This document shows, one piece after another, positions 1-64,000 of a stretch of DNA of 64,000 bases. Origin of the DNA: a virus; IMG/VR virus record IMGVR_UViG_3300048929_000691. One strand, given 5' to 3'. The translations under genes were made by a program, and so were the position numbers. Each line of letters begins with the position of its first letter. Position 1 is the stretch's first letter. The notes beneath the pieces were generated by a model that saw nothing but the letters and a program-made list of their open reading frames with translations, had not been told where the DNA came from and ran no database searches.

Positions 1-1683
1 GCTACTTATACTAAAGATTATTTCCAAAAACATTACTTATATTTTGCAAGTACTGAACAATATATGGAAAAAGAATTATATGGTAAATCTGTTTATACAT
101 CAGAATATTTTGCAGATAAAATAAAAGTAGTTCATTCATCAGAAGGTCCAAGAGGAATCCTTGGAGGCTTGATTACTATTGATACAAGTTCATTAAATGC
201 CTTTGATGAATTAATTATAAATAAAGATTTTGAAAAGTATAAGGATGAGCCAGAGGAAACCTATGTATTCCTTCCAATAACTGCACCGTACTGCCCATTT
301 GCTAATTCTCCAAATGGAAGATATGGAATTGGTATATTAAAGGAATATATATATCCAGTTCCAACAACTGATCAAGAAATCGTGGATTTTGCAATAGATG
401 AGCTTGAGAAAAAATATAAGGATTTAAATGAAGTTATATCAGATTTTAATCTATTGGAAAAAAGTAAATATGGAGCAACAATTACATGGACTTCTAGTGT
501 TCAAACATTAATTGATGTTAGTAAAGAAGTTGGAGACATGATTGGAGCAAAAGTTACAAGACCAGATTTTGATGAAAATATCAAGGTAAATCCAGAAGTT
601 ATTTTAACAGCAACAATAACACATGGAACTGGCGCTGGAGCATTTAAAGGCGAATTCCAAAAGAAGGTTATAGTTAGAATGAAGGGAATGACAGATTCTA
701 AAGCTGTACAGTTAGATATTAATGGTATAAAACTTCCTTCAGAAACAAAAGGTCCAAAGATAGATCTACCTATAAGTGGTGCTAATGGAAGTACAATAAG
801 TTGGGTATCTAAGATGCCTGATGCAATTACCAATGATGGTTTAGTAACTAGACCAGCTGTAGGAGCAGGAGATGCAACTGTAACTTTAACTGCAACTGCT
901 ACAAAGATTGATCCGATTACAAAGAAAGCTACACAGTTATTAGAAACATTTACAGTTACAGTAAATCAATGGACATTAGAAGATGAAATAGCAGATGCAA
1001 GAGCCCAAATCACATGGGATTTAGTAAAAGGAAAAAATACAGATTCCCAAGCAATAACTGATAATTTAAATTTACCTACAACTATAGGAACACAAGGAGT
1101 AACTGCGAAATGGTCAGTTGTTGATGCAACTTGTGTAGATGCAGCAACAGGAAAAGTTACAAGACCTGCTTATACTAAAGGTCAAATTACATTTACATTA
1201 AAATGTGACTTATCTTTAACAGGGTTAAAAGACATTGCAACTATTACTTTACCAGTATATATTGTAGCGCCACTTCCTATAAGTGATGCTGAGGCAGTAG
1301 CTGCTGTTAAAGGCTTAGTAGAACCACATTTATTTATTGGAGATAATAAATCAGTAAATGAAATAACAACTGATATGACCTTGCCAAATTTAATTGATTC
1401 TAATGTAGATTTAGTAGGGGTTACAATAAAGTGGTCATTAGTTGATGCTAGTGGAAAAGATGTAACCTCAAGTGATTATATAGCTTTAATACCAGGAGCA
1501 TCAGTAACAACAGCTAAAATCACTAGACCTATATATGGAAAGGAAAATGGAAAAATAACATTGAAAGCTACAATTTCTAAAAATTCAGAAACTTCTTCTA
1601 ATCCTTTCCCATTAATAATTTTAAGTTTACCTCAAGATACAAAATCTCCTACAGATACTACAACACCTACAACAAAAAGCTAA
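1..1683 (+). CDS. Virion protein with four tandem bacterial Ig-like (aBig_2-type) domains; 5' truncated by window edge
   Basis: The frame is open from base 1 (GCT ACT TAT...) into the ATG at 64, so the true start lies upstream. Four repeats of L-P...G.TI.W.S...G.VTRP...V.LTAT, typical of atrophied bacterial Ig domains. Confidence 0.75.
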   Translation, partial: ATYTKDYFQKHYLYFASTEQYMEKELYGKSVYTSEYFADKIKVVHSSEGPRGILGGLITIDTSSLNAFDELIINKDFEKYKDEPEETYVFLPITAPYCPFANSPNGRYGIGILKEYIYPVPTTDQEIVDFAIDELEKKYKDLNEVISDFNLLEKSKYGATITWTSSVQTLIDVSKEVGDMIGAKVTRPDFDENIKVNPEVILTATITHGTGAGAFKGEFQKKVIVRMKGMTDSKAVQLDINGIKLPSETKGPKIDLPISGANGSTISWVSKMPDAITNDGLVTRPAVGAGDATVTLTATATKIDPITKKATQLLETFTVTVNQWTLEDEIADARAQITWDLVKGKNTDSQAITDNLNLPTTIGTQGVTAKWSVVDATCVDAATGKVTRPAYTKGQITFTLKCDLSLTGLKDIATITLPVYIVAPLPISDAEAVAAVKGLVEPHLFIGDNKSVNEITTDMTLPNLIDSNVDLVGVTIKWSLVDASGKDVTSSDYIALIPGASVTTAKITRPIYGKENGKITLKATISKNSETSSNPFPLIILSLPQDTKSPTDTTTPTTKS

Positions 1684-1689
1684 AAAAAT

Positions 1690-4488
1690 ATGAAAAGAGA
1701 TTTATCCTTTAATATAGGACTTAAAAGGACTAATCAAGTATCTTTCAACATAGGGAGCGATAAAAAGCTCTCCCTATGTTGTACTATGGTAAATATTCCA
1801 GAAGAAGAAAAGCTAAAGATACAAAATGATTCAATTTTTGTAAGCAAAAAATATAAGGAAGTTAGTTTTAGTGATGCTTTAATTAATTTTATGGAAAATG
1901 GAAAACCATTATATATATATGATGAATTGTTTGTAAAAAAGTATTCAAAGGACATTTTTAATAGTAATCCATTAATAAATATGTCATTACCTTCATATAA
2001 AAAAGAATTAAAGATATATGAGCAGGAAAAAATGCTTTTTAGCCCATATAAATATGATGCTACTATGAAAAAACAAATAACTGCTAATGTTTCAAATAGG
2101 AGAAATCTTAACTTATATAAGGAAGAATTCGTCTTTAAAAAATTAATAGAAACTAATGATTTAAGCAGAGATCAGCAGATAGTAAGCAGAGGAAAGATAA
2201 TATTCCAAACTATAAATACTATTGAAAGACTCAAAAAGTCTATAAGATATCATAGCTTAGATATACAAACTTTGCTAGGCATGTCTGTTAATTCAAAAAG
2301 TATGAATGATAGATTTTCTAATTATTTTCTAGATATAAAAAACAGATATATATTTTATTTAAATAATTGCTTTTTAAATATAGACAACAGAGAAATGTAT
2401 TATTTAGATAACGAGTTTGTAAGTATAAATAATAGAGATCTATATTACTTGAAGGAGCAGTATACCATAGAAAAGCATGGGGTTAAAGCACAGGAATATT
2501 TAAAGAATTCTTTAATTTCAAAGGATATAAAGCCTTTAGAGCTTCAGTATAAAGATTATTATATATTTAAGTCTGGATCATTTTTAAAGCGTCAATATGA
2601 AGATTATTCAGTGTCTAAGGCAAGCTCATATTTAAAACGTCAATATGAAGATTATTTTGTAAATAAAAATATTATTGATGCATTTAGAGAATATAAATAT
2701 TTCTATATAAATAAAGGCGATAAGTTTACAAATAGAGAGTATAGAGATATAAGTCTTTACAAAGATAATGAGAGTATTCAAATAGATGACAGCATGTTAA
2801 ATGCTGCATTAGATGGAAGTGCTACTCAAATAAATGAAATTAACTATTTTGCAGCAAATGAAGACAAAAAAATGTATATTGATGATAAAAATTATTTTGT
2901 AACTACTGATTTAGACAGTATAAGAATGTATGATACTTTTGGTATTGGCACTTATGACAGAAATATCAGCTATATATGTGATTTATTAAATTCTCATTTA
3001 GAAAATAAGAAACTTTATATGCTGGAGCATGAGTTTATGGGTAAAGATAATGAGGGTATAAACTTAGAAAATCATGAATTTGTTCATAAAGATAATGAGA
3101 GCATAAACTTAAAAGATAATGTATCGATGGTGGATCTTAATTCAAAAGGAATATTTAAAGATTATGATATATTAGGATTAAAAGTAGAAAAGCATTCAAG
3201 AATCATTGAAGATGAGTTGACTTTAAATAAGAAATTCAATGAAATGAAACATATGTCTGAGGAGTATTTCATTTATAAAAAAGAACTTAAATCAGAAACA
3301 AGCAAAAATCTTGATCAGCCTAAAATTGATTATATTGTTAAAGAGGTACATGTAAATAAGTTTAAAGATAAGAAATCATTCAGAGATAACTATGAATTTG
3401 TATCAGTAATTAACTCCTATGAAGATTGGAATGAAGAGGTCAATAATGGGCTTATAGATGAGCTCTTGCTTCCTCATAAGGATTACAATTATACATCCTT
3501 TTTAAGAGAACTTATAGATAGTGATGGCAAGATAAAGCCAGAATATATAACTGATTATGATGCGATCAGCATGAGATATACAGTTAAACTTCCAATTGAA
3601 AATCCAATTGAAGTTTATAACTATATAGGAAGAGATTATATTGATTTAGATGTAGGATTTTTAAAATATTTTATAACCTTACTTGAATCAAGATGGAAAG
3701 CAAGTATATATAAGTATGCTGCAATGTATGCTGTAGATGTTTTAAGTGATATGATGGAATTTTTATATGATTTTTTTGAGAAAAAGTACCCTCATGATGA
3801 AGCAAAGATGAAAATGGCTGAAAGGTGTATACAACTTTTTAGATGGTATTCAGAAATGGCCATATTAAACAATTGCAAATATGAGGTAGAATTTGCAACA
3901 AAGAAGATAAGTGTTGATTATGCACATAAAAGCTTAAATGATTTTAATAATATGACAGTGCTTAATAATATGACTATCACTGATAATTATATATTAGAGC
4001 CTATAGATAAGACTCTTCCATGCAACATAACATTTGTAAATACTCATAAACAGCAAATTCCTAAGTTAGATTTACATTTTAAGCTATACAATTGTAATTC
4101 ACAGAGCAGTATATTAATTACTGATAATGATAATAATGTTACAGAAACTATTTATGAACCAGGAATATATGAGTTAAATTTAGAATTAGAAAATAAAATA
4201 ACTATTCAGTATGAGCCAACAGATATCAATCAAAGTATTGCAATATCAAGTGCAAGCATAGCAAATTATCCAACAAGAAACTTTACTGTAAGATATAAAG
4301 GAAAACTAGGAGATGTTAATCCTATTCTCAAAGATTTATTCAATAAGCTTTTACTTGTTACAGATGGAGAAAAAGCTACAGTAACAAATTTAGCACCTGC
4401 TACAATTGCAATATATAAGATGATTGAATATTTTGATTTACATCATACTGATAAATTAAAAGGTAAACGACTTACCATTAAAAAATAA
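1690..4488 (+). CDS. Uncharacterised 932-aa structural protein with central 15-16-aa repeats (probable beta-solenoid)
   Basis: Long ORF tightly packed in the structural operon. Periodic repeats such as KSGSFLKRQYEDYSVS/KASSYLKRQYEDYFVN; 48-nt DNA repeat at 2583 and 2631. Confidence 0.6.
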   Translation: MKRDLSFNIGLKRTNQVSFNIGSDKKLSLCCTMVNIPEEEKLKIQNDSIFVSKKYKEVSFSDALINFMENGKPLYIYDELFVKKYSKDIFNSNPLINMSLPSYKKELKIYEQEKMLFSPYKYDATMKKQITANVSNRRNLNLYKEEFVFKKLIETNDLSRDQQIVSRGKIIFQTINTIERLKKSIRYHSLDIQTLLGMSVNSKSMNDRFSNYFLDIKNRYIFYLNNCFLNIDNREMYYLDNEFVSINNRDLYYLKEQYTIEKHGVKAQEYLKNSLISKDIKPLELQYKDYYIFKSGSFLKRQYEDYSVSKASSYLKRQYEDYFVNKNIIDAFREYKYFYINKGDKFTNREYRDISLYKDNESIQIDDSMLNAALDGSATQINEINYFAANEDKKMYIDDKNYFVTTDLDSIRMYDTFGIGTYDRNISYICDLLNSHLENKKLYMLEHEFMGKDNEGINLENHEFVHKDNESINLKDNVSMVDLNSKGIFKDYDILGLKVEKHSRIIEDELTLNKKFNEMKHMSEEYFIYKKELKSETSKNLDQPKIDYIVKEVHVNKFKDKKSFRDNYEFVSVINSYEDWNEEVNNGLIDELLLPHKDYNYTSFLRELIDSDGKIKPEYITDYDAISMRYTVKLPIENPIEVYNYIGRDYIDLDVGFLKYFITLLESRWKASIYKYAAMYAVDVLSDMMEFLYDFFEKKYPHDEAKMKMAERCIQLFRWYSEMAILNNCKYEVEFATKKISVDYAHKSLNDFNNMTVLNNMTITDNYILEPIDKTLPCNITFVNTHKQQIPKLDLHFKLYNCNSQSSILITDNDNNVTETIYEPGIYELNLELENKITIQYEPTDINQSIAISSASIANYPTRNFTVRYKGKLGDVNPILKDLFNKLLLVTDGEKATVTNLAPATIAIYKMIEYFDLHHTDKLKGKRLTIKK

Positions 4489-4502
4489 CGAGGTGAACTA
4501 AA

Positions 4503-4865
4503 ATGGTTAAATATCAAGTTCAATTTAAGCCAATAAATACAGCTAATAATACTCCAATTACTAATACAAGTGCTTGGTCAGGAGTTGGATCAAGTACAGC
4601 TGCGGGAGATTATGATTGTGCCTTATATTATACAAGGACAAGCTGGCCAACAGACAGTGACTCCATATGGAGATATAATGGATGGGTTCAAGCAGCAAAT
4701 TTTAGAAAGATACCACATTCTGTTTGGGCAGTATTTTCAGTGGCGGATACAATTAAACAAGCTATGAAGATAGCAAAACCTTTAATGCAACAATATGGTG
4801 TTGATAATGTACAAATAGTTCAAGTAGTTCCAGCTTCTACTGAAATTGTATTTGAGGAACAATAA
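4503..4865 (+). CDS. Hypothetical 120-aa virion protein
   Basis: Good RBS (GAGGTGA) and tight packing; no recognisable motif. Confidence 0.6.
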   Translation: MVKYQVQFKPINTANNTPITNTSAWSGVGSSTAAGDYDCALYYTRTSWPTDSDSIWRYNGWVQAANFRKIPHSVWAVFSVADTIKQAMKIAKPLMQQYGVDNVQIVQVVPASTEIVFEEQ

Positions 4866-4870
4866 CAGAG

Positions 4871-5938
4871 ATGTCTAGTTTAGCTAAATCATCATCTGGA
4901 TTACTATTTTCAGAAAAATTTGATGGCGATATATCTCTATTGTGGGATTTAAGCCCGAATAATCAAGATAGAGTCGTTCAAAATAACGACTCTATCTCTT
5001 TATTACAGGGAAATGAAAACATAGAATTATTAATACCAATACCTACTGAAAATCAGTATGTGGTACAGAGCAAAATAGCATATACTCCAGGATCACAAGA
5101 TGACAAAGCTGGAATTTTGTTGAGGTCAGTAACGGATTCTGTAGTTAATTTCGAAGTCTGTGGTGATGATAGTATTATTTGTACAAATATGAAGACTTGT
5201 ATAGATGAATATGGAATATTATATGCATATGCATCTTCAGATAATGGCACTACATGGAAAAATTATGGTAACACTAAACTTGTTAATATGAATAATTTAG
5301 GTTTCTATAACTATGGAAAAAATAAAGAATTAAAAATATATGATTGCATAATGTATAAAAATAATTATGTTACTTTTAATAATTTTGATAGAACAACATA
5401 TATTAAGCTTTTTCAAGCTGGTGTAGAAATAACAAATGATTTTGATATTAAAAAATATAATACGAGAATCGTTTTAGACTGTATCGATAAGCTATTTCCG
5501 TTAAATAATATTGAAGTTAAAGTTTACAACAGAAGCGATAATAAAGAAATTGCAGCTCAGGTTTTTAATGAGATCTATGGTGGGGATATATACGAGTTTA
5601 ATTATAATTTGGAATTCAAAATAAATAATGACATATTAGATTCAGAAAAAATGTACGATTTAGGGAAAATATCAAGTGATACAATTTTTAATTTAACTGT
5701 AACCAATAAAGAGCCTTACAGCATAATAGGGAAAAGTTTAAAGGTAACCTATCATTCCCTATTAAATAGAGCATATGAATATGTGGATATAGCAGAGGAA
5801 ACTTCAGAGAAATATTATAAATCAATAGAAGCTTCTTTTACTCCAGGGGAATCTAAAATATTTAAATTAAAAATAACTAAAGACGTACTATACTCTGAAA
5901 TAAATAGTGATTATGAATTCTCAATTATATTGGAATAG
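4871..5938 (+). CDS. Structural protein with N-terminal ConA/LamG-like beta-sandwich
   Basis: LLFSEKFDG...W start and DKAGILLR pattern resemble lectin-like jelly-roll domains of phage structural proteins. Fold call is inference. Confidence 0.5.
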   Translation: MSSLAKSSSGLLFSEKFDGDISLLWDLSPNNQDRVVQNNDSISLLQGNENIELLIPIPTENQYVVQSKIAYTPGSQDDKAGILLRSVTDSVVNFEVCGDDSIICTNMKTCIDEYGILYAYASSDNGTTWKNYGNTKLVNMNNLGFYNYGKNKELKIYDCIMYKNNYVTFNNFDRTTYIKLFQAGVEITNDFDIKKYNTRIVLDCIDKLFPLNNIEVKVYNRSDNKEIAAQVFNEIYGGDIYEFNYNLEFKINNDILDSEKMYDLGKISSDTIFNLTVTNKEPYSIIGKSLKVTYHSLLNRAYEYVDIAEETSEKYYKSIEASFTPGESKIFKLKITKDVLYSEINSDYEFSIILE

Positions 5939-5948
5939 GGTGATTTAA

Positions 5949-7256
5949 ATGTCAATTAAGTTAAAAGTTACAGGAAAAGAAATCACAACAAATGCCCATT
6001 ATCTTTTAGGTGGATTAGATAAACCTAGCCAGCATCCAATATCAGCTATAATAGGACTCCAAGACGCTTTAGATAGTAAATATATAAAGCCAATAGGTGG
6101 AATTCCTGCCTCAGATTTAGCTGAGAAATATGTATCTCAAAGTGCATTGGATAATCAAGCTGCGGCAATGCAGTCGTTATATGCATCTTGTAGGATTTTA
6201 ATAGATAAAAATACAGAAAATATATCTGAAAATACTACAAATATTAAAATTAATGAAGGCAATATAACTAAAATTAATACAGAATTAGATGAAATAAATA
6301 ATAGATTAATTAAGATTCCAGATAAAGATACTATTTTTAATGGAAGCAGTTCAATTCATCAGGAAAAATTTGAAGCCACAGATAATAATAAAATATTTAA
6401 AGCTTCTATATTAGATACAGATTTAAAGGTGATAACACCAACCATAATTAAAGATAATGTATTGTATAAAGGAAATTATACAGTTGATTATCCAAATGAT
6501 ACAACTTTAGAGATTAAGTTTGAGGAAAATGGAACATATTTAATTAATTATCTTTCAGGACCAGTAAGCGAAAGCGAATATGAGGTGCTTTTAAAGTATT
6601 TAAAAATTCTTGAAGATAGGATGCTTAAATATAGTTCTGGAAGTATAGTAAAACCTGCTCATAATGTGCAATATGTTTATGATGAAACTAGCGGGAATTT
6701 ATTACAGGAAATATATAAAGGAAACATTAATAAAACTGTTAAATATGAATATGACGGAAATGGCAATATATCTAAAAAAACAGTTATTCAGGATGACACT
6801 ATTAAAACTGCAACTTATTCTTATGATAATAATAGTAATCTTATTGGTGTTGATGATACTGGAACTGATATTCCAATAGATGGGACAAGAGCTAAAAGCT
6901 TTACCTGCACTATAACCTATGATGAAAATAGTAATGTTTTAAAGGAAGTTTATGCAGGTGATATAAATAAAACAATTGAATACACCTACAATAATTATTC
7001 AGATGTCTTAACAAAAACTGTTACAGAAGATGGTACAACTAAAAGTGCAAAATATATTTATGATCAAAATAGAAAACTAATAGAGATAGTTGATAATGGT
7101 ACTGAAGCTGTGGCAATCGTATTTTCTGCTTCAAATACAAATGGATCTGGTTCAAATACTGGTGGAAGTTCAGGCGAATCATTGAATGATTTTGATCCAA
7201 TTGCAAAAGCAGATATTGATTTAATATTTAATACAATTTTTAAGGAGCTGGTGTAA
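5949..7256 (+). CDS. Structural/fibre protein with phage-tail-repeat motif, coiled coil and two YD/RHS-like repeat blocks
   Basis: HPISAIIGLQDALDSK motif; heptad-like segment; duplicated ~75-aa block (YVYDETSGNLLQEIY...YEYDGNGNI...YSYDNNSNL / ITYDENSNVLKEVY...YTYNNYSDV...YIYDQNRKL). Confidence 0.6.
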   Translation: MSIKLKVTGKEITTNAHYLLGGLDKPSQHPISAIIGLQDALDSKYIKPIGGIPASDLAEKYVSQSALDNQAAAMQSLYASCRILIDKNTENISENTTNIKINEGNITKINTELDEINNRLIKIPDKDTIFNGSSSIHQEKFEATDNNKIFKASILDTDLKVITPTIIKDNVLYKGNYTVDYPNDTTLEIKFEENGTYLINYLSGPVSESEYEVLLKYLKILEDRMLKYSSGSIVKPAHNVQYVYDETSGNLLQEIYKGNINKTVKYEYDGNGNISKKTVIQDDTIKTATYSYDNNSNLIGVDDTGTDIPIDGTRAKSFTCTITYDENSNVLKEVYAGDINKTIEYTYNNYSDVLTKTVTEDGTTKSAKYIYDQNRKLIEIVDNGTEAVAIVFSASNTNGSGSNTGGSSGESLNDFDPIAKADIDLIFNTIFKELV

Positions 7257-7259
7257 AGA

Positions 7260-10058
7260 ATGAGTGGATTTAATGTAGAAACATATGAAATATTCAAAAA
7301 GAAAAATAGCACTGCAAATGAGGCAAATTATGATAATCTGTCAAATAGAGTAACGGTATTAGAAAATAATTTAATGAGCATAAACAGCACCTTTACTTAT
7401 GATTTTTCTAATGATGATTACATAGATTTTTATAAATCTACTGTAACTATGACTTCAAAGGGTATTATACCAAAACAGTACTTGAAAACAACTTTCATAG
7501 ATTTTAATAAGGATGATAGTTATGTAGATTATGATAATTCTTCTGATATTAAATGGCAGGATAATCAAATATTATTAAACAGTACTTCTGTTTTAACAGG
7601 TACGTTAAGATTATCGTCTATTGATGTTGATAAGGCTGTAGGAATGAGATTTGACTGTGATTACAAGAACAAAGATAGTATTTCATCAATATCGCCACAG
7701 GATATAAGGGATGGTAATTTGTGGTTTGTATCTGAAGTAGATAATTTTGGAAGGCTCTGGGTAATAAGTTCAGAACAATTTAGTTGTGGAACAACAAATA
7801 AAGCACATGTTAATATTTTTAATACTGATGGAACAATATACAAGTCATTTGATTTAGAAAATAAGGCATTGTTTGGTTCTACAGATACAGTTGCAGCATA
7901 TCCTATGTTTGGAAGTGGAATGAAATTTACTGATGAGAATATAGCTGTTATAGTAACAAGAACTCATCCAGCATATAGAAATGGTGGTAATCCAGAAGGA
8001 AATGTAAATAATGATTATTATGATTTTAATACATTTATGGATAAAGTAATATTAATAAATGATCATGGAGATTATAATGTACTTGGATATTACAGTGGAC
8101 AATATGTTAGAAGATATTATACTGCTGACTTTGGAGGATTTTCAAAACCAGATATTTTCACAGATGCTGATTATATTTATATCCAAACTGGATCATATAC
8201 TGAAATAATGGATTTTGATAACAGTTATTTAAATACTAGATACAAGAATTTCATTGCATTTAAAATAACTGGTAGTTTAGCAACTAGTTTAACTAATATA
8301 GAATTAGTTAAACAAATGTATAGGGGAAGTTTCCCAAGAACAACTGGGAATGAACCTGGAAACTATAAGTATACTCATTTTAGATCATCTAATGCAATAT
8401 ATAACCCTGATGGTAAAGAATTTTACTATACTTTTGGACAAAGTAAAGATTATATTTTTGACAGTAACTATATAAGCCAAATATGTTCAATGCAAGTAGG
8501 TATAAATTATGTTGATAAGGTATTTAATAGTGAAGGCTCTGTTAATGATATAAATTTTGTTCCATTAAATCCAGTTAGTGATAAGATAGTAATCTATAAT
8601 CATCCAGGATTTAATGGAATGTTTTATGCAAGTAATGGGAGATTATACATCTTTGGAAATGATACATCAACAAATAAAGCTTTACTAAACTGTTATATTC
8701 CAGATTGGACAAGTAGAAAATCAGGTAAGCTTAATGTTAACAATACTATTTCAAAGACTATGAATCTTCAAACTAACAGTTTATGTATTCCAGCTCGTGG
8801 TGGTAATTATCCATTTGCAGATTGTCCTAATTATAATATATTTACACAATATATGAAGGTGATAGAATATGATAATAAGTTACATTTAGTTTATTTTGCA
8901 CCTTTAAGTGATACTACAAGAACATTATGTTTGAAATATATGTCATTTGATTATGATTTAAATCAAGTAATAGAAGAAACTGTTTTATGGCAGCAAACAG
9001 ATAAGAAATTTACAATATGTGATTATGATGTTGAAATATTTAATGGTGATTTATTAATTATATATTCATTGGGCAATCCTAATGATTTTACATCGTCAAA
9101 CACTGCATCAAAAATATACAGTATTAAAATAGGAAAAGTAACTTCGAATATAAAATTCTATTATTTAGATGACGTAAAAAGAATATGGACAAACATAAAC
9201 AGCGGGGATGAAGCGAAGTTTGAAAGTCCAGTATCTAAAATTACTATGAAAGCTGTTTTAGAGTCTGACACATATAACTGTTCTCCAACAATAAATAGTA
9301 TGACAATACAAACCTGGAATAATAATAATGGGACATCAAGACAGTCGGAATATTATTCAAAGAGAATTGATGAAGTTCAAGATGATGGTAAAGGTGTCTT
9401 AAGTGCAGATTATGAAGAAAATGATGGAGTTATAGATTGGTTTGTAAGCTATGATGGAGGAAATAATTATAATAAGATAAATCTAAATGAAGAATTTATA
9501 TTTACCCATTTAGATGCACCAGATTTCAGAGTTAAAGCAGTAATGAGTGTTACAGATAATGCTAAAAAGCTTCCTATTATTCATAGTTATACCTTAAAGA
9601 CAAATTCTTTAGTATTACATTCTGATTTAGAGGAAATACAAATAAATTTAATAAAGACAAATTTCAAAATTGATACTTATACAAAAGCATCTAAAAATGG
9701 ATTAATGAAAATGACCATAGATACTTTATCAGATGAAAACTTTATTGATCAGAAAAAGAGTAATTATACTTTCTATAATTCTTATGGCTATGCAGGTGGG
9801 GTTCTCCTTCAAACAAAGCCAGAGGAAGTAAGTGAAAAAGTAGGGAGCATATTATTATCAGTCGATGAAATATGTGAAAATCCTAATAGCAAAATAGTTT
9901 ATTCTGCATCTGCAGATGGTGGAGCAACCTTTAAAGAAATAAAACCAAATGTTAAAACTCAGCTTACAAATACAAATTCAGAGAAAGATCAAATTGTTAT
10001 GAAAGCTGTATTTTATGAAGGTGCTAAATTAAATGCATGGGGATGGGCATGGGATTAA
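7260..10058 (+). CDS. Large 932-aa virion structural protein, central region possibly beta-propeller
   Basis: Long ORF with RBS (AAGGAG), beta-rich aromatic composition and repeated W/Y.(V)S.DGG..(Y/F) motifs near the C-terminus. Confidence 0.55.
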   Translation: MSGFNVETYEIFKKKNSTANEANYDNLSNRVTVLENNLMSINSTFTYDFSNDDYIDFYKSTVTMTSKGIIPKQYLKTTFIDFNKDDSYVDYDNSSDIKWQDNQILLNSTSVLTGTLRLSSIDVDKAVGMRFDCDYKNKDSISSISPQDIRDGNLWFVSEVDNFGRLWVISSEQFSCGTTNKAHVNIFNTDGTIYKSFDLENKALFGSTDTVAAYPMFGSGMKFTDENIAVIVTRTHPAYRNGGNPEGNVNNDYYDFNTFMDKVILINDHGDYNVLGYYSGQYVRRYYTADFGGFSKPDIFTDADYIYIQTGSYTEIMDFDNSYLNTRYKNFIAFKITGSLATSLTNIELVKQMYRGSFPRTTGNEPGNYKYTHFRSSNAIYNPDGKEFYYTFGQSKDYIFDSNYISQICSMQVGINYVDKVFNSEGSVNDINFVPLNPVSDKIVIYNHPGFNGMFYASNGRLYIFGNDTSTNKALLNCYIPDWTSRKSGKLNVNNTISKTMNLQTNSLCIPARGGNYPFADCPNYNIFTQYMKVIEYDNKLHLVYFAPLSDTTRTLCLKYMSFDYDLNQVIEETVLWQQTDKKFTICDYDVEIFNGDLLIIYSLGNPNDFTSSNTASKIYSIKIGKVTSNIKFYYLDDVKRIWTNINSGDEAKFESPVSKITMKAVLESDTYNCSPTINSMTIQTWNNNNGTSRQSEYYSKRIDEVQDDGKGVLSADYEENDGVIDWFVSYDGGNNYNKINLNEEFIFTHLDAPDFRVKAVMSVTDNAKKLPIIHSYTLKTNSLVLHSDLEEIQINLIKTNFKIDTYTKASKNGLMKMTIDTLSDENFIDQKKSNYTFYNSYGYAGGVLLQTKPEEVSEKVGSILLSVDEICENPNSKIVYSASADGGATFKEIKPNVKTQLTNTNSEKDQIVMKAVFYEGAKLNAWGWAWD

Positions 10059-10121
10059 AACATATTAAAGAAATCTTAACAGTATTATTGTTGAATAATC
10101 AATGGAAGGGGGGAAGTATTT

Positions 10122-11696
10122 ATGGCTGAAAAAACAAATAGTTATTATGGGAAAAAAATATTTTTGCTTGGGACAGCAGATTTTGGACCAGTAAATTTAC
10201 CTATAAAGGTTTCATCAGCTAATCATGTGAAAAAGGTATTTGGCGAAAAGGGGAGTCTTTTAGATGCTTTTAGAGTCATTAAGGAAAGTGATCTTGAGTG
10301 CGAAGTTTTTATGGTTAAAGTAACAGGAAAACATTCAGAATTATACTTAAATATAAATTTGCCAAATAGTGAAATAGAAGAAAATGGCTTATATTTCAAA
10401 GCCAAATATGCAAATGAAATCTATAATGATGTACAAATTATCATTCGTGAAGATGCCCTTTATATAAATTATCCAACAGATGCCCTTGGAAATTATTATC
10501 TCCAATATAAGTATAATGAAACTGATGAAAATGGTAACGATATTCGAGATGAAGCTGGAAATTTAATTTATAAAACCTTGTATGATTTAGTAGAGGAAAT
10601 AAATGAAGACACAAGGCTTATGAATAGTGCAGTATACTGCTATTTATCTTGTGATCCAAAGACAATGGCTAATACTTCATTACTTGGAGTGAATGAACAA
10701 AGCAACACCTTAAAGGGTGGCAACAGCGGAATATATTATAACAAAAATATGATCTACAATTGTTTGAGTGATACTTATAACATATTAGAAGGTATGAAAA
10801 TAGATATAATAATCCCTGTAGATTGCTATTATGATGATACTTTTACTGATGATACTGATGCTCTTGAAAAATATTTTGATTTAGAAAGAGAATATATTAC
10901 CCTTAAAGATGCGGATACCAGTGAATATTTAAGTTACTATAATCAACTTTTGGAGTTTTTAAGAAGGCAGCTTAGGTTTGGATGTGTTACTCATGGAATT
11001 ATGGGGATGAATCCAAACGGAAAGGTATTCTTGGATCAAGATGAATATTATTTAAAGTTGCAGTATTTAAAAAAATTAAATAATAAGAATAGCTTTTATG
11101 ATAAATATAGACAACTAATAACCATATGTGTGGGAGATATATATACCACTTATGGAACAAGAGTGTATAATTCCTATATTTTATATGCCACATTAATTGC
11201 AAGTATTCAGGTAACAGAAAATACTACTAATAAACCACTTCCAAAGTCTTTTACAGTTTACAATGATTTTGATAATATGAGCCTGTCTAAAATAAGAGAA
11301 CTTGGATTTACTGCCTTTAGATATAGTGCATTAAAAAGAGCAGTAGTTGTTTCAAGCGGAGTAACTGCAAGTGATGACATAAACTTTAAATATTTATGTA
11401 ATATAAGAATGTGTCAGCTTGTAATGATTAGGATTAATGACCTTTTATCTAAATATATTGGAGAAGATATTAATTATCTAATTAAAACTAAGAAAATACA
11501 AAGTGAGCTTTTAGATTTATTAGAGCATTTGATTGGTAAAAACATATTAAGGGGCTTTTCAATTAACAGTATGGCAATTCCAGAAAAGGGTCATTTACTG
11601 CTAGATTTATCTTTTAAAACAGCATATATGACAGAAAGTATTAGAGCTTATGCAGGTCTTGCAGCTTATACAAGAGGAAGTGCAGAAAATGATTGA
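10122..11696 (+). CDS. Tail sheath-like protein (minor paralogue)
   Basis: N-terminal FLLGTADFGPVNLPIKVSSANHVKKVFG and C-terminal GFTAFRY...VVVSSGVT...LCNIRMCQLVMIRINDLLSKYIGE match contractile sheath N- and C-domains. Confidence 0.7.
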   Translation: MAEKTNSYYGKKIFLLGTADFGPVNLPIKVSSANHVKKVFGEKGSLLDAFRVIKESDLECEVFMVKVTGKHSELYLNINLPNSEIEENGLYFKAKYANEIYNDVQIIIREDALYINYPTDALGNYYLQYKYNETDENGNDIRDEAGNLIYKTLYDLVEEINEDTRLMNSAVYCYLSCDPKTMANTSLLGVNEQSNTLKGGNSGIYYNKNMIYNCLSDTYNILEGMKIDIIIPVDCYYDDTFTDDTDALEKYFDLEREYITLKDADTSEYLSYYNQLLEFLRRQLRFGCVTHGIMGMNPNGKVFLDQDEYYLKLQYLKKLNNKNSFYDKYRQLITICVGDIYTTYGTRVYNSYILYATLIASIQVTENTTNKPLPKSFTVYNDFDNMSLSKIRELGFTAFRYSALKRAVVVSSGVTASDDINFKYLCNIRMCQLVMIRINDLLSKYIGEDINYLIKTKKIQSELLDLLEHLIGKNILRGFSINSMAIPEKGHLLLDLSFKTAYMTESIRAYAGLAAYTRGSAEND

Positions 11697-12435
11697 TAAT
11701 GATGAAATTTTTAATGGTGTTATGGAAAAATATTTTGATTCAAAAAGCAAAATAGGTGTTACAAAAGAAGACAACCAAACAGTAATTAATGAACAGATAC
11801 CTGAAGATTTAATCTCAACAAGATTGTCTGCTGAAGGGAATATTAAAACAATTGATGAATTCGGCCAATTGTTAAGTAATATGTTAAATACAGCCTGGGG
11901 CAGTGATTGGGGAAAAATTACTTCAGATATTGATAAACTAAATATTACAATGCCTTTAATAATCTATTCAACTAATCTTAGAGAAATAACAACAGGCTCA
12001 AACATAAAGCCTAAGCAGACAGAGACAATAAAGGAAGTTGTAGACGGCAAAGCTACTGGTGATGCGTTTATAGTTTACAGACAGTCTTTTGACTGCATAG
12101 TCGAATTCAACTTTTGCTGTGATAAAGCAAAAGGCTCAAGAGATCTCATGAATAGATTTGAAGAGACTATGCTGACATTTACGGGCTATTTAAAAAAGAA
12201 TGGAGTTAGGGAAATTTATTTTCTAAAAGAAATTCCAGCTCAAAATAGTCTAAATTATATGAGCAGCATACCTATGACATGTTTACATTATTTCCTTCGA
12301 TTAGAAAGAAATAATACAGTAAGAGTGAGTACTATTAAAAGGATTGAAGACAAAATATATCTTGAAGGTACCCTCGCATCAGAAAAAAAATCTGATGTTA
12401 TACAAAATAATATAACCTATAAGGGGGATATTTAA
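11689..12435 (+). CDS. Probable tail completion/terminator-like protein
   Basis: Start moved from 11650 to ATG 11689 (RBS AGAGGAAG at 11673-11680). Lies between the two sheath genes; RQSFDCIVEFNF...RDLMNRFEE pattern fits tail-completion proteins (inference). Confidence 0.45.
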   Translation: MIDNDEIFNGVMEKYFDSKSKIGVTKEDNQTVINEQIPEDLISTRLSAEGNIKTIDEFGQLLSNMLNTAWGSDWGKITSDIDKLNITMPLIIYSTNLREITTGSNIKPKQTETIKEVVDGKATGDAFIVYRQSFDCIVEFNFCCDKAKGSRDLMNRFEETMLTFTGYLKKNGVREIYFLKEIPAQNSLNYMSSIPMTCLHYFLRLERNNTVRVSTIKRIEDKIYLEGTLASEKKSDVIQNNITYKGDI

Positions 12436-14772
12436 ATGGCAACAAGCTTAGGAAATTTATATCCAAATTTACCTGGAATGCTAATCGAATTTAAGGATGG
12501 TGGATCTGCACTTAGATTTGAAAAAACAGATGCATCTACAGACAGTTTACTTCTTCTAGGAACTGCTGTTGATGGTCCAATAATGGAACCAGTAGCAGTA
12601 GATTATAAATCAGCTGAATTAATATTTGGTTCTGACACAGATTCAAATAAGGTTCCAAATGGAGCAACACTTGTGCATGCATTTAAGCAAGCATACGATG
12701 CAGGATGCAGAGATATAAGATTAATGAGAATATCAGGTTCAAAAGCATCAACACTTATACAAACTACTAGTGATTCAGTTACTAATACAAAAAGAATTGA
12801 TGAAAATGAGATTGCTTATATTTCAGGAAATGATGCAACAGAAATAAGCTTACCAATAACAGCTGGTACAGCTTATGACAAAACTAGTTTAGAAGTATAT
12901 GCAAAAGGTAGAAAAGTTGATGCAGCTGCATACATCTTGGATGAAACAAATAAAAAATTAAAATTAAATGCAAATGCATGTGATGCTGGAGCTTCTCTTG
13001 AAGTTAAGTACAAGGAAGTTAAAACTAATGCAAATACTGAAACTGTAACAGTTGAAGCGTTATCAAGTATTAAAAATGGCGTAGTATTAAGTAATAATGC
13101 TGATAAAATTGTCAGCGTAGCTAAAGCAGATACTTCAAGTGTAACTTTATACAATTTAGATGGCGATAAAACCACTATTATAATTAGTGATACATCAGTA
13201 AAGGTTGGAGATGCTATAACAGTTCAATATGAAAGTTATAATTATGCAAGACATGATGTTAGAGCTACAGCTGCTACAAGCTTACAAGTAGTTGCTTTAA
13301 AAAATACAGCTGCCATAGGTTCAGAACCAGTATTATACATAGATAATGCAAAGGTTCTTGATCCTTCTGCTTATTCTTTTGATGCAGCAGCAAATACTAT
13401 AAAAATAATTAAAGAAAACTTTAAAATGAATCAAACAATTTCTGTAAGTTATTTTGTTCAAACTACAGCAAATGTTAATTCTTCAATTAAAATTCAATCA
13501 ATTTTTGGTGGAGAAGTATATAACGAAGGAATTGTTGAAGTAAAAGATTTAATAAATTCTGATGGAAGTGTTATGGGTAAAAAAGTTATTATAACTAAAC
13601 CTGAAAGTAAACAAACTTTATCAGAAGCACCACAAGTATATACTTCAATTGATTATCCTACATTTGGATTATTAGCAGAAGCAATTACTGCTAAGAATAA
13701 TATATATGAAGCATATACAGAAGATGAAAATGAATTAACTGCTAATTTAGTAGTTTCAAGTTCATATTTATCAAATGGTGAAGATGGAACAGATTTAACT
13801 ACAGATGAATTATTTGAAGCTTTATCTGGTAAAAGAGATGGAAATGGATTTATTTTAGCTCAAGGAGCATATCAAATCCTTGAAAATTATCAAGTTGATC
13901 AAATTGTTCCAGTTGGTGTATATGCAGATGATAAATTAAGCGATAAAAATGCTAACTTTGCATATGAATTAGCTTTATATTGTGCAATATCTTCTTACAG
14001 AAATAAAACAACAATAGGTGCAATACCTATGAAGCCAATTAAGGATACAACCTTGGCTAATATTCAAAAATATGCTAAGTATCTTGCAACATATGATAAT
14101 ACTTATTACATGTTAGATGAAGCTGGTTCTCCAATAAAGGATAGTGAAGGTAATAAATTTGATCTTGGTAAGTATATATCTGTTGTAGCAGGACCAAAGG
14201 TTTTGTTTAATCATTCAGTAAATGCTTTAAGAGAAGGAAATGCAGCAGTAATGTATATGGCATATACATCTACTCTAGCTTCTAAATCTGCTCCTACTAA
14301 CAAGAAAATGATTGGTACTACAGGTCTTAAATTTAACTTCTCTAACAGTCAATTAAATGATATTGTTGGAAATAGAATGGTCACATTCCAATTGAAGTAT
14401 TTAGAATCTGGAAATGCATCATCAGGAGCATATGTAGTTGATGCACCAACAGCTGCAGCTAAAAACAGTGATTATGCAAGATTATCAACTGTAAGAGTAA
14501 TAAGAGATGTTGCAGATGCTATGAGAGAAGTAGCAGATCCATATATTGGTGAAGCTAACACTATAGAAAAAAGAAATGCTTTATCAGCAGCAATAGCTAA
14601 AAGATTAGATTTACTTGTACAAAATGGAGTAATTCAAAAATACTCTTACAGCCTTGTAGCAACAGCTAAACAAGAAGTATTAGGTGAAGCAAGTCTTGAA
14701 CTTGGAATTGTTCCACCACAAGAATTAAGAAAGATTACTACAGTAATAGGTCTTACTAGCTCACAAGCTTAA
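12436..14772 (+). CDS. Major tail sheath protein with inserted beta-sandwich domains
   Basis: NLPGMLIEFKDGG, LLLLGTAVDGPIMEPV, HAFKQAYDAGCRDIRLMRI and C-terminal RLSTVRVIRDVADAMREVADPYIGE...IVPPQELRKITTVI are sheath motifs. Confidence 0.85.
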   Translation: MATSLGNLYPNLPGMLIEFKDGGSALRFEKTDASTDSLLLLGTAVDGPIMEPVAVDYKSAELIFGSDTDSNKVPNGATLVHAFKQAYDAGCRDIRLMRISGSKASTLIQTTSDSVTNTKRIDENEIAYISGNDATEISLPITAGTAYDKTSLEVYAKGRKVDAAAYILDETNKKLKLNANACDAGASLEVKYKEVKTNANTETVTVEALSSIKNGVVLSNNADKIVSVAKADTSSVTLYNLDGDKTTIIISDTSVKVGDAITVQYESYNYARHDVRATAATSLQVVALKNTAAIGSEPVLYIDNAKVLDPSAYSFDAAANTIKIIKENFKMNQTISVSYFVQTTANVNSSIKIQSIFGGEVYNEGIVEVKDLINSDGSVMGKKVIITKPESKQTLSEAPQVYTSIDYPTFGLLAEAITAKNNIYEAYTEDENELTANLVVSSSYLSNGEDGTDLTTDELFEALSGKRDGNGFILAQGAYQILENYQVDQIVPVGVYADDKLSDKNANFAYELALYCAISSYRNKTTIGAIPMKPIKDTTLANIQKYAKYLATYDNTYYMLDEAGSPIKDSEGNKFDLGKYISVVAGPKVLFNHSVNALREGNAAVMYMAYTSTLASKSAPTNKKMIGTTGLKFNFSNSQLNDIVGNRMVTFQLKYLESGNASSGAYVVDAPTAAAKNSDYARLSTVRVIRDVADAMREVADPYIGEANTIEKRNALSAAIAKRLDLLVQNGVIQKYSYSLVATAKQEVLGEASLELGIVPPQELRKITTVIGLTSSQA

Positions 14773-14786
14773 TAAAAGCTAAAAGC

Positions 14787-14809
14787 AAGGGGAGGTAATC
14801 CCTCCTCTT
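14787..14809 (+). other. Stem-loop between sheath and tube genes
   Basis: AAGGGGAGG-TAATC-CCTCCTCTT forms a 9-bp stem with one G-U pair; no U-tract follows. Confidence 0.4.
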
Positions 14810-14837
14810 AAGTAAATAGAAAAATGAGGTATGATAT

Positions 14838-15650
14838 ATGTCAAGTCCAAACATAAGCACAATGACATCATTTAGCGGAGCTGATTTAGTAGTAAGTTTT
14901 GCTAACCAAGTTGTAGGAGAACTACAACAAATTTCATGGGCTATTGAAAGAGAAAAAGCTCCAGTATTTACACTTGGAAGCTCAGATGCAAGAAGTTTTT
15001 CAAGAGGTAAACGTGGTATTGCAGGAAGTTTAGTATTTGCTGTATTTGATGAAGACAGCTTAGTAAATGCTCTTAAGAGAGTATGGGATAAAATAAGTCC
15101 TGCAGCTATGTTTACAGCAGCTGGAAATGTATCTGTAAATAATACAGAAAACTTTTTAAATGCAGTTGATATGCTAAGATGGAATATCACAGCAGAAGAA
15201 GCAATCAAAAATAATTTTGGTGGAGCTAATGGAAGCAGTGATTTTGGATATACTGGTACATCAAAAATTCAAGCAACTACAGTAAAAGGTTCTAATTCTA
15301 AACCAACATTAGACAGTAATAATGAAGTTTCAGGATGGACAGATTCAGAAACTAATGTAAGAGTTCCAGCTGGATTTTCTCCAATCAGAGGACAAAATGT
15401 ATTATATGCTGATACATTACCTCCATTCGATGTAACTTTAACTTTTGGTAATGAATATGGTCAATGTGCATTCCAAAAGATCTATGATGTAGACATCTTA
15501 AATGAAAGCTCTGGTGCATCAGTAGATACTACAGTAATGTCTAGACAATTAACTTATATTGCTAGAAGAATTTCACCACTTGTTAAAGGTGTATATTTTA
15601 GAGATGAAAACGGTACTGTTTCAGGACAATCTGTTGTTAAAGTTTCTTAA
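14838..15650 (+). CDS. Tail tube protein
   Basis: Directly follows the sheath. SFSGADLVVSF...ELQQISWAIEREKAPVFTLG...RGKRGIAGSLVF and PPFDVTLTFGNEYG...IYDVDIL...TYIARRI are the two halves of the tube fold. Confidence 0.75.
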   Translation: MSSPNISTMTSFSGADLVVSFANQVVGELQQISWAIEREKAPVFTLGSSDARSFSRGKRGIAGSLVFAVFDEDSLVNALKRVWDKISPAAMFTAAGNVSVNNTENFLNAVDMLRWNITAEEAIKNNFGGANGSSDFGYTGTSKIQATTVKGSNSKPTLDSNNEVSGWTDSETNVRVPAGFSPIRGQNVLYADTLPPFDVTLTFGNEYGQCAFQKIYDVDILNESSGASVDTTVMSRQLTYIARRISPLVKGVYFRDENGTVSGQSVVKVS

Positions 15651-15721
15651 GAAAAGTATTAAGGTACAATAAAGAAAATAATAGATAAATATCTTTATAG
15701 ATTATTTTCTTTCTGGTGCCT

Positions 15722-15752
15722 AAAAAGATTGGCTCCTAGCCAATCTTTTTTT
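15722..15752 (+). terminator. Rho-independent terminator after tail tube gene
   Basis: AAAAGATTGGCT-CCT-AGCCAATCTTTT perfect inverted repeat running into T8. Confidence 0.8.
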
Positions 15753-15771
15753 AGTAGAGAAAAGGAGATAG

Positions 15772-17127
15772 ATGATGAGCAATTTAAATACTTTTTATAA
15801 AACTTTTTCTGGTTCTGATGCTGTTGCTTTCTTAATATTTCCTCAGTCAAAACCAATATTATTAGGCTCTTTAAGTACAATATCACATTCAGTATACAGA
15901 GAAAAGAAGCCTGTCCCATTACTTGGTAAAATTAATACTGGAGGATATACAAGAGGTATGCGAAGCATTGCAGGAACAATGGTTTTTACTCTAGTAAATC
16001 AGCATTTAGTTGAGGATCTTAAGGAACAAATACCTTACCTAGAGGCTCATGGAAAGCTAAAAGCAGATGAATTACCCTTCTTTGATATTATGATTGTTTG
16101 TGCAAATGAATATGGAGCAGCTTCACAACTATATATTTATGGTGCTGAATTTTATGAAGATGGCCAGGTAATATCAGTACAAGATATTTATATAGAAAAT
16201 ACTTTTAGCTTTGTAGCAAGAGATATAGATGATTTTTCAAGAATAAATCCAATAGTTCAAAGTGGAGCACTTGGAAGCAATTATACAGTAGAAACCTTGG
16301 TTGGCTATGCCTTTTCAAAAAGTGATTATGATGATTTATATAATAATTTAGCTTCAGCAAAAACCTCCTCTTATGGTAAATTGAAAGCAGCACAAGCAGC
16401 CTTAAAATCTGAAGGTTATGAGGTTGATTTAAATGGAGTAGCTGATAATGAAACGGTACTTGCAATAAAGGATTTTCAGTCAAAAAATAAGTTAAATGTC
16501 ACAGGAGAATTAACAGATGCTACATATAGACTATTAACTGACAAAGAAAGTTTCTTTAAAGATGCAGCAATGTCACAGTTGGACGATGTTTTGCAGAAGG
16601 TAATAATTCAAATACAAAATAAAAATGGTGCATATGTTTATTCAAATACAGATAAAGATAACATAATTGGAATAACAAAATATCTTGATGACTATATTGG
16701 CTACGATTGTGGAGAATTTGTAAAGATAAATTTTTACGGTAATACAGGATATATTGCAAAAGAAGATACAAAAGCTCCTGCAAGCAGCATTATTGTAAAT
16801 TATGATGAAAAAACTGAAAGTGGCAAGATATGCAGTTATTATATAGATGAATTTAAGCCAGATTTAATAGGTGCATCTGTAAAGGTAAATAGTGATGTTG
16901 AATTTAGAATTTCTGCAATAGCATATTTTAAGAACAATGCTTCCTCCTTTGCATGCAGATATTATCAGTTAAAGGCAGGAGAGTCAAGAGATCTTCTTTT
17001 AAGTTATTTATCAACTGCCTTTATATACAATATGGAAGAGAAAGCAATACCTTTTAAAGTGGATTTCATCATAACACCTATAGGTGGAACTAGTGTTAAA
17101 TGGACTGTGAAGTTAAAGGAGAGATAA
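15772..17127 (+). CDS. Tube-fold (tube initiator-like) protein fused to PG_binding_1 and SH3-like domains
   Basis: TFSGSDAV...RGMRSIAGTMVF...DELPFFDI...SFVARDI parallels the tube gene; LKAAQAALKSEGYEVDLNGVADNETVLAIKDFQSKNKLNVTGELTDATY is a PG-binding motif; NTGYIAKED is SH3-like. Confidence 0.65.
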   Translation: MMSNLNTFYKTFSGSDAVAFLIFPQSKPILLGSLSTISHSVYREKKPVPLLGKINTGGYTRGMRSIAGTMVFTLVNQHLVEDLKEQIPYLEAHGKLKADELPFFDIMIVCANEYGAASQLYIYGAEFYEDGQVISVQDIYIENTFSFVARDIDDFSRINPIVQSGALGSNYTVETLVGYAFSKSDYDDLYNNLASAKTSSYGKLKAAQAALKSEGYEVDLNGVADNETVLAIKDFQSKNKLNVTGELTDATYRLLTDKESFFKDAAMSQLDDVLQKVIIQIQNKNGAYVYSNTDKDNIIGITKYLDDYIGYDCGEFVKINFYGNTGYIAKEDTKAPASSIIVNYDEKTESGKICSYYIDEFKPDLIGASVKVNSDVEFRISAIAYFKNNASSFACRYYQLKAGESRDLLLSYLSTAFIYNMEEKAIPFKVDFIITPIGGTSVKWTVKLKER

Positions 17128-17128
17128 T

Positions 17129-17899
17129 ATGCCAGATACATCACCAAAAACTATAGCATTTAATAATGAAAGTAATAACAGAGATCATAATATATACACT
17201 GAAGAGTTCTTTGGAGGAGCCGATGTATTTATATATATTAACGATGAATTATATGAAGACATAAGTGCAGTTCAGTTTTCTGTAAGTGAAAATGTTAAGC
17301 CTATTTATGGATATTCAAGCAGGAGATATGATGATTTAGCAATAGGAACAAGAATTGTACAAGGAGTTATTAAAGTACCTGTAAGAAATACAAATCCAAA
17401 TAAGTATATAACAAATGATTATAAAGATATAAGAAATAAAAAATTAGTCAATACAAAAAGTACTAATGTGCCAAATTGGGTTTATAAATATACAACTGAT
17501 AAGGATACCCTTGGATCATCTAATGTTGTGCCACAATACAATGATGTGAAATCAAGCACTATAGCAGATGTTCAGCATAGGCTAGGCGTTGAAGTTACTG
17601 GTACAAATGATTTGGAAACTCAAAAGGCTGTAGCTGAATATAAAAAAGCAAATAGTTTGGAAGTTAACAGTAACATTGATATTGTTTTATTAAACAGATT
17701 AGACTTATCAGGAAAGAATGTAAAAATTACAACAGGTATTACAAATTTACGATACAAACCTACAGAGGAGTCACCAAGTTATTTTACAATACAGCCGAAA
17801 AATAAAGTTGTAATATTAAAGGATTTAAATGATGAGTGGTATTATGTGCAAATTAATGAAGGTACAACAGGATATATAAAAAAGAGTGAGGTGATTTAG
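17129..17899 (+). CDS. N-half tube-fold + PG-binding + SH3b protein
   Basis: FFGGADVFIYI...ISAVQFSVSENVKPIYGY...GTRIVQGVI; VQHRLGVEVTG.ND.ETQKAVAEYKKAN; NLRYKP...EWYYVQINEGTTGYIKKSEV. Confidence 0.6.
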   Translation: MPDTSPKTIAFNNESNNRDHNIYTEEFFGGADVFIYINDELYEDISAVQFSVSENVKPIYGYSSRRYDDLAIGTRIVQGVIKVPVRNTNPNKYITNDYKDIRNKKLVNTKSTNVPNWVYKYTTDKDTLGSSNVVPQYNDVKSSTIADVQHRLGVEVTGTNDLETQKAVAEYKKANSLEVNSNIDIVLLNRLDLSGKNVKITTGITNLRYKPTEESPSYFTIQPKNKVVILKDLNDEWYYVQINEGTTGYIKKSEVI

Positions 17900-17901
17900 C
17901 T

Positions 17902-19023
17902 TTGGGTAAATATGAAAATATCGCAACACTATATACTGATACTTATTCAAGATTGGATTTTAGGGAAAAGGTACCCTATGACATTGGAATTCATGCTATT
18001 CAAACTGCCTTATATCTTCAGGATTATAATAATAAAGCAGATATTAATATAAATGATTTAGTCTTTGGATATTATGACGTTAACACTCAAAAGATGATTA
18101 AAAAATTTCAAATAATTAATAAAATGAAACCAGCTGAAGGTGTTTTAAATGAACCAACCTGGAAGGCTATATTTGATGGCCTTGCTTTAACTAAAGGTGT
18201 TGAACTAGATAAAACTGGAGAGAAAGAAGTAACCATAGTAGATAGTGATAATTTCTTAGATAGAAATTATGTTGTAACATCAGTTCCTCCACAAGGAAAT
18301 GAAAATTATAATGACGATGGAAATGATAATAATCCTAATAGTGCTGGAGGTATTAATTTTAGTAATGATGGAAATTATACCTTAAGTGATGACTTAAATG
18401 GAGAGAAGTATGGTGAAGACCTGCACAATTATATAACAGATATAAGAAATATTAGAGGTGGAGACATTATTGATGGCTACGTTACAGGAAATGGAGGATA
18501 TGTATATTCTGGACCAGATGAATATGTTAGAGATGGCAGTATATCATCAATTGATCCAGGAGATTATAATCTTCTAGGTAAAAAAATAGTAGTTATGGGA
18601 AGCGATAACCTAACAGATGGAAATAACAGATGGAATGATTCAAGCATAAGCAGCTTAAATGATAATGACTACCAAAGAGATTATGACTTTATATATAATC
18701 TGTTAGCAAATACTGCTTATTCTGGTGGTGGTTATATAAATCCACTTCAAGAATCTAATTCGACTATAGATACTTTGGAAAATTACTCAGGTTCCTATGA
18801 ACGTTCAAATAATAAGCCATTTTTCAGCCCAGATAATATGTCTTCTCTTAGAAGAAGTAAATTTGATTTGACCATAGTTTATGGAGCTAAAGGAAAGAAG
18901 GCAAGAAAGCTAATAAAGGTAGTTCCAATGAGTGTAACTCAAGAAATGAATGCTAGTGGAGAGCCAATATATGACGTTTATGAATTTGTTGCAAGAGATG
19001 TTGTATATAGTGAAGATGATTAA
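17902..19023 (+). CDS. PG-binding protein with Asn/Asp/Gly-rich linker and C-half tube-fold
   Basis: TTG start with RBS GAGGTGA; IHAIQTAL...FGYYDVNTQKMIKKFQ...GVLNEPTWKAI; C-terminal KFDLTIVYG...SVTQEMNASGEPIYDVYEFVARDV. Confidence 0.55.
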   Translation: MGKYENIATLYTDTYSRLDFREKVPYDIGIHAIQTALYLQDYNNKADININDLVFGYYDVNTQKMIKKFQIINKMKPAEGVLNEPTWKAIFDGLALTKGVELDKTGEKEVTIVDSDNFLDRNYVVTSVPPQGNENYNDDGNDNNPNSAGGINFSNDGNYTLSDDLNGEKYGEDLHNYITDIRNIRGGDIIDGYVTGNGGYVYSGPDEYVRDGSISSIDPGDYNLLGKKIVVMGSDNLTDGNNRWNDSSISSLNDNDYQRDYDFIYNLLANTAYSGGGYINPLQESNSTIDTLENYSGSYERSNNKPFFSPDNMSSLRRSKFDLTIVYGAKGKKARKLIKVVPMSVTQEMNASGEPIYDVYEFVARDVVYSEDD

Positions 19024-19066
19024 AAATTAGAGAATATAATAAAAAAGTTAGAGGAGGATTTTAATC

Positions 19067-19648
19067 ATGGGTGGATTTAATGCAAGTGGAGAAGAATTAA
19101 GCGCAATGGCAGCTATGGCTAAAAAACAATTGATGAAGCAAAACAAAGGGGATGCAGATGCGTCTTTTGACTATTCAAAGATTATGGAAGAATTCAATGA
19201 GGAAGATGAAGTACAAAAAGAGGATGAATATAAATTAAACAATAATTTGCAGGAAAATCTTTTGGAGAATACTACTACTACTTATGAAGAGCCAAAAACA
19301 CTAAATCCATATGATGAAGAAGTGTTTTCAGGAGGTCCTACAAAATCTCAAGTAGATTTATGGAAAAAGGAATGGGAAGGCTATGACATATACGTTATTG
19401 AGCTTTTAGGTAAGTATTCCTTTGTATTTAGAACTTTAGGTAGATTTGAATATAAGCAGCTAGTAAGCTTTGTAGATATTAATTCTCTTCAAAGAGAAGA
19501 AAGTATATGCAATGCAGCAGTACTATGGCCAGAGAATTATGATTATAATGTAATGTCTTCTCAAAAGGCAGGAATAGCCTCTACCTTGGCAGCAGTTATC
19601 ATGGAGAAATCAGGCTTTACAGAAGATTATGTCATACAGGAGATATAA
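19067..19648 (+). CDS. Probable tail assembly chaperone
   Basis: Acidic N-terminus, then QVDLWKKEW...FVFRTLGRFEYKQL...EESICNAAVLWP; position just upstream of the tape-measure candidate. Confidence 0.55.
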   Translation: MGGFNASGEELSAMAAMAKKQLMKQNKGDADASFDYSKIMEEFNEEDEVQKEDEYKLNNNLQENLLENTTTTYEEPKTLNPYDEEVFSGGPTKSQVDLWKKEWEGYDIYVIELLGKYSFVFRTLGRFEYKQLVSFVDINSLQREESICNAAVLWPENYDYNVMSSQKAGIASTLAAVIMEKSGFTEDYVIQEI

Positions 19649-19651
19649 CTT

Positions 19652-20362
19652 ATGAAACTTTATGATATTCTTTCTATTAAAGAAAAATATAATGGAGAGA
19701 AATTGATATATATTAAATTTAATAATCGTGAATATTTATTTAGATTGATTTCAAGTTATGAATACAAAGAATGTAAGATGTTTGCAGAAGACAGCTTTAC
19801 CTTTAATGATGCCATATGTCAGCTAGCAATAGTATATCCAGAAAATATAGACTTTTCTAATCTTGGAATAGCAGGCTTTTCAGATTTTACAGCATCAGTT
19901 ATTATAGATAAATCCATGATATTTGAGGATATAAGATTAACAGAAATTCTAGAGGAAAACCGCACAAACAATATGACCTTTATAAAAGAGTGTAAGCTTA
20001 TTATCAAAGCTGCTTTTTCTGAATTATCTTTAAAGGAAATCAACGATATGTCTTATGTAAAAATGATGGAAATGACTGCTGATGCGGAAAAAATACTTTC
20101 TCTTAGAGGCTGTAGAAATAGTGATGGATCATTTATAAAAGTTGAATATGAAATAGATGAGGAGAAAATTAAAGAAGCTGAAAAGGAGCTTACAGATAAG
20201 GAGCTATGGGCAAAGGGAATTGATCCTATGCTTTATAATATTGATAAACTTCAGCTAAAAAAACCTTTAATTGATGAACCCTTTATAATGGGACCTAAAT
20301 GGAATGACGAGGAGTTGAATAGGAATGTTGGAAGACAAATACTTAAAAAGCACTCAGATTAA
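19652..20362 (+). CDS. Second tail assembly chaperone-like paralogue
   Basis: Shares YLFRLISSYEYKE...DAICQLAIVYP pattern with the preceding ORF, plus a C-terminal extension. Confidence 0.5.
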   Translation: MKLYDILSIKEKYNGEKLIYIKFNNREYLFRLISSYEYKECKMFAEDSFTFNDAICQLAIVYPENIDFSNLGIAGFSDFTASVIIDKSMIFEDIRLTEILEENRTNNMTFIKECKLIIKAAFSELSLKEINDMSYVKMMEMTADAEKILSLRGCRNSDGSFIKVEYEIDEEKIKEAEKELTDKELWAKGIDPMLYNIDKLQLKKPLIDEPFIMGPKWNDEELNRNVGRQILKKHSD

Positions 20363-20768
20363 AGATGCTCAAAATATTAAAAAACTGCTAAAGAAAAATC
20401 AAATAAATGAGTCAATAATTCCTATAGAAAATATAGCTAAGTATTATAGAGATGATAAGCAAAGTCAGGCCATGAAGGTTAAATTAATACCAGCTCAAGA
20501 GACTATATCACAAAATTATTCCATTAAAAGTACAAATAAAGTTCAAAATAAAATTAATAATAATGAACTTATAAGTGTTTCTAATCAAATAAAAGGACTT
20601 CAAGAGGCTAAATATAGGCTGGAAAAAACATTAAGTGAAGCAGGATTTACAGATATAAATATAAATTTTAAATATGGCTCTACATCACCTGCAATAAATT
20701 TAAATGCTTATGAAAGCAATAAAGATAAATTTCAAAATAAAATAAAAGAAAGGCTGGGTACCTTATGA
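20325..20768 (+). CDS. Hypothetical 147-aa protein
   Basis: RBS GAGGAG upstream; ATGA overlap with the next gene. Confidence 0.5.
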   Translation: MLEDKYLKSTQIKDAQNIKKLLKKNQINESIIPIENIAKYYRDDKQSQAMKVKLIPAQETISQNYSIKSTNKVQNKINNNELISVSNQIKGLQEAKYRLEKTLSEAGFTDININFKYGSTSPAINLNAYESNKDKFQNKIKERLGTL

Positions 20769-23700
20769 ATATAAATTCTTTAGCTACAATAAAAAATGAA
20801 AAGAGTATATCTAAAATTCAATATGGAAAATACTTAGCTGAATCAACTTTTAAAGATATGTTTTCTTTAAATGAAATTATTAACCCTCTATTGAGTAAGG
20901 AGTCTTATTATAAGGTCAATGAGCCTTTAAAACTTAAGCAAAAGGAAAACCTTTATTTTTCTAATGCTTATGACGATCTTTTAAGTTCTCATAGAGATGT
21001 AGTAATGGAAAAAGGACATATTTATAAATTTAAAGCATACAAGATTACTTATAATAATTTAGTAGATATACAAGGACAAGATAAAAATGAAATAATAAAA
21101 AACATGTATGAAAATAAAATTTTGTTAGAAATTATAGATTTATATGATTATTTAAAAGATGATATGTTACCAGACTCTGGAGATTGTTCTTCAGAACTTG
21201 GAGTTAAAATATATTACATCGTACTAGATAATGAAGAAGAATTAGAAAAATTCATGAATAAAATAATGACATTAAGAGCTTCAAAGGAAGCCTTAAATAC
21301 TGCACTAGCTACTTCAAGGCAGGATGTAAAAGAAAATGCATTAAAGGAAAAAGAAGAATGGACTAGCTTAATAGGCTCAGGATATAAAAGTTTTAAATTA
21401 TATACTGATGCATATGAAAGTTTTAATAAATATAAATATGAAAATAATTATACTGAAGACTTAAAGACCTTCCTAAAAAATTCAAAAGAGGATGAAATAA
21501 AAAAAGTCATACCAGAATTAATAAATACAGAAGGCAATCTAGTTAATGATAGAGTGGGTTGCTTTATAAATTTATATGAAGATATAGATAAAAACAAGAA
21601 TTATTATAAGATCCTCAAAGCTGCTGTAGAAAGTAAATCTAAAGAATACTTAGATGATTTTAATTCTAAGGAGGCTAAAGAGGAAGCTTATGAGAATTTT
21701 AATACAAAAGCTTTATATATTGTAAAGGATAATTTAGATGAGTATATTTTATCAAGCCTAAAGAGCAGAATAATTAAGAAATATTCAAGTTATACAGATA
21801 AGGAAACATCAATGTTAACTAAAAATGGCATTGATGTTTTTGAGAATATATCAAAAAATGATTATATTAAATATCTTAAGGCAGATGACTTAAAGAACAA
21901 GCTATTAAAGGATGATGATTTTGATAATATAAAGGAAAAGCTTTATTACCTTAATGATAATAGTTCAAAGGAAAAGTTAAAAACATTTCTTTTAGAAAAA
22001 TTCAAGTTTCCTGAAGAAAATGTGAAGCTATTTATTGATAATATATTAAACAATGAATATTATTTAGCTAAGAATGAAGAAGATATTTCAAAGACAATTA
22101 AATTCATAGATGATAAGGGATATATCTTTATAACTTATACTGAATATTTTAATAAACTTGAAGATGACTTATTGAAATGCATAAAGTATAAACAAACAGC
22201 TTTTGAAGAAATTGAAGAATATATGAATATGTATTCTTTAATATTTAATTTAGAGGAAATAGAAGAATTAAATAATTTAGAGGATTTAAGAAAAATCTTT
22301 GGAGAAAAGGATAAATTAATTAATTTAAAAGAAGAATTAGAAAAGGTATATGCTATTGCTGCAAAGATAAATGGAATATCAAAGGAAGAGTATAGAGATA
22401 TGCTAAAGGATATGAAGGATGAGGCTAATTTAATTTTTAAATATTATGGCCATGATTTGCAGGAAGAAGAAATTAATTATAAGTCCTTAGAGGCAATAGA
22501 AAGAGCTGTTGAGGATATTAATAATAAGACAGGTTATAAGCATGAAAGCTTAAAGAGCATAGCTAAAAGATATTTAAATAACATGTTTAAAAATGAAAAC
22601 TTCATACATAAAATGGAGCAAGCTTCAAATATTAATATTGCATTAGCAGCTCAAGATAATGCTTCAAAATATGACGAAATTAATACTAATGAAAAAGGTA
22701 GTAATGAAAACCATGAAAGAATTTATGAAAATAGGCTTAAACGAGCAGAAATAAAAGATATATCAATTAAAGATGCAGTTACATATAAAGAATATATTCT
22801 GCCATATGATATGAGCGAAACCTTTAGTGATACAGTAATTGAAGAAGATAAGGAAAAAAGAGTAAATGCTTATAAGATAAATATAGAAAAGCTGCAGCTT
22901 GAAAATCCACTATATAAAGATTTATTTTCTAAAGATATGAAGGGAAACTATATTTATCAAACTCTTTCTCACAATTATGAGCCAAAGGAATATGCCCATA
23001 AGTCTAAAATAAAATCGAAAATATCAGAAATTATTATTCCAGCGTTTAAAAAAGAAGCTTTAGTGGGAGATTTTAAAGATAACTTGATAAATTTAAAAAA
23101 GATAAGTGCAGATTTAATAAATGTTTTATATGAGCTGGATAAGTGCAGCTATGAAAGTATTGCTCCAGTTAAAGAAAATAGATATAAGTCAGTACTTAAA
23201 GTAAAGGCTCAAAAGAAATTAAAGGATTATTCTAAAGCTTTAATTTATGAAATGAATGATAGTAATGGATACTTTAAAAAGGGCCTTAAAGTAGAAATAG
23301 AAAATAGTGCGTCATTAAAGCTTTCAACGGAAGCTCCAATAGCAGAAAATAAAGCTAAAAAGTCTTTAGAAGGTGGTAAGCTTAATGAGGATGAGATAAA
23401 ATCCTTGAATATAAGTGAAACTGCGGATCATAAAGAGGACATAAAGGATAACAAGGCCATATATAATGTTAATCCCAAAGATATATTTGGAGAAGATTAT
23501 AAACTTGCTTATGAGTCTATAGGAAAGCAGCTTGTCACTGATAATATAGATAAAAGTCCTGAATTTTATAATTATATGAAGGAGAACTTTACAAAGGATA
23601 TTAAAAATATTTCTGAGATAAAGAAAAAAAGAGGGCCTTTATTAAAGGAAAAAACGCTCTTAGAAAGCATAGGTAAAGGTTATTTAAAGAAATTTGGCAT

Positions 23701-26350
23701 AAATAGTATTGTATTAAGCCATTTAGAGAAAATTTCACCATTAGTACACTTTGTAAAAACCTGCGTTAATGAAAAGGTACCAAAGGGATATGCTCAGGTT
23801 GTGCCAGGTACTTGGAATAAATTAGGTGAAGATCAAAAAATAAAAGTTCTTTTCGAAGGAATAAGAAAAAGTAAAAACGGGAAATATTTCTTAAGACCCA
23901 AAGAAGAGACTAAGGACATAGCTGATATGATCAAATTACTTGAAAATGATGATTATCAGGAACAAATAAACGGAAAATCCTTTGATATAAGTGAAGATAG
24001 TCATTATAAAGTAGACCAAAATAATAGTCATATAAATAATGATGCTAATATTATGCAAGAATTATTAATAAAGCAAAGAAATAAAGTATATGACTATAAT
24101 TATTGCTTAAACAAAGGAAAAAGCTCACATTTTGAGAGAAATGATGCTTCAAAATTGAATAAAAATATGGATACTTTTATGAGCATATTTGAAAGTGAGC
24201 TTGAAGATAATTTTAAAAATGAGCCTCAAGATAATTTCAAAGATGAGCCTGAAGATAATAAATTAAACATAAATTCTGATCACATAAAACAAAAGCTTAA
24301 AACTTCAGACGCTTATATAAATAATATAAATATTTTAAGTAATTTGAAGAATTCACCAGAAAATAGGTCAAGGGCTTTTAAGGAGCTTAAAGAAGATGCT
24401 TTTTCACTAGCTTTAAAACAAGGTAGAGATGTAGCAATAAATGATGTACTTGTGGATTTAAAAAAGGTAATTGAAGATCCAAAGTCCAATGCTTTGATCA
24501 ATGAAAAATTCTACGAAAAAGGAATTTTCCCTGAAGGCGAAAGAAATAAAGTGCCTTTATATAAAAAAATGGACAGTATAAGTGAAAAAGGAATAGGTAA
24601 AGTTCAATTTGAAGATAAAGGGATATTTAACGAAGTATATTCAAGAAATTATGGAGAAAATGCTCCTAGTATAGCTGGTAAAAAGGTATTAAAGGGGGAT
24701 AGAATATATTCTTTAAATATTGATGATGCAGGCCTCTTTAAAGTATTAGAAACTTATAGAAACAAAAAAGGAAATGCAGAATTAAAATTAAAAGATATTC
24801 AAAGAAATCATGTAAAAAGATTTCAAGAAAAAAGCTTTGCTGACATATCAAGAACGGTAAGGAATTATAAAATTGCATTGCCTGAGGAAACTGATGAAAC
24901 AGTATTAAACAAAATAAAAGCCCAAATAAAAAATGAATATATTAATATTCTTCCTAAATCCTTTGAGATTTTGGACAAGATTTTTAATAGAAGCAATTTA
25001 GAAGATAATCCTATTCATATAAAGGCCTTTAAGGAAATAAGAAAAGAATATGATAAAGCTAAGGCAACAGATTATGTAAATACAGTACAGGTGCTTAAAA
25101 ATAAGAAGCTGATAACTGAAGAGGAAATGAACCATGTATCAGAAAAAATAAATGAGCAGCTAAAAGCAGGAGCTTCTAAAGAGGAATATAAGGAGAATTT
25201 ATATAATCTCTTAAAGAAAAGTTCAAAGTTTAAAGAAAGAAACATAGACACTATTCCAAAAGTAGAGAACTTTCTTAAAGCTGTAATAACAAAGGAAAGT
25301 ATTGAAAATGCAAGAATACTTGAGGCAGTGGAGAAAGAAAAACAGTATCCAAGAATAAATATAAGGGAAGCCAAGGGAATCTTAAAGGAACAAGCAAAAA
25401 GCATAATTAAAAAAGCTGATAGTTTGCAGCTTCCAGGGAAAAAGGTTGTTAAGAGTTATATTAATTACTTAAAGCAAGAAGATAAAAATAATGAAAAAAT
25501 ATTAAATTCTATCTACAGAGAAAATGCATATAATCCTGAATTTTTAAATAAGGCTCTTAATATTAATGATGCTTCAAACGAAGATCTTGAAAGCATTAAG
25601 AAAGTGAAAATAGGTTATGGAAAATATGCAGGATTGTCAATTGGCGAATTAAATAATAAATCCCTAAGTGAGATACTCAGGAAAGATTATTCTGATGAGT
25701 TAGATTACAAGGTAAACAAGCAGATAATAAAGAAGACAAAGGCTGTAATATATAATGCTAAACGCTTAAATAAAGACGGTATTATTAATAAAGAAGCTAA
25801 AAACTTAACAAAGGAAAAATTGAAAGTTTTTTTAGGTGATACTTATATAAGTAAAATGGAAAATACAATAAACGAAGTTATTAAAGAAAAAGGTGTGCAA
25901 AAGAGTAGAGGATATAAGAAATCTTCAAATTCTGTAAAAGCAGCCTTTGAAAATAAATCTAAGAATACAAATAAAGTATTGGCCATAAATAAACCATTAA
26001 ACGCAGGCAAAATGGTATCATCTAAAAATTTAAATGGAAAATTCGAACCTAATATAATAGCAAAACCAAAGGAAAATATTAATAAAGCTAGTGATCCTAT
26101 AAATATGGTTGATGCAAATTATGAAAATATTCCAAGAAGTAATACAAGATATTATTCAGAGCAGAAAATAGGAAATGCTATTAATATTTCAGCAAAATCA
26201 CCATCGAATTCGACTGAAAGTGATATGTCACAGCTTATAAGTAAAGCTGTAGGTGGAAAGCACTTAAATATTAACACTAATTTTATGGATTCAAGAAGAA
26301 AAGTAACTCAAGCTGAAATTAACAGCATGATAGAAAATTCAATAAAGTAG
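20765..26350 (+). CDS. Giant 1861-aa K/E-rich protein, tape-measure candidate by position
   Basis: Sits between the chaperones and the hub; helical charged composition; C-terminal NAINISAK...LNINTNFMDSR resembles tape-measure-type tails. Composition is atypical, so function is uncertain. Confidence 0.4.
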   Translation: MNINSLATIKNEKSISKIQYGKYLAESTFKDMFSLNEIINPLLSKESYYKVNEPLKLKQKENLYFSNAYDDLLSSHRDVVMEKGHIYKFKAYKITYNNLVDIQGQDKNEIIKNMYENKILLEIIDLYDYLKDDMLPDSGDCSSELGVKIYYIVLDNEEELEKFMNKIMTLRASKEALNTALATSRQDVKENALKEKEEWTSLIGSGYKSFKLYTDAYESFNKYKYENNYTEDLKTFLKNSKEDEIKKVIPELINTEGNLVNDRVGCFINLYEDIDKNKNYYKILKAAVESKSKEYLDDFNSKEAKEEAYENFNTKALYIVKDNLDEYILSSLKSRIIKKYSSYTDKETSMLTKNGIDVFENISKNDYIKYLKADDLKNKLLKDDDFDNIKEKLYYLNDNSSKEKLKTFLLEKFKFPEENVKLFIDNILNNEYYLAKNEEDISKTIKFIDDKGYIFITYTEYFNKLEDDLLKCIKYKQTAFEEIEEYMNMYSLIFNLEEIEELNNLEDLRKIFGEKDKLINLKEELEKVYAIAAKINGISKEEYRDMLKDMKDEANLIFKYYGHDLQEEEINYKSLEAIERAVEDINNKTGYKHESLKSIAKRYLNNMFKNENFIHKMEQASNINIALAAQDNASKYDEINTNEKGSNENHERIYENRLKRAEIKDISIKDAVTYKEYILPYDMSETFSDTVIEEDKEKRVNAYKINIEKLQLENPLYKDLFSKDMKGNYIYQTLSHNYEPKEYAHKSKIKSKISEIIIPAFKKEALVGDFKDNLINLKKISADLINVLYELDKCSYESIAPVKENRYKSVLKVKAQKKLKDYSKALIYEMNDSNGYFKKGLKVEIENSASLKLSTEAPIAENKAKKSLEGGKLNEDEIKSLNISETADHKEDIKDNKAIYNVNPKDIFGEDYKLAYESIGKQLVTDNIDKSPEFYNYMKENFTKDIKNISEIKKKRGPLLKEKTLLESIGKGYLKKFGINSIVLSHLEKISPLVHFVKTCVNEKVPKGYAQVVPGTWNKLGEDQKIKVLFEGIRKSKNGKYFLRPKEETKDIADMIKLLENDDYQEQINGKSFDISEDSHYKVDQNNSHINNDANIMQELLIKQRNKVYDYNYCLNKGKSSHFERNDASKLNKNMDTFMSIFESELEDNFKNEPQDNFKDEPEDNKLNINSDHIKQKLKTSDAYINNINILSNLKNSPENRSRAFKELKEDAFSLALKQGRDVAINDVLVDLKKVIEDPKSNALINEKFYEKGIFPEGERNKVPLYKKMDSISEKGIGKVQFEDKGIFNEVYSRNYGENAPSIAGKKVLKGDRIYSLNIDDAGLFKVLETYRNKKGNAELKLKDIQRNHVKRFQEKSFADISRTVRNYKIALPEETDETVLNKIKAQIKNEYINILPKSFEILDKIFNRSNLEDNPIHIKAFKEIRKEYDKAKATDYVNTVQVLKNKKLITEEEMNHVSEKINEQLKAGASKEEYKENLYNLLKKSSKFKERNIDTIPKVENFLKAVITKESIENARILEAVEKEKQYPRINIREAKGILKEQAKSIIKKADSLQLPGKKVVKSYINYLKQEDKNNEKILNSIYRENAYNPEFLNKALNINDASNEDLESIKKVKIGYGKYAGLSIGELNNKSLSEILRKDYSDELDYKVNKQIIKKTKAVIYNAKRLNKDGIINKEAKNLTKEKLKVFLGDTYISKMENTINEVIKEKGVQKSRGYKKSSNSVKAAFENKSKNTNKVLAINKPLNAGKMVSSKNLNGKFEPNIIAKPKENINKASDPINMVDANYENIPRSNTRYYSEQKIGNAINISAKSPSNSTESDMSQLISKAVGGKHLNINTNFMDSRRKVTQAEINSMIENSIK
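24203..24259 (+). repeat. 24-nt tandem repeat (about 2.4 copies; EDNFKNEP/QDNFKDEP/EDN)
   Basis: GAAGATAATTTTAAAAATGAGCCT CAAGATAATTTCAAAGATGAGCCT GAAGATAAT seen directly. Confidence 0.8.
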
Positions 26351-26360
26351 GAGGTATAAA

Positions 26361-29300
26361 ATGGATACAAGTGCAGCAAAAGAGCAAACCACTGCAAGCA
26401 CAAGTGCAAGTACTGCTGATACAAATGCTACAGGTGAACCCAAAACTACTGAAAAAGCACAAAAAGATGATTATAGTCCACAAGATATTCATGTAAATAT
26501 GGCTAAGGTTACTAATGTAAGTAAACATAAAACCATGTCTTATTTTGGAGCTAATGCGCAAGCAACAACTCGAAGTGATATGAATGCTTTAAAATCCAGA
26601 TTTGATAAATATGCAGAGGAAAGACATTTTGAAGCTGCGCCTCCAGGATATTACGATTATATAATATATCCTCATAGACAAGATGCATATAATATGGCAG
26701 ATCCAACAAAAATACTTTCTTCAAGTTCAAAAAGTGATGGCAGTTTAGTATCGGGAGATATAAATAGAATTCTTAGAATAGGGGATTTCTTTTCAGTAAT
26801 TCCACCAGAATTTATAACTGTAACCACTAGATCTACTGATAAATCAATTCAGCCTTTAAGACAGACAGGAAGTATAAAAATAGAAAATGGCTATTCAAAG
26901 AAAGACATTCAAATAAGCATGATTTTAAATGGCATGGATCAGATAAATGGCTATAAAGTAGAAGGTCCAATGGATTATAGCTATTATGTAGATGGACTTA
27001 GGAATTTAATAGCTCAAATGAAATTTACTCCTTTTATGCCTATAGAAAATACCGTTGTAAATATCACTCATGGTGTAAACAATGTTGCAATAAGAAATAT
27101 ATATGTTGAAACTATAGCAGGCTTTCCAGAAGCATTACAGGTTGTATTAACCTTAGATGAATTTAATGTAACTCCATACTTAAGAATTCCTAATGCCTTC
27201 TTTGATAATTCAATAGATTGGGATTTATTTAGATGGTATACTCAAAAACCATTAACGAATTCTAGTGAAGTAGATAATGATTTCCCAAAAAAACTTCATG
27301 CAATAACTACTTCAGCTTTAACTAATGATTTTAAATTTAGTATTTTAACAAAAGAAAATGCAAAAAATTCTGATATACAAAATAAGATATATGATGAATC
27401 TAGTTATACAGAATTTATAAGCAGTGATGATGATATTACGTTAGTTAAAATGAGTTTTTCAATGGGAAATATTATGCCAAGTATACAGCTTGAGTATCAT
27501 GAAGCACCAACAATGCAGTTTTTAGGTGCTACAGATACTGAGTATGGCTTTATTTTTCAAACTTCAGATTCATATCTTGCAGGTAAGTTTAATGAATTAA
27601 ATAGACAAAATAAGCAGTTAATAAGAACTAACAAAGATGCTAATGGATTAGGCTTTTTGAGAATAGAAAACGAACTAGTGCAGTTAACAGGAATTAATTG
27701 TGTTGTTATAAGTGATATCAAAGTAGAAACTGTACCAAATTTCCCAGGTCTTTATACAATTACAGTAATGTGTACAAGCTATGGTTCTACTCAATCTAAG
27801 GGAGAAAAATTAACAGCAATGAGACCCTTTGAAGGTAATAGGGAGGGGACTCGAGGGGATTTAATTTCAATGCAGCCTGGTGGTTTTTTAAACAAGGCAT
27901 CTCAAGATACAACTATAATGTCTAGATTTCAAGAATTAGAATTATATCCAGATATGCATCTTCCAAAATATGAAGAAGCTGATGAAGCTATTGCTAAAAT
28001 AAGGGCATTTAGAGAAAAAAATAATCTACTTGAAATGCCTATGTATACAAAATATCCAAGGCATAAGTGTATAATGCCTGATAGCATAGTTGAAAAAGAG
28101 TATGACGGTTATTTAGATCCAGATTTTTATGTAATGTCTCTTGTTGCATATTCAGATATTACAATAAATAACACAGATAAATTAAAATCTAGTGATATTT
28201 CAAGTACTGTTTCCTCAGCTTCTACAGATCCAATCTCAGCTCTTATGTCTAAGGTAAGCGATCCAACTGATTTGTTTATAACTCCAACCATAACTCCAGA
28301 TACAGCTACAGAGCCAGATTATGCTTATGGATATGAAACGCTTAAATTAAATAATCATCATGGATTTTTAGCACAGTGGGAAAATAAAGGTGAGGAAGAT
28401 CTTAAAAATTCACAAAAATCTAGTTTAGCTATGAGTACTGGAACTTCAATAGAAGGTGCTGGTGTAGAAATGCCACACCAGATAAATAAAAAAACAGGTA
28501 ACGTTTTTGTGGATTTAATATGTGATAGAGTTGATGCAAAATGTGCTTATTCCATGGAGACATCAGAAAGATGTGGAGTAATTGTAAATGGTAAACAAAC
28601 TTTTGATTGTTCATCTTTAGTATCATATGGACTTATAGCTATAGGAGTTCTTCATTCATATACAAATACTGATGGATTAGAAACTGTAGGAGTGCAAGTA
28701 TCGACAGATGAAGTAAATGATACAAGTCAATTACAAGTGGGAGATATATTAGTTCATCATGGTTCAGGGCCTAAGGGACATGCAGCCTTATATATTGGAA
28801 ATGGTCAGACAGCCGAAGCGAGTAGTAGTACTGTAGGATGCATATATGGAGTTGCAGTAAGAAGCAGTAAACCGTTCAATAGAGTTATGAGAATACCTAA
28901 CTTAAATGAATTAAATGAAGCATTTTTATCAAGCCATCCTGGTTTTTATGTAGGTTCAGGAGATTCAAGTTCAAGCAGCAGTTCAACTGAAAGTGAAAAT
29001 ACAAGTGATTCATCAGTAGATATAAATACATCATCAGCAAGTGGGAATGGAGGTGGCGATGCTGTAGTAGGTAAATTAGGTTCAAATTATGAAGTTCAGA
29101 TGAATAATTGGGATGATAAAATATTAACGCATTCACTTAAATATAATATAGATCCTAATTTTGTTAAAGCCGTAATGTATGCAGAATCTACTGGAAATGT
29201 CACTGAAGGTATAGGTACTAATTGTGTAGGTCTTATGCAAATAAATCGTTCAGCCCATAATTTATCAGAGGAATCATTATTAGATGCAGATTTTAATTTA

Positions 29301-32000
29301 GATTATGGTATAAAAATGCTTGCAGATTTCGGACAAAAATATAGTTACGATATGACTAAAATGTTAATAGCTTATAATCCAGGTGAAGGATTTATTAAGG
29401 TCAGTCCTGAAAACATAAAATTAAATGGTGGAAGTACACAACATATGGATTATTATATAAATAAAATAGCAAGAGTTTATGGGGAATGTTTGGCTGGAGG
29501 TGGTAAATCTGGAAGTACAAATACACCTAAAATTGGAGGCAGTACAGTAACCCCATATTCAGCAACTGGTGCTAGTGGAAAGTCCGTAGCAATAGATACC
29601 ACCAATCCATATGGTTATAAGCTTGCAATGTACAAGAATCCACATGCAGGGACTAAGCATGGAGATAAATTAAGTTCCATAGATACAAATAAATATGGTA
29701 CGGATTTTGTTGAAAAAATACTTGATCGTAGTACTGGAGAATTTAATTATGGTAAGATTGGTGAAAGTACGAAAGAAGCAAATGATAAAGATCATGTAAT
29801 TGAGCATATGTACAATGATTCTATTCAGTACAATTTAAATGGATTACTTGCGAGAGCCTTTCCAAGTTATTTATTAGTATTTTTAGATGAGCAGTCTGAC
29901 TGGGTAGATGGACAAAAGCTATGGACAAATTATTATATATCAAGAGCAGCAACAGATATTAATATACATGAAAGTGATGATAATCCTATAGCTGTAGCTC
30001 AGGTTTCATTAACAAATTTCAATGGAAATCTTACAAGTTCAGATGTTGGAGAAAGCATTAGTAGTGCAGGTTTTGACGATGGAGATTGGATTAGAAAATT
30101 CATGTTTGATGCGACAGGGACTATTTTTGATGAAAAAATAACTGACAAGATGATAGATTTAAAAAATAACTTATATGACCAGATAAATTTAGGGGAAGGT
30201 ACGCGAGTTCATATAAGACTTGGTTATGGTTCAAATCCATCCAGATATCCAGTTTGTTTTAATGGAACAATATCAGAAATTGATGCAGATGAAGTAATTA
30301 CTTTTGTTGCAGAATCAGATGGCTGTGAATTAATGAATGAACCTTTAACAGATAAAACGGAAGCCACCAATAAGGATTTAAAGCTTGGAGTTGAAGTAAG
30401 TAATATAATGGCTACTTTATTAGTAGCAAGGCAAAGTGATTTTGAATTTACTTTTAAACCAGAGTTCTTTAAGTATAAATCTAAATATGGAATAGAGAAT
30501 TTTGGGATTCATATACATGATGGAGATGAATTTAGTGTGAGTAATGCTCTTATTTCTTTAGGCGAACTCATAACTTTTCCAGCAGCTACATTAACTAATA
30601 TTGTTGATGAAGATAAGTATTATATGCAATATGACATAATAAAAAATATTTATAAAGGAACATATGAAGGCATTCCATTTTGCAAGGATCCATATAACCC
30701 AGCAGATGGTGAATTCAATTTTAGATTTTTTTGTAGCGGTAAAACTCCTTGGGATGTTATGAAAATGTGTGAAAAGGCAGTTCCAGAATTCGTTGTTTAT
30801 CCAAGATATTTTGGCTTTGAAACAAGAATGTTTTATGGCCTTCCTATATGGCTTTGTAAATATGATTATGCGGCTAATTCTGATGGAATTTATGAAAGAG
30901 CTAAATCTTTTGCACAGGTTCATGAAATAACTACGTTAGATAGCATTGTAAATAACAGCATTAAGTTAAATAGTAAAAATCATAATACTAATTATATCGG
31001 GATATATTCCTTAGGTGGAGATTTAAGTTCTACACCGGCTATAATGAGTGACAGAAATATAGATTGGTCAAAGCAAAGCACAAAAGTTGTTGATACAACA
31101 TCTGTTCAAGATTTTTCATGGGTACCAGGAATAATAACTAAGCTTCTTTCATGGACAGGTATGTATGATAATGGAAAGCAATTAGCCATAAATACCTGTG
31201 TAAGCGAACTTATGAACTCTTGGAAAAATACTTATGATGGAAATATTGTTGTCTTAGGACAACCACAGATAAGGGCTTACGATTATATATATATGAATGA
31301 TGAATACACCAATATGAGTGGCTTGTTCACTGTTAGAAGTGTAACTCACAGTTTAAGTATAGATTCAGGTTTTGTAACTACAATGACACCAGGTTTAATT
31401 GCCAATAACACATTAAAAAAGAGTGGAATTAGCAATGTTGTAAATTCAGTACAAGCCTTTTCAAAGTTTAAAATTAATATTACTGCATTAATAAATTCAT
31501 CCATATTAGCTTTCTATAAGGGTGGAGAAGGAAGTAAATATACAAAGCTAGCAAATATGTTTTTAAATAAGAAAAACTTTGTAAATGGCTTAGGAAAGAC
31601 TATGTTTAATTATGTAAAATCAACTAAAATGCTTACAAATGCAACTGAATTTTTAGAAGAAGTTAACACTGTTAAAAAGGCAGTAACTGTTTTTAAAGAT
31701 GTAAAGGAAGTTGCTACAGTGGTTTCTTCTTCTGCTGAAATTGCAGCAGGTACCATATTCCCACCTTCTATAATTATAATGATTGCATTAGATATTATTA
31801 TTAATATTGGTTTTACATGGCTTTATGATATGTTTGCTTATAGAAATTGCATTAATTTAGTACCACTATATGTATTGAAACCTGATGGAAAAACTTATCC
31901 ATTCTGTGCGTCTTGTGCAGGACAAAAGACATTGCTTCCAGGAAGTCCAGTGAGTGATAGTGGTGATGATTTACAAGGAAAAGAGGCAGGGGGGAAATAG
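26361..32000 (+). CDS. Baseplate hub / tail-associated lysin with NlpC/P60 peptidase and SLT lytic transglycosylase domains
   Basis: FDCSSLVSY...LQVGDILV...GHAALYIGNGQTAEA (NlpC/P60 Cys/His); IDPNFVKAVMYAES...GLMQI...NLDYGIKML...AYNPG (SLT); RVHIRLGYG...FNGTI and DYIYM...GLFTVRSVTHSL...GFVTT (gp27/gpD-like hub). Confidence 0.8.
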   Translation: MDTSAAKEQTTASTSASTADTNATGEPKTTEKAQKDDYSPQDIHVNMAKVTNVSKHKTMSYFGANAQATTRSDMNALKSRFDKYAEERHFEAAPPGYYDYIIYPHRQDAYNMADPTKILSSSSKSDGSLVSGDINRILRIGDFFSVIPPEFITVTTRSTDKSIQPLRQTGSIKIENGYSKKDIQISMILNGMDQINGYKVEGPMDYSYYVDGLRNLIAQMKFTPFMPIENTVVNITHGVNNVAIRNIYVETIAGFPEALQVVLTLDEFNVTPYLRIPNAFFDNSIDWDLFRWYTQKPLTNSSEVDNDFPKKLHAITTSALTNDFKFSILTKENAKNSDIQNKIYDESSYTEFISSDDDITLVKMSFSMGNIMPSIQLEYHEAPTMQFLGATDTEYGFIFQTSDSYLAGKFNELNRQNKQLIRTNKDANGLGFLRIENELVQLTGINCVVISDIKVETVPNFPGLYTITVMCTSYGSTQSKGEKLTAMRPFEGNREGTRGDLISMQPGGFLNKASQDTTIMSRFQELELYPDMHLPKYEEADEAIAKIRAFREKNNLLEMPMYTKYPRHKCIMPDSIVEKEYDGYLDPDFYVMSLVAYSDITINNTDKLKSSDISSTVSSASTDPISALMSKVSDPTDLFITPTITPDTATEPDYAYGYETLKLNNHHGFLAQWENKGEEDLKNSQKSSLAMSTGTSIEGAGVEMPHQINKKTGNVFVDLICDRVDAKCAYSMETSERCGVIVNGKQTFDCSSLVSYGLIAIGVLHSYTNTDGLETVGVQVSTDEVNDTSQLQVGDILVHHGSGPKGHAALYIGNGQTAEASSSTVGCIYGVAVRSSKPFNRVMRIPNLNELNEAFLSSHPGFYVGSGDSSSSSSSTESENTSDSSVDINTSSASGNGGGDAVVGKLGSNYEVQMNNWDDKILTHSLKYNIDPNFVKAVMYAESTGNVTEGIGTNCVGLMQINRSAHNLSEESLLDADFNLDYGIKMLADFGQKYSYDMTKMLIAYNPGEGFIKVSPENIKLNGGSTQHMDYYINKIARVYGECLAGGGKSGSTNTPKIGGSTVTPYSATGASGKSVAIDTTNPYGYKLAMYKNPHAGTKHGDKLSSIDTNKYGTDFVEKILDRSTGEFNYGKIGESTKEANDKDHVIEHMYNDSIQYNLNGLLARAFPSYLLVFLDEQSDWVDGQKLWTNYYISRAATDINIHESDDNPIAVAQVSLTNFNGNLTSSDVGESISSAGFDDGDWIRKFMFDATGTIFDEKITDKMIDLKNNLYDQINLGEGTRVHIRLGYGSNPSRYPVCFNGTISEIDADEVITFVAESDGCELMNEPLTDKTEATNKDLKLGVEVSNIMATLLVARQSDFEFTFKPEFFKYKSKYGIENFGIHIHDGDEFSVSNALISLGELITFPAATLTNIVDEDKYYMQYDIIKNIYKGTYEGIPFCKDPYNPADGEFNFRFFCSGKTPWDVMKMCEKAVPEFVVYPRYFGFETRMFYGLPIWLCKYDYAANSDGIYERAKSFAQVHEITTLDSIVNNSIKLNSKNHNTNYIGIYSLGGDLSSTPAIMSDRNIDWSKQSTKVVDTTSVQDFSWVPGIITKLLSWTGMYDNGKQLAINTCVSELMNSWKNTYDGNIVVLGQPQIRAYDYIYMNDEYTNMSGLFTVRSVTHSLSIDSGFVTTMTPGLIANNTLKKSGISNVVNSVQAFSKFKINITALINSSILAFYKGGEGSKYTKLANMFLNKKNFVNGLGKTMFNYVKSTKMLTNATEFLEEVNTVKKAVTVFKDVKEVATVVSSSAEIAAGTIFPPSIIIMIALDIIINIGFTWLYDMFAYRNCINLVPLYVLKPDGKTYPFCASCAGQKTLLPGSPVSDSGDDLQGKEAGGK

Positions 32001-32002
32001 TT

Positions 32003-32767
32003 TTGAGTATAGTTAACAAAATATCAGAAACCGTTCAAAATACCACTATATCTAACATTAATTTAGTTAAAGGAACAGTATTAAATTATGATAGTACAAA
32101 TAATTTAGCAGATGTTTATATTGATAGTTTATCAAGTGGAGGAAATACTACTTTAACAGATGTTCCTATACAAATTTCCTCAAAAGGCGTTCATTCCAGC
32201 GGATTAAGTATAAATGATATTGTATATATACAGTTTGCAAACAGTTCCCTTTTTCAACCTAAGATAGTTGGTATTGCTGATGAAGTATATGCTTATAATA
32301 CAAGAATAAAAGAAAGGCATTTAAGAAAAGGTGAGCTTACACTAAATCAGGATACTTTAAATAGTGAAATAACTTCACCATCTTGTAAAACATGGATAGA
32401 CAATGATAATAGAAGTCTAATAAAAACAGGTGAATACTCAAATGCTAATCCTATAAGTGATGCAGATAAGCTCATGTATTCAAAAGGAAATTTTAATGGG
32501 CAGGATATTGGAATCTATAACCCAGTGTCATCAAGTGTTATTAAAATTACCGATACTGGCATTATAAATATATTTGTAGAAACAAATACAGGTATTAAAA
32601 TAGACCCTACTAATAAAACAATCGAGATATTAGGAAATAATGTATGTACTAAAACAGAAAATTGGTCGGTAATTACTAATAGTATAGATATTAAAGCAAG
32701 GGATAAAATAACCATAACAGCGAGGGAATTAGAGCTCAATGTTGATAATATAACAGGGGTGAAATAA
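32003..32767 (+). CDS. Baseplate central spike (gpV/gp45-like OB-fold)
   Basis: TTG start with RBS AGGGGGGA; KGTVLNYD...ADVYI...DVPIQ...DIVYIQF...PKIVG, then short beta-strand repeats; follows the hub. Confidence 0.6.
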   Translation: MSIVNKISETVQNTTISNINLVKGTVLNYDSTNNLADVYIDSLSSGGNTTLTDVPIQISSKGVHSSGLSINDIVYIQFANSSLFQPKIVGIADEVYAYNTRIKERHLRKGELTLNQDTLNSEITSPSCKTWIDNDNRSLIKTGEYSNANPISDADKLMYSKGNFNGQDIGIYNPVSSSVIKITDTGIINIFVETNTGIKIDPTNKTIEILGNNVCTKTENWSVITNSIDIKARDKITITARELELNVDNITGVK

Positions 32768-33184
32768 GTGATAGTAAGGGATTTTGCAATAAGTGATAAC
32801 GGGGAGCTTAAATTTGATATAAGCAAAAAAGATGCTGCTAGAGCCATGGAAGATGGATTAATTAGACAAATTGCATTATGCAGAATTAAATCTGTAGTTA
32901 ATGACTGGTTTAACACTAATATTGGGGCAAATCTTGAAGAATTTATAGGTGAAGCCTGTAATGAAACTACAGCTAAAAAGATGATAAGTGCAATAGAAAA
33001 TTCAGTTTCTTATGATGGGTTTTTATCTAAAAAGGAAATATACTGCATATCACAACTGGAAAAAAACAGCATTGGAATATTAGTTTTTATAAACAGCCAA
33101 TATGGAAATTCAACTTCTTTAATAAATGTACGAATTGATGTAGTTGGAGGTGTAAAGATAAATTATGGAACTTATAAACAATAA
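32768..33184 (+). CDS. gp25/gpW-like baseplate wedge protein
   Basis: RQIALCRIKS...WF...IGANLEEFIG pattern, size and position between spike and J-like gene. Confidence 0.65.
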   Translation: MIVRDFAISDNGELKFDISKKDAARAMEDGLIRQIALCRIKSVVNDWFNTNIGANLEEFIGEACNETTAKKMISAIENSVSYDGFLSKKEIYCISQLEKNSIGILVFINSQYGNSTSLINVRIDVVGGVKINYGTYKQ

Positions 33185-34007
33185 AAGTTTTAATGAGATA
33201 TGTGAGCAACTGAATGAGCAGTTTAGTCAAAACGGATTTACAACTACTCCTGGAGGAACTGCAAAGTTGTTTGCAGATATAATAGCAAAGAATCTAGCAG
33301 AGTTTTATGATACTTTGGAGTTAAATCATGTACAAGCCTTTGTAACTACTGCCACAGGAGAATTTTTAAATGCTATAGGAAAGTTATTGTCCTGCGAAAG
33401 AATACCTAACGAAGTAGATGATGATTATAGAAAGAGAATAACCAGTCAGTGTTTAAGCCTTTCAAAAGCTAATGAAACATCCATAAGACTTGCAGCCTTA
33501 GGAATTAAATACGTAGATGATATTGTTATGAAGAAATATTCCAATGGTCCAGGAAGTTTCACGGTTATGCCAATAATAAGTTCATCTGCTAAAGCTGAAG
33601 ATGATACTTTAAATAAAGTACAAAAAGCAATATTAGGTGTATGCTCCTATGGAGAAAAGGTGATCATTAAATTGCCAACATTGAAATATGTTAAGCTGTC
33701 AATCTCTTTAACTTATTCAAATAATCTTACAGATACAGAAAAGCAATCCTTAGCTGTTGCTGTAAGGACAAATATTATAGATTATATTAATTCCATTTCT
33801 ATTGGAGATGTTCTTATTATAAATGAACTTACTAAAGTAATTATGCAAACTACTTTAAATAATACAAAAGATAATAACGAAATAGTTAATTATGCATGTA
33901 ATTTATTGAAGGTAAATGATGAAGTATGCTTGTTTATTAATCAAGGCTTAAGATGGGATGAAAAATTTCAGGTATCAACAGATACAGACGCAATTACAGT
34001 AGCATAA
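33165..34007 (+). CDS. Baseplate J-like protein
   Basis: FVTTATGEFLNAIGKLL.C.R...E.DDDYRKRI; ANETSIRLAALGI..V.D; GPGSFTV. Confidence 0.75.
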   Translation: MELINNKSFNEICEQLNEQFSQNGFTTTPGGTAKLFADIIAKNLAEFYDTLELNHVQAFVTTATGEFLNAIGKLLSCERIPNEVDDDYRKRITSQCLSLSKANETSIRLAALGIKYVDDIVMKKYSNGPGSFTVMPIISSSAKAEDDTLNKVQKAILGVCSYGEKVIIKLPTLKYVKLSISLTYSNNLTDTEKQSLAVAVRTNIIDYINSISIGDVLIINELTKVIMQTTLNNTKDNNEIVNYACNLLKVNDEVCLFINQGLRWDEKFQVSTDTDAITVA

Positions 34008-34020
34008 AGGAGAGAATACG

Positions 34021-34701
34021 ATGTTCTACAATAGTGAGCCAGAAGTACAAGTTGAAATAGTAAAAGCAGTAACGGCAGTTTTAACTTCAATCATAGCTAT
34101 AATTGGCACATATGTTGGAATAAAGAGGAAAAGAAGAAAAAGTTCCAATGATGAAGAAAATGATAAACTAAGGTTAATTTATCATCCTGTATTTACAAGG
34201 ATTGAATATAACAAAAATACAATTAGAAATTGTTTTGAAATGAAAAATAGGGGAAAAGAAATATTATTTAAAGAAATAATCAGTAAACATCTTGATATTT
34301 GTAGGTTTTTCTTAAAAGACTTTGTGAAATATGTAGATAATAATGAGGATATTGATTATAACCAATTAGAAAATAGAAGTGTTGAGGTGCTTAGTAAAAT
34401 AATAAATGAATTAAATTATTTTTACATAAGTGATACATCATATTCTACAGAAGAAAAAAAGGTGTTAGAAATTGTTTTAGAAAAATATCAGTTATGGAAT
34501 AGTCATAGACAAAGCATAGCTGTTGATATGATTAAAAATGTTTGTGGCTCAGTATTTTATCCTGATGCCTATACTAAAACTGTAACTATTTTAGATATAT
34601 TTTTATTTTTAATTACAGATGTTGTAGAACAATCAGATAAAACACTAAATAGTATTAATGGAGATTTGAAAGGATTAGTTTTTAGAGGGGTGATGATTTA
34701 A
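34021..34701 (+). CDS. Single-TM membrane protein, possibly holin-like
   Basis: Hydrophobic IVKAVTAVLTSIIAIIGTYVGI followed by KRKRRK and a helical soluble domain. Confidence 0.4.
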   Translation: MFYNSEPEVQVEIVKAVTAVLTSIIAIIGTYVGIKRKRRKSSNDEENDKLRLIYHPVFTRIEYNKNTIRNCFEMKNRGKEILFKEIISKHLDICRFFLKDFVKYVDNNEDIDYNQLENRSVEVLSKIINELNYFYISDTSYSTEEKKVLEIVLEKYQLWNSHRQSIAVDMIKNVCGSVFYPDAYTKTVTILDIFLFLITDVVEQSDKTLNSINGDLKGLVFRGVMI

Positions 34702-34703
34702 AG

Positions 34704-35843
34704 ATGTCAGATTTTAAGTTCGCCAAATATACTGAAAAAATAAGATCCATGTTACCATTTTGGTTTCAAATGAGAAAGCAACCCGCAGAGTCTATCGGGT
34801 TGCAATTTTTAAATTTTTTTGGAATTCAGCTAGATGATATAGAATATATTTTAAATTATGCATATAAGCAAACAAGAATAGAAGATGCAGATACTAAGTT
34901 TGTTGACATTGTATATAAGGCAATACTGCCTTCTTATTATAATATGAGTAGTATCAATATTATTTCTACTAAGCATGAGCTATTGAGTAAAGCTGATAAA
35001 TTATATGATTTTTTTGGCCTCGGATATAATTATGGAATAATAGATAATAATATTATGCAGCCAGATTATTATTTTTTGGACATTGAAAATAAAATTATTT
35101 ATGTAAGGGAAGCTTATGATATTGATGATACCTATGAAAGTGGCCAGATAACTGTAGAATTAAAAGATGGAACCATTAATACTTTTTCATTATCTATTCA
35201 TCAAATTTGGAATTACTTTGATGAATTTGGAGCTTTACTTTCATGTCCAAGATTATATGGAGAAAAAAATGAAGAATATAAAAATAGAATATTAGATGTC
35301 TTTAAAAATCCTGCAAATTCAAGTAAAAATGGGCTAGCTAATGCTATATCAAGGGAACTTGGTATGAGAAAGCATAAGGTATGGAAAGATACAAATGAAG
35401 ATTTTGTAATTAAAGATTCTATGGTTATAGCCAACTTAATTAAAGTGAAAAATGAAATTGTTAAGGAAGAAGACATACTTTATACTCCAGAAGGATATTT
35501 AGTGATTAAAGCTCTTGGAACCAATGAAAGATATGTTGAGGTCAGTTATATTAGTGGACTTGAAATAAAAGCATTAATAGATCATAGTAATAATAAATTT
35601 AGCAATGAGACCTATAATGCTAATGGAATACCCAAGGATTTAATGCTAAAGTATGTAAAAAATATTAAGAATAACTGCAGCATTATGTGGGATGACTTTA
35701 TGTATAATGAAGCATGCTGGATACAAAATAGTGATGAATATACGGTAGATACCTTTGGGTTTATTCCAGCTACATATGATTCTAATATCAAAGGGTTCGG
35801 TGATTATGGATATTTTGATAAGGGGGGATATAAAAGATGGTAA
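34704..35843 (+). CDS. Probable baseplate wedge protein
   Basis: NYFDEFGALLSCPRLYGEKNEEYKNRILDVFKNPANSSKNGL.NAISRELG echoes the J/I-type R...E.D..YR.RI motif. Confidence 0.55.
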   Translation: MSDFKFAKYTEKIRSMLPFWFQMRKQPAESIGLQFLNFFGIQLDDIEYILNYAYKQTRIEDADTKFVDIVYKAILPSYYNMSSINIISTKHELLSKADKLYDFFGLGYNYGIIDNNIMQPDYYFLDIENKIIYVREAYDIDDTYESGQITVELKDGTINTFSLSIHQIWNYFDEFGALLSCPRLYGEKNEEYKNRILDVFKNPANSSKNGLANAISRELGMRKHKVWKDTNEDFVIKDSMVIANLIKVKNEIVKEEDILYTPEGYLVIKALGTNERYVEVSYISGLEIKALIDHSNNKFSNETYNANGIPKDLMLKYVKNIKNNCSIMWDDFMYNEACWIQNSDEYTVDTFGFIPATYDSNIKGFGDYGYFDKGGYKRW

Positions 35844-38800
35844 TTGAAAAATTTCAATATAAAATAACCATTACAATAGAGAATTTGGTTATGAATTCTC
35901 TAGTTGACTTATCAAAGACGATTACCAAACAAAATATTGATTTATCAAGCACAGAACCAGTACAGCTTGAGAAACATAATTTAATAGATTATTTTTCAAG
36001 GGAAATAGGGAGATTTTGTGCGCGAAATAGCATAAGTCAAAAGGATTTAGCACTATATGGTTATGAAATTACATCTAATACTAATGGAATAGAGGTTTAT
36101 TTTAATACTGATGATACAAATGTATTTAGTCCTGAACCTGCTATAATGGCAAAATTAAGTGCTACAAAGGTGCAGCCAGTATTAAAGTGCGTTCAGCTAT
36201 ACAATAATGTAGTTAAGTGGTACTGGGAAGCCAGCGAAGAAATAAAATATCTTAAAGATGAACATGATAAAATAATTTATCAGGTACCAAGTGGAATTGG
36301 ATATTATATTGAAGGTGATTTAAAGACAGGGGCAACCTATACTAGATATCTTAGTGCTATAAATTCAGCTTTAGAAGAATTACAATCACTGCCTTGTTCC
36401 ATAACATTATTGGAGCAAACAGAAGAAAGCACTTATCCTGTTTTTGAAGTTGAAGATAGAGATGAGACCCTTTGCGAAATAAACAAAGATTATCCAAGTA
36501 AGTTAAAAGCTTTTGCTTCAGGAGTTGGAGATGATAATGACTGTTTGTTATGCAAAGCAAGTGATTTAAGCTTAAATCATAAGTTTAAACTATACAATAA
36601 GATTTATGGTATAAGAGCAAGCAATGATATAAAACATCATGCTATAAAATTTAAATACAGATTTAAATTAGTAGGGGAAGTTCCATATTTGGGATATAGA
36701 GCAGCCTTTACAGTAAGAGTTACAGCACAAGAGTGTAATAATCTCTTAGCTGATTCAAAAGGTGAAGTGCTTTATGGACAGCCTATGGTTAGTGAAAAGA
36801 ACTTATCTTACACTTTAGACGATAATGTTCAAGTTGCAGAAATATATTTATATCAATTTTTTCCTAATCTTTTAGTAGAAAATTATAAAAAAAGATATAA
36901 ATTTACAATAGAAATTTTTAATACCTCTGGTGAGGCTGTGGTTTATAGTCCTGCATATGGTGGAAGAGCTATAAAAAATAATAATTCCTTTTCTTGGAGT
37001 GAACATGGTTACTTTGACCATATGTTTACAGTTGGAGCAAAGGCTACTAGACTTACTAAAGAATATGTTGAATGGTATCCAACAAAGGATTATGATCCAC
37101 TTACTGGAGTGATTAATGGAGATTTTGAAAGTAGCAAGGATGGCTTAAAGGATCTTCATGTTAATATGAATACCTTTGATACGTCAAAATCAGTAATAAA
37201 TAAAAAATATTATTGTGTATTTGAAACTATTTCACCAGATAGCGGTTATGTACAATTTAAATGGGACAATCCGGTTAAAGATTGTGACTATTCGCAAGTA
37301 GATGGAGATGGCATTACCTTTTATTCAAATTCAATTTTTGCAGATGATAGTGAGCACAGTGAATTTATAACTCAAACAGAAGTAGGACCATATGTTATAG
37401 AGGATAATAGAGATCATAAATATACTTATACTATATCAGGAATCTCTGTTGATTTAGCGGCATATAAAAGATTTGAGCTAAGAATAGTACCAAGTATTAA
37501 TGATATTTTAATTATAAGTAACATTCCAGATTTAATTATAAAGGAAGATGGAAGCATAGATACTACAGTTACCGTAACCTGTAGAAACTTGCAAAGTGCA
37601 ACTGCAAAATGGAGTCCAAGTATTCATAATGGATATTACTATTATAATCAAAATGAATATTTTTTATATTCCAAATGTGTACCAGATGATCAAAACCTTA
37701 TCGAAGAGGATCTTTACTTAACTAAAGATGTTCAAGTAAAGTTAGAAATAGGAGTACAAGGAGAAAAGAAGGAAAATAAAAAATATACTTATCATTTATT
37801 TACGAAAGAAGATCTCCTTCTCGATAGTTATCACTATGAATGGGCTGATGACATGGTATGGCCTAAAGCAATTGAATCGTATAATGATTATTATAGTGAA
37901 TATGCACCATACTATGAATATTATACAAAGCCATTTGTCTTTAATGATAAGGTAACTCATTATTCCAAAATCACATGGGATGAGGCTGGAACACCAAATA
38001 GTACAATAGAAGTTTATGCCTATGCTTATGATGAAATAAATGGAGTTTATAATTCTCCAGTAAGAATATATAGGGATAAGGAAATTCCAAAAGAATTGCA
38101 GTTATCTAGAACTTTAATATTAAAATTTGTGTTGAAGCCATCAAGAAAACCTAAGCTTAGGAAAAGGACTCTTCTTTATGACTGCGAAGCTGATTGGCGA
38201 AATCATATGAATTTTTATTTATCGTATAATGTATCCTATAATGAGGAAATTCTTATGCCAATGTCTTATTCTGTAGATGGCGCATATGTGGGAACTTTTA
38301 TGGATTTAGGAGATACTGCAGAAGAAATAAAAGAAAGAAGTATAGAGTTTAATCCTGTTTACCAAGGGGAAATAGAAATTTATATGGTACAGGCTGATCA
38401 TAAAAATGATATTCAAGGTAACGTAAAGTATTTTGATTGGCAGAAGGTTGATATAAATACAGTAAAAACTGATTTAAAAAGATTCATAAGGTATATGATA
38501 ATATTAAAACCAAATTCAAAAATATTTTATATGGAAATGAAAGTCCAAAGATATGAATATACTGATGAAGAAAGAAAAGATTATCTGCCAGGCTTTGGGA
38601 ATATATATGTTGAAGCTCTTAGTTATTATGATTATTATTTATTTCACCATAATAATACATCTATTTATCCAGGAGAGACACATATATCAGAAACCTCACC
38701 AACTTGCTCTGTATGTGGCCTTGATGCTTCCACTTGTACTTTAGTTGAGCATATTGTAACTACAGATGAAGCAAAATATGAGTATGTATTTACTCATTCT

Positions 38801-39856
38801 TTAAAATATGATACTAAAGATGAGTTATTAATTGGTGATTTAAATGGAGAATTAACTAATTTAGCAACTGCACTAGGATTTAATGCGGGGAATGTAGTTA
38901 ATACTAATTTTTATCCATATGGAGATATTTCAGATTTTTCAATATCTAAGGTAGGAAATGAAGTTCATATTAAAAGTGATGATATATTATATGATGAACA
39001 GCTCATAGAAAATAATCAAGCTGGAGCTAAGTATGCAATCACTGATAATACCATTACTTTATCGCCAATTCCTCAACAGTATGCACCAATAATTATTTAC
39101 TGTGACGAACGTGATGAAGCATATACACAGGTATTCTTTACAGATGAAAATTATAATTATGTTTTAACGAATACAGAAGAGTTTGAGTCCTTAGGCTTTA
39201 AGACTTTATATTTGAAATATTTAAACATAGATATCAAGAGTTTAAAAGTCGAAATAGACTATAAAGAATATTTGCAGTATACTATAAAGGACAATGTAAT
39301 AATTTTTAATGAAAAAATTAAAAAGGGAGCTAATATTAAAGTTACTTACAAGTTATTGAATTCTTTTGCTGTCAATTATGATTACTCAAAAGATACTTTT
39401 AAGATAGATTTTAATAAAGAAACTGGAGAAAATGTTCAAAATATAAAAATATTTTATGAGACAAATAAAATTTCTTCATGTAGGGAATTAAGTGATATAA
39501 GCTTTAATCCTATATATAGTGCAAGATATAATGGGTATGTTTTTATATGTGATTACGTAGATGAACCAAGAAGTGTAACAATATATCCATCAAGTGATTA
39601 TATATATGCTAATGGACTTGATACAATGAATACGCTAGTTCAGGTATTAGATAAAAATAGTAATCCAATAGAAAATGTTAAGGTTAATATAGTAGCAGCT
39701 AAAGGCAGCATTAACATAAGAAATGAAAAGACAGATTCTAATGGAATCATATATTGCAGATATACAGCTTCACTAGAAAATTGTATTGATACTATTAAAG
39801 CAACTGTATCAACGGATGTAAAAGATGAAGTTAAAATATATAATAGAAAGTTGTGA
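35837..39856 (+). CDS. Large baseplate/structural protein with C-terminal invasin/intimin-type Ig (Big_1-like) domain
   Basis: 1339-aa ORF; C-terminal [30 protein letters not shown]...TDSNGI...YTAS. Confidence 0.6.
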
Positions 39857-42800
39857 TTTGTTTGGCAGAAGATTATAAGGAAATTCGAGATACAATTAAA
39901 TACACAATAAAAGAAAATTCAATTCTTCATGGGATAATTCCAATAGGCAGAATAGGAGTTACAGGTATTGAACTTTCAAATGCATATAAAAGAGATACGT
40001 ATAAAACTACTAAAGAAAATCCTTATGGTACTATTGCATTTGCAGATATAAAAGTTCAAGGGGATAGAATAAAGTTCACTTATACTTGTATGACAGGTTT
40101 TCATGGAGATGACTCTTTTGAATTCTTAATAACTTATTCTGATGGAACAAAGCAGCTTAGAGTAATTGAAATGGATGTTATTAAAAGCTTTTCCAATGAA
40201 AGTGTTACTAATCAATATTATGAATATTATTTAGATCCAGAATATAACTTGGTAGAAAATAATGGAATTAGAAGTATTGAAGTTAACTACAGTACTCAAT
40301 ATAAAGTCTCAGGTAAGGACCTACATCCAACTAAAGTTTCCTTAGCAGTTTCTGATGATAGTTTAAGTATAGAATCAAATTTACAAATAATGAATCATAT
40401 TAATACTGCAAGTAACTTCACATGTTCAGCAAGTACTCAAACTGTAGTTAATGCAAAAGTCATACGAGATGACAGCAGCGATAATATAGAATCAGCAAAG
40501 GGAAATAAAATATATGCAGTTCCAAAAGTAGATATTACACTAGCTTCAAAACTTCCCTTCAATGGAACAGAGTATTTAATATTAACCTTTAAAGACTTTG
40601 AAGATAAGAACGATGGAGAATGGTCTTATGGAGAAGAAGTAATAAATATAATCTTTAATGCACGAAAAATAGATGAAACAGCAACTACCTATGTTATAGG
40701 ACAGAATACTTGGACTTGGGATGATAAGCCTAAGTTTGAAGATACCAATGTCGATTTTCCAAAAGTTCCTTCTAATAGCTTTGAAAAATATGAAAGTGAT
40801 TTTCAAGATGGAAATCTTCTTAGGAATACTGATGCCCATTTTGAATTTAACAAATACAATAACAGAACCATAAGAGTAGGAAAGAATGTACCAGATTGTG
40901 CTGTAAATTTAGGCTTTTACTATAATACTGTTGCAAGTTTTAATGATACAATTTCAATTCAGGAAACAGACACAAATTCAGTTGGGGTGAAAAATGTTGT
41001 GAAGTGGATTAGTAAGAGAAATTTACCTGAAAAGAATGATGACTTTTTTCCAACAAATCTTGAATTTAATGGTGAAGATAATACAGAGTATCATGGATAT
41101 TCAGGAACGTTATATAGGCAGTATGTGGACTGGGATGAAAGTCTAGAAATAGATCAAAATCCTGAATATATTGAAGTTTACGAACAGTTTAGAGGAACAC
41201 AAAACGTAAGGATACCAAGAATAAAGAAGTATGATAATGGGAAAAAATTTGGTACCTTGAAATATATAAACTCTGCCAATGAACCTTATGATTTCTTCAA
41301 GGATAGTTATAATATTTTTACTATTAAAGGAGAAGGATTCGTTCCACGTTACTGGCTTATAAGTGCAAGATATGGAGGGATAATAAGTGATAAGATTCCT
41401 CTTTATAATGGTACTGCTAAATATTTAGGATATGTAACAAAAAAAGATGGCCTTAGCAATATTGATCCAGAAGCTGAGAGAGAATTTATAATGTATGCTG
41501 ATGAAAGTGGAATCCTTCATGATATAGAGGGAAATGATTTAATAGATGATGATTTATTTTATATCACAGATAAGTTTAAGGATGAAACCCCTCTTTACTA
41601 TAAATATAAGCTTAAATATAGAGTTTATAACAATCTTGGAAGAGATGAATATGGAAATTACAAGGCAGATAATATTAAATTGGTTAATGAAAATAATATG
41701 CCACTGCTTGATACTTATAAATATAAGGTCTTTTTAGAACCTACTAAATATGCTGATATTTTTGATGCTTATATATATACTAGCTTTGTGCCATTAGCTG
41801 CAAACCCTGTATATGCAATGTATGATGGTATAGCTCAGGAGGCTTATACCTTAAAAGATGAAATATCACCTCTTGATGTTAAAGTTGGAATCCTTGAAAA
41901 GATAAGTGTGATACAAGCAATGGATAATCATGTTGAGTATGAGGTAAAAGAAGCCCAAGGAATCACTCTTCAAACTAAAGTTAAAATGAAAGATTTTAAT
42001 GTTATATACGATGAAAGACGTAAAATAAGGATTCAATATGTAATATCAGCAGGAAGCATTAAGACTCCTCCAATAGAAGCAGAGGTACTAAATAAAAAGT
42101 ATGCTTTATATTCAGAGAAAGATTTATTTAAGAATGACAATATGATTGTATCTCCAAAGGCTGTAACAGGATATTTAACAGCAAAAAGTATATTGCTTAA
42201 GTATGCAGGAGAAGATCATCGTGAAGAAATCGAAAATGCTGAAGTAGTTAAAGTAGGAGTTGACATTGATGATTTCAATAGCTTTTTAGTAAGAGATAAA
42301 GTTATTTTATATACAGATCCAGATGGTTCTGGACTAATATATGCAAGAACCTATGAAGATACAGGTATTAAAAACACAGAAGATGGTGTTACAAGATATA
42401 ATAAATCCATGGATCCAGATAGTATTTATCAAGTAGTTAATGGAAAAATATTTAAAGGATATTCTGTTTTATGCAGAAACATAAATAAAATAAGGTTATG
42501 TGGCCCAGATGAAACAAATCCATTAAAAGAATGGTATCCAAAATTTAAATACAGCTACTTTAAAAAAGTATATGAAAATGATGATACCCAGTTAATATAT
42601 TCTATACCTGAGTTTCATTCGCAGGTTTGGGGAGTTTATGGCAGCCCATATAAAGATGTTAAAGATGAAATACCTCAATATGTTGGGAATAATACAGTAA
42701 AAACTGTCCACTATCCTTTATATGTGAAAGTAAATGCTTTAGGTAATCCTGTAAACATAGAAGCTTATAAAGTCCTTCATGATGGTTCCTTAAAACAACT

Positions 42801-43617
42801 TACTGTAGAAAGCTTTAATTTTAAATATGGATATATAGAATTTAAAAATGTTATTTCAGAAAATGATAATATACTTATAAATTATTCTTATGAAGAGCTA
42901 TTTTTTCACTATAAAGGCTATTATCCTTTAACAGATGGTAAAGCTGATAAGAATAAAAAGATGATTGATGTAAATATTAATCCAAGTAAATATTGTACTT
43001 ATACAGATACTAGTAATGAGATTCAGGAAGAAAAACAGGTTTATAATTTATTTAATAAAACTATTTATTTCTTCTTAAGACCAATGAGGCAAATTGAAGT
43101 AAAGACTAATAAAGTCAAAGAAGATAAAGATCAAGAATTTACAATATATCATAGATTTGATACTCAGGAAGCAGAAGGTAGCTTTGACTTGCTTATAGGA
43201 AGACTTTTTGTAAGACATCATGCATCTCAGAAATCAACAGTATTAATTGACACAAGGCAAAGAGGCGGCGGAATAATTGAAGCAATGTCTGATAAATTAA
43301 GGCAGGAGCTTGAGCCGGAAAGTGATTATTATTTAGATATAGGAACTTTAGATGGTAAGCCTTATCATGAAAATTCAGTTATAGTTATAAGACTTGATAA
43401 GAGGATGCTAAAAATAAATGGAGGAATATATTCTAGGGATGATATTGAAAATGCCGTTAATAGATGGTGTGCATATGGAATGTACCCAATTATAGAATAT
43501 GTCGATGTTGTAGATGATGAATTAATGCCTCAAAATACAATGAAGGTAAACAGAAAGGTAGTAAATGCACTTAATTTCAATCCATATATAACAGTTAAAG
43601 TTATTGATGAAAATTAA
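39853..43617 (+). CDS. Large 1254-aa baseplate/structural protein, N-terminal Ig/cadherin-like segment
   Basis: GTG start overlapping the previous stop; [24 protein letters not shown] resembles tandem Ig/cadherin-like repeats. Confidence 0.55.
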
Positions 43618-43672
43618 ATAATGAAGTGCGAGCTATATTGTAAGCTACTTTAATGTAAAGGAAGTGTAACTG

Positions 43673-45100
43673 TTGAAAACAAATTTAATTAAAATATATA
43701 AATCATCTTCTGGAGATATGACTCATTATATATATCGCAGTAAGAGTATTCCTATAGAAAAAGATTTAGAGGAATTCATAGATAACAGAACTCCTGTTGG
43801 CGTTATATCAGAAATAGCTGATACTAAGACAGTAACAGTTGAAGAATTAAAAAATGTATCAATGCTTGTAGATAAAGCACCTAAAAATCATCAAGGCTAT
43901 ACAGGCTTCAGTTTGCCTTTTAATTTTAACGTACCTAATTCCACTTATTGTATTAAGTTTAGAAATAGTGTAGATTCAACAAAAGATGATGCCATATATA
44001 AAATTTTTATAGGTGCCAATGTTATAACTCATGTGCAACAACTAGATGATAATGATAATGTATTAAATGATATAACTGATAGTGATTTATTAGCTAAAAG
44101 TTTTGTATTATTAAAAAATTCAATATTATTTAGCAATGATTTTGACTTAAATTATAAAAGCATAACTTTCTATGGTGATTTAACAGTATACAATTTTTAT
44201 GATGTGGGAAAAGGATTTGAAGATGTGACGCCTGAGAGAGGACATGGAATATATAAGCCCATTCTTAGAACAATAAATACAACAGATTATACAGCATTTT
44301 ATCAAGGTGCCGATTTTAGAAAGAATATTTATTATTATTATGTTATAGCAAAGGATAGCAGTGGAAACATTTCAGATATAAGCAATACTGCAATATCTGA
44401 GATTTCAGAACCACATTTAAGTTTTTACTTAAAGGCAAGCAGTAATTATTATAGTGGAGAGAAGCCAATTTTTGATGAAGTTTTAGGTACAGCTTCTTCT
44501 ATAGAGGAAATTCGCGTACCAAAAGAAAAGCTTGTAAGCAGTATAATACCAACGGAGGGTATAAGTATTTATGCTTCAGAATTAGATGAAGATGGAGCTA
44601 GGGTTTTAAAGATAACTAATATCTGGAATTCTGATAGCAGAAAATTAATGCTTAGAAATAAAAAAGTATTAAAGGGCATTAATTCATGCATTGATGAGAA
44701 TTCTGCAACCATTAGTGTAGAATCTGATCCGTTCATATTTGATGATGGTAAAGAGGAAGTTTTTATTGATAAAATTGAAATTCTTAGGAAAGATGTAACA
44801 TTACTTTCAGAAGATGATAGAAATAAACCTATTGAATATAATGATATTGATGGAAGAGTACTTAAAGTTTTTGTAAGACAGGGAGGAGTCTATTATCAAG
44901 AATATTTCTTAAGGAATGAGAAAATGGAAGAAAATGATTACGATTATCCAACATATCTAGTATCTTCAATAACCCTCGATTCAAGATTTCCTAATTTAAA
45001 AGTAAATGATATAGGAATAAGAGGTAATAAATATAATTACACAATGTATTTGTATGATAAATACAAGAAAATTTCAAAAGCGATTGTGAGTGTGGTATAA
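43673..45100 (+). CDS. Structural protein with Fn3-like segment
   Basis: TTG start with RBS AAAGGAAG; IYYYYVIAKDSSGNISDISN is an Fn3-type C-terminal motif. Confidence 0.5.
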   Translation: MKTNLIKIYKSSSGDMTHYIYRSKSIPIEKDLEEFIDNRTPVGVISEIADTKTVTVEELKNVSMLVDKAPKNHQGYTGFSLPFNFNVPNSTYCIKFRNSVDSTKDDAIYKIFIGANVITHVQQLDDNDNVLNDITDSDLLAKSFVLLKNSILFSNDFDLNYKSITFYGDLTVYNFYDVGKGFEDVTPERGHGIYKPILRTINTTDYTAFYQGADFRKNIYYYYVIAKDSSGNISDISNTAISEISEPHLSFYLKASSNYYSGEKPIFDEVLGTASSIEEIRVPKEKLVSSIIPTEGISIYASELDEDGARVLKITNIWNSDSRKLMLRNKKVLKGINSCIDENSATISVESDPFIFDDGKEEVFIDKIEILRKDVTLLSEDDRNKPIEYNDIDGRVLKVFVRQGGVYYQEYFLRNEKMEENDYDYPTYLVSSITLDSRFPNLKVNDIGIRGNKYNYTMYLYDKYKKISKAIVSVV

Positions 45101-45556
45101 ATGCTTAAGTTAGTTGATGAAAATATAATTACTTTTGAAAGATTACCTTATTATTTGTGTAAAGGCTATAACTTAACTATAACTTATAGTGATGGCATCG
45201 AAGAAACAATATATATTGAAAATACTAAAAGCGCAAATTATATAAGAGAAAAAAAGGAACTTGAGTATAACGCAGGATTACTTTGGACTCTACCAGCGGA
45301 TATATATGCAGAAAATGCTTCGGAAATGAAGGTATATGTAAATAATGTTCAAATAAACACAAATTATTATAACTATAATATAGCAAGCAGGATGATGTCC
45401 ATTGATGTATTAAATATAACTGCAAATGATACAATTGAGGTCGAATTCGATAAAGATAAAATGCAATATATCCATAGCAGCGAAAAAACCTGTACCTATT
45501 ACATATACCCGATATTTAGAAATAATTATAAAATAGGGCAGCATACTAAACTTTAA
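45101..45556 (+). CDS. Hypothetical 151-aa structural protein
   Basis: Abuts the previous gene; contains MKVYVNNVQI..NYYNY...I..NDTIEVEF, a small beta-domain like those inserted in the sheath. Confidence 0.55.
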   Translation: MLKLVDENIITFERLPYYLCKGYNLTITYSDGIEETIYIENTKSANYIREKKELEYNAGLLWTLPADIYAENASEMKVYVNNVQINTNYYNYNIASRMMSIDVLNITANDTIEVEFDKDKMQYIHSSEKTCTYYIYPIFRNNYKIGQHTKL

Positions 45557-45570
45557 AGGAGGGGATAATT

Positions 45571-46422
45571 ATGGCTGATTTTAAGAAAATAACAAAAGCA
45601 GATATAGAGCAGGATGTAAGCACTAGAAAAATAGCTGATGATATAACGAGACATGATATTGCCGAATTTGGAGACAACACTTTTTTAAATTCTGTAAAGA
45701 TATCTTTTGATAATAATAAATATGTAAATTCCATGTTCGTAAATGAAGTTAAGGACAGAGAATACTCTGATTTCTATTTATCAGATAATATGGTTTATAA
45801 CTCAATAGAATCTAGTCTTAAGGTTAAGGATTTAACTAAAAATGGTGTGTATTATTCAACTGAAAAATGTACTGATGAAACCTATAAATCCCAATTAAAT
45901 AATTTCTTCTTGGTAGTAGATGAAGTAATACCAACAGGTTGTGATATTATTTATCACATTATTACAGATGACAATAGAAATTTTTTAATTAAAGCAAATG
46001 ATACAGTACCATTAGTTTTAAATATTCCATGTTATAGTTTTAGACTTAAGGCAAATTTATTGAGTAATAAGATAAACACGCCAGTAATTAATGGCTTTGC
46101 TGTACTATATTATGATGATTATGTTCAAAAAGCATACAGATTAATAAATGTAGACTTAAGTAAGGATGAGGATAATAGTGATACTATAACTCTTGTTAGA
46201 GATAGGGATTACGAAGACAAGTTAGTTAGAGTATTAACGGATAACACAAGAATAGAACTTACCTATGATGATGAAAAGGATAAGAGATTAGCAAGTGTTG
46301 AAACCTATGAGTTGCAGACTTCCTTATTAGTAGAAGAAAGTGACATGGTATATTTAAATTACACAGACAGCTCTGGTGTAACAGAGGAAGTATTAACTAA
46401 GATTATTACTAACAAATATTAA
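45571..46422 (+). CDS. Hypothetical 283-aa structural protein
   Basis: Strong RBS AAAGGAGGGG; no specific motif recognised. Confidence 0.55.
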   Translation: MADFKKITKADIEQDVSTRKIADDITRHDIAEFGDNTFLNSVKISFDNNKYVNSMFVNEVKDREYSDFYLSDNMVYNSIESSLKVKDLTKNGVYYSTEKCTDETYKSQLNNFFLVVDEVIPTGCDIIYHIITDDNRNFLIKANDTVPLVLNIPCYSFRLKANLLSNKINTPVINGFAVLYYDDYVQKAYRLINVDLSKDEDNSDTITLVRDRDYEDKLVRVLTDNTRIELTYDDEKDKRLASVETYELQTSLLVEESDMVYLNYTDSSGVTEEVLTKIITNKY

Positions 46423-46433
46423 GGGTGATAAAT

Positions 46434-48251
46434 ATGAGAATAGATAAAAAGAATGATGCAACATACACTAAAGAATTAGATGAAATGGAAAAATATTTCC
46501 TTAATATGTTTAAAAGATTTATTGAAAATGATCCTGGGTTTTTAGATAAATCTGTTGAGTCAATAATTACGGAAGCAGTTAAGAGAGCAAAAAAGGAAAT
46601 TATATTTGAAAAAGCTTCAGGAGTATTAAGTATAAACAATATGTCTGGTGTTGTTAAATTAACCTTGGATGATTTAAATGGTGAACCTAAGATTTTAACA
46701 AAATATTCAGCCTTTAATAGGCCTTTTGGCACTGATAGTGGTACAGTATGTGAAGGAAATGATCCAAGATTATCAGATGCAAGGACTCCAATGCCTCATA
46801 ACCATAATGATTTATATTACCTAAAATCGGAGCTTGTGACCCATACTGAAGATGGTTATATGGATAAGCTTGATAAGATTAAGTTAGATGGAATAGAGGC
46901 AAATGCAAATTTTTATATCCATCCAATAGGACCAGGATATAACCATATTCCTGCTGGAGGAACTAGTGGACAATACTTAAAATGGCACAGTGATGGGGAA
47001 GCAGTGTGGGAAGATGTTGCCTTAAATAAAGTAACTGAGACAGCTGATGGAATAATGTCAAAGGAAGATAAGATAAAACTAGATGGAATAGAGTCAAATG
47101 TAAAAAATTATATTCATCCAACGGGTTCTGGATATAACCATATTCCGGCAGGAGGTAATTCTGACCAAATATTAGAATGGAAAGCTGATGGAGATGCACA
47201 GTGGAAATCAAAGCCATGTGGAAATAATGGGCAAGTATATTATATAAAAGGCAATAGTTCAAGTGAAATAACTCCAGGATATATTTTATATAAAGCAACT
47301 ATAATTGAAACAGATAAGGAACTTGAGGATGCAAAAGTAACCTTAATAGATCCTTCAGTTATTTATAATACTTGGTATAGATTTTCACATGATAGTAGCG
47401 AAAATCAGCTAGCGGTAACATCAGAAATTACTGGTTGGGTTTATGATTCGGATAAGAAAAAGATAATCTGTCAAAATAATTCTATCAGTTATATTGGATT
47501 TATAAGCCCAGAAAAATATGATAATTATAATCTTGAAGTTACTATATCATCAACAGATATGGATAATGATGCTATAGGAGTTGTAATAGCTTTTACAAAG
47601 GATGCAGCTGGAAGAGAATATACTCTTTCTGTTATAAGAGCAAGGGGCTTTGACCCCCATGTTTTAATTGAAAATACATCAACTCAATATGCAATTGTAT
47701 ATAACTATAATAGAAGTGATGAAAAATTAATAAGTTATTGTTCAATTAGTTCAGATAGTATCGGTGGCTGGTCAGATATACCAAATGGTATAAGATTGAA
47801 AATAATAAGAGATGGAGATAAGATAACAACTTATAGCTCGGATATGAATTCAACAACAGTTTCTCCTTATAATAAAATTGATATTGATTTAAATTCTAAT
47901 GGCTTACTTAGTAAATTTAAAGGACCATGTCAATATGGGTATTCTTGTCTATCTCAAATGTATTCTAGTTTTTCAGATATAAAATTTGATAAAGATAATA
48001 AATATATTTATGATTCAAGAACAAATGCAACTTGGATGGTAGATGTCGCTGGAAATTGGAGCATTGACTCTACTAAAAAAGTATCAAGTGAATTTGGAAT
48101 TGGAAAGTTTGTATTTAATGAAGTAACTAAAAAGCTATATTATATTAATGATTCTGATAATATAATATCTTTTAATAGTGATTATATTAAAAAAAGTGAA
48201 TTAAATTCTTATCTTGATAATTATTTGAAAAGTAAAGGAGTGGTTAGTTAA
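46434..48251 (+). CDS. Tail fibre protein with duplicated 65-aa shaft repeat and lectin-like (TSP-C/LamG-type) head
   Basis: ATG 46434 with RBS AAGGGTGA preferred over GTG 46425. GTVCEGNDPRLSDARTP.PH.H and 2x DG.M.K.DKIKLDGIE...YIHP.G.GYNHIPAGG.S.Q.L.W..DG.A.W are fibre motifs; STDMDNDAIGVVIAF is TSP-C-like. Confidence 0.7.
   Translation: MRIDKKNDATYTKELDEMEKYFLNMFKRFIENDPGFLDKSVESIITEAVKRAKKEIIFEKASGVLSINNMSGVVKLTLDDLNGEPKILTKYSAFNRPFGTDSGTVCEGNDPRLSDARTPMPHNHNDLYYLKSELVTHTEDGYMDKLDKIKLDGIEANANFYIHPIGPGYNHIPAGGTSGQYLKWHSDGEAVWEDVALNKVTETADGIMSKEDKIKLDGIESNVKNYIHPTGSGYNHIPAGGNSDQILEWKADGDAQWKSKPCGNNGQVYYIKGNSSSEITPGYILYKATIIETDKELEDAKVTLIDPSVIYNTWYRFSHDSSENQLAVTSEITGWVYDSDKKKIICQNNSISYIGFISPEKYDNYNLEVTISSTDMDNDAIGVVIAFTKDAAGREYTLSVIRARGFDPHVLIENTSTQYAIVYNYNRSDEKLISYCSISSDSIGGWSDIPNGIRLKIIRDGDKITTYSSDMNSTTVSPYNKIDIDLNSNGLLSKFKGPCQYGYSCLSQMYSSFSDIKFDKDNKYIYDSRTNATWMVDVAGNWSIDSTKKVSSEFGIGKFVFNEVTKKLYYINDSDNIISFNSDYIKKSELNSYLDNYLKSKGVVS
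46851..47204 (+). repeat. Internal 195-nt-period duplication in tail fibre
   Basis: Copies start at about 46851 and 47046 (shared TAGATGGAATAGAG and GGATATAACCATATTCC). Confidence 0.75.
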
Positions 48252-48600
48252 TGAAAAAATATCTAGACAATAGTGGATTAACTTATTATTCTACTAAATT
48301 ATATGATTATCTTAAAAACAAACTTACTGTATTAAATTCTAATATTTCTACTTTGGAAGCAAAAGTCGATTCCGACAATAAGGATTTAAATACTAAAATA
48401 GAAAGTAATAATCAAATTATAAATCAGAATACTTCTGATATAAAAACTGCAAATAGCAATATCAGTAATCTATCAACTAAGGTTGATAATAATTATGATG
48501 AGCTTAAGGCTGATTTTAATTCTGCAGATATGAGACCTACAGGGGATTCTATTTTTATAAATAACGTGGAGCAATTTGTATTTAAGGATATAGGCGCTGG
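48224..48600 (+). repeat. Direct repeat, copy 1 (copy 2 starts at 55693)
   Basis: TTTGAAAAGTAAAGGAGTGGTTAGTTAATGA and the following ~330 nt recur at 55693 with scattered substitutions. Confidence 0.85.
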
Positions 48601-48907
48601 AGAAACAGTTACAATCCCAAATTCAGGAGATGGAAGTGACTTTCTTATAGAGTGTTTTGTAAAAACAGAAACTGGAACACCACTTGTCCATAAGAGCTTA
48701 AATATTAATACTTCTACAAAAGATTTATTAGAATATGATGATAGATATGTTGAAATAACAGATGATGGAGCAAAGCCTAAAGATAATGTAACCTTAGATT
48801 TAACTTTGCAAGGCACAATTGGTGAATATAATATCTACACTACTGATTTACTTCCAGTAGAACTGGTAGATAGTATAAATAATTTAACAGATTATAAATT
48901 ATCTTAG
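48251..48907 (+). CDS. Fibre adaptor-like protein (KYLD..GL..Y N-terminus, coiled coil), copy 1
   Basis: Paralogue of 55720..56391 with clear DNA identity over the first ~330 nt. Confidence 0.7.
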   Translation: MKKYLDNSGLTYYSTKLYDYLKNKLTVLNSNISTLEAKVDSDNKDLNTKIESNNQIINQNTSDIKTANSNISNLSTKVDNNYDELKADFNSADMRPTGDSIFINNVEQFVFKDIGAGETVTIPNSGDGSDFLIECFVKTETGTPLVHKSLNINTSTKDLLEYDDRYVEITDDGAKPKDNVTLDLTLQGTIGEYNIYTTDLLPVELVDSINNLTDYKLS

Positions 48908-48925
48908 ACGAAAGTGGTGCTTAAA

Positions 48926-49570
48926 ATGAATTGCCTTATATATTCAGGAAATAAATACTTTGGTATTGAAAATAATGAATTAACTGAAACTACATTAAAT
49001 ATTGAAAATGCTTTTGACTCATCCCTTTTAGATTCTTTAAGGGATGAGTTAAAAGCATATGCACCTTTTAAAATTGTATTATTTAATGCTAATAAGAATA
49101 AGAGCATGGTCTATAAAATAAATAGTTCCAATGCTTTTATTCTTATAAATTTAACTAATATAAAGCATGAGAACATTCAATTTGAAAACAAGCATAAGAT
49201 GCTCGTATCAAATGATTTAAAAAATTGGGATAACTACTATGATTCTAATAATTGTGACTCTAGATATTTTGAGAACTATTCTGATAGATACATCAAAGAT
49301 TATGTAAATAGTAAATGCAAATATATTAACTATATTAGCAAAAATTATAACTATATTTTATTAAAATTGAATGATGGAGAATTGCTAAATAAATTATTTG
49401 AAAATATATTAGGAGAATATAAGAGGATTGATTATGATACAAATTTTAATACAGGAGCAATAAATCAAGTGACTGTAACTTTTCCAGAAAAATATAGTCA
49501 AGTATTAATCAAAAAAACAAAATCTGTGGAAAGCAAGATAGTTATTAAGGATAGTATAGCTGGTTTTTAG
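48926..49570 (+). CDS. Stand-alone homologue of the C-terminal domain of the glycine-rich proteins
   Basis: ATG 48926 preferred (RBS GAAAGTGGTG). Ends VTFPEKYSQVLIKKTK, compare FEKEYSEILINRLTK in 49581; starts LIYSGNKYFGI, compare LLQKDNKLYIP. Confidence 0.5.
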   Translation: MNCLIYSGNKYFGIENNELTETTLNIENAFDSSLLDSLRDELKAYAPFKIVLFNANKNKSMVYKINSSNAFILINLTNIKHENIQFENKHKMLVSNDLKNWDNYYDSNNCDSRYFENYSDRYIKDYVNSKCKYINYISKNYNYILLKLNDGELLNKLFENILGEYKRIDYDTNFNTGAINQVTVTFPEKYSQVLIKKTKSVESKIVIKDSIAGF

Positions 49571-49580
49571 GAGGTGGATT

Positions 49581-51017
49581 ATGCTTAAAGAATTTACTTT
49601 TAATTATACTGGAAAGGTACAAACTTTGATTGTACCTGCTACAGGTAACTATAAACTTGAATGTTTTGGTGCCTCAGGTGGTATAGGTTATGGGAATGCA
49701 AATCCTTTTGGATTAGGTGGATATGCCTGTGGCGAAATTAAATTAAATAAAGGTGATATTCTATATGTTTATGTTGGTGAAGATGGAGTTAACACTATAA
49801 CAACACCTTCATTTGGTGGAGGTGGTGCAGCTTTTTCAACTTCAGGCCATAATGGAGGCAGAGGTGGTGGAGCTTCTGATATAAGGCTTGGTTCAGATGA
49901 TTTAAAATGTAGAATAATTGTAGCAGGAGGAGGCGGCGGAGCTCAACCAAGTTGTGGAGGCAACCACACTACCGCAGGACATGGAGGGGGATTAATTGGT
50001 GCACAAAGTTATAATCAAGCTGGTGGATATGCAGGATCGTATGCAAATGGAGGAACTCAAACCGCTGGAGGAACTTCTGGAAATGTAAGTGGACAATGGC
50101 ATGCTAATGGAAGTTTTGGATATGGTGCTAATTCACAAACCTGTGGTGCTGGTGGTGGTGGAGGCTGGTATGGAGGAGGCTCTACCTATACTGCTGGAGG
50201 AGGTGGAGGGTCGTCTTACTTAGGAACTCTTAAAAATTCTTCTACATCCTCTGGTATTAACAAAGGAAATGGGAAAGTAGTTATATCCTTAATTTACGAT
50301 GAAGTTGCTTTCTTTTTTGTGAAAGGTGAAGAATATTATTTGCCAATAGCAAAATATTTTGATATTGGTACAAAAATGTTTAAAGCTGTTAGTTTAAATG
50401 ACTTAAGGTCTGAAATTAATAATAGCAACTATGGAAATGTAAGTTTATATAATATAAATGCACCATTTGTAATAGATTCAATTTCATATAATCCACTTGA
50501 TTATCTAGATATATCTAAATGTAAAATATGTGTTATACCTAATGGGTCTAGGGCTAATGACCATGTGAAAGAACTAGATATTAATTATGTTCCTACCTCT
50601 AAAGCTTTATCTAAAACTAACATTAAAATTAAAGATATGTACACTCCTTATAAAGATAACATTCAAAATCCATTTTTGAATATAGAAGCAGCAAATAAAG
50701 CTAATATTAGCTTTCTCATAAATTATGAAAATTTATATGATATCGTAAATGACGATTGCAGTTTAATAGATAAAAAATTAATAAAAGATAATTTCTGCCT
50801 AAGCTTTAAATTAAATGATGTAGTGAGTTTGTTAAAATCAGTATCGTTATGCAGCAGAGATATTAATTATTTTAAAATAAGAGATGATGATTTAAATGTA
50901 AGCAATGATTATATAAATACTCAAATTGCTTTTGAGAAAGAATACTCAGAGATATTAATAAATAGGTTGACTAAACAATATTTTAAGTATTTAGACGATA
51001 ATTTGGACACATTCTAA
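49581..51017 (+). CDS. Glycine-rich (ALK/LTK-like polyglycine-II) domain protein, subtype A1; candidate receptor-binding protein
   Basis: FNYTGKVQT...YKLECFGASGG...GGGASDIR...RIIVAGGGGG...GGGGGWYGGG...GGGGSSY...GNGKVVI plus ~235-aa C-terminal domain. Confidence 0.75.
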   Translation: MLKEFTFNYTGKVQTLIVPATGNYKLECFGASGGIGYGNANPFGLGGYACGEIKLNKGDILYVYVGEDGVNTITTPSFGGGGAAFSTSGHNGGRGGGASDIRLGSDDLKCRIIVAGGGGGAQPSCGGNHTTAGHGGGLIGAQSYNQAGGYAGSYANGGTQTAGGTSGNVSGQWHANGSFGYGANSQTCGAGGGGGWYGGGSTYTAGGGGGSSYLGTLKNSSTSSGINKGNGKVVISLIYDEVAFFFVKGEEYYLPIAKYFDIGTKMFKAVSLNDLRSEINNSNYGNVSLYNINAPFVIDSISYNPLDYLDISKCKICVIPNGSRANDHVKELDINYVPTSKALSKTNIKIKDMYTPYKDNIQNPFLNIEAANKANISFLINYENLYDIVNDDCSLIDKKLIKDNFCLSFKLNDVVSLLKSVSLCSRDINYFKIRDDDLNVSNDYINTQIAFEKEYSEILINRLTKQYFKYLDDNLDTF

Positions 51018-51029
51018 CGAGGTGGTTTT

Positions 51030-52495
51030 ATGGCATTAAAAACAATTACATTTAATTACACTGGAATAATGCAAACTTGGATTCCACCAGAGGGTGTATA
51101 TAGGATAAAAATAGAGTGTTATGGTGCCAAGGGTGGAGGTTCCATGATGAATGGAAGTGTAAATAGTAATGGTGCTAAGGGCGGATACTGTTGTGGTGAA
51201 TATACGTTTGAACGTAATACTCAAAGGCAATTATATATATATATGCTGGTGGTGCTGGAATTGATGGTAGATTTTCTAATACTCCTGGTGGGTGGAACGG
51301 TGGAGGAATAGGAACATACGATGGAAGAGATGATGAAGGTGGTGGCAGCGGAGGTGGTGCTTCAGATGTTAGATTGGTTGCTGCATCTTCAGGTTCATGG
51401 TATGACACTTCGCATACATCATGGGATACTGACAAGTCTTTATTGTCAAGGATTATAGTAGCTGGCGGTGGTGGTGGTCTTTCTTGGAATTTTACGGCTG
51501 GTGAAGGTGGAGGATTAACTGGGGGAATGGGTGCTAATAATACAAGCACCTCAGCAACTCAAACTAGTGGATATGCATTTGGAAGAGGTCAAGATGTATG
51601 GAGTGTTGTATGGGACGGAAATGGCGGGAATATTGGACAAGGTGGAGGTGGCGGCGGCTGGTACGGTGGATATACTTCTGCTGTATATCCAAATGTTTCA
51701 GGCTGTGGTGGCTCATCATACTATGGAAATTTAATTAATGCAAAAACAATTGCTGGACTTAATAACGATAAGGGTAAAGTTACAATAACATATGAAGATG
51801 GATACTTCTTTTTGGAGCATGATGGAAAATATTATATAACAACAGAAAAATATTTTGATACGACATCAAATTCCTTCATTCCAGTAAGTATATCTGATAT
51901 TTATAGCAACATAGTTAATAGTGGTGCTGTGTATCCATTAATCAATTTATATAAGCCGTTTATGATAGATGGAGTTTATTATTATCCCAATGATATGTTT
52001 GATTATGCTAATTCTAAAATATGTATTATTGATATTAATAAAGATTATAAATTAGATATGAATTATATCCCATCAAACATAGCATTATCTAAAACAAATA
52101 TAAAAGTAAAAAATAAATATACCCCAGTACATGATGAATTTGAGCTTACATTTTTAGATATAAATTCAAATAATAAAGCAAAAATATATTATTTTTTAGA
52201 TTTTGGTAAAAATGAAGCATATAAAAATTGAAGTGTATTAGATGATGATATTATAATTAATGATTTTTACTTAAACCTTAAATTTAATTCATATGATGGA
52301 ATATTTGATTCTATAACATTATATGTGAAGAATAATGATAAATATACTAAACTTAAAAGCACTAATATTAATGTATATGACAATTTTAATTTTGAAATGC
52401 TCATATGCTTCAAAGATAATTATGAAGAAGTACTGGTTAATAAGATTGCAAAACAATCAATGGATTATACAATTGATACTTTAGATAAATTTTAG
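51030..52495 (+). pseudogene. Glycine-rich domain protein subtype B1, disrupted by +2 frameshift in a (TA)6 tract and an in-frame TGA
   Basis: Removing one AT from 51232-51244 restores LYIYAGGAG...GGGASDVR continuity into the 51374 frame. TGA at 52229-52231 is followed in frame by the normal C-terminus ending YTIDTLDKF* at 52495. Confidence 0.85.
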
Positions 52496-52673
52496 TAGTT
52501 ATACAATGTTTAATTATGTTAATGAGAAAAGTTTATAGTTACATTAATATTAAAAACTGCTGGAATAATTATTTTTATTGAAAATTATAGTAGATGAATA
52601 ATAAAAAGAAAGATTATATAGAAAGTATTATGATTATAAAATATTGAATGTGTGCTTTTTAGGGGGAATTTTT

Positions 52674-54047
52674 ATGCAAGAAACTTTAACATTTAATTAT
52701 ACTGGAGCAGTTCAAACGTGGACAGTTCTTCAAACTGGTTATTATAAAATTGAAGCGTGTGGAGCTAAAGGAGGAAGTGTATTAGATGGAGTTGGCGGAA
52801 ATGGTGGATATGCTTCCGGTAATATTAGGTTAACAAAAGGACAAGTGTTATATGTATATATTGGAGGTTCTGGTTATATTAGCGGCTGGAATGGTGGCGG
52901 AAGTGGATCTGCTTATGGTGGAGGGGCCTCTGATATAAGGACAATTGGAGGACAATGGGATGATTTATCTTCGTTACAATCAAGGCTGATAGTTGCTGGA
53001 GGCGGTGGAGGTGCAGAAAGAACTACAGGCGGTGCTGGTGGTGGTCTCATTGGAGGAGCTCCTGTAGGTTCATATAGTACAAGCGTCTACGCATCTTCAG
53101 GATCTCAAGTTTCCGGAGGAACAGGAGGTTCTTCAGGTAGTTATGGTTTAGCTCAATCAGGTGGATTTGGATATGGTGGAAGTGGTAGTGTTGGAGATTC
53201 TGGTCCTGGAGGAGGTAGTGGCTGGTATGGTGGAGGGGGAATCACATATGCTGGAGGTGCTGGCGGTGGTTCTTCTTATGTTGATTTACTGGAAAATGGT
53301 AAAACTTCCTCAGGTGTAAATACAGGGAATGGGAAAGTAACGATAACTTTATTAAATAGGGAAATATTCGCATTGGTTAAAGATGGCAGATACTATGTTC
53401 CAAATAAACAAACATTTGATATAGAAACAAAACAATTCAAAGATGTCTCTATTGAAGATGTTACATTATATAATTGTAGCATAAAAGAATTAACTAATGC
53501 ATTTATGTTAAATGGGGAAACTATTACACCGAATAATATAATAGATTTTTCTAAATACAAAATTTGCTTATTATCAGATAACATTTTACCAGATACTTTA
53601 GAAATAAAATATAATCCATCATTAAAAATATTATCGAAAACGACTATTAAAATAAAAGAAAAGTATACTCCTTTTTCAGAAGCTTTGCGAAATGCATATT
53701 TAAACATTATTGGAACAAATAAATCTAAAATTGGATACACAGTTAATTATGAAAAAATTTTTAAGGATGTATCAAATAATAATGCATCTTTAATAGATGA
53801 AGAAATACTAAAAGATGATTTTTATTTAAGTTTTAAATTTAATGAGACTTCAAGTATATTAAATACAATAACGTTATACAAAAATGATAATGTTACTTAT
53901 TCGAAAATAGAAAATGATAATTTAATTATAACTAATGATTTTGTCAATACATTTGTAAATTTTGAAAGAGCATATGGAAAAGTATTGATAAATAGAATAA
54001 CCAAAACTTATTTTAAATATTATGCTGACAGCTTAGATAAATTCTAG
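52674..54047 (+). CDS. Glycine-rich domain protein, subtype A2
   Basis: Start moved to ATG 52674 (RBS AGGGGG); same motif set as A1; ends RITKTYFKYYADSLDKF. Confidence 0.75.
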   Translation: MQETLTFNYTGAVQTWTVLQTGYYKIEACGAKGGSVLDGVGGNGGYASGNIRLTKGQVLYVYIGGSGYISGWNGGGSGSAYGGGASDIRTIGGQWDDLSSLQSRLIVAGGGGGAERTTGGAGGGLIGGAPVGSYSTSVYASSGSQVSGGTGGSSGSYGLAQSGGFGYGGSGSVGDSGPGGGSGWYGGGGITYAGGAGGGSSYVDLLENGKTSSGVNTGNGKVTITLLNREIFALVKDGRYYVPNKQTFDIETKQFKDVSIEDVTLYNCSIKELTNAFMLNGETITPNNIIDFSKYKICLLSDNILPDTLEIKYNPSLKILSKTTIKIKEKYTPFSEALRNAYLNIIGTNKSKIGYTVNYEKIFKDVSNNNASLIDEEILKDDFYLSFKFNETSSILNTITLYKNDNVTYSKIENDNLIITNDFVNTFVNFERAYGKVLINRITKTYFKYYADSLDKF

Positions 54048-54058
54048 TGGAGGTTCTT

Positions 54059-54262
54059 ATGGCGACGTGAAGAGTAACGTTTAATTATATTGGAGATATG
54101 AAAACTTTTATGATACCGCTTAATACTAAAAGAATTATTATAGAATGTTGGAGAACTTCTGGAGGCAGCAACTACAATCTGAATGGTAAAGATGGATATG
54201 TGAAAGGTACTTTGGATTATCCCCCAACAAATAAAACATTATATTTAAAGGAGAGTTTTTAA
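54059..54262 (+). pseudogene. Truncated relic of a further subtype-B glycine-rich gene
   Basis: RBS GGAGG, then MAT*RVTFNYIGDMKTFMIPLNTKRIIIECWRTSGG...DGYVKGTLDYPPTNKTLY-LKESF*; homologous to the N-termini of the B genes and cut off at the LY motif. Confidence 0.8.
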
Positions 54263-55660
54263 ATGCTTAAAATAGTTGCTTTTAATTATACAGGTAATGT
54301 ACAAAATTTTGCAATTCCAAATCATGTAACACAATTTTATATAAAATGCTATGGAGCTCAAGGATATACTTTTAACATGTATGGATTATATAATTCTGGT
54401 GGTAAGGGCGGATTAGCATATGGAAAATATATATTAAAACCTGATGATAATAGAACGCTTAATATTTATGTTGGTGGGACAAATGGATATAATGGAGGGG
54501 GTATTGGAGGAAATGGTAATACAGGAGGTGGAGCTTCTGATATTAGAGTAAATGGTACTACTTTAACTAACCGTATAATAGTTGGCGGTGGTGGTGGTGG
54601 TGCAAGTGGATATCGTCCAGGTGGAGATGGTGGTGGTCTTATAGGCGGAAGCGGTGAAGCTTCAGGGGGGACTCAAACATCAGGTGGATATAGTGTAGAT
54701 TATAATGGTGCTATTGTAGGTAGAGGAACTTTGGGGCAAGGAGGAGTTGCTTGGTATAATTATATTTATGCTGGTCCAGGTGGTGGAGGATACTACGGTG
54801 GTGGTGGCGGATCAAACCACTATGGAACCAATAATGATAATTCTGGAGGGGGAGGCTCATCCTATATAGCATTACTTGATCCGATAGATGCATCAACTAC
54901 TTCTGGGGTAAGGACAGGAAATGGATTGGTTGAAATAACATATGAAGAAGATCCAAATGCTTATTTCTTAGAAAAAGATGATAAATATTATGTTATAGAT
55001 AAAAAATATTTTGATAATATAAATAAAATATTTTTACCAGTTGAACTGGAGGATATATATAATGACTCAGTTGACACAGCTATTACTCCAAGAGCCGATA
55101 TGAGTATAACATCAATGTCAAAGCCATTTGTGCTAGACAATCAAACCTATGATCCCATTAAATTAATAGATTTTAAAGAATATAAACTTTGTACTTTATC
55201 TAAAGATAATTTATATAAAATAACAATGTATTATACAGCATCAAATAAAGCTTTATCTGCGACAAATATAAAAATAAAGGAAAAATATATTTTAGATAAT
55301 TATAGGACAAATGCAAATGATTCAATATTCTTTTTAGATATAAAAGCTACTGATAAAACAAAAATAGATTATTTTTTTGATTATGGGGAAACCAAATCAT
55401 ATAATAATTGCAGTATATTAAATACAGACAAAATAAGTAATGATTTTTATTTTGATTTTAAATTAAATTTGGCAGATAGTTTATTACAGTCAATAACTTT
55501 ATATGGTAAGAATAATGATAAATATGTAAAGCTTAAAGAGCCTAATATAAATATATATGATAAATTCATAAAATTTAATGAAAGCTACAATGAAGTTATA
55601 ATTAATAAATTATGCAAGCAAAGTGTTGAATATACAATTAATACCTTGGATAGATTTTAA
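54263..55660 (+). CDS. Glycine-rich domain protein, subtype B2
   Basis: FNYTGNVQ...GGGASDIR...RIIVGGGGGG...VEITYE; ends YTINTLDRF. Confidence 0.75.
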   Translation: MLKIVAFNYTGNVQNFAIPNHVTQFYIKCYGAQGYTFNMYGLYNSGGKGGLAYGKYILKPDDNRTLNIYVGGTNGYNGGGIGGNGNTGGGASDIRVNGTTLTNRIIVGGGGGGASGYRPGGDGGGLIGGSGEASGGTQTSGGYSVDYNGAIVGRGTLGQGGVAWYNYIYAGPGGGGYYGGGGGSNHYGTNNDNSGGGGSSYIALLDPIDASTTSGVRTGNGLVEITYEEDPNAYFLEKDDKYYVIDKKYFDNINKIFLPVELEDIYNDSVDTAITPRADMSITSMSKPFVLDNQTYDPIKLIDFKEYKLCTLSKDNLYKITMYYTASNKALSATNIKIKEKYILDNYRTNANDSIFFLDIKATDKTKIDYFFDYGETKSYNNCSILNTDKISNDFYFDFKLNLADSLLQSITLYGKNNDKYVKLKEPNINIYDKFIKFNESYNEVIINKLCKQSVEYTINTLDRF

Positions 55661-55672
55661 GGACATGAAGAA

Positions 55673-55720
55673 ATGCAAAATAAATATATAATTTTGAAAA
55701 GTAAAGGAGTGGTTAGTTAA
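55673..55720 (+). other. Chimeric duplication junction (mini-ORF MQNKYIILKSKGVVS)
   Basis: The first 30 nt are identical to the start of the 59315 gene; the last part is identical to the end of the 46434 gene; the join is at a shared TTTGAAAAGT. Confidence 0.9.
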
Positions 55721-56391
55721 TGAGAAAATATCTAGATAATAATGGATTAACTTATTATTCTACTAAATTATATGATTATCTTAAAAATAAACTTACTGCA
55801 TTAAATTCTAAGATTTCTAATTTAGAAATAAAAGTCGATTCCGACAATAAAGAGTTAAGCAATAAAATAGAAAATAACAATCAAATTATAAACCAGAATA
55901 CTTTTGATATAAAAACTGCAAATAGTAATATCAGTAATCTATCAACTAAGGTTGATAATAATTATGATGAGCTTAAGACTGATTTAAATGCTCCAGATAT
56001 AAGGCCAACAGGGGATTCTATTTATATAAATAACGTGGAGCAATTTGTTTTCAAAGATGTTGTAGCTGGTCAAGCTGTAACTATTCCTAATAAAGGGGAT
56101 GGATGTGACTTCTTGATTCAATGTTATGTACAAGCAGAGCAAGGAACACCCCTTCAACATAAAGTTATAAATATAAATACTGCGACAAAGGATTTATTAG
56201 AATATGATCCTAGGTATGTTGAAATAACCGATGATGGTGCTATACCAAAAACTTCTGTTTCTTTACAACTTCAAAAAGAAGATACAATAAGTGGATATAA
56301 TGTATATGTAACTGATTATCTTCCAGTAGAATTAGTAGATAATATTACAGCGTTAACAGGCTATGGACTTGTATTGGATGAAACTCCTTAG
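55720..56391 (+). CDS. Fibre adaptor-like protein, copy 2
   Basis: Paralogue of 48251 (MRKYLDNNGLTYYSTKLYDYLKNKL...). Confidence 0.7.
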   Translation: MRKYLDNNGLTYYSTKLYDYLKNKLTALNSKISNLEIKVDSDNKELSNKIENNNQIINQNTFDIKTANSNISNLSTKVDNNYDELKTDLNAPDIRPTGDSIYINNVEQFVFKDVVAGQAVTIPNKGDGCDFLIQCYVQAEQGTPLQHKVININTATKDLLEYDPRYVEITDDGAIPKTSVSLQLQKEDTISGYNVYVTDYLPVELVDNITALTGYGLVLDETP

Positions 56392-56533
56392 AGAATAAAA
56401 AAACATGGTAGTTGTGTTGTTTGAAATGAAAGTAAAACTATTATTGTAAATTCCTAACGAGATTACTAATTAGTTGTTAAAAACTTACTTATGAGAAAGA
56501 AAAATTTATTAAAAATACTATAGGAGGGGTTTA

Positions 56534-57940
56534 ATGGTAATTAAGCAATTTGATTTTGTTTACACAGGTGCAGTACAAACATTTGTTGTTCCTTACTCTG
56601 GATACTATGATCTTCAAGTGTGGGGAGCTCAGGGTGGAAGTAGAAACAATAATGGTGGAATGGGTGGATATTCAAAAGGTCATCTATTCCTAACTAAAGC
56701 TCAAATCCTTTATGTATATGTTGGAGCATGTCCGAACTACAATACTAATTGGAATGGTGGAGGTTATTCAGTCTATCCTGGTGGAGATGCTAGCGATATT
56801 AGAATTGGAGGAAAAGCTCTTACTAACAGAATCATAGTTGCTGGTGGAGGTGGCGGTACTGGATATGGTCCTAGTACTACATGGAACTATGTTGGAGGTG
56901 TAGGTGGAGGAGTTGCTGGAGGAAACGGACAAGGTGGTGCTGGATATTATGGTTTCGGTGGAACACAAACAGTTGGAGGTGCAAGAGGAACCTATATTGA
57001 AAGCAACTGGTATAACCAGGCTGGTAGTTTCGGACAAGGTGGTAATTGTGTCTCTAACTCCTATGGAGGAGGTGGCGGTGGCGGCTGGTATGGCGGCGGC
57101 TGCGGAGAGTGTGGTAGTGGTAATGATGGTGGAGGAGGCGGTGGCTCTGGATATATTGGTGGTGTATTAAATGGAACAATGCAATCTGGAGTTAACGCTG
57201 GTAATGGAAAAGTCATGATTAGATATTGCAGTCAAAGTACAATATTATTACAAAAAGATAATAAATTATATATTCCAGATAAGGCTCATTTTAATATATA
57301 TAGCAAAGAGTTTAAAGAAGCCACAATTGATGAAATTACAGTATTATGCAAAGATTGGGAAGCCACATTTCCTAGTTTACAAAGTATGTTAAATCCAACA
57401 TTTGAATATAACAAAGAAAGGTACACTTCAAGTGATATTATAGATTTTTCTCAATATAAACTATGCGTATTCACTACAGAAAAAATGGCTGGCATGGACA
57501 TAACCTTTAATCCAACTCAAACTTCTCTTGATAAAACAGAAATAAAAATAAAAGATAAATTTATTCCATTTATTGATAAGCTTTATAATGTGTTTATGGA
57601 TATTACAACTTTAGATAAAACAAAATTATCATATCGTATGTTTTATGATATATATGGTGCAGTAGATTATAAAAAAACAAATTTATTATATCAAGAAATA
57701 CTAGAGGGAGATCTTAATATATGGTTTAAATTAAATGATAAAGCTAGCATGCTTGAATCAATAATATTATATGGAAGACCATTCAATAATTATATTGAAA
57801 TAAAAGATGATGATTATTTGATGCAAGTTGATTTTATAAATACCTATGTCACATTTAATTACGACAATAAAGAAGTTTTAATAAATAGAATTACTAAAGA
57901 AAGCTTCAAGTTAACTGATAGTTCGTTGGAAAAATTCTAA
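56534..57940 (+). CDS. Glycine-rich domain protein, subtype A3
   Basis: YTGAVQTFVVPYSGYYDLQVWGAQGG...ILYVYVG...GNGKVMI; ends RITKESFKLTDSSLEKF. Confidence 0.75.
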   Translation: MVIKQFDFVYTGAVQTFVVPYSGYYDLQVWGAQGGSRNNNGGMGGYSKGHLFLTKAQILYVYVGACPNYNTNWNGGGYSVYPGGDASDIRIGGKALTNRIIVAGGGGGTGYGPSTTWNYVGGVGGGVAGGNGQGGAGYYGFGGTQTVGGARGTYIESNWYNQAGSFGQGGNCVSNSYGGGGGGGWYGGGCGECGSGNDGGGGGGSGYIGGVLNGTMQSGVNAGNGKVMIRYCSQSTILLQKDNKLYIPDKAHFNIYSKEFKEATIDEITVLCKDWEATFPSLQSMLNPTFEYNKERYTSSDIIDFSQYKLCVFTTEKMAGMDITFNPTQTSLDKTEIKIKDKFIPFIDKLYNVFMDITTLDKTKLSYRMFYDIYGAVDYKKTNLLYQEILEGDLNIWFKLNDKASMLESIILYGRPFNNYIEIKDDDYLMQVDFINTYVTFNYDNKEVLINRITKESFKLTDSSLEKF

Positions 57941-57952
57941 GGGGGGGTAGTA

Positions 57953-59302
57953 ATGGCTTTAAAAACTGTTACTTTTTATTATACTGGCAAGGTTCAAACA
58001 ATACAGTTGCCAGACGGATTAAGAGAAGTTTATTTAGAAGCAGCCGGATCTATTGGCAATAAGAATGGTGGTGCTGGAGGCTATGGTGGTAAAGCTTATG
58101 GAACATATAAATTTAAAAATGGAGATTCGCGAATACTAAATATTTATGTTGGTGGAATCGGATGGAATAGTGGCAATAGTTATGGTGGTGGTGCTTCTGA
58201 CATTAGATTAAATGGAACTGACTTTACCAATAGAATTATAGTTGCTGGTGGTGGCGGTAGTGGATCTGGATGGGAGCCAGGAGGTGCTGGCGGCGGACTT
58301 GTTGGTAATGCTGGTGGAAGCCCAGCGTGTGGCGGTGGCGGAACTCAAACATCTGGAGGATTTGCTGGAGCAAACTACGGATATGGAATAGGATATGCTG
58401 GTGGCTTTGGCTATGGTGGTCGTGATACCTGGAGTGGTGGTGGCGGCGGCTGGTATGGTGGTGGTTCTGGTGGTGGTAAATATTGCGATGATGGCGGCGG
58501 AGGTGGAGGTTCATCTTATATAAGCCTACTCGAAAGCGCTGGAACTAGTACTGGAGTTAATGGTACTACAGGGTATGTAAAAATAACATATGAAGAATTT
58601 CCATTTTTATTTTGTTTAAAAAAAGATAATGATTATTTTATTCCACAATCAAATTTTTATGATGCTACTACAAATAGCTTTGCTCCACTTACTATAAATC
58701 AAGTAGTAGATTCTATAAAAACAAACGTGCTATCAATTTTTGAATTATGTAAGCTATTTGTAAAAGATGGGACAACATATGATCCATCAAAAATAATAGA
58801 TTATTCAGAATATAAAATAGTTGGTTTATCAAGCCAAGAAGTTTACAAACTCAAACCAATTTATAAGCCAACAGATAAAGCATTACTTAAGACAAACATA
58901 CGAGTTCGTGAGCAATACAGACAAGTTAGTCAAGGACTACCTAGTTTGTTTATTGATATAACCTCTCCAGATAAAAATAATTTAGACTATTTTATTGATT
59001 ATAATAGAGACGATCAAGATAATTTACGGAAAAGCTGCGGTATATTAAATAAAGAGATACTAAAATATGATTTCTTTTTAAGTTTTAGGTTTGAGGCTAC
59101 TGATGCTAAATTGCAAACAATAACACTATTTGGAAGAAATAATGATAAGTATACTAAGATAAAAGATTATAGTATTGATGTATATGATGATTTTATTAGT
59201 AAAGCATATATAGTATTTCACAAAGACTATGATGAAGTGTTTGTAAATAAAGTATCGAGTGAAAGCGCTACTTATACAATCAACACATTAGATAAATTTT
59301 AA
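57953..59302 (+). CDS. Glycine-rich domain protein, subtype B3
   Basis: MALKTVTFYYTG...ILNIYVG...VKITYE; ends YTINTLDKF. Confidence 0.75.
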   Translation: MALKTVTFYYTGKVQTIQLPDGLREVYLEAAGSIGNKNGGAGGYGGKAYGTYKFKNGDSRILNIYVGGIGWNSGNSYGGGASDIRLNGTDFTNRIIVAGGGGSGSGWEPGGAGGGLVGNAGGSPACGGGGTQTSGGFAGANYGYGIGYAGGFGYGGRDTWSGGGGGWYGGGSGGGKYCDDGGGGGGSSYISLLESAGTSTGVNGTTGYVKITYEEFPFLFCLKKDNDYFIPQSNFYDATTNSFAPLTINQVVDSIKTNVLSIFELCKLFVKDGTTYDPSKIIDYSEYKIVGLSSQEVYKLKPIYKPTDKALLKTNIRVREQYRQVSQGLPSLFIDITSPDKNNLDYFIDYNRDDQDNLRKSCGILNKEILKYDFFLSFRFEATDAKLQTITLFGRNNDKYTKIKDYSIDVYDDFISKAYIVFHKDYDEVFVNKVSSESATYTINTLDKF

Positions 59303-59314
59303 GGATGTGAAAAG

Positions 59315-61153
59315 ATGCAAAATAAATATATAATTTTGAAAAGTCCTGTTAAGATTGGCGATTATGAAAGAGTGGCAAGCTATTCGGAAGGTCTTACTAA
59401 AGGTGAAGAGCAGCTTTTAGTCACAAGAGATTTAAAGTTTTTTTTAACCGATGGTAAAGGTGGATATTTAGAATTTAAATCAATAAATTCAGGTATAACT
59501 CTTGATGAAGTAAATCAAAAATTAAAGGATTTAGATAATAAGATATCTGATGAAATAAGAGATTTAGATGACAAAAGTTCTAAGGATATTAAAACCCTTA
59601 AAGATGCAGTTGATGCATTGTCTCTTAAATTTTCAGGCTATGTGACAACAGAGGATTTTGAGGATTTAAAAACCAAAGTAGAGTCGAATACGACTTTGGC
59701 CACTCATGATAATCGAGAGGTACTTGATAAATTTAGTGTTGATAAAGATGATAATCCTTTATTTAATGGGAAAAAGATTGTAGCAGATTTTGATACTTCT
59801 GGTATAGAAGCTGAAATTGCCAATTTGAATGCTAGAAGTATAATAGGAAGTAATTTAGATTATGGGTTATTTGGAATTTCTAAAGCAACAAGTATCGGTG
59901 CTGGTGACATAGTTCCATTTAATACAACATATATGAACAACGGATTAACAGTTTCAAATGGTGTTGTAAAGCTAAAAAAAGGAAGAAAATATGAAGTAAA
60001 AGCACAATCAGCTACAAATGTTTCTAATAATAATGTTTGGTTTTTTATACAAGCTAATTCTGTTAAAGTTGGGAAATCTGGTTGGTGTGGAAATGTTAAT
60101 CAAATAAGTATACCAGCAGTAGCAATAATAGACTGTAGTGTAGATACAAGTCTTATAATAACAACTTCAAATGAATATAACATAGATGATTCATGTGCTC
60201 TTTTGACATATTTAGAAATAGTAGAAATAGGAAGAATAACTGTGATAGATCCTTGCGAAGATGGTAAAAATATAAATTTTGAATATGGTTATTTTAAAGC
60301 AAACCAATCAGCAAATTTAGCACCTGGCAATCATTTAGAACTAGATATGATAAAAGGGAACATTACTATTTCCACTGGTTCAAATCAGGAAAAAGGATTA
60401 ATAACATTACATGCCAATAAAAAATATAAGCTTGATTTTTCTTATTCTAATGCTGGAAATTCTACTAATGGTATTATAGATTTTAATGTATGTGATTCTA
60501 ATGGAAATATATTAGAAGATTTACCATATGCGTATCCTACAACTTATACTGGTGATTCACAAGCTTCACCTGTCTCAACATTTATTTTAGAACCTACAAT
60601 TGATACTGTAATAAATTTTAAAATAGCTGCAAACGCCTCACATTGGGTAGGTGCTTACCTTGTTATAGAAGAGATCGCACAACCTTATTACTTTAATTAT
60701 TACAAAGATAGTCTACAAACAACTACTTTATTCAATGGAGCTGCTGACACTAAATCAATAGATTATACTTTAAGCGATAGTATACAGAATTATGAAAAAA
60801 TAATAGTATATGCAGCATGTAATATTAATGGAGTCATTAGAGAAAAAACTACTAACATAATTAATGTTTCTGAAATAGAAAATAATAATAAGTATGAATT
60901 TATAGTTGGATTTTCAATTAATGCTTCTTACTATTATTTCATTGAATTTGCATTTCCAAGCGATAGAACCTTTAATATAGCTAATAATGGATTTGTTGGA
61001 TGGCCTAATCCTATAATATACAAAATAGAAGGGATTGGCTATACTTATGAAAATCCGTACCAAGATGTTATTACAACGATCGATGAATTTACAGTTGCAG
61101 ATTCTACCATAGACTCAGACATAAATTCAGTATGGAATGAGGTGGGAATCTAA
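59315..61153 (+). CDS. Modular fibre/receptor-binding protein 1 (coiled-coil N-terminus, two C1q/BclA-C-like domains, C-terminal beta-domain)
   Basis: GDIVPFNT...NGLTVSNGVVKLKKGRKYEV resembles C1q/TNF-like jelly rolls; LFNG...YTLSDSIQNYEKI is a fibre-tip motif. Confidence 0.6.
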   Translation: MQNKYIILKSPVKIGDYERVASYSEGLTKGEEQLLVTRDLKFFLTDGKGGYLEFKSINSGITLDEVNQKLKDLDNKISDEIRDLDDKSSKDIKTLKDAVDALSLKFSGYVTTEDFEDLKTKVESNTTLATHDNREVLDKFSVDKDDNPLFNGKKIVADFDTSGIEAEIANLNARSIIGSNLDYGLFGISKATSIGAGDIVPFNTTYMNNGLTVSNGVVKLKKGRKYEVKAQSATNVSNNNVWFFIQANSVKVGKSGWCGNVNQISIPAVAIIDCSVDTSLIITTSNEYNIDDSCALLTYLEIVEIGRITVIDPCEDGKNINFEYGYFKANQSANLAPGNHLELDMIKGNITISTGSNQEKGLITLHANKKYKLDFSYSNAGNSTNGIIDFNVCDSNGNILEDLPYAYPTTYTGDSQASPVSTFILEPTIDTVINFKIAANASHWVGAYLVIEEIAQPYYFNYYKDSLQTTTLFNGAADTKSIDYTLSDSIQNYEKIIVYAACNINGVIREKTTNIINVSEIENNNKYEFIVGFSINASYYYFIEFAFPSDRTFNIANNGFVGWPNPIIYKIEGIGYTYENPYQDVITTIDEFTVADSTIDSDINSVWNEVGI

Positions 61154-62858
61154 TGGCAAAAATTAATTTTGAAGATGCTGTTATTAAAATAATAAAAAGA
61201 TATTTAGTTAGTTTTGGTAAATCCTTAGCTTCTAAATTTTACACAAAAAAGCAAGTAGATACCATGATATTACCTATTCCAGCAATTCAAACAGATATAG
61301 CTAGTTTGAAGACAAGAAGTGTTTTAGGAAGTAAATTGAAGACAGGATTATATAAACCGGCAACAAAAATCACTGGCGGTGTTACTACAGGTATAGTAAA
61401 AATGGGTACAAAAATATCTGGTGATTTTACACTTAATGCAGATGGAACAATAACTCTTCCGAAAGGTTCTTATTATAAAGTAAGAGGGGCTTTAAGATTT
61501 GCAACAAATACAACTTCAGGTTTTGCTTCCTATATGATAAGAAACTTCACAGATTCAGTGAATGCTGGAGTAGCAGCAACTATAAATAGTTATTCATATT
61601 GGGAAGGACAACAAGAAGCTATTGCATATATAGATACAACACAAAAAGATATAAACGTAGGCATATATATTACTGGCGTAAATAATGCAACAGGTGCTGA
61701 AATAACTGACGGATTTACTTTTCTTGATATACAAGAAGTCAATAGGACAACCATTATAGACCCTTGCGAAGATGGTAAGAATATAAATTTTGAATATGGT
61801 ATGTTTAAGTTATCAACAAGTCCAACAACTATGGCAGTTGGAGATTTCATTAAATTTAATACTATGCCATATGGTAATATGTCAATAAATCCAGCAACAT
61901 ACCAAGTACCTTTAAAAGCTAATAAAAAATATAGAATTAGTATAGATATTAGTGGTGTATTTCATAACACAGTTTTTGCTTTGTATAATATAACAACTGG
62001 GACTGTAATTCAGATATTATATGGAGCTGTAAATGATATTGACTATAATTATTTATCGACAGCAGAGTTTATATACGAGCCTACAGCTGAGTGTAATGTT
62101 GGTGTAAAATGCTATGCTATTTATGGTTCATTTTCTTCAATAGTTAATACAAATACACAAATGGTTATTCAAGAAATTGCACAACCATACTACTTTAATT
62201 ATTACAAGGATAGTATAGCTTCAAATGTATTGTTTAGTGGAAATGCTGCAAGTGTCGGAGATTATACTTTGAGCGATGATATAACTAAGTATAAATATCT
62301 ATTAATATCATGGCAAACAGGCAATAGTGCATCTGGAACTACAGCCATAACTCAAACTAAAACAGACATGATTCCTGTTGATACAATAGCAATAGGGGAC
62401 ACTAATAATAAAAGATTATGGTTTGATATGCTTAATGATACAACATTAAAATCAGTTTTGTTATTGTTCTTTAAAAGTTCAAAAACAATGACATATGGTT
62501 TTGGGACAGCATCAAGTCCTTGGACAAATCCTGTTGTAACTAGAATAGAAGGTATAGGCTATAGTTATGAAAATCCTTATCAAGATGTTATTACAACGGT
62601 TGACGAATTTGTACTTTCAGATTCAGCTGTAGACACAGACATAAATTCATTATGGAGTGAGGTGGGGATTTAATGGCGAAAATTAATTTTGAAGATGCTG
62701 TTATTAAAATAGTAAAAAAATATTTGGTTAGTTTTGGTAAATCATTAGCTACTAAATTTTATACAAAAAAGCAAGTGGATACTATGATAGTACCCATCCC
62801 AGCAATTCAAACAGATATAGATAATTTAAAGGTAAGAAGTGTGATTGGATCAAAATTA
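61024..62858 (+). repeat. ~315-nt direct repeats spanning gene junctions (61024-61338 and 62544-62858), period 1520 nt
   Basis: EGIGY.YENPYQDVITT.DEF...DINS.W.EVGI*MAKINFEDAVIKI...IPAIQTDI conserved at DNA level. Confidence 0.85.
61153..62673 (+). CDS. Modular fibre/receptor-binding protein 2
   Basis: Same three-domain layout and linkers as 59315; TAATG stop-start overlap. Confidence 0.65.
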   Translation: MAKINFEDAVIKIIKRYLVSFGKSLASKFYTKKQVDTMILPIPAIQTDIASLKTRSVLGSKLKTGLYKPATKITGGVTTGIVKMGTKISGDFTLNADGTITLPKGSYYKVRGALRFATNTTSGFASYMIRNFTDSVNAGVAATINSYSYWEGQQEAIAYIDTTQKDINVGIYITGVNNATGAEITDGFTFLDIQEVNRTTIIDPCEDGKNINFEYGMFKLSTSPTTMAVGDFIKFNTMPYGNMSINPATYQVPLKANKKYRISIDISGVFHNTVFALYNITTGTVIQILYGAVNDIDYNYLSTAEFIYEPTAECNVGVKCYAIYGSFSSIVNTNTQMVIQEIAQPYYFNYYKDSIASNVLFSGNAASVGDYTLSDDITKYKYLLISWQTGNSASGTTAITQTKTDMIPVDTIAIGDTNNKRLWFDMLNDTTLKSVLLLFFKSSKTMTYGFGTASSPWTNPVVTRIEGIGYSYENPYQDVITTVDEFVLSDSAVDTDINSLWSEVGI

Positions 62859-64000
62859 AGTTTTGGGTCTTTTGATATAGACACATCAAAAACAGGAGTT
62901 AATCCCACGCTAGCTGCTAATTATAAAATACCCTTTAAAATTAAAAGTGGTAATCTTATAGTGGATTCAAATGGTTATATCAAATTGGAAAAAGGAAAAA
63001 GTTATAACCTTAATTTTTTTGCAACAAGCAATGCACGATTTGACTTTCAATTTTTTAACGTTACAGATTCAGTTAGTGTTGGAAAAACAATAATAAGTGG
63101 TTCAACTATAAGTGGAAGTGGTTCTTATTCAATTGAAGTTACCAAAGATATCTATATTACAGTTATGGTAAGTTATAGGGAAGGAACTATGTTATTTACA
63201 GATTATTGTGAACTTACAATACAAGAGATTGGAAGAAATACAATAATAGATCCTTGTGAAGATGGTAAGAATATAAAATTTGAACATGGATTATTCATAA
63301 ATGTTAATGACCAATCTATAGTTCAAAATACTGTGTTAAAATTAACAAATCAATTAAGTGGAAATATGAGTTTATCAGCAAATGGGTATGTTAATCTAAA
63401 AGCTGGTAAATCTTATAAGCTAAAGGCATCAGCTGGTGATGATAAAACGTATATTGATTATATGATTTATGATGTTACAAATAAAAAGACCATAGGGGTT
63501 TGTGCTTCAAATGCAGCAACAATAGTATCTCAACCAATAGCCATAGCCGAATATATTCCACCAACAGATTGTGAGATAAGTGTAATAATAAGATACCTTG
63601 ATTCCACAGGAACAGGTAAAATTAGTGCATGGAGATCATATTTGGAGATTGAAGAAATAGCACAACCTTATTACTTTAATTACTTTAAAGATAGTATCAA
63701 ATCAACTACATTATTTGACGGATCTGCTCCATCAGTAGGAAGTTATACATTACTAGATGATATAACAAAATATGAATATTTGAAGATATGGTCTTGTAGA
63801 GTAGAAGGAACAGTAAAAAGAGATAAAAGCAGTATTGAAGTAAAAGTATCAGACATAACAGGTGCTACATGTGAATTTATAATAAGTTCATATGCTCTTG
63901 CTAATGTTTTTGACAGTATGGAATTTAGTTTTGCTAGTAATAAATTAAGGATAGACGCAATGTATAATGGAGGTTGGCCTTCTTTTATTATATATAAAAT
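62673..64000 (+). CDS. Modular fibre/receptor-binding protein 3, 3' truncated by window edge
   Basis: Not in the ORF track (no stop in window). ATG 62673 gives MAKINFEDAVIKIVKKYLVSFGK..., with linkers IIDPCEDGKNIKFEHG and EEIAQPYYFNYFKDS; frame appears open to 64000. Confidence 0.7.
   Translation, partial: MAKINFEDAVIKIVKKYLVSFGKSLATKFYTKKQVDTMIVPIPAIQTDIDNLKVRSVIGSKLSFGSFDIDTSKTGVNPTLAANYKIPFKIKSGNLIVDSNGYIKLEKGKSYNLNFFATSNARFDFQFFNVTDSVSVGKTIISGSTISGSGSYSIEVTKDIYITVMVSYREGTMLFTDYCELTIQEIGRNTIIDPCEDGKNIKFEHGLFINVNDQSIVQNTVLKLTNQLSGNMSLSANGYVNLKAGKSYKLKASAGDDKTYIDYMIYDVTNKKTIGVCASNAATIVSQPIAIAEYIPPTDCEISVIIRYLDSTGTGKISAWRSYLEIEEIAQPYYFNYFKDSIKSTTLFDGSAPSVGSYTLLDDITKYEYLKIWSCRVEGTVKRDKSSIEVKVSDITGATCEFIISSYALANVFDSMEFSFASNKLRIDAMYNGGWPSFIIYK

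Follow-up and report, generated by a model that had tools for sequence, protein, structure and literature searches.

Six tandem genes for glycine-rich proteins lie in the window, the whole 64,000-nucleotide stretch of viral DNA analyzed here (IMG/VR record IMGVR_UViG_3300048929_000691). On balance, they probably encode a constitutive set of several receptor-binding proteins, in which exchangeable N-terminal heads are mounted on two classes of C-terminal stalk and whose array, built by the duplication of whole units, is neither a switch nor a source of obligate heteromers. This explanation was derived from genes and predicted structures, and the proteins are putative members of a particle. The six genes are real paralogues, ordered A1 B1 A2 B2, a second adaptor gene, A3 B3 (Table 1). 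Their starts, the strict alternation of the A and B types and the motifs quoted for each type were found as given in a preliminary description of this DNA. The spacers between A and B genes measure 12 nt and contain no small ORF. A TTG codon is located 30 nt upstream of the ATG of A2.

Table 1. Features of the glycine-rich array and its neighborhood (positions in the window).
Feature	Position	Strand	Remarks
Tail-fibre gene, 608 aa	46425..48251	+	opens the module; phrog_33406 tail fibre protein, E 2e-81
Adaptor-like protein 1, 218 aa	48251..48907	+	heads repeat unit 1; phrog_16326
218-aa protein	48914..49570	+	headless form of the 440-aa beta-helix-headed family
A1, 478 aa	49581..51017	+	Gly-rich head, middle domain, A-type C-tail; PF12810 E 4e-33
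B1 pseudogene	51030..52498	+	extra TA 51232-51233; TGA 52229-52231
A2, 457 aa from ATG	52674..54047	+	PF12810 E 2e-28
Gly-rich head relic (seventh copy)	54059..54262	+	65 codons, stop at codon 4
B2, 465 aa	54263..55660	+	Gly-rich head, middle domain, B-type C-tail; PF12810 E 6e-19
Tandem-duplication scar	55661..55719		direct comparison; repeat families D3 and D10
Adaptor-like protein 2, 223 aa	55720..56391	+	heads repeat unit 2
A3, 468 aa	56534..57940	+	PF12810 E 8e-30; L009 orthologue truncated before the C-tail
B3, 449 aa	57953..59302	+	PF12810 E 1e-9
Fibre-like protein of another family, first of at least three paralogues in tandem	59315..61153	+	downstream array edge

The region is the distal tail-fibre module of a phage-like extrachromosomal element of about 120 kb from a soil or rhizosphere Clostridium, related to the 136,188-bp megaplasmid of C. 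saccharoperbutylacetonicum N1-4. For the N1-4 element, only rare headless giant tails (“X particles”) have been reported (PMC10538166), and with such headless tails the biological purpose of the particle may be killing and not infection. The location of the six proteins in a tail-fibre module was borne out by the PHROG matches of their neighbors: profile searches detected sheath, fibre and virion-protein matches upstream of the array, and holin and GH25 lysin genes follow it in relatives. The fibre gene that opens the module is under purifying selection and includes a 167-nt stretch approximately 70% identical to the tail-fibre genes of AR9/PBS1. Adaptor 1, with a coiled-coil N-terminal half that gave weak matches to tail-protein coiled coils and a beta-rich C-terminal half, showed a dN/dS of 0.16 against the related element L009 and is 76% identical to adaptor 2. 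The protein at 48914 matched positions 241–440 of the 440 in phrog_37647 (E 3e-36), and the genes at 59315, 61153 and 62673 all belong to phrog_12269. No match was obtained in a megablast of the region against the phage collection, and promoter and terminator scans of the region yielded only background levels.

The PF12810 (ALK_LTK_GRD) domain was found in the first ~235 residues of all six proteins (E 4e-33 to 1e-9), with scores of 39–116 bits against a cut-off of 24.5 bits, and the proteins matched over their full length phrog_7388, a PHROG without assigned function. The AF2 model of A1 reached a mean pLDDT of 86, and more than 90 over the head. When this head was compared by Foldseek, the best matches were the TG domains of ALK/LTK (E 8e-10 to 5e-6, probability 1.0, TM by target 0.34–0.50), followed by weaker ones to the Bxb1 tail-tip chain Q (9D93; E 5e-4, probability 0.97) and the Pam3 fibre (E 3e-3, probability 0.95). 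Together with the match of the family profile to ALK (E 7.5e-19), these results upheld the suggestion that the glycine-rich domain is ALK/LTK-like, and the head is, as predicted from sequence and model, an N-terminal TNF-like plus polyglycine domain of the ALK/LTK “TG” type. The glycine runs are nearly invariant, and DSSP assigned them neither helix nor strand in the predicted model. The extracellular TG supradomains (PDB 7NX1, 7MZY, 7LRZ), although they are the best matches to the head in sequence and fold, belong to animal receptor tyrosine kinases that bind cytokines and have only the fold in common with phage tails. Polyglycine-type bundles on a tail tip are also found in Bxb1 gp33, the “tail wing brush” (PDB 9D93 chains Q), and in the adhesin gp38 of Salmonella phage S16, whose relation was pointed out previously (PMC13243192). 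Both are, however, much smaller and lack the C-domain of the array family, and S16 gp38, a tip adhesin, is a monomer that attaches through its N-terminus. Among clostridial phages, the head was 39% identical over 201 residues (E 1e-17) to the glycine-rich protein gp32 of C. difficile phage phiCDHM19, the gene of which occupies the same place as the genes of PtsM-type receptor-binding proteins (cf. PMC9615553).

According to the models, each protein consists of the N-terminal head, a variable middle domain and a conserved C-terminal beta-sandwich with a short tail motif, [TS][LIM][DE]xF, at the very C-terminus; this motif was predicted to be disordered in the monomer, the last ~25 residues having pLDDT values of 30–54. 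The C-domain is rare and specific to this family: its profile recovered only 59 proteins among 1.84 billion representatives, almost always at the extreme C-terminus. A glycine-rich head was present on 8 of the 10 distant matches tested, and some other distant proteins start like beta-helix proteins, one of them with a weak Pel9A-like beta-helix match. Judging from these sequences, the C-domain occurs also on proteins with a beta-helix head. In a profile-profile comparison based on nine sequences, the 218-aa/440-aa family aligned with the A/B C-domain up to the last residue (E 4.9e-4, probability 32%); the 48914 protein as a single-sequence profile gave a weak match (E 0.006, probability 6%) and the 440-aa protein alone gave none. 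The 48914 protein thus probably shares the C-terminal module of the A and B proteins, the profile match being weak and no more than suggestive. A fold search with the C-domain alone returned only generic beta-sandwiches (Z of 5.9 or less, residues 100–195), BFVD contained nothing significant, and look-alikes in the ESM Atlas scored 0.75 or less. The C-domain therefore fits no nameable known fold, so that we can only infer its docking role. A pattern scan of the genome contigs with an alignment of B-type C-domains produced 13 pattern matches, none of which was confirmed.

Evidence on the organization of these proteins came from the comparison with L009. The identity of A1 to its counterpart fell to 0–68% only over positions 49600–50250 and was 83–100% downstream of the head; likewise, B2 fell to 37–72% only over 54260–54840 and was 98–100% identical beyond it (overall, 62% for the head and 99% for the remainder). 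A2, on the other hand, was 98–99% identical to its L009 orthologue in all three segments. In metagenome X3, the same two stalks, A1 and B2, carried still different heads, which gives a third head variant at B2. At the sequence level, exactly the glycine-rich head is replaced as a cassette while the rest of the protein stays nearly identical. This head-only replacement, with the presence of the C-domain on beta-helix-headed neighbors, supports the earlier proposal of an N-terminal head and a C-terminal anchor, the head being exchangeable and the C-terminal part conserved and position-specific. Head and stalk could not be told apart by per-column entropy along the protein, and the recombination evidence was more informative. 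The dN/dS values, 0.30 for the A1 stalk and 0.11 for B3 against L009 (34 synonymous and 15 non-synonymous changes), indicate that the intact copies are under purifying selection.

The A and B types were visible mainly at the C-terminus. For the six proteins in the window, mean identity in the C-tail was 47.6% for pairs of the same type and 33.3% for pairs of different type; the corresponding means were 48.7 and 45.3% for the glycine-rich domain and 34.5 and 31.8% for the middle domain, where the paralogues are least conserved (25–41% identity). Across 51 family members, the A/B label had to change once on the C-tail tree, 4 times on the middle-domain tree and 9–10 times on the glycine-rich-domain tree; since the last 30 residues served to assign the label, the agreement of the C-tail tree is partly circular. 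On these comparisons, A and B are two old subtypes confined to the last ~90 residues, and heads have been shuffled between A and B tails across the 51 relatives. The subtypes had been described as distinguishable in both domains, with separate trees of the N- and C-domains expected to show two clades. This was true of the C-tail, but in the glycine-rich domain the distinction was weak within the window and failed across the 51 members, where the tree scrambled A and B.

In the scar upstream of adaptor 2, the first 30 nt of the 59315 gene run directly into the final 28 nt of the fibre gene, with a 10-mer common to both at the junction. Furthermore, the C-tails of A1 and A2 are more similar to each other than either is to A3, and those of B1 and B2 than either is to B3. 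The scar and these congruent identities indicate that the array grew by copying whole units, from the adaptor to the A-B pair, and the alternation of A and B is therefore due to duplication history and not to chance. The array also shrinks, by deletion and pseudogenization. In B1, the extra TA lies inside a TA run and causes a +2 frameshift, and the in-frame TGA stands where B2, B3 and the orthologue encode Cys (TGC to TGA). Both lesions were missing in L009 and three other metagenomes; on this sequence comparison, only this lineage carries them. Phase variation at the TA run was discarded as the main reading because of the second lesion, the TGA, and because the four other sources were in frame in the contig comparison. 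The head relic upstream of B2 is cut off at the LY motif and is missing in L009 and in metagenome X3, where 54058 is joined to 54263. Truncated copies also occur in G001, L008 and L009. The array had additionally been called switchable, a claim that found no support: a search of positions 46000–60000 for inverted repeats or an invertible segment found only a 26-nt palindrome inside A1, no inverted repeats flank the array, all copies are on the + strand, each behind a purine-rich spacer resembling a ribosome-binding site, and the array did not present the features of a switch of the Mu Gin/P1 Cin or DGR type, such as inverted repeats around alternative cassettes, promoterless cassettes in opposite orientation or a template/variable repeat pair.

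It had been proposed that A and B form an obligate heteromeric receptor-binding head, each pair being one functional cassette, which we now regard as unlikely. The commonest arrangement is an A gene with a B gene directly after it and a 12-nt spacer between them: the window and L009 have three such pairs each, L008 has two, and the distant relatives L013 and L015 have one apiece, so that A-then-B stands as a recurring two-gene unit. A and B were also co-duplicated, and at least one gene of each tail type was kept in every element examined. Tandem duplication alone, however, accounts for the repeated order, and the survey of relatives also revealed the order B-A-A-A-B-B in L012/G076 and lone B genes in G001. 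Moreover, the partners decay singly: B1 bears two inactivating lesions while A1 is intact, with a recently exchanged head and a stalk under constraint, and L009 combines a truncated A3 with an intact B3. Heads are freely exchanged between the two tail types, and the characterized relatives PtsM (PMC9615553) and Pam3 gp24 (PMC9608196) are homotrimers. The obligate heteromer was consequently not sustained. The prediction of a full-length A3 + B3 complex returned no answer (score 0.00) and speaks neither for nor against it. A different heteromeric arrangement appears possible but rather doubtful: the A, B and 218/440-aa tails would be orthogonal docking tags in a C-terminally anchored plug-in system with glycine-rich (or beta-helix) N-terminal head cassettes, one adaptor assembly would carry two or three heads at defined positions, and each unit of adaptor, A and B would form a single heteromeric fibre tip with several heads on a giant contractile particle.

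The polarity of the proteins could also be that of PtsM, with a structural or attachment role for the glycine-rich N-domain and receptor binding by the variable middle and C-terminal domains, a reading to which we give little credit. In PtsHN10M the glycine-rich domain is conserved, residues 259–570 are enough for cell binding, and contact with the fibre protein upstream depends on the C-terminal part (PMC9615553); this polarity, in the only tested relative of the same architecture, is opposite to that of the favored explanation. The weakly conserved middle domain of the array paralogues agrees with this. Near-identical elements nevertheless swap the glycine-rich head and not the middle or C-terminal part, and the C-terminal module is the most conserved, is position-specific and is common to proteins with a different head. 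The PtsM type (PtsHN10M, and the position of phiCDHM19 gp32 and phiCD508 gp68) resembles the array in its N-terminal PF12810 domain and in the location of its gene, the distal end of a tail-fibre module in a clostridial element with a contractile tail, but the two have unrelated C-terminal parts (C-domain profile vs gp32 by hhalign: E 0.28, 11 columns). The upstream partner in the array is likewise unrelated to the PtsL-type (A511 gp105-like) fibre, the adaptor having no similarity to phiCDHM19 gp31, and the copies are not each followed by a small PtsN-like chaperone gene. PtsM, whose homotrimers bind an S-layer protein, comes from one gene and varies at its C-terminus, whereas here an array varies in the head. 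A precedent for a binding head is Pam3 gp24 (PDB 7YPX/7YFW), in which a TNF-like plus glycine-rich supradomain forms the receptor-recognizing end by means of hypervariable distal tips (PMC9608196), although in gp24 the docking part is an N-terminal helix and the head is C-terminal, and the protein comes from one fibre gene that has its own chaperone, gp25. A further alternative, a decaying gene accordion in a defective element whose copies are duplication leftovers of little present function, is very improbable. The pseudogene, the decapitated relic and the scar in the window, the truncated copies elsewhere and the link of the N1-4 megaplasmid to nothing but the rare X particles agree with it. 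Against it, five of the six copies are intact here, the B1 lesions are missing in four other sources, B3, the A1 stalk, adaptor 1 and the fibre gene are under purifying selection, and heads replaced cleanly and in frame speak for selection that still acts on function.

Under the favored explanation of a constitutive multi-receptor-binding set, the head would bind the host surface, as in Pam3 gp24, and the C-terminal module would dock the protein onto a fibre/adaptor scaffold, with A and B tails possibly addressing two different docking positions. One particle would then show several different heads at once, which might broaden or secure host recognition. The view that no system of this form was described did not stand, since receptor-binding proteins with glycine-rich domains and phages with multiple receptor-binding proteins are both already known. 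CBA120, with tailspikes 1–4, and phiK64-1, with its depolymerases, carry several tandem-encoded receptor-binding proteins at once. In such sets, as in the array, co-oriented and co-expressed genes follow an adaptor/fibre gene and the binding part is exchanged modularly; their proteins have conserved N-terminal adaptor domains and C-terminal enzymatic heads, whereas those of the array have a conserved C-terminal module and two tail classes. The array reads as a variation on this theme.

The range of bacteria open to attack by a phage or tailocin is set by its receptor-binding proteins. To our knowledge, almost all engineered host-range swaps presume an N-terminal anchor and a C-terminal binding part, and the array family appears to be built in reverse, with the binding head at the N-terminus and a conserved stalk at the C-terminus. 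If this is true, the family would provide a ready-made natural scaffold to retarget clostridial tail-like particles and a second, contrasting case beside PtsM, the single studied clostridial glycine-rich receptor-binding protein. It would also be a candidate host-recognition apparatus for the little-known giant “X particle” elements of solvent-producing clostridia.

The starts of five array genes, three of type A (A1 to A3) and two of type B (B2 and B3), were confirmed by ORF listing and translation, while three-frame reading found the remaining gene, B1 at 51030, to be split. The six glycine-rich paralogues of the preliminary description became five intact genes, an inactivated B1 and a seventh, relic copy. 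The products of all six array genes passed the threshold of PF12810 (ALK_LTK_GRD) within their first ~235 residues, which upheld the assignment to an ALK/LTK-like glycine-rich family, and matched phrog_7388, of unassigned function, over their whole length. The motifs that had been quoted for types A and B were also present in the window sequences.

The window was low in G+C, with every long ORF on the + strand. Two sheath-like genes, virion structural proteins, a 1,879-aa protein with a transglycosylase region and a tail-fibre gene were located upstream of the array, and three phrog_12269 paralogues downstream; relatives carried four copies of the latter, with the common terminal motif ...W(N/S)EVG(I/L/M). 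AR9 and PBS1, two jumbo phages of Bacillus that are flagellotropic, have tail-fibre genes with ~70% identity to a 167-nt stretch of the fibre gene. The protein encoded at 14838 matched positions 15-184 of the 501 in a 'major head protein' family, a label that may be wrong.

Coordinates of the array, its surroundings and related features in other elements
Feature	Location	Strand	Remark
Two sheath-like genes	10122-11696; 12436-14772	+	one tail module; phrog_279, phrog_16991
Fibre gene	46425-48251	+	
Direct repeat in fibre gene	46836-47012; 47031-47207		71% identical
Adaptor 1	48251-48907	+	
A1	49581-51017	+	
Diverged head of A1	49600-50250		
B1	51030-52498	+	split
B1 lesion 1	51231-51247		+2 shift, extra TA in TA run
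B1 lesion 2	52229-52231		in-frame TGA (TGC to TGA); Cys in paralogues
A2	52674-54047	+	
Head relic	54059-54262		between A2 and B2; 65 codons, stop at codon 4, ends at LY motif
B2	54263-55660	+	
Diverged head of B2	54260-54840		
Spacer	55661-55719		59 nt, between B2 and adaptor 2
Adaptor 2	55720-56391	+	
A3	56534-57940	+	
B3	57953-59302	+	
First of at least three tandem phrog_12269 paralogues, fibre-like	region 59315-64000	+	~110-residue N-terminal extension
GDSL/SGNH esterase gene inside array, N1-4-type megaplasmid	L007 3232-5424; G001:C2 about 81231-83423		immediately before B-type gene without first part of head
~440-aa proteins	L007 6358-7680; L013 8680-9999; L015 8661-10001		between adaptor and first Gly-rich gene
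Type 'X' Gly-rich gene, 550 aa	L006 9986-11638; L012 3-1319; L019 1649-3301		end ...TL(E/D)EF

The two subtypes had been described as distinct in both the glycine-rich domain and the C-domain. Among the window proteins, identity within and between types was 47.6% and 33.3% in the C-tail (last ~90 residues), 34.5% and 31.8% in the middle domain, and 48.7% and 45.3% in the glycine-rich domain. Separate trees were built for each segment from 51 aligned family members (from the window, the genome G001, database hits and a further four contigs), the A/B label being read from the last 30 residues of each protein. The C-tail tree required a single label change, a result that is partly circular, the middle-domain tree required 4 and the head tree 9-10, and A-tailed and B-tailed proteins were intermixed in several starred clades. 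The expected separation was thus found in the C-tail and not in the head. These identities and label changes show A and B to be two subtypes of C-terminal tail between which heads have been shuffled.

The window was also compared with L009. The collapse of nucleotide identity was confined to the glycine-rich heads of A1 and B2, beyond which identity returned to 83-100% (A1) and 98-100% (B2); the metagenome X3 carried additional head variants at both genes with the same junction boundaries. The head of the A1 AlphaFold2 model had a pLDDT above 90, and its fold matched the TG domains of ALK/LTK, with weaker matches to chain Q of the Bxb1 tail tip and to the Pam3 fibre; the family profile gave high-confidence matches among solved structures to ALK/LTK only. 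Pam3 gp24 uses this supradomain to recognise its receptor, and the distal tips are variable (PMC9608196).

The C-domain, modelled separately, was a generic beta-sandwich (pLDDT 81) whose disordered last ~25 residues were precisely the A/B-defining peptide. A profile search of 1.84 billion representatives retrieved only 59 proteins with this domain, nearly always at the extreme C-terminus. The glycine-rich head was present in eight of the ten distant matches tested; other distant proteins included some with a beta-helix-like start and a 501-aa relative with a weak Pel9A-like match. The ~440-aa family aligned weakly with the A/B C-domain up to the last residue, and the 48914 protein (218 aa) was its C-terminal half, a headless form. 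The ~440-aa proteins had a beta-helix-like N-terminal start motif with weak DUF1565 matches, and their tails were similar to those of the A and B proteins. Head replacement, fold matches, the distribution of the C-domain and the alignment of the ~440-aa family together point towards a head at the N-terminus that can be exchanged and a conserved attachment module at the C-terminus, in agreement with the binding head and anchor originally proposed.

PtsHN10M of a C. difficile prophage is a homotrimer with an N-terminal domain of the same Pfam family, and binds cells and SlpA via its variable C-terminal part (PMC9615553). The A1 head was 39% identical to that of the PtsM-position protein of phage phiCDHM19. 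However, the C-terminal parts and upstream partners were unrelated, so the window family is related to the PtsM type in the head only. The pattern is also reversed: PtsHN10M varies in its C-terminal part, whereas the window family varies in the head.

The spacer between B2 and adaptor 2 was made up of 30 nt from the start of the 59315 gene and 28 nt from the end of the fibre gene, with a shared 10-mer, TTTGAAAAGT, at the junction (repeats D3 and D10). A tandem duplication of the entire adaptor-to-B stretch left this scar. The C-tails of A1 and A2 were closer to each other than either was to A3, and the B genes showed the same pattern; both are congruent with co-duplication of A and B. The decapitated head relic was absent from L009 and X3. 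Neither B1 lesion occurred in the L009 orthologue, which is 97.5% identical, or in contigs from three other metagenomes, so B1 died recently, in this lineage only; with two independent inactivating lesions, the TA tract by itself is unable to restore it. Purifying selection was evident on the intact copies, with dN/dS of 0.11 for B3 and 0.30 for the A1 stalk; the values for adaptor 1 and the fibre were 0.16 and 0.13.

The window originated from a root metagenome, and related DNA was found in biofilm and soil metagenomes. The contig that carries A1 is 119,782 bp long, and those with its relatives span 125-139 kb; the names C. saccharoperbutylacetonicum and Clostridium sp. YIM B02555 are attached to some of them. 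In G001, the nearest genome compared, the second replicon (136,188 bp) contained a larger array of this family, with a GH25 lysin gene behind it. According to a review, the megaplasmid of C. saccharoperbutylacetonicum N1-4 is also 136,188 bp in size and is tied to rare giant contractile 'X particles' bearing three wavy filaments (PMC10538166). In the N1-4-type megaplasmid, the head of the B-type gene behind the GDSL/SGNH esterase may have been replaced by the esterase. A third and longer Gly-rich type, 'X', was located in relatives ahead of the fibre gene, where it follows an adaptor-like pair of its own; no copy was seen in the window from 43 kb on.

Gene order was A B A B adaptor A(truncated) B in L009, A B A(remnant) A B in L008 and B A A A B B in L012/G076. 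The distant L013 and L015 carried an adaptor and a ~440-aa protein, followed by a single A gene and a single B or B-like gene. In G001 one B was broken and two A-B pairs were present, along with three more B genes separated by the GDSL esterase gene and by an adaptor with a 440-aa gene. Given these orders, A then B is the commonest unit, probably the ancestral one, but the strict alternation first described did not hold in all relatives.

No evidence was found for contact between A and B, and four points argue against the obligate heteromeric pair that had been suggested: single partners have decayed, gene orders among relatives are irregular, heads are exchanged freely between A and B tails, and PtsM and Pam3 gp24 are homotrimeric precedents. 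Both tail types were nevertheless constantly present across elements, which suggests a requirement for both; two docking positions would be the simplest reason. The proposed switching likewise left no sign, since inverted repeats and oppositely oriented cassettes were absent from the array region.

The array is real and fast-evolving. Its most likely role is that of a constitutive receptor-binding set with several heads and an unusual polarity; these heads would be displayed at once, and the two tail classes would dock at two positions. Overall it is not a new kind of system; what is new in this array is the presence of two tail classes together with C-terminal conservation.

What the first reader, a model, noticed from the sequence alone, without database searches (positions are those of the whole stretch)
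55673..55720. Fossil junction of a microhomology-mediated tandem duplication (gene accordion) of the receptor-binding module
Seen: 55673-55702 equals the first 30 nt of the 59315 gene (ATGCAAAATAAATATATAATTTTGAAAAGT), and 55693-55720 equals the end of the 46434 fibre gene (TTTGAAAAGTAAAGGAGTGGTTAGTTAA). The 10-mer TTTGAAAAGT occurs at 48224, 55693 and 59335. This is the scar expected if the segment from the fibre-gene end to the 59315 start was duplicated by recombination at that 10-mer, giving [adaptor + GR pairs] twice. The flanking B-gene 3' ends (55640-55672 vs 59282-59314) are also homologous. The junction is still identical to both parents while the adaptor copies have diverged and the GR genes differ greatly. 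Inference: the array expands and contracts, and the two units exchange content.
Basis: partly seen in the sequence, partly recalled or inferred. Interest (0 to 1): 0.75.

Follow-up and report, generated by a model that had tools for sequence, protein, structure and literature searches.

The report
Recombination scar between stacked tail-fibre cassettes
A 48-base leftover that fuses the start of one tail-fibre gene to the end of another marks where a second receptor-binding gene cassette was stacked behind the first in a Clostridium phage-plasmid; it is real and inherited, but it is an ordinary kind of phage recombination scar and probably not the original duplication joint.

Summary
55673-55702 equals the first 30 nt of the 59315 gene, and 55693-55720 equals the last 28 nt of the fibre gene. 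The two pieces overlap at TTTGAAAAGT and give an in-frame 15-codon mini-ORF that ends on the start codon of a second adaptor gene.

The joint is not an assembly artefact. It is also present in two other isolate assemblies, one JGI metagenome contig and one Logan contig. In two of these relatives it carries a stop at codon 2, so it is a decaying fossil and not a conserved leader peptide.

- **Unit 2 is not a diverged copy of unit 1.** The two adaptors are about 91% identical in the N-terminal half but about 65% in the C-terminal half. The type-2 half is orthologous across relatives.
- **Relatives have a different joint at the same site.** G001 (by size the C. saccharoperbutylacetonicum N1-4(HMT) megaplasmid) and nine metagenome contigs join 59315 nt 1-9 to fibre about 47723. 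That joint has two further microhomology deletions. Neither joint can be derived from the other by deletion alone.
- **Cassette gain and loss at microhomologies is well supported between lineages.**

The scan has noted analogous scars before on other DNA. I rate this a new member of a known kind, of low to moderate interest.

The parts
46434..48251 (+). Fibre gene, 605-aa type: parent 1 of the joint. Its last 28 nt (48224-48251) hold the 10-mer and the Shine-Dalgarno sequence of the adaptor gene.
   Evidence: ORF; phrog_33406 tail fiber, 2.2e-81; sequence
46415..46422 (+). AATATTAA, present once here. In G001 the same 8-mer flanks both ends of a 4.6-kb extra cassette (unit 0: adaptor-like gene, 223-aa gene, 550-aa glycine-rich gene, 464-aa glycine-rich gene).
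48251..48907 (+). Adaptor 1 (218 aa, type-1 C-terminal half). Its start overlaps the fibre stop (TAATG).
   Evidence: (phrog_16326)
48914..49570 (+). orf218, the gene in second position of unit 1. Its C-terminal part is homologous to that of the ~440-aa gene that follows adaptor 2 in relatives.
49581..55660 (+). Unit-1 array of glycine-rich (PF12810) genes: A1, B1 (frameshifted), A2, a B-type relic and B2.
55673..55720 (+). The joint J. It consists of 59315-gene nt 1-30 fused in frame at the 10-mer to the last 28 nt of the fibre gene, giving a 15-codon mini-ORF.
   Evidence: also present in L040, L041, L042 and in X1 contig 48479-55722
55693..55702 (+). TTTGAAAAGT, the microhomology at the crossover.
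55703..55720 (+). Retained fibre tail carrying the Shine-Dalgarno sequence (AAAGGAG) and the stop/start overlap for adaptor 2.
   Evidence: Read from the sequence. The same element lies before adaptor genes in G001, L039 and L057.
55720..56391 (+). Adaptor 2 (223 aa, type-2 C-terminal half).
   Evidence: model with a long N-terminal helix, residues 3-89
56392..56533 (+). Relic (first ~15 nt and last ~100 nt) of the ~440-aa gene that follows adaptor 2 in G001, L039, L043 and L046.
   Evidence: the same gap is present in L040 and L041
56534..59302 (+). Unit-2 glycine-rich genes A3 and B3.
59315..61153 (+). The 59315 gene (612 aa, phrog_12269): parent 2 of the joint. The 10-mer lies at 59335-59344. 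Its first 30 nt are invariant in seven relatives; the more distant L047 and L057 differ.

Best explanation
J is an inherited scar of illegitimate, microhomology-mediated recombination in the tail-fibre region of a roughly 136-kb Clostridium phage-plasmid. It marks the left edge of a second cassette (adaptor, partner gene, glycine-rich genes) stacked behind the first.

The history I think most likely has four steps. (1) One old stacking event joined a genome part ending '...B2, start of the 59315 gene' to a part beginning 'fibre 3' region, type-2 adaptor'. This was an unequal exchange, probably between two different alleles of the locus, and it left a chimeric 59315'-fibre' pseudogene longer than either joint seen today. 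(2) In the window's lineage this relic was trimmed by a deletion between the two in-frame copies of TTTGAAAAGT, which produced J. (3) In the G001/L039 lineage the same relic was trimmed at AAAAT and by two further short-repeat deletions. (4) Only deletions that keep the last ~20 nt of the fibre gene survive, because that tail carries the ribosome-binding site and the stop/start overlap of the adaptor gene.

Shown: the joint, its parents, its presence in independent assemblies, the alternative joint, and the two adaptor types. Inferred: the order of events and the existence of the longer ancestral relic. The core claim (a real, inherited illegitimate-recombination scar at a cassette boundary) I put at about 0.95. 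The specific claim that the 10-mer event is a secondary deletion I put at about 0.4, and that is the confidence given for this explanation.
For: - **Joint and parents.**
- **Independent assemblies.** X1 has a contig spanning 48479-55722 with 0 differences. X3, a 96-98% relative, has both B2 and B3 running into the 30-mer, and it has adaptor 2. L040, L041 and L042 carry J.
- **J is an inherited fossil in L041.** L041's own fibre is the ~1000-aa type and has no 10-mer.
- **Alternative joint at the same site.** It lies between a B2-type gene and a type-2 adaptor in G001, L039, L043-46 and L053-56. It consists of 59315 nt 1-9, then fibre 47723-47756, 48053-91 and 48202-51 at 90-93% identity. The window keeps 59315 nt 10-20, which those relatives lack, and they keep fibre pieces that the window lacks. 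Neither joint can therefore come from the other by deletion alone.
- **Deletions at short repeats are the rule in this locus.** The internal deletions of that relic lie at AGAT and AAGTGAAT. The unit-0 indel lies at AATATTAA.
- **The window lineage is derived.** It has lost most of the ~440-aa gene that G001 and L039 keep intact.
- **Adaptor types.** The N-halves are 89-95% identical among all copies. The C-halves fall into two types about 65% apart, with W2 85-93% identical to G2 and L2.
- **Type-2 adaptors are never free.** In every context examined they lie behind J or the alternative relic and never directly behind an intact fibre.
- **Parental adjacencies exist.** The single-adaptor relative L047 shows a B-type gene next to the real 59315 gene, and a fibre next to an adaptor.
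Against: - No relative with the postulated longer chimeric relic was found.
- This model needs one more event than the readings in which J or the G001-type joint is primary.
- J has 0-1 changes in 48 nt, while the G001-type relic is 7-10% diverged from the fibre. That fits a younger J, although the numbers are small: 1 change observed against 3.7-6 expected between the window and L041, P about 0.02-0.12.
- The joint allele correlates with the unit-2 content (A3/B3 against the 440-aa gene). Two independent stacking events would also explain that.
Confidence: 0.4

Rival explanations
1. One reading: J is the primary joint of the stacking or duplication event. An unequal crossover at TTTGAAAAGT between the 59315 start and an intact fibre 3' end, within one genome or between two related genomes, created the second unit directly. 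The G001/L039 joint would then be an independent event, or it arose later by copying fibre 3' sequence into J.
For: - J is minimal, clean and in frame, and it is identical to both parents.
- The 10-mer is the longest microhomology available.
- Stacking is recurrent in this phage group. L057 has a third, unrelated joint: a glycine-rich gene followed by a ~35-nt tail of the other fibre type and then an adaptor.
- L047 shows the required left-hand adjacency.
- This reading needs no unseen ancestor.
Against: - Units 1 and 2 are not copies of each other. The adaptor C-halves are ~65% identical and the glycine-rich content differs, so a within-genome duplication would need wholesale later replacement.
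- The same B2-type left flank and the orthologous type-2 adaptor flank both joint alleles, which argues for a single origin.
- No free right-hand parent (fibre followed by a type-2 adaptor) was found.
- Deriving the G001-type relic from J needs an insertion of about 500 nt of pseudogene DNA.
Confidence: 0.3
2. The G001/L039-type joint (59315 nt 9 | fibre ~47723) is the primary one. J arose later by repair or template switching: a broken end in the relic copied the true B3-59315 boundary and re-annealed at the 10-mer. Alternatively, J arose by an unequal crossover between the true 59315 start and the 10-mer of the relic, followed by loss of the extra unit.
For: - The G001-type joint looks like a raw duplication joint that then decayed (ATG changed to ATA, internal deletions).
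- In that lineage, about 45 nt of the B2 end plus the intergenic region are nearly identical to the B3 end, which gives homology for invasion.
- The window lineage is derived in other respects (440-aa gene relic).
- J is less decayed, which fits a younger age.
Against: - It needs a complex event or two events.
- No three-unit intermediate was seen.
- The B2 and B3 ends in the window match at only 25/33, with no conversion tract to the left of the ATG.
Confidence: 0.15
3. J is kept because it works. The mini-ORF would be a translated leader that couples ribosomes to the adaptor-2 start, or J would be a conserved linker used as a crossover point for cassette exchange.
For: - The mini-ORF has its own Shine-Dalgarno-like AAGGA 9 nt upstream, and its stop overlaps the adaptor ATG.
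- J shows 1 change in 48 nt against 12.6% divergence in the neighbouring gene relic (P about 0.02).
Against: - L041 and L042 have a stop at codon 2, and the G001-type relatives have ATA in place of the ATG.
- Only the last ~20 nt, which hold the ribosome-binding site, are common to all adaptor upstream regions.
- There is no promoter or terminator signal at J.
Confidence: 0.05
4. J is an assembly chimera caused by the repeated 30-mers.
For: Logan contigs break at the shared 30-mers, so short k-mer graphs cannot phase which input joins which output.
Against: - J is present in two isolate assemblies from other strains, one JGI metagenome contig and an X1 contig that runs from adaptor 1 through B2 into J.
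- A diverged copy carries its own substitution.
- Depth is even across the region.
Confidence: 0.01

Closest known systems
Novel joints made by illegitimate recombination in mosaic phage genomes (Hendrix/Hatfull view of phage mosaicism; short-homology joints as in lambda gal/bio transducing phages). Cited from my own knowledge, not looked up here.
   Same: Two non-homologous gene parts are joined at a few shared bases close to a gene boundary. The product survives because the gene starts remain intact. The joint is then inherited and decays.
   Different: Both parent sequences are still present in the same genome, so the joint has the topology of a tandem repeat. A second allele with other breakpoints exists at the same site in relatives.
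Microhomology-mediated tandem duplication and deletion in bacteria and phages (slipped mispairing between short direct repeats)
   Same: The breakpoints carry short direct repeats: 10 nt at J, and 4-8 nt at four other breakpoints in this locus.
   Different: The two units are not copies of each other. Whether the 10-mer event was the duplication or a later deletion is unresolved.
Gene accordions (poxvirus K3L amplification, Elde et al. 2012). Cited from my own knowledge.
   Different: Accordions are arrays of near-identical copies that vary within a population over a few passages. Here the units are old, heterologous alleles, and variation is shown only between lineages.
Branched multi-receptor-binding-protein systems with anchor or adaptor proteins (Klebsiella phage PhiK64-1, Ackermannviridae such as CBA120, phage G7C). 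Cited from my own knowledge.
   Same: Several receptor-binding candidates are encoded in tandem. The small adaptor-like proteins have a conserved N-terminal half and a type-specific C-terminal half.
   Different: The distal proteins here are PF12810 glycine-rich proteins of unknown role. No binding between the parts was tested.
Earlier notes of this scan on other DNA: e1-1130435 (chimeric scar at a 12-nt microhomology between stacked defence cassettes) and e1-4091292 (tandem fibre-like genes with leftover flank fragments)
   Same: The same kind of scar: a fused leftover of the two flanking genes between stacked cassettes.
   Different: Other organisms and other genes. I did not check those notes.

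Membership tests
Tandem-duplication novel joint | The joint reads 'end of unit (downstream locus) | start of unit (upstream locus)', and both parents are present in the same genome. | tested here: met
   59315 nt 1-30 is followed by fibre 48224-48251, and the parents lie at 48224 and 59315.
Tandem-duplication novel joint | Microhomology is shared by both parents at the breakpoint. | tested here: met
   TTTGAAAAGT is in frame in both parents. There are 4 copies against 0.61 expected.
Tandem-duplication novel joint | The two units are copies of each other, with similar divergence along their length. | tested here: not met
   The adaptor N-halves are ~91% identical and the C-halves ~65%. orf218 has no intact counterpart in unit 2. 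The glycine-rich genes are only 60-75% identical.
Tandem-duplication novel joint | All relatives that carry the second unit share the same breakpoints. | tested here: not met
   G001, L039, L043-46 and L053-56 have 59315 nt 9 | fibre ~47723 instead.
Gene accordion | Copy-number differences among close relatives. | tested here: met
   L047 has one adaptor after the fibre, the window has two, and G001 has three including unit 0.
Gene accordion | Near-identical repeat units. | tested here: not met
   The units are heterologous.
Gene accordion | Expanded and collapsed forms coexist within one population. | tested here: inconclusive
   Only Logan contigs were available. The joints seen in the mixed soil run X2 may come from other strains. 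No raw or long reads were available.
Translated leader ORF coupled to the downstream gene | The open reading frame and its start codon are conserved in relatives. | tested here: not met
   L041 and L042 have a stop at codon 2, and the G001-type relatives have ATA for ATG.
Branched receptor-binding system with adaptor | A conserved attachment part and a variable partner-specific part in the adaptor. | tested here: met
   The N-half is 89-95% identical among all copies, and the C-half falls into two types. The model shows a long N-terminal helix followed by a beta-rich domain of low confidence.
Branched receptor-binding system with adaptor | The adaptor physically binds the fibre and the distal proteins. 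| not tested
No complex prediction or experiment was done.

The most novel reading that the evidence does not exclude
The tail-fibre locus of these Clostridium phage-plasmids works as a true cassette accordion. Units of [fibre 3' tail with ribosome-binding site + adaptor + partner + glycine-rich pair] would be gained and lost at short repeats often enough to be polymorphic within single populations. The portable fibre tail would act as a cassette header that keeps every relocated adaptor expressed, so host range would evolve by stacking and shedding whole units.
Probability: 0.2. Interest if true: 0.55.

Novelty: new member of a known kind. Interest (0 to 1): 0.3.

Why it matters
This is a clean natural example of how a phage builds a multi-cassette receptor-binding locus. 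Both parent sequences, the joint, a second joint allele, a single-unit relative and several deletion relics can all be read from sequence. It shows that the last ~20 nt of the fibre gene travel with the adaptor gene because they hold its ribosome-binding site. It gives exact PCR targets for asking whether the array still changes size. It does not reveal a new mechanism.

Tried and rejected
- **Phage and viral collections.** Megablast and tblastn against the phage collection gave nothing, and the search for related loci in viral contigs gave nothing.
- **Pattern scans.** The 19-mer spanning the 10-mer and the ribosome-binding site gave only chance hits in unrelated organisms in genome contigs and none in viral contigs. 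The metagenome scan gave one hit, L039, which proved useful.
- **G076.** Its contigs break inside the glycine-rich array, so its unit count could not be read from that assembly. The near-identical scaffold L047 answered the question instead.
- **Read laying.** It returned contigs only. They break at the shared 30-mers and cannot show collapsed or expanded forms within a population. The X2 joint 46535->55718 and the joint 57675->47984 seen in X1, X3 and X36 remain unexplained. Parts without cover in X36 are not used as evidence.
- **Constraint on J.** The test (1 change against 3.7-6 expected) is too weak to decide.
- **Promoter and terminator scan.** Nothing found at J.
- **Adaptor model.** The C-terminal domain has low confidence (pLDDT 50-80), so I ran no fold search.
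- **Pfam.** No family for the ~440-aa partner gene. A more distant homologue gives only a weak DUF1565 hit.
- **Literature.** A search for microhomology duplications in tail-fibre genes found no paper holding all the terms.

Full report
**Observation.** The sequence is as described.
- 55673-55702 is identical to 59315-59344 (30/30).
- 55693-55720 is identical to 48224-48251 (28/28, or 30/30 with the next two bases).
- TTTGAAAAGT lies at 48224, 55693 and 59335, and once more at 229, which is unrelated. That is 4 copies against 0.61 expected, and no shuffle of 100 reaches 4.
- The 10-mer is in the same reading frame (Leu-Lys-Ser) in both parents. The joint (J) is therefore a 15-codon ORF whose stop overlaps the ATG of the next gene.

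**Setting.** The region lies between baseplate-like genes and a lysis module, and it encodes tail-fibre candidates. In order, the genes are:
- a 605-aa fibre (46434-48251);
- adaptor 1 (48251-48907);
- orf218;
- glycine-rich PF12810 genes A1, B1 (broken), A2, a B relic and B2;
- J;
- adaptor 2 (55720-56391);
- a 142-nt gap;
- A3 and B3;
- a family of 59315-like genes.

The window's own assembly is not held. The nearest genome, G001, has a second contig of 136,188 bp that is syntenic with the window. That is the published size of the C. saccharoperbutylacetonicum N1-4(HMT) megaplasmid (PMC5343299). Assigning G001 to that strain is my inference from the size match. The longest contig on record for the window's adaptor 1 is 136,518 nt, so the element is a phage-plasmid-sized replicon.

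**J is not an artefact.**
- Logan contigs of a 2025 root metagenome (X1) are identical to the window over 14 kb. One of them runs from 48479 through B2 and J to 55722.
- In a biofilm metagenome (X3), a 96-98% relative has B2 and B3 each running into the 30-mer, and it has adaptor 2.
- J is identical in Clostridium sp. YIM B02555 (L040).
- J carries one C-to-T change in a second C. saccharoperbutylacetonicum assembly (L041) and in a JGI contig (L042).
- L040 is not an independent witness of age. From 500 nt upstream of J to the middle of adaptor 2 it differs from the window at 1 base.
- L041 differs from the window by 6-8% in the flanks and by 12.6% in the neighbouring gene relic.
- The change in L041 and L042 turns codon 2 of the mini-ORF into a stop, so the ORF is not conserved.
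- L041's own fibre is a ~1000-aa type with a different 3' end and no 10-mer. The fibre piece in its J is therefore inherited and is not refreshed from the resident fibre gene.

**Unit 2 is not a diverged copy of unit 1.** I aligned six adaptor genes with 60 nt of upstream sequence.
- The first ~330 nt are 89-95% identical among all copies. The differences are patchy and do not sort by copy.
- The last ~330 nt fall into two types about 65% apart. Type 1 comprises window adaptor 1, G001 adaptor 1 and G076. Type 2 comprises window adaptor 2, G001 adaptor 2 and L039.
- Window adaptor 2 is 85-93% identical to the other type-2 genes in that part. The second adaptor is therefore orthologous across these elements.
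- The two types are far older than the 8% difference in the N-halves. Either the stacking joined two different alleles of the locus, or the N-halves are homogenised by conversion.

**A second joint allele.** G001 and nine metagenome contigs (L039, L043-46, L053-56) have a 161-nt spacer at the same place, between a B2-type gene and a type-2 adaptor. In order it contains:
- the 59315 start reduced to 9 nt, with ATG changed to ATA;
- fibre 47723-47756, joined at AAAAT;
- fibre 48053-48091;
- fibre 48202-48251, which includes the 10-mer and the ribosome-binding site.

These pieces are 90-93% identical to the window's fibre. The two internal deletions lie at AGAT and AAGTGAAT. G001 has in addition lost the end of B2.

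The window keeps 59315 nt 10-20, which this allele lacks. This allele keeps fibre pieces that the window lacks. Neither can therefore be made from the other by deletion alone.

**Other evidence on dynamics.**
- **Relic after adaptor 2.** The 142 nt after adaptor 2 in the window are the first ~15 and last ~100 nt of a ~440-aa gene that is intact after adaptor 2 in G001 and L039. L040 and L041 share this relic.
- **Unit 0.** G001 and the G076/L047 type carry an extra cassette between the 283-aa gene and the fibre. In G001 it is flanked by AATATTAA, of which the window has one copy.
- **Single-adaptor relative.** L047 has one adaptor after the fibre, six glycine-rich genes and then the real 59315 homologue, with a B2-like end next to it.
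- **More distant relatives.** L049-L052 have a single fibre-adaptor unit.
- **A third joint.** L057 has a glycine-rich gene followed by ~35 nt of the other fibre type's tail and then an adaptor.

Stacking is therefore recurrent. In every case the fibre tail that holds the adaptor's ribosome-binding site moves with the adaptor.

**Reading.** The robust core is that J is a real, inherited illegitimate-recombination scar at a cassette boundary. I put this at about 0.95. The order of events is not resolved.
- **Favoured reading (about 0.4).** One stacking event left a longer chimeric relic, and the two lineages trimmed it independently at short repeats. The flanks of both alleles are orthologous. 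Type-2 adaptors were never found free behind an intact fibre. Simple short-repeat deletions are demonstrably frequent in this locus.
J is the primary joint. J's cleaner state and the recurrence of stacking speak for it.
- **Third reading (about 0.15).** J was made later from the G001-type relic by template switching.
- **Functional leader (about 0.05) and assembly artefact (about 0.01).** Both are unlikely.

**Constraint on J.** Between the window and L041, J shows 1 change in 48 nt against 3.7-6 expected. This is weak evidence. Only the ribosome-binding tail is common to all adaptor upstream regions. No promoter or terminator signal lies at J.

**Adaptor label.** The model of adaptor 2 shows a long N-terminal helix (residues 3-89, high confidence) and a beta-rich C-terminal domain of low confidence. 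This fits a short fibre-like or adaptor protein, but binding was not tested.

**Novelty.** Short-homology novel joints and stacking of receptor-binding cassettes are known features of phage evolution. This scan has noted similar scars on other DNA. The case is well documented but ordinary.

Noticed in passing
window 51231-51247: The TA tract that breaks B1 is 2 nt shorter in L040 and L041, where the gene is intact (487 and 486 aa). It is also 2 nt shorter in contigs of X3, X2 and X36. The frameshift is specific to the window and the identical X1 contigs.
   Followed up: partly
window 54062-54245: The B-type 5' relic before B2 is absent from L040 and L041, where A2 and B2 are 11 nt apart. It is also absent from a contig of X2 (joint 54058->54263).
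   Followed up: partly
window 56392-56533: Relic of a ~440-aa gene, possibly a beta-helix protein (a distant homologue gives a weak DUF1565 hit). The gene is intact after adaptor 2 in G001, L039, L043 and L046.
   Followed up: yes
window 46415-46422; L011:4653-9294 (G001:C2:66653-71294): A 4.6-kb extra cassette in G001 (adaptor-like gene at 40% identity, 223-aa gene, 550-aa and 464-aa glycine-rich genes) is flanked by the 8-nt repeat AATATTAA. The window and L040 have a single copy of the repeat and no cassette.
   Followed up: yes
window 54673-55672 vs L040: Sharp mosaic boundary inside B2. The window and L040 differ by 19.6% in 54673-55172 and by 0.2% in 55173-55672, which indicates a recent recombination crossover in mid-gene.
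   Followed up: partly
L041:1-2786, L018:10367-13378, L047:6995-9997: A second fibre allele of ~1000 aa with a different C-terminus and 3' end (no 10-mer) replaces the 605-aa fibre in some relatives. It is followed by the same type-1 adaptor.
   Followed up: partly
L057:2943-2994: A third, independent joint: a 940-aa glycine-rich/CE2_N protein gene is followed by ~35 nt of the 1000-aa-type fibre tail and then an adaptor gene.
   Followed up: partly
window 46400-60400: Contigs of a 2025 root metagenome (X1) are identical to the window over all 14 kb. Contigs in X1, X3 and X36 join 57675 back to 47984 with the same 21 letters between the two sides, which is unexplained.
   Followed up: no

Follow-up and report, generated by a model that had tools for sequence, protein, structure and literature searches.

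The fibre genes of this virus are probably built from whole-domain cassettes that are exchanged at short conserved linkers by ordinary recombination, yielding a combinatorial repertoire at the level of the population, without a dedicated enzyme. The window (the entire stretch of 64,000 nucleotides that was analysed, IMG/VR record IMGVR_UViG_3300048929_000691) carries in positions 59315-64000 three neighbouring fibre genes, g1, g2 and g3, with one plan common to all: N-anchor, box0, D1, box1, D2, box2, D3 and C-tail. As part of the same explanation, and with the same good probability, the array makes up the distal, receptor-binding part (tail-fibre module) of a phage-plasmid of about 125-136 kb that resembles myoviruses and is found in soil Clostridium of the saccharoperbutylacetonicum group.

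A sequence-only reading had proposed at least three consecutive genes sharing one plan with a period of about 1.5 kb. This is confirmed by the open reading frames and by the spacing of the boxes (1511 and 1490 nt for box1, 1502 and 1481 nt for box2). The proteins show significant full-length matches to the profile of phrog_12269, a family with function unassigned; g1 covers positions 1-495 of its 495.
59315-61153, + strand: g1, first fibre gene, 612 aa (open reading frame; phrog_12269, E 3e-146, residues 110-612; alignment)
61153-62673, + strand: g2, second fibre gene, 506 aa (open reading frame; phrog_12269, E 3e-179, full length; AF2 model)
62673-64000, + strand: g3, third fibre gene, 442 aa, 3' open at the window end (open reading frame; phrog_12269, E 2e-132)
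61001-61300, + strand: junction repeat 1, g1 C-tail, TAATG stop/start overlap and g2 N-anchor; 300 nt, 86% identical to 62521-62820
62521-62820, + strand: junction repeat 2, g2 C-tail, TAATG overlap and g3 N-anchor; 300 nt, 86% identical to 61001-61300

In g1 an additional N-terminal part of about 110 aa precedes the series from box0 to the C-tail, and the whole length of g3 is about 484-487 aa, judged from the full-length orthologues in L017 (484 aa) and L014 (487 aa). All copies of the array are co-oriented, full-length and translationally coupled: the start of g2 overlaps the stop of g1 (TAATG), the same overlap recurs between g2 and g3, and, on our reading of the sequence, the last codons of g1 (GAG GTG GGA ATC) also serve as the Shine-Dalgarno site of g2. 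The junction repeat, which had been put at about 315 nt, comprises the C-terminal ~42 codons of one gene and the N-terminal ~62 codons of the next.

Upstream of the array are tail sheath genes at 10122 and 12436 and a Baseplate_J gene at 33165. Its course past 64 kb is drawn from close relatives, where the array continues after g1-g3 with a fourth member that has a Collar domain and a short fifth gene sharing the N-anchor, and lysis genes including a GH25 endolysin come next. A metagenome contig of the probable source sample (X1 record 4) suggests the order g3, a fourth gene and then a 'MAQINIK' fifth gene. The array is thus placed between baseplate genes and the lysis cassette, and has a conserved N-anchor and variable distal cassettes, as in the tail-fibre/receptor-binding class; the g1-g3 products are accordingly putative receptor-binding proteins or adhesins. 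They had no Pfam hit and no characterised homologue, and we found no literature on this fibre family or on the fibres of saccharoperbutylacetonicum megaplasmids.

The cassettes below were delimited by allele clustering, the box0 copies as direct-repeat family D8, and the box1 and box2 copies by repeat search and degenerate pattern (in g1 also by codon-aligned identity).
59808-59856, + strand: box0 of g1 (AEIANLNARSIIGSNL), N-anchor/D1 boundary; HMM breakpoints Nt[94/107], metagenome contig joint at 59818
59858-60241, + strand: D1 of g1, allele D1.d
60245-60289, + strand: box1 of g1 (IDPCEDGKNINFEYG)
60290-60670, + strand: D2 of g1, allele D2.a
60668-60712, + strand: box2 of g1 (EEIAQPYYFNYYKDS)
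60713-61024, + strand: D3 of g1, allele D3.b
61289-61337, + strand: box0 of g2
61339-61752, + strand: D1 of g2, allele D1.b; predicted C1q/TNF fold, Z 14.7, rmsd 2.3 over 124 aa
61756-61800, + strand: box1 of g2; low-pLDDT linker, g2 model residues 200-210
61801-62172, + strand: D2 of g2, allele D2.b; predicted C1q/BclA fold, Z 15.0
62170-62214, + strand: box2 of g2
62215-62544, + strand: D3 of g2, allele D3.a; beta-sandwich in the AF2 model
62809-62857, + strand: box0 of g3
62859-63242, + strand: D1 of g3, allele D1.a
63246-63290, + strand: box1 of g3 (IDPCEDGKNIKFEHG); 97% homology to L014 stops here, at 63289
63291-63653, + strand: D2 of g3, allele D2.d
63651-63695, + strand: box2 of g3
63696 to the window end, + strand: D3 of g3, allele D3.d, incomplete

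The starts of box1 and box2 agree exactly with the sequence-only reading. Its box sequences were right overall; those of g3 were off by one or two residues (NIKFEHG, NYFKDS), and box2 of g2 starts with Q, not E. To its list we add box0 as a fourth conserved boundary. Degenerate box patterns allowing up to 3 mismatches find no sites but these three each in the 64 kb, all on the + strand, where none is expected (100 shuffles). Among the window genes the codon-aligned nucleotide identity is 86% for box1 and 81% for box2 as against 36-50% for most domains, which upholds the strong divergence that had been noted between the boxes. In sum, conserved motifs (81-95% identical in nucleotides) alternate with hypervariable units.

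This conservation is pronounced at the protein level: the box2 motif P-Y-Y-F-N-Y-x-K-D-S is unchanged in 25 family members. In a check for saturated synonymous sites, the same-codon fraction proved slightly above what codon bias predicts (0.79 versus 0.62 for box1, 0.68 versus 0.64 for box2). As the synonymous sites are near this expectation, the DNA homology of the boxes is mostly a by-product of amino-acid constraint plus codon bias. The boxes had been described as homology islands. The exchange boundaries do lie in them (see below); however, the paralogous boxes share exact runs of just 11-23 nt, and are therefore micro-homology sites rather than strong homology islands. Domains of the D type are present in many other proteins that lack these boxes, which makes the boxes an architectural feature of this fibre family.

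The AF2 model of g2 comprises N-terminal helices (6-53), three beta domains (64-196, 215-341 and 355-470), as had been anticipated for each protein, and a C-terminal helix (490-505), with the boxes appearing as low-confidence linkers. For D1 and D2 the models confirm the C1q-like fold that had been suggested from sequence: D1 (model residues 3-143) and D2 (153-289) match C1QL3, EDA, BclA-CTD and the C1q head with Z of 14-15 and rmsd of 2.3-2.5 Å over 124-135 aligned residues (VIA-align). D1 and D2 are also distantly homologous to each other. D3, which none of these VIA-align matches covers, is modelled as a beta-sandwich, with a weak profile match to the C-terminal domain of phage K gp144 (5m9f, E 0.018). 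None of g1-g3 matches the Pfam C1q (PF00386) or TNF (PF00229) families at E up to 0.1; hence, the likeness is one of fold only, not of sequence family. The monomer models (pTM 0.36-0.40) leave inter-domain packing undefined. The fibre proteins may be trimeric. Less probably, one chain might fold its three tandem TNF-like domains into a single-chain pseudo-trimeric head with three independently swappable faces: the top Foldseek hits are single-chain trimers engineered from C1q, adiponectin and BAFF, and the AF2 model of D1-D3 alone (pTM 0.40) neither supports nor counts against such a compact form.

We compared the window array with those of seven related elements, a set of 8 arrays that are few and related. 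An automated search for further related loci in the genome and viral contig sets confirmed none. The cassette alleles are discrete, with pairs either at least 90% or less than 50% identical; for instance, the pairwise nucleotide identities of D1 are bimodal, with 28 pairs at 90-100% and 139 below 50%. Close relatives have flanks that are 93-99% identical, within which single cassettes fall to 40-50% with sharp edges. The blastn blocks between the window and its relatives begin and end at boxes (60245-60711, 61015-61799 and 62167-63289, where the identity to L014 stops). The first of these, which corresponds to D2 of g1, is 93% identical to g1 of G001 with unrelated sequence on both sides. Across the 8 arrays every mosaic boundary, the HMM breakpoints included, falls in one of the three boxes or where the C-tail begins, and no out-of-register or indel-bearing junction was seen. 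As independent samples, metagenome contigs of two other studies have versions of g1 whose D1 and D2 have been replaced, with joints at 59818, in box1 and at 60669. A further count, which places 91% of 569 identity transitions in 14% of the columns, is partly circular, as conserved islands themselves create transitions, and is not counted as a test.

Two junctions can be followed to the base. In L016 the first gene follows g1 of G001 up to box1 (333 of 338 informative sites agree) and g2 of G001 after it (347 of 368 sites); the switch lies inside TTTGAATATGG, where the parents are joined within 11 nt of box1, an 11-nt run of shared identity. This array has two copies instead of three, one having been lost, and is the one clear g1/g2 chimera in favour of the earlier claim of exchange between copies. 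Likewise, g3 of the window is of the L014 type before box1 (35:9 informative sites) and of the L017 type after it (4:185 in D2, 1:153 in D3), the junction lying inside a run of shared identity of about 20 nt; D2-D3 of g3 is the sole difference between the window and L014 types. In keeping with this, the left and right halves of box1 follow the D1 and the D2 allele, respectively.

Reassortment of the alleles has taken place from element to element and, in at least one case, from one array position to another, which supports the domain shuffling that had been proposed. The D1-D2-D3 combinations found across the elements are d-a-b, c-f-b, c-a-f and c-e-a in g1, b-b-a and b-e-a in g2, and a-d-d, a-c-c, a-i-h and a-d-k in the last copy. 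All four combinations of g1-D1 (d or c) with g3-D2D3 (cc or dd) are present. Within one gene the pairwise allele graphs show no closed cycle, and the case for intragenic recombination would rest on the near-random divergence of the replaced cassettes rather than on a strict four-gamete test within one gene. Per-domain phylogenies, for which incongruence with breakpoints in the boxes had been set beforehand as the expectation, delivered it: in AU tests on groups chosen after the allele map had been seen, D2 (2e-43) and D3 (2e-18) each reject the D1.3 clade, and D2 rejects the D3.2 clade (6e-9). As for the 'combinatorial adhesin library' of the earlier reading, it exists across the population of elements, while nothing shows switching within one genome.

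These observations can be accommodated in one mechanism. Each protein has a helical anchor at its N-terminus and a conserved C-tail; between them stand three autonomous beta-sandwich cassettes, D1 and D2 of predicted C1q/TNF fold and a smaller D3, connected by the invariant peptides of box0, box1 and box2, which act as short linkers. Protein-level constraint would keep the linkers constant, leaving them as the sole DNA similarity between otherwise unrelated cassettes (45 nt, 81-95% identity, exact runs of 11-23 nt). Whole cassettes would then be swapped in frame at these points by homologous or short-homology recombination of the ordinary kind, between co-resident related elements (two variant arrays, L017 and L020, were found together in one metagenome) and occasionally between paralogues of one array. 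Changes of copy number, such as from three to two, could arise by recombination between the 300-nt junction repeats or between the boxes of neighbouring genes, and selection for host recognition would maintain many cassette alleles in the population.

The boxes might instead be purely structural linkers, with recombination being illegitimate and striking anywhere, so that only chimeras joined at linkers fold and survive. The barely raised same-codon fractions, the shortness of the exact matches, the protein-level invariance of box2 across relatives of just 27-30% identity and the box-less occurrence of D-type domains elsewhere all fit this proposal. Nevertheless, we regard it as unlikely given that those junctions which are resolved fall within stretches identical in both parents (11 nt in L016, about 20 nt in the window g3), that the halves of box1 follow their respective alleles as expected for a crossover within the box, and that no junction out of register was seen. 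We infer that crossovers are directed by sequence homology and not only by selection for folded chimeras. At the same time, with synonymous sites near expectation and such short runs, crossover driven by homology would have a low efficiency, and selection for junctions that are in frame and located in linkers could explain much of the pattern. Somewhat less likely still is the opposite extreme, that the boxes are evolved crossover signals and the array a self-contained evolvability device, whose paralogues often swap cassettes through boxes or junction repeats without a dedicated enzyme; if true, a single lineage would keep regenerating its fibres in new combinations and copy numbers.

Programmed diversification systems classically act on tail-fibre genes, and a row of similar genes has a superficial likeness to an expression-plus-donor layout. 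Diversification within one genome by a diversity-generating retroelement, an invertase shufflon or gene conversion from silent cassettes is, however, highly improbable here. On the 136-kb relative there is no reverse transcriptase (PF00078; all hits of that genome are chromosomal), no serine invertase or resolvase (PF00239) and no match to the RecT, ERF and RecA profiles, these being the recombinase families covered by the search. This extends past 64 kb, for reverse transcriptases and invertases, the absence that the earlier reading had reported for the window, where the Pfam scan of most ORFs of at least 100 aa (20765-32000, 35837-43617 and 48914-52231 not included) also detected neither. 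Thus, neither a nearby reverse transcriptase with an adenine-differing template repeat, as in retroelements, nor a site-specific recombinase with inverted crossover sites, as in shufflons, was found in these searches; the genes are all co-oriented, the only inverted repeats found are AT-rich chance ones, and the differences are whole-domain replacements rather than adenine-directed substitutions. There are no family copies outside the array in the related genome, and no extra box copies, and so no silent cassette, in the window. The lack of a reverse transcriptase, invertase or silent cassette points to homologous recombination at the level of the population instead of programmed switching.

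Tandem duplication followed by rapid divergence under diversifying selection, without cassette exchange, would account for paralogues on one plan with a ~1.5-kb period and for the distant homology of D1 and D2, but it is already contradicted by the sharp-edged cassettes within near-identical flanks, the bimodal identities, the incongruent domain trees and the chimeras with parent-specific informative sites, leaving it a negligible probability. Short-read mis-assembly of co-occurring strains across the repeated boxes is equally implausible: although several relatives are metagenome or draft contigs, and mixed-sample graphs do break at boxes (boxes and junctions are where the X2 contigs stop), identical allele combinations turn up in independent assemblies (L020 agrees with L014, and also with the window in g1-g2), G001 is a finished two-contig genome, 45-nt boxes at less than 95% identity are too short and divergent to mislead 31-127-mer assemblers throughout, and the chimeric L016 array differs in gene number too.

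Recombination at conserved tail-fibre motifs has been known since the work on T-even phages in the 1990s, and the distal tail-fibre locus with gp37/gp38 was reportedly treated by Tetart and colleagues in 1996 and 1998. In these adhesins glycine-rich motifs separate hypervariable segments, and swaps combine the specificity determinants anew (Trojet et al., 2011; PMC3157838). The g1-g3 family shares with them the alternation of conserved motifs and hypervariable segments, the recombining of variants by swaps, and natural chimeras with junctions in the conserved motifs; yet Pfam and PDB sequence searches gave no match of g1-g3 to gp37/gp38. The array hence works like the gp37/gp38-type mosaic adhesins but is not a member. 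It differs in exchanging whole folded domains of ~100-135 aa, predicted to be of C1q/TNF fold, rather than short loops, in offering three positions for cassettes in each gene and 2-3 (+1) paralogues in tandem, and in its Gram-positive anaerobe host and plasmid-like element.

Exchange of receptor-binding head domains between phages is itself familiar. TNF-like heads are established in the receptor-binding proteins of the lactococcal phages Tuc2009 and 1358 and in the central-spike knob of Staphylococcus phage 812 (PMC13433997). The D1 and D2 models resemble their TNF/C1q-like beta-sandwich (9eul, Z 14.3; phage 812 chain 9euf_8, Foldseek E 2e-7) without detectable sequence homology; in place of one head there are two serial C1q-like domains, a third beta domain and invariant boxes. 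In structure, D2 and D1 come closest (Z 15.0 and 14.6) to the Bacillus exosporium proteins, namely the BclA C-terminal domain, ExsFA/BxpB and F-BclA, which are tips of Firmicute surface fibres. These differ in being non-phage single C-terminal heads on collagen-like stalks, without cassettes and with 9-15% sequence identity.

Finally, a survey of how protein fragments are shuffled among phage receptor-binding proteins (Smug et al., 2023; PMC10684548) describes comparable recent domain mosaicism in otherwise near-identical proteins of related phages, without the fixed linker boxes as junctions, the intra-array unequal crossovers or the base-level junctions seen here. The principle is therefore already known, and what is new is the fibre family and its architecture. 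The locus displays the exchange of host-recognition cassettes at base-pair resolution, with all junctions in 15-residue linkers, three exchangeable slots per gene, 2-4 tandem genes and one chimera caught together with a change in copy number. The boxes offer natural 'cut here' positions for re-targeting clostridial phage fibres or phage-tail-like particles, and phrog_12269 gains its first structural and functional reading, as predicted C1q/TNF-like binding modules.

The final 4.7 kb of the window is occupied by three fibre genes in the same orientation (g1-g3, the last cut by the window end), whose protein products are pairwise 34-37% identical overall:

59315-61153, co-oriented with g2 and g3: g1, ORF of 612 aa
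61153-62673, co-oriented with g1 and g3: g2, ORF of 506 aa
62673-window end, co-oriented with g1 and g2: g3, ORF of 442 aa, 3' open

Neighbouring genes overlap by the stop/start TAATG, and the final four sense codons of g1 and of g2 (GAG GTG GGA/GGG ATC/ATT, 'EVGI') form the ribosome-binding site of the gene that follows. At 61138-61155 and 62658-62675 these codons (GAGGTGGGAATC and GAGGTGGGGATT) also serve as the Shine-Dalgarno sequence of the following gene, a double use that partly accounts for the nucleotide conservation at the junction. The sequence-only reading had placed two conserved boxes in each gene: a search with degenerate patterns (up to three mismatches) recovered box1 and box2 exactly in place, at three sites each and nowhere else in the 64 kb, with zero expected. 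Its long conserved junction corresponds to a 300-nt repeat (61001-61300 and 62521-62820, 86% identical) delivered by a repeat finder, comprising the C-tail of one gene and the N-anchor of the next. The repeat finder also revealed copies of a further conserved boundary, box0, at 59808, 61289 and 62809, which that reading had not listed. In a codon alignment of g1-g3 the DNA identity is 86% in box1 and 81% in box2 versus 36-50% in most of the domains; together with box0, this therefore gives the plan N-anchor, box0, D1, box1, D2, box2, D3 and C-tail, with D1-D3 as exchangeable cassettes. The observation of boxed tandem genes is confirmed.

An AlphaFold2 model of g2 built on a 25-sequence alignment displays N-terminal helices (residues 6-53), three beta-sandwich domains (64-196, 215-341 and 355-470), matching the earlier expectation of three beta-domains, and a C-terminal helix, the boxes lying in linkers modelled at low confidence (residues 200-210 and 345-354). 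Folded alone, D1-D3 yield three good domains in an undefined mutual arrangement (pLDDT 82, pTM 0.40). D1 and D2 adopt the C1q/TNF/BclA-C-terminal fold (VIA-align Z 14-15, rmsd 2.3-2.5 Å over ~125 residues, whole domains covered), which bears out the C1q-like domains suggested from the sequence; the best Foldseek matches are engineered single-chain C1q, adiponectin and BAFF trimers, which rank thus because three domains align in series. By BLASTP, the D1 and D2 cassettes are distantly homologous to each other (up to 34% identity, E 2e-17) and D3 is separate from both. D3 is a smaller beta domain in the model, and it is here that the family profile weakly matches the C-terminal receptor-binding domain of phage K gp144 (E 0.018). 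Heads of the TNF-like kind are well documented among phage receptor-binding proteins (PMC13433997), and we infer receptor binding and a trimeric state for the fibres.

The window has a G+C content of 30%, carries every large ORF on one strand and encodes two tail sheaths, a Baseplate_J protein and giant structural proteins, with an array of glycine-rich (ALK_LTK_GRD) proteins directly upstream of g1-g3. Among named proteins, the closest belong to Clostridium saccharoperbutylacetonicum (99%) and Clostridium sp. YIM B02555, and the nearest genome match (G001) has a homologous array on its second contig of 136 kb. In the closest relatives, the array is followed by a gene for a 504-527-aa protein with a phage tail Collar domain, small genes and a GH25 endolysin. 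Based on the sheath and baseplate genes in the window and the Collar and GH25 genes downstream in the relatives, g1-g3 are predicted to be the distal tail-fibre module of a myovirus-like, plasmid-sized element. A Pfam search with g1-g3 gave no significant match; all three show full-length profile matches to phrog_12269, a family without assigned function.

The first 30 nt of g1 (59315-59344) recur exactly at 55673-55702, just past the stop of the glycine-rich gene at 54263-55660, where they encode a 15-aa relic (MQNKYIILKSKGVVS and stop) ahead of a 223-aa gene at 55720. This is suggestive of an insertion or duplication of 55703-59314 (the 223-aa gene and two glycine-rich genes) in front of g1, with the repeat as its probable scar; contigs of two runs have the same alternative continuation of the g1 start (loose ends at 59344). 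Elsewhere in the window, a 1879-aa protein (26361-32000; full-length match to phrog_20474, 'endolysin', with a transglycosylase-like stretch at ~residues 900-1060) and a 1861-aa protein (20765-26350; match to a singleton-like PHROG) may be tape-measure-like or tail-lysin giants. The first ORF (1-1683) has four atrophied bacterial Ig (aBig_2) domains, and a 435-aa ORF (5949-7256) a weak RHS-repeat match (E 6e-5).

Eight arrays were compared: those of the window; L014, a 125-kb contig 97% identical to it; L012, from Clostridium sp. YIM B02555; L010, the 136-kb contig of G001; L011, from genome G305; and the metagenome loci L016, L017 and L020, the last two from one sample (JGI metagenome 3300042922). 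Distant relatives with a single copy (L013, L015, L018 and L019) were also collected. In blastn comparisons of the window with three relatives, homology blocks start and stop at the boxes: 60245-60711 (g1 box1 to box2) is 93% identical to G001 between flanks that are unrelated on both sides, 61015-61799 extends from the junction to box1 of g2, 62167-63289 from g2 box2 to g3 box1, and the 97% match to L014 ends at 63289, within g3 box1. Per-segment identities are bimodal (28 D1 pairs at 90-100%, 139 below 50% and 4 intermediate), and clustering at 80% yields discrete alleles, which are combined differently in different elements.

Cassette alleles (D1-D2-D3) and the elements carrying them
g1: d-a-b in the window, L014, L020
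g1: c-f-b in L012, L017
g1: c-a-f in G001
g1: c-e-a in L016
g2: b-b-a in the window, L014, L017, L020
g2: b-e-a in G001
last copy: a-d-d in the window, L017
last copy: a-c-c in L014, L020, G001
last copy: a-i-h in L012
last copy: a-d-k in L016

Each of the four possible pairings of a g1-D1 allele (d or c) and a g3-D2D3 type (cc or dd) is present among the elements, and a two-state HMM, run per informative pair, placed all high/low switches within one of the boxes (box0, box1 or box2) or in the first C-tail codons. In AU tests on per-domain trees, which reject clades of neighbouring domains and whose p-values are descriptive because the groups were chosen with the allele map already known, the D1.3 clade is rejected by D2 (p 2e-43) and D3 (2e-18), D3.2 by D2 (6e-9), D2.2 by D3 (0.004) and D1.2 by D2 (0.005). 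These rejections and switches provide the incongruent per-domain trees with breakpoints in the boxes that the sequence-only reading had anticipated. Two more public metagenomes, each from a different study, supplied contigs (not reads) with g1 variants in which 443 nt (D1) and 386 nt (D2) are replaced; the joints lie at 59818 (box0), at a copy of box1 and at 60669 (box2). Contigs assembled from the mixed sample end at boxes and junctions.

Exchange between copies, likewise proposed from the sequence, is evident in L016, where two family genes (4622-7953; three in the window) precede the Collar gene. The first is of the G001 g1 type before box1 (333/338 informative sites) and of the G001 g2 type after it (347/368 sites), with the switch inside 11 nt of box1 (TTTGAATATGG); such a chimera, with one gene length missing, is the product expected if the box1 copies of g1 and g2 had crossed over unequally. 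L012 (8136-11419) has two copies ahead of the Collar gene and no g2 type, as expected from recombination between junction repeats. L013, L018 and L019 have a single g1-type copy, followed in L013 by an XkdX-family gene, and in G305 the D2 allele of a g1-type gene shares 80% identity with that of g2. The arrays of L017 (c-f-b / b-b-a / a-d-d) and L020 (d-a-b / b-b-a / a-c-c) share one sample, and that of the window joins g1-g2 of one of these co-occurring types to the distal half of g3 of the other: up to the end of D1 (35:9 informative sites), g3 is L014/L020-type, and from box1 onward it is L017-type (4:185 in D2, 1:153 in D3). The 5' half of box1 goes with the D1 allele and its 3' half with the D2 allele. 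Taken together, these sequence comparisons support the central part of the earlier interpretation: cassettes are shuffled, between copies too, and the breakpoints fall in the boxes.

The Collar gene (L014:12984-14546; also in L010, L012, L016, L017 and L020) is a fourth family member: it has the same N-anchor and box0 and a D1-type domain, after which come altered versions of box1 (IDPAQQIDK) and box2 (PTYFMNYSPQ) on either side of a Collar domain that occupies the D2 slot, and then a D3 and a C-tail. Its D1, middle and D3 slots differ between elements. The small gene after it (L014:14548-14922; 124 aa, Cys-rich acidic tail, phrog_37021) has only a ~35-residue N-anchor in common with the family. 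The family profile recovered 1073 proteins (E up to 0.001) from a 1.84-billion-protein representative library; many matches cover only D1, D2, D2-D3 or D3, with ends clustering at box positions, and some are giant proteins with 4-7 D1/D2-type stretches (P0043, P0056, P0073 and P0105, of 3300-4200 aa). The D1/D2-type C1q-like module thus appears to be reused in very different architectures without boxes. Box1-like and box2-like motifs occur in just 8/140 and 21/140 representatives not already collected; hence, the boxes are a feature of the fibre architecture rather than of the domain fold. Members of the boxed family with overall identity as low as 27% still share P-Y-Y-F-N-Y-x-K-D-S unchanged.

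At same-residue positions the codon is shared in a fraction of 0.79 in box1, where the codon usage of the genes predicts 0.62; the corresponding values are 0.68 against a predicted 0.64 in box2 and 0.55 against 0.53 in the domains. The longest exact matches are 11-23 nt between paralogue boxes and 33 nt at the junction. The boxes thus come close to the pattern named beforehand as refuting the proposed homology islands (conservation at the amino-acid level only, with saturated synonymous sites), since their codon sharing exceeds expectation only slightly. We read the boxes as conserved because the protein needs them, their DNA homology being probably in large part a by-product of this constraint; it would leave the sole usable micro-homology between unrelated cassettes, and the rare crossovers at boxes would be those that yield folded fibres and hence are kept. 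It is improbable that selection alone places the junctions in the boxes with no contribution from homology, whose share may nevertheless be small or large. A retroelement, shufflon or silent-cassette system was rejected: reverse transcriptase and serine recombinase were absent from the window ORFs scanned, in line with the sequence-only reading (no invertase or reverse transcriptase in the window), and from the 136-kb relative, every match in a profile search of G001 being chromosomal; that genome has no further family copies outside the array, no inverted repeats were found, and inter-element differences are replacements of whole domains. For crossovers at protein-constrained boxes, host functions would therefore have to act, as RecT, ERF and RecA profiles have no match on the 136-kb plasmid relative, and the repertoire would be a population-level product of general recombination.

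A literature search found no paper on this fibre family or this element's fibres. The concept nearest to this array is the distal fibre locus of T-even phages, where conserved motifs alternate with hypervariable segments (an account of 2011, PMC3157838, which cites Tetart et al. 1996, 1998), and recent domain mosaicism in receptor-binding proteins has been documented at large scale (PMC10684548). The array works like these but is not a member of either, having no sequence relationship to them. Unlike in those systems, it is whole C1q/TNF-like domains that are exchanged, each of the 2-3 tandem paralogues offers three slots, a Collar variant joins them, and gene number is altered by intra-array unequal crossovers. 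The locus is a new case of the already known recombination at conserved fibre motifs.
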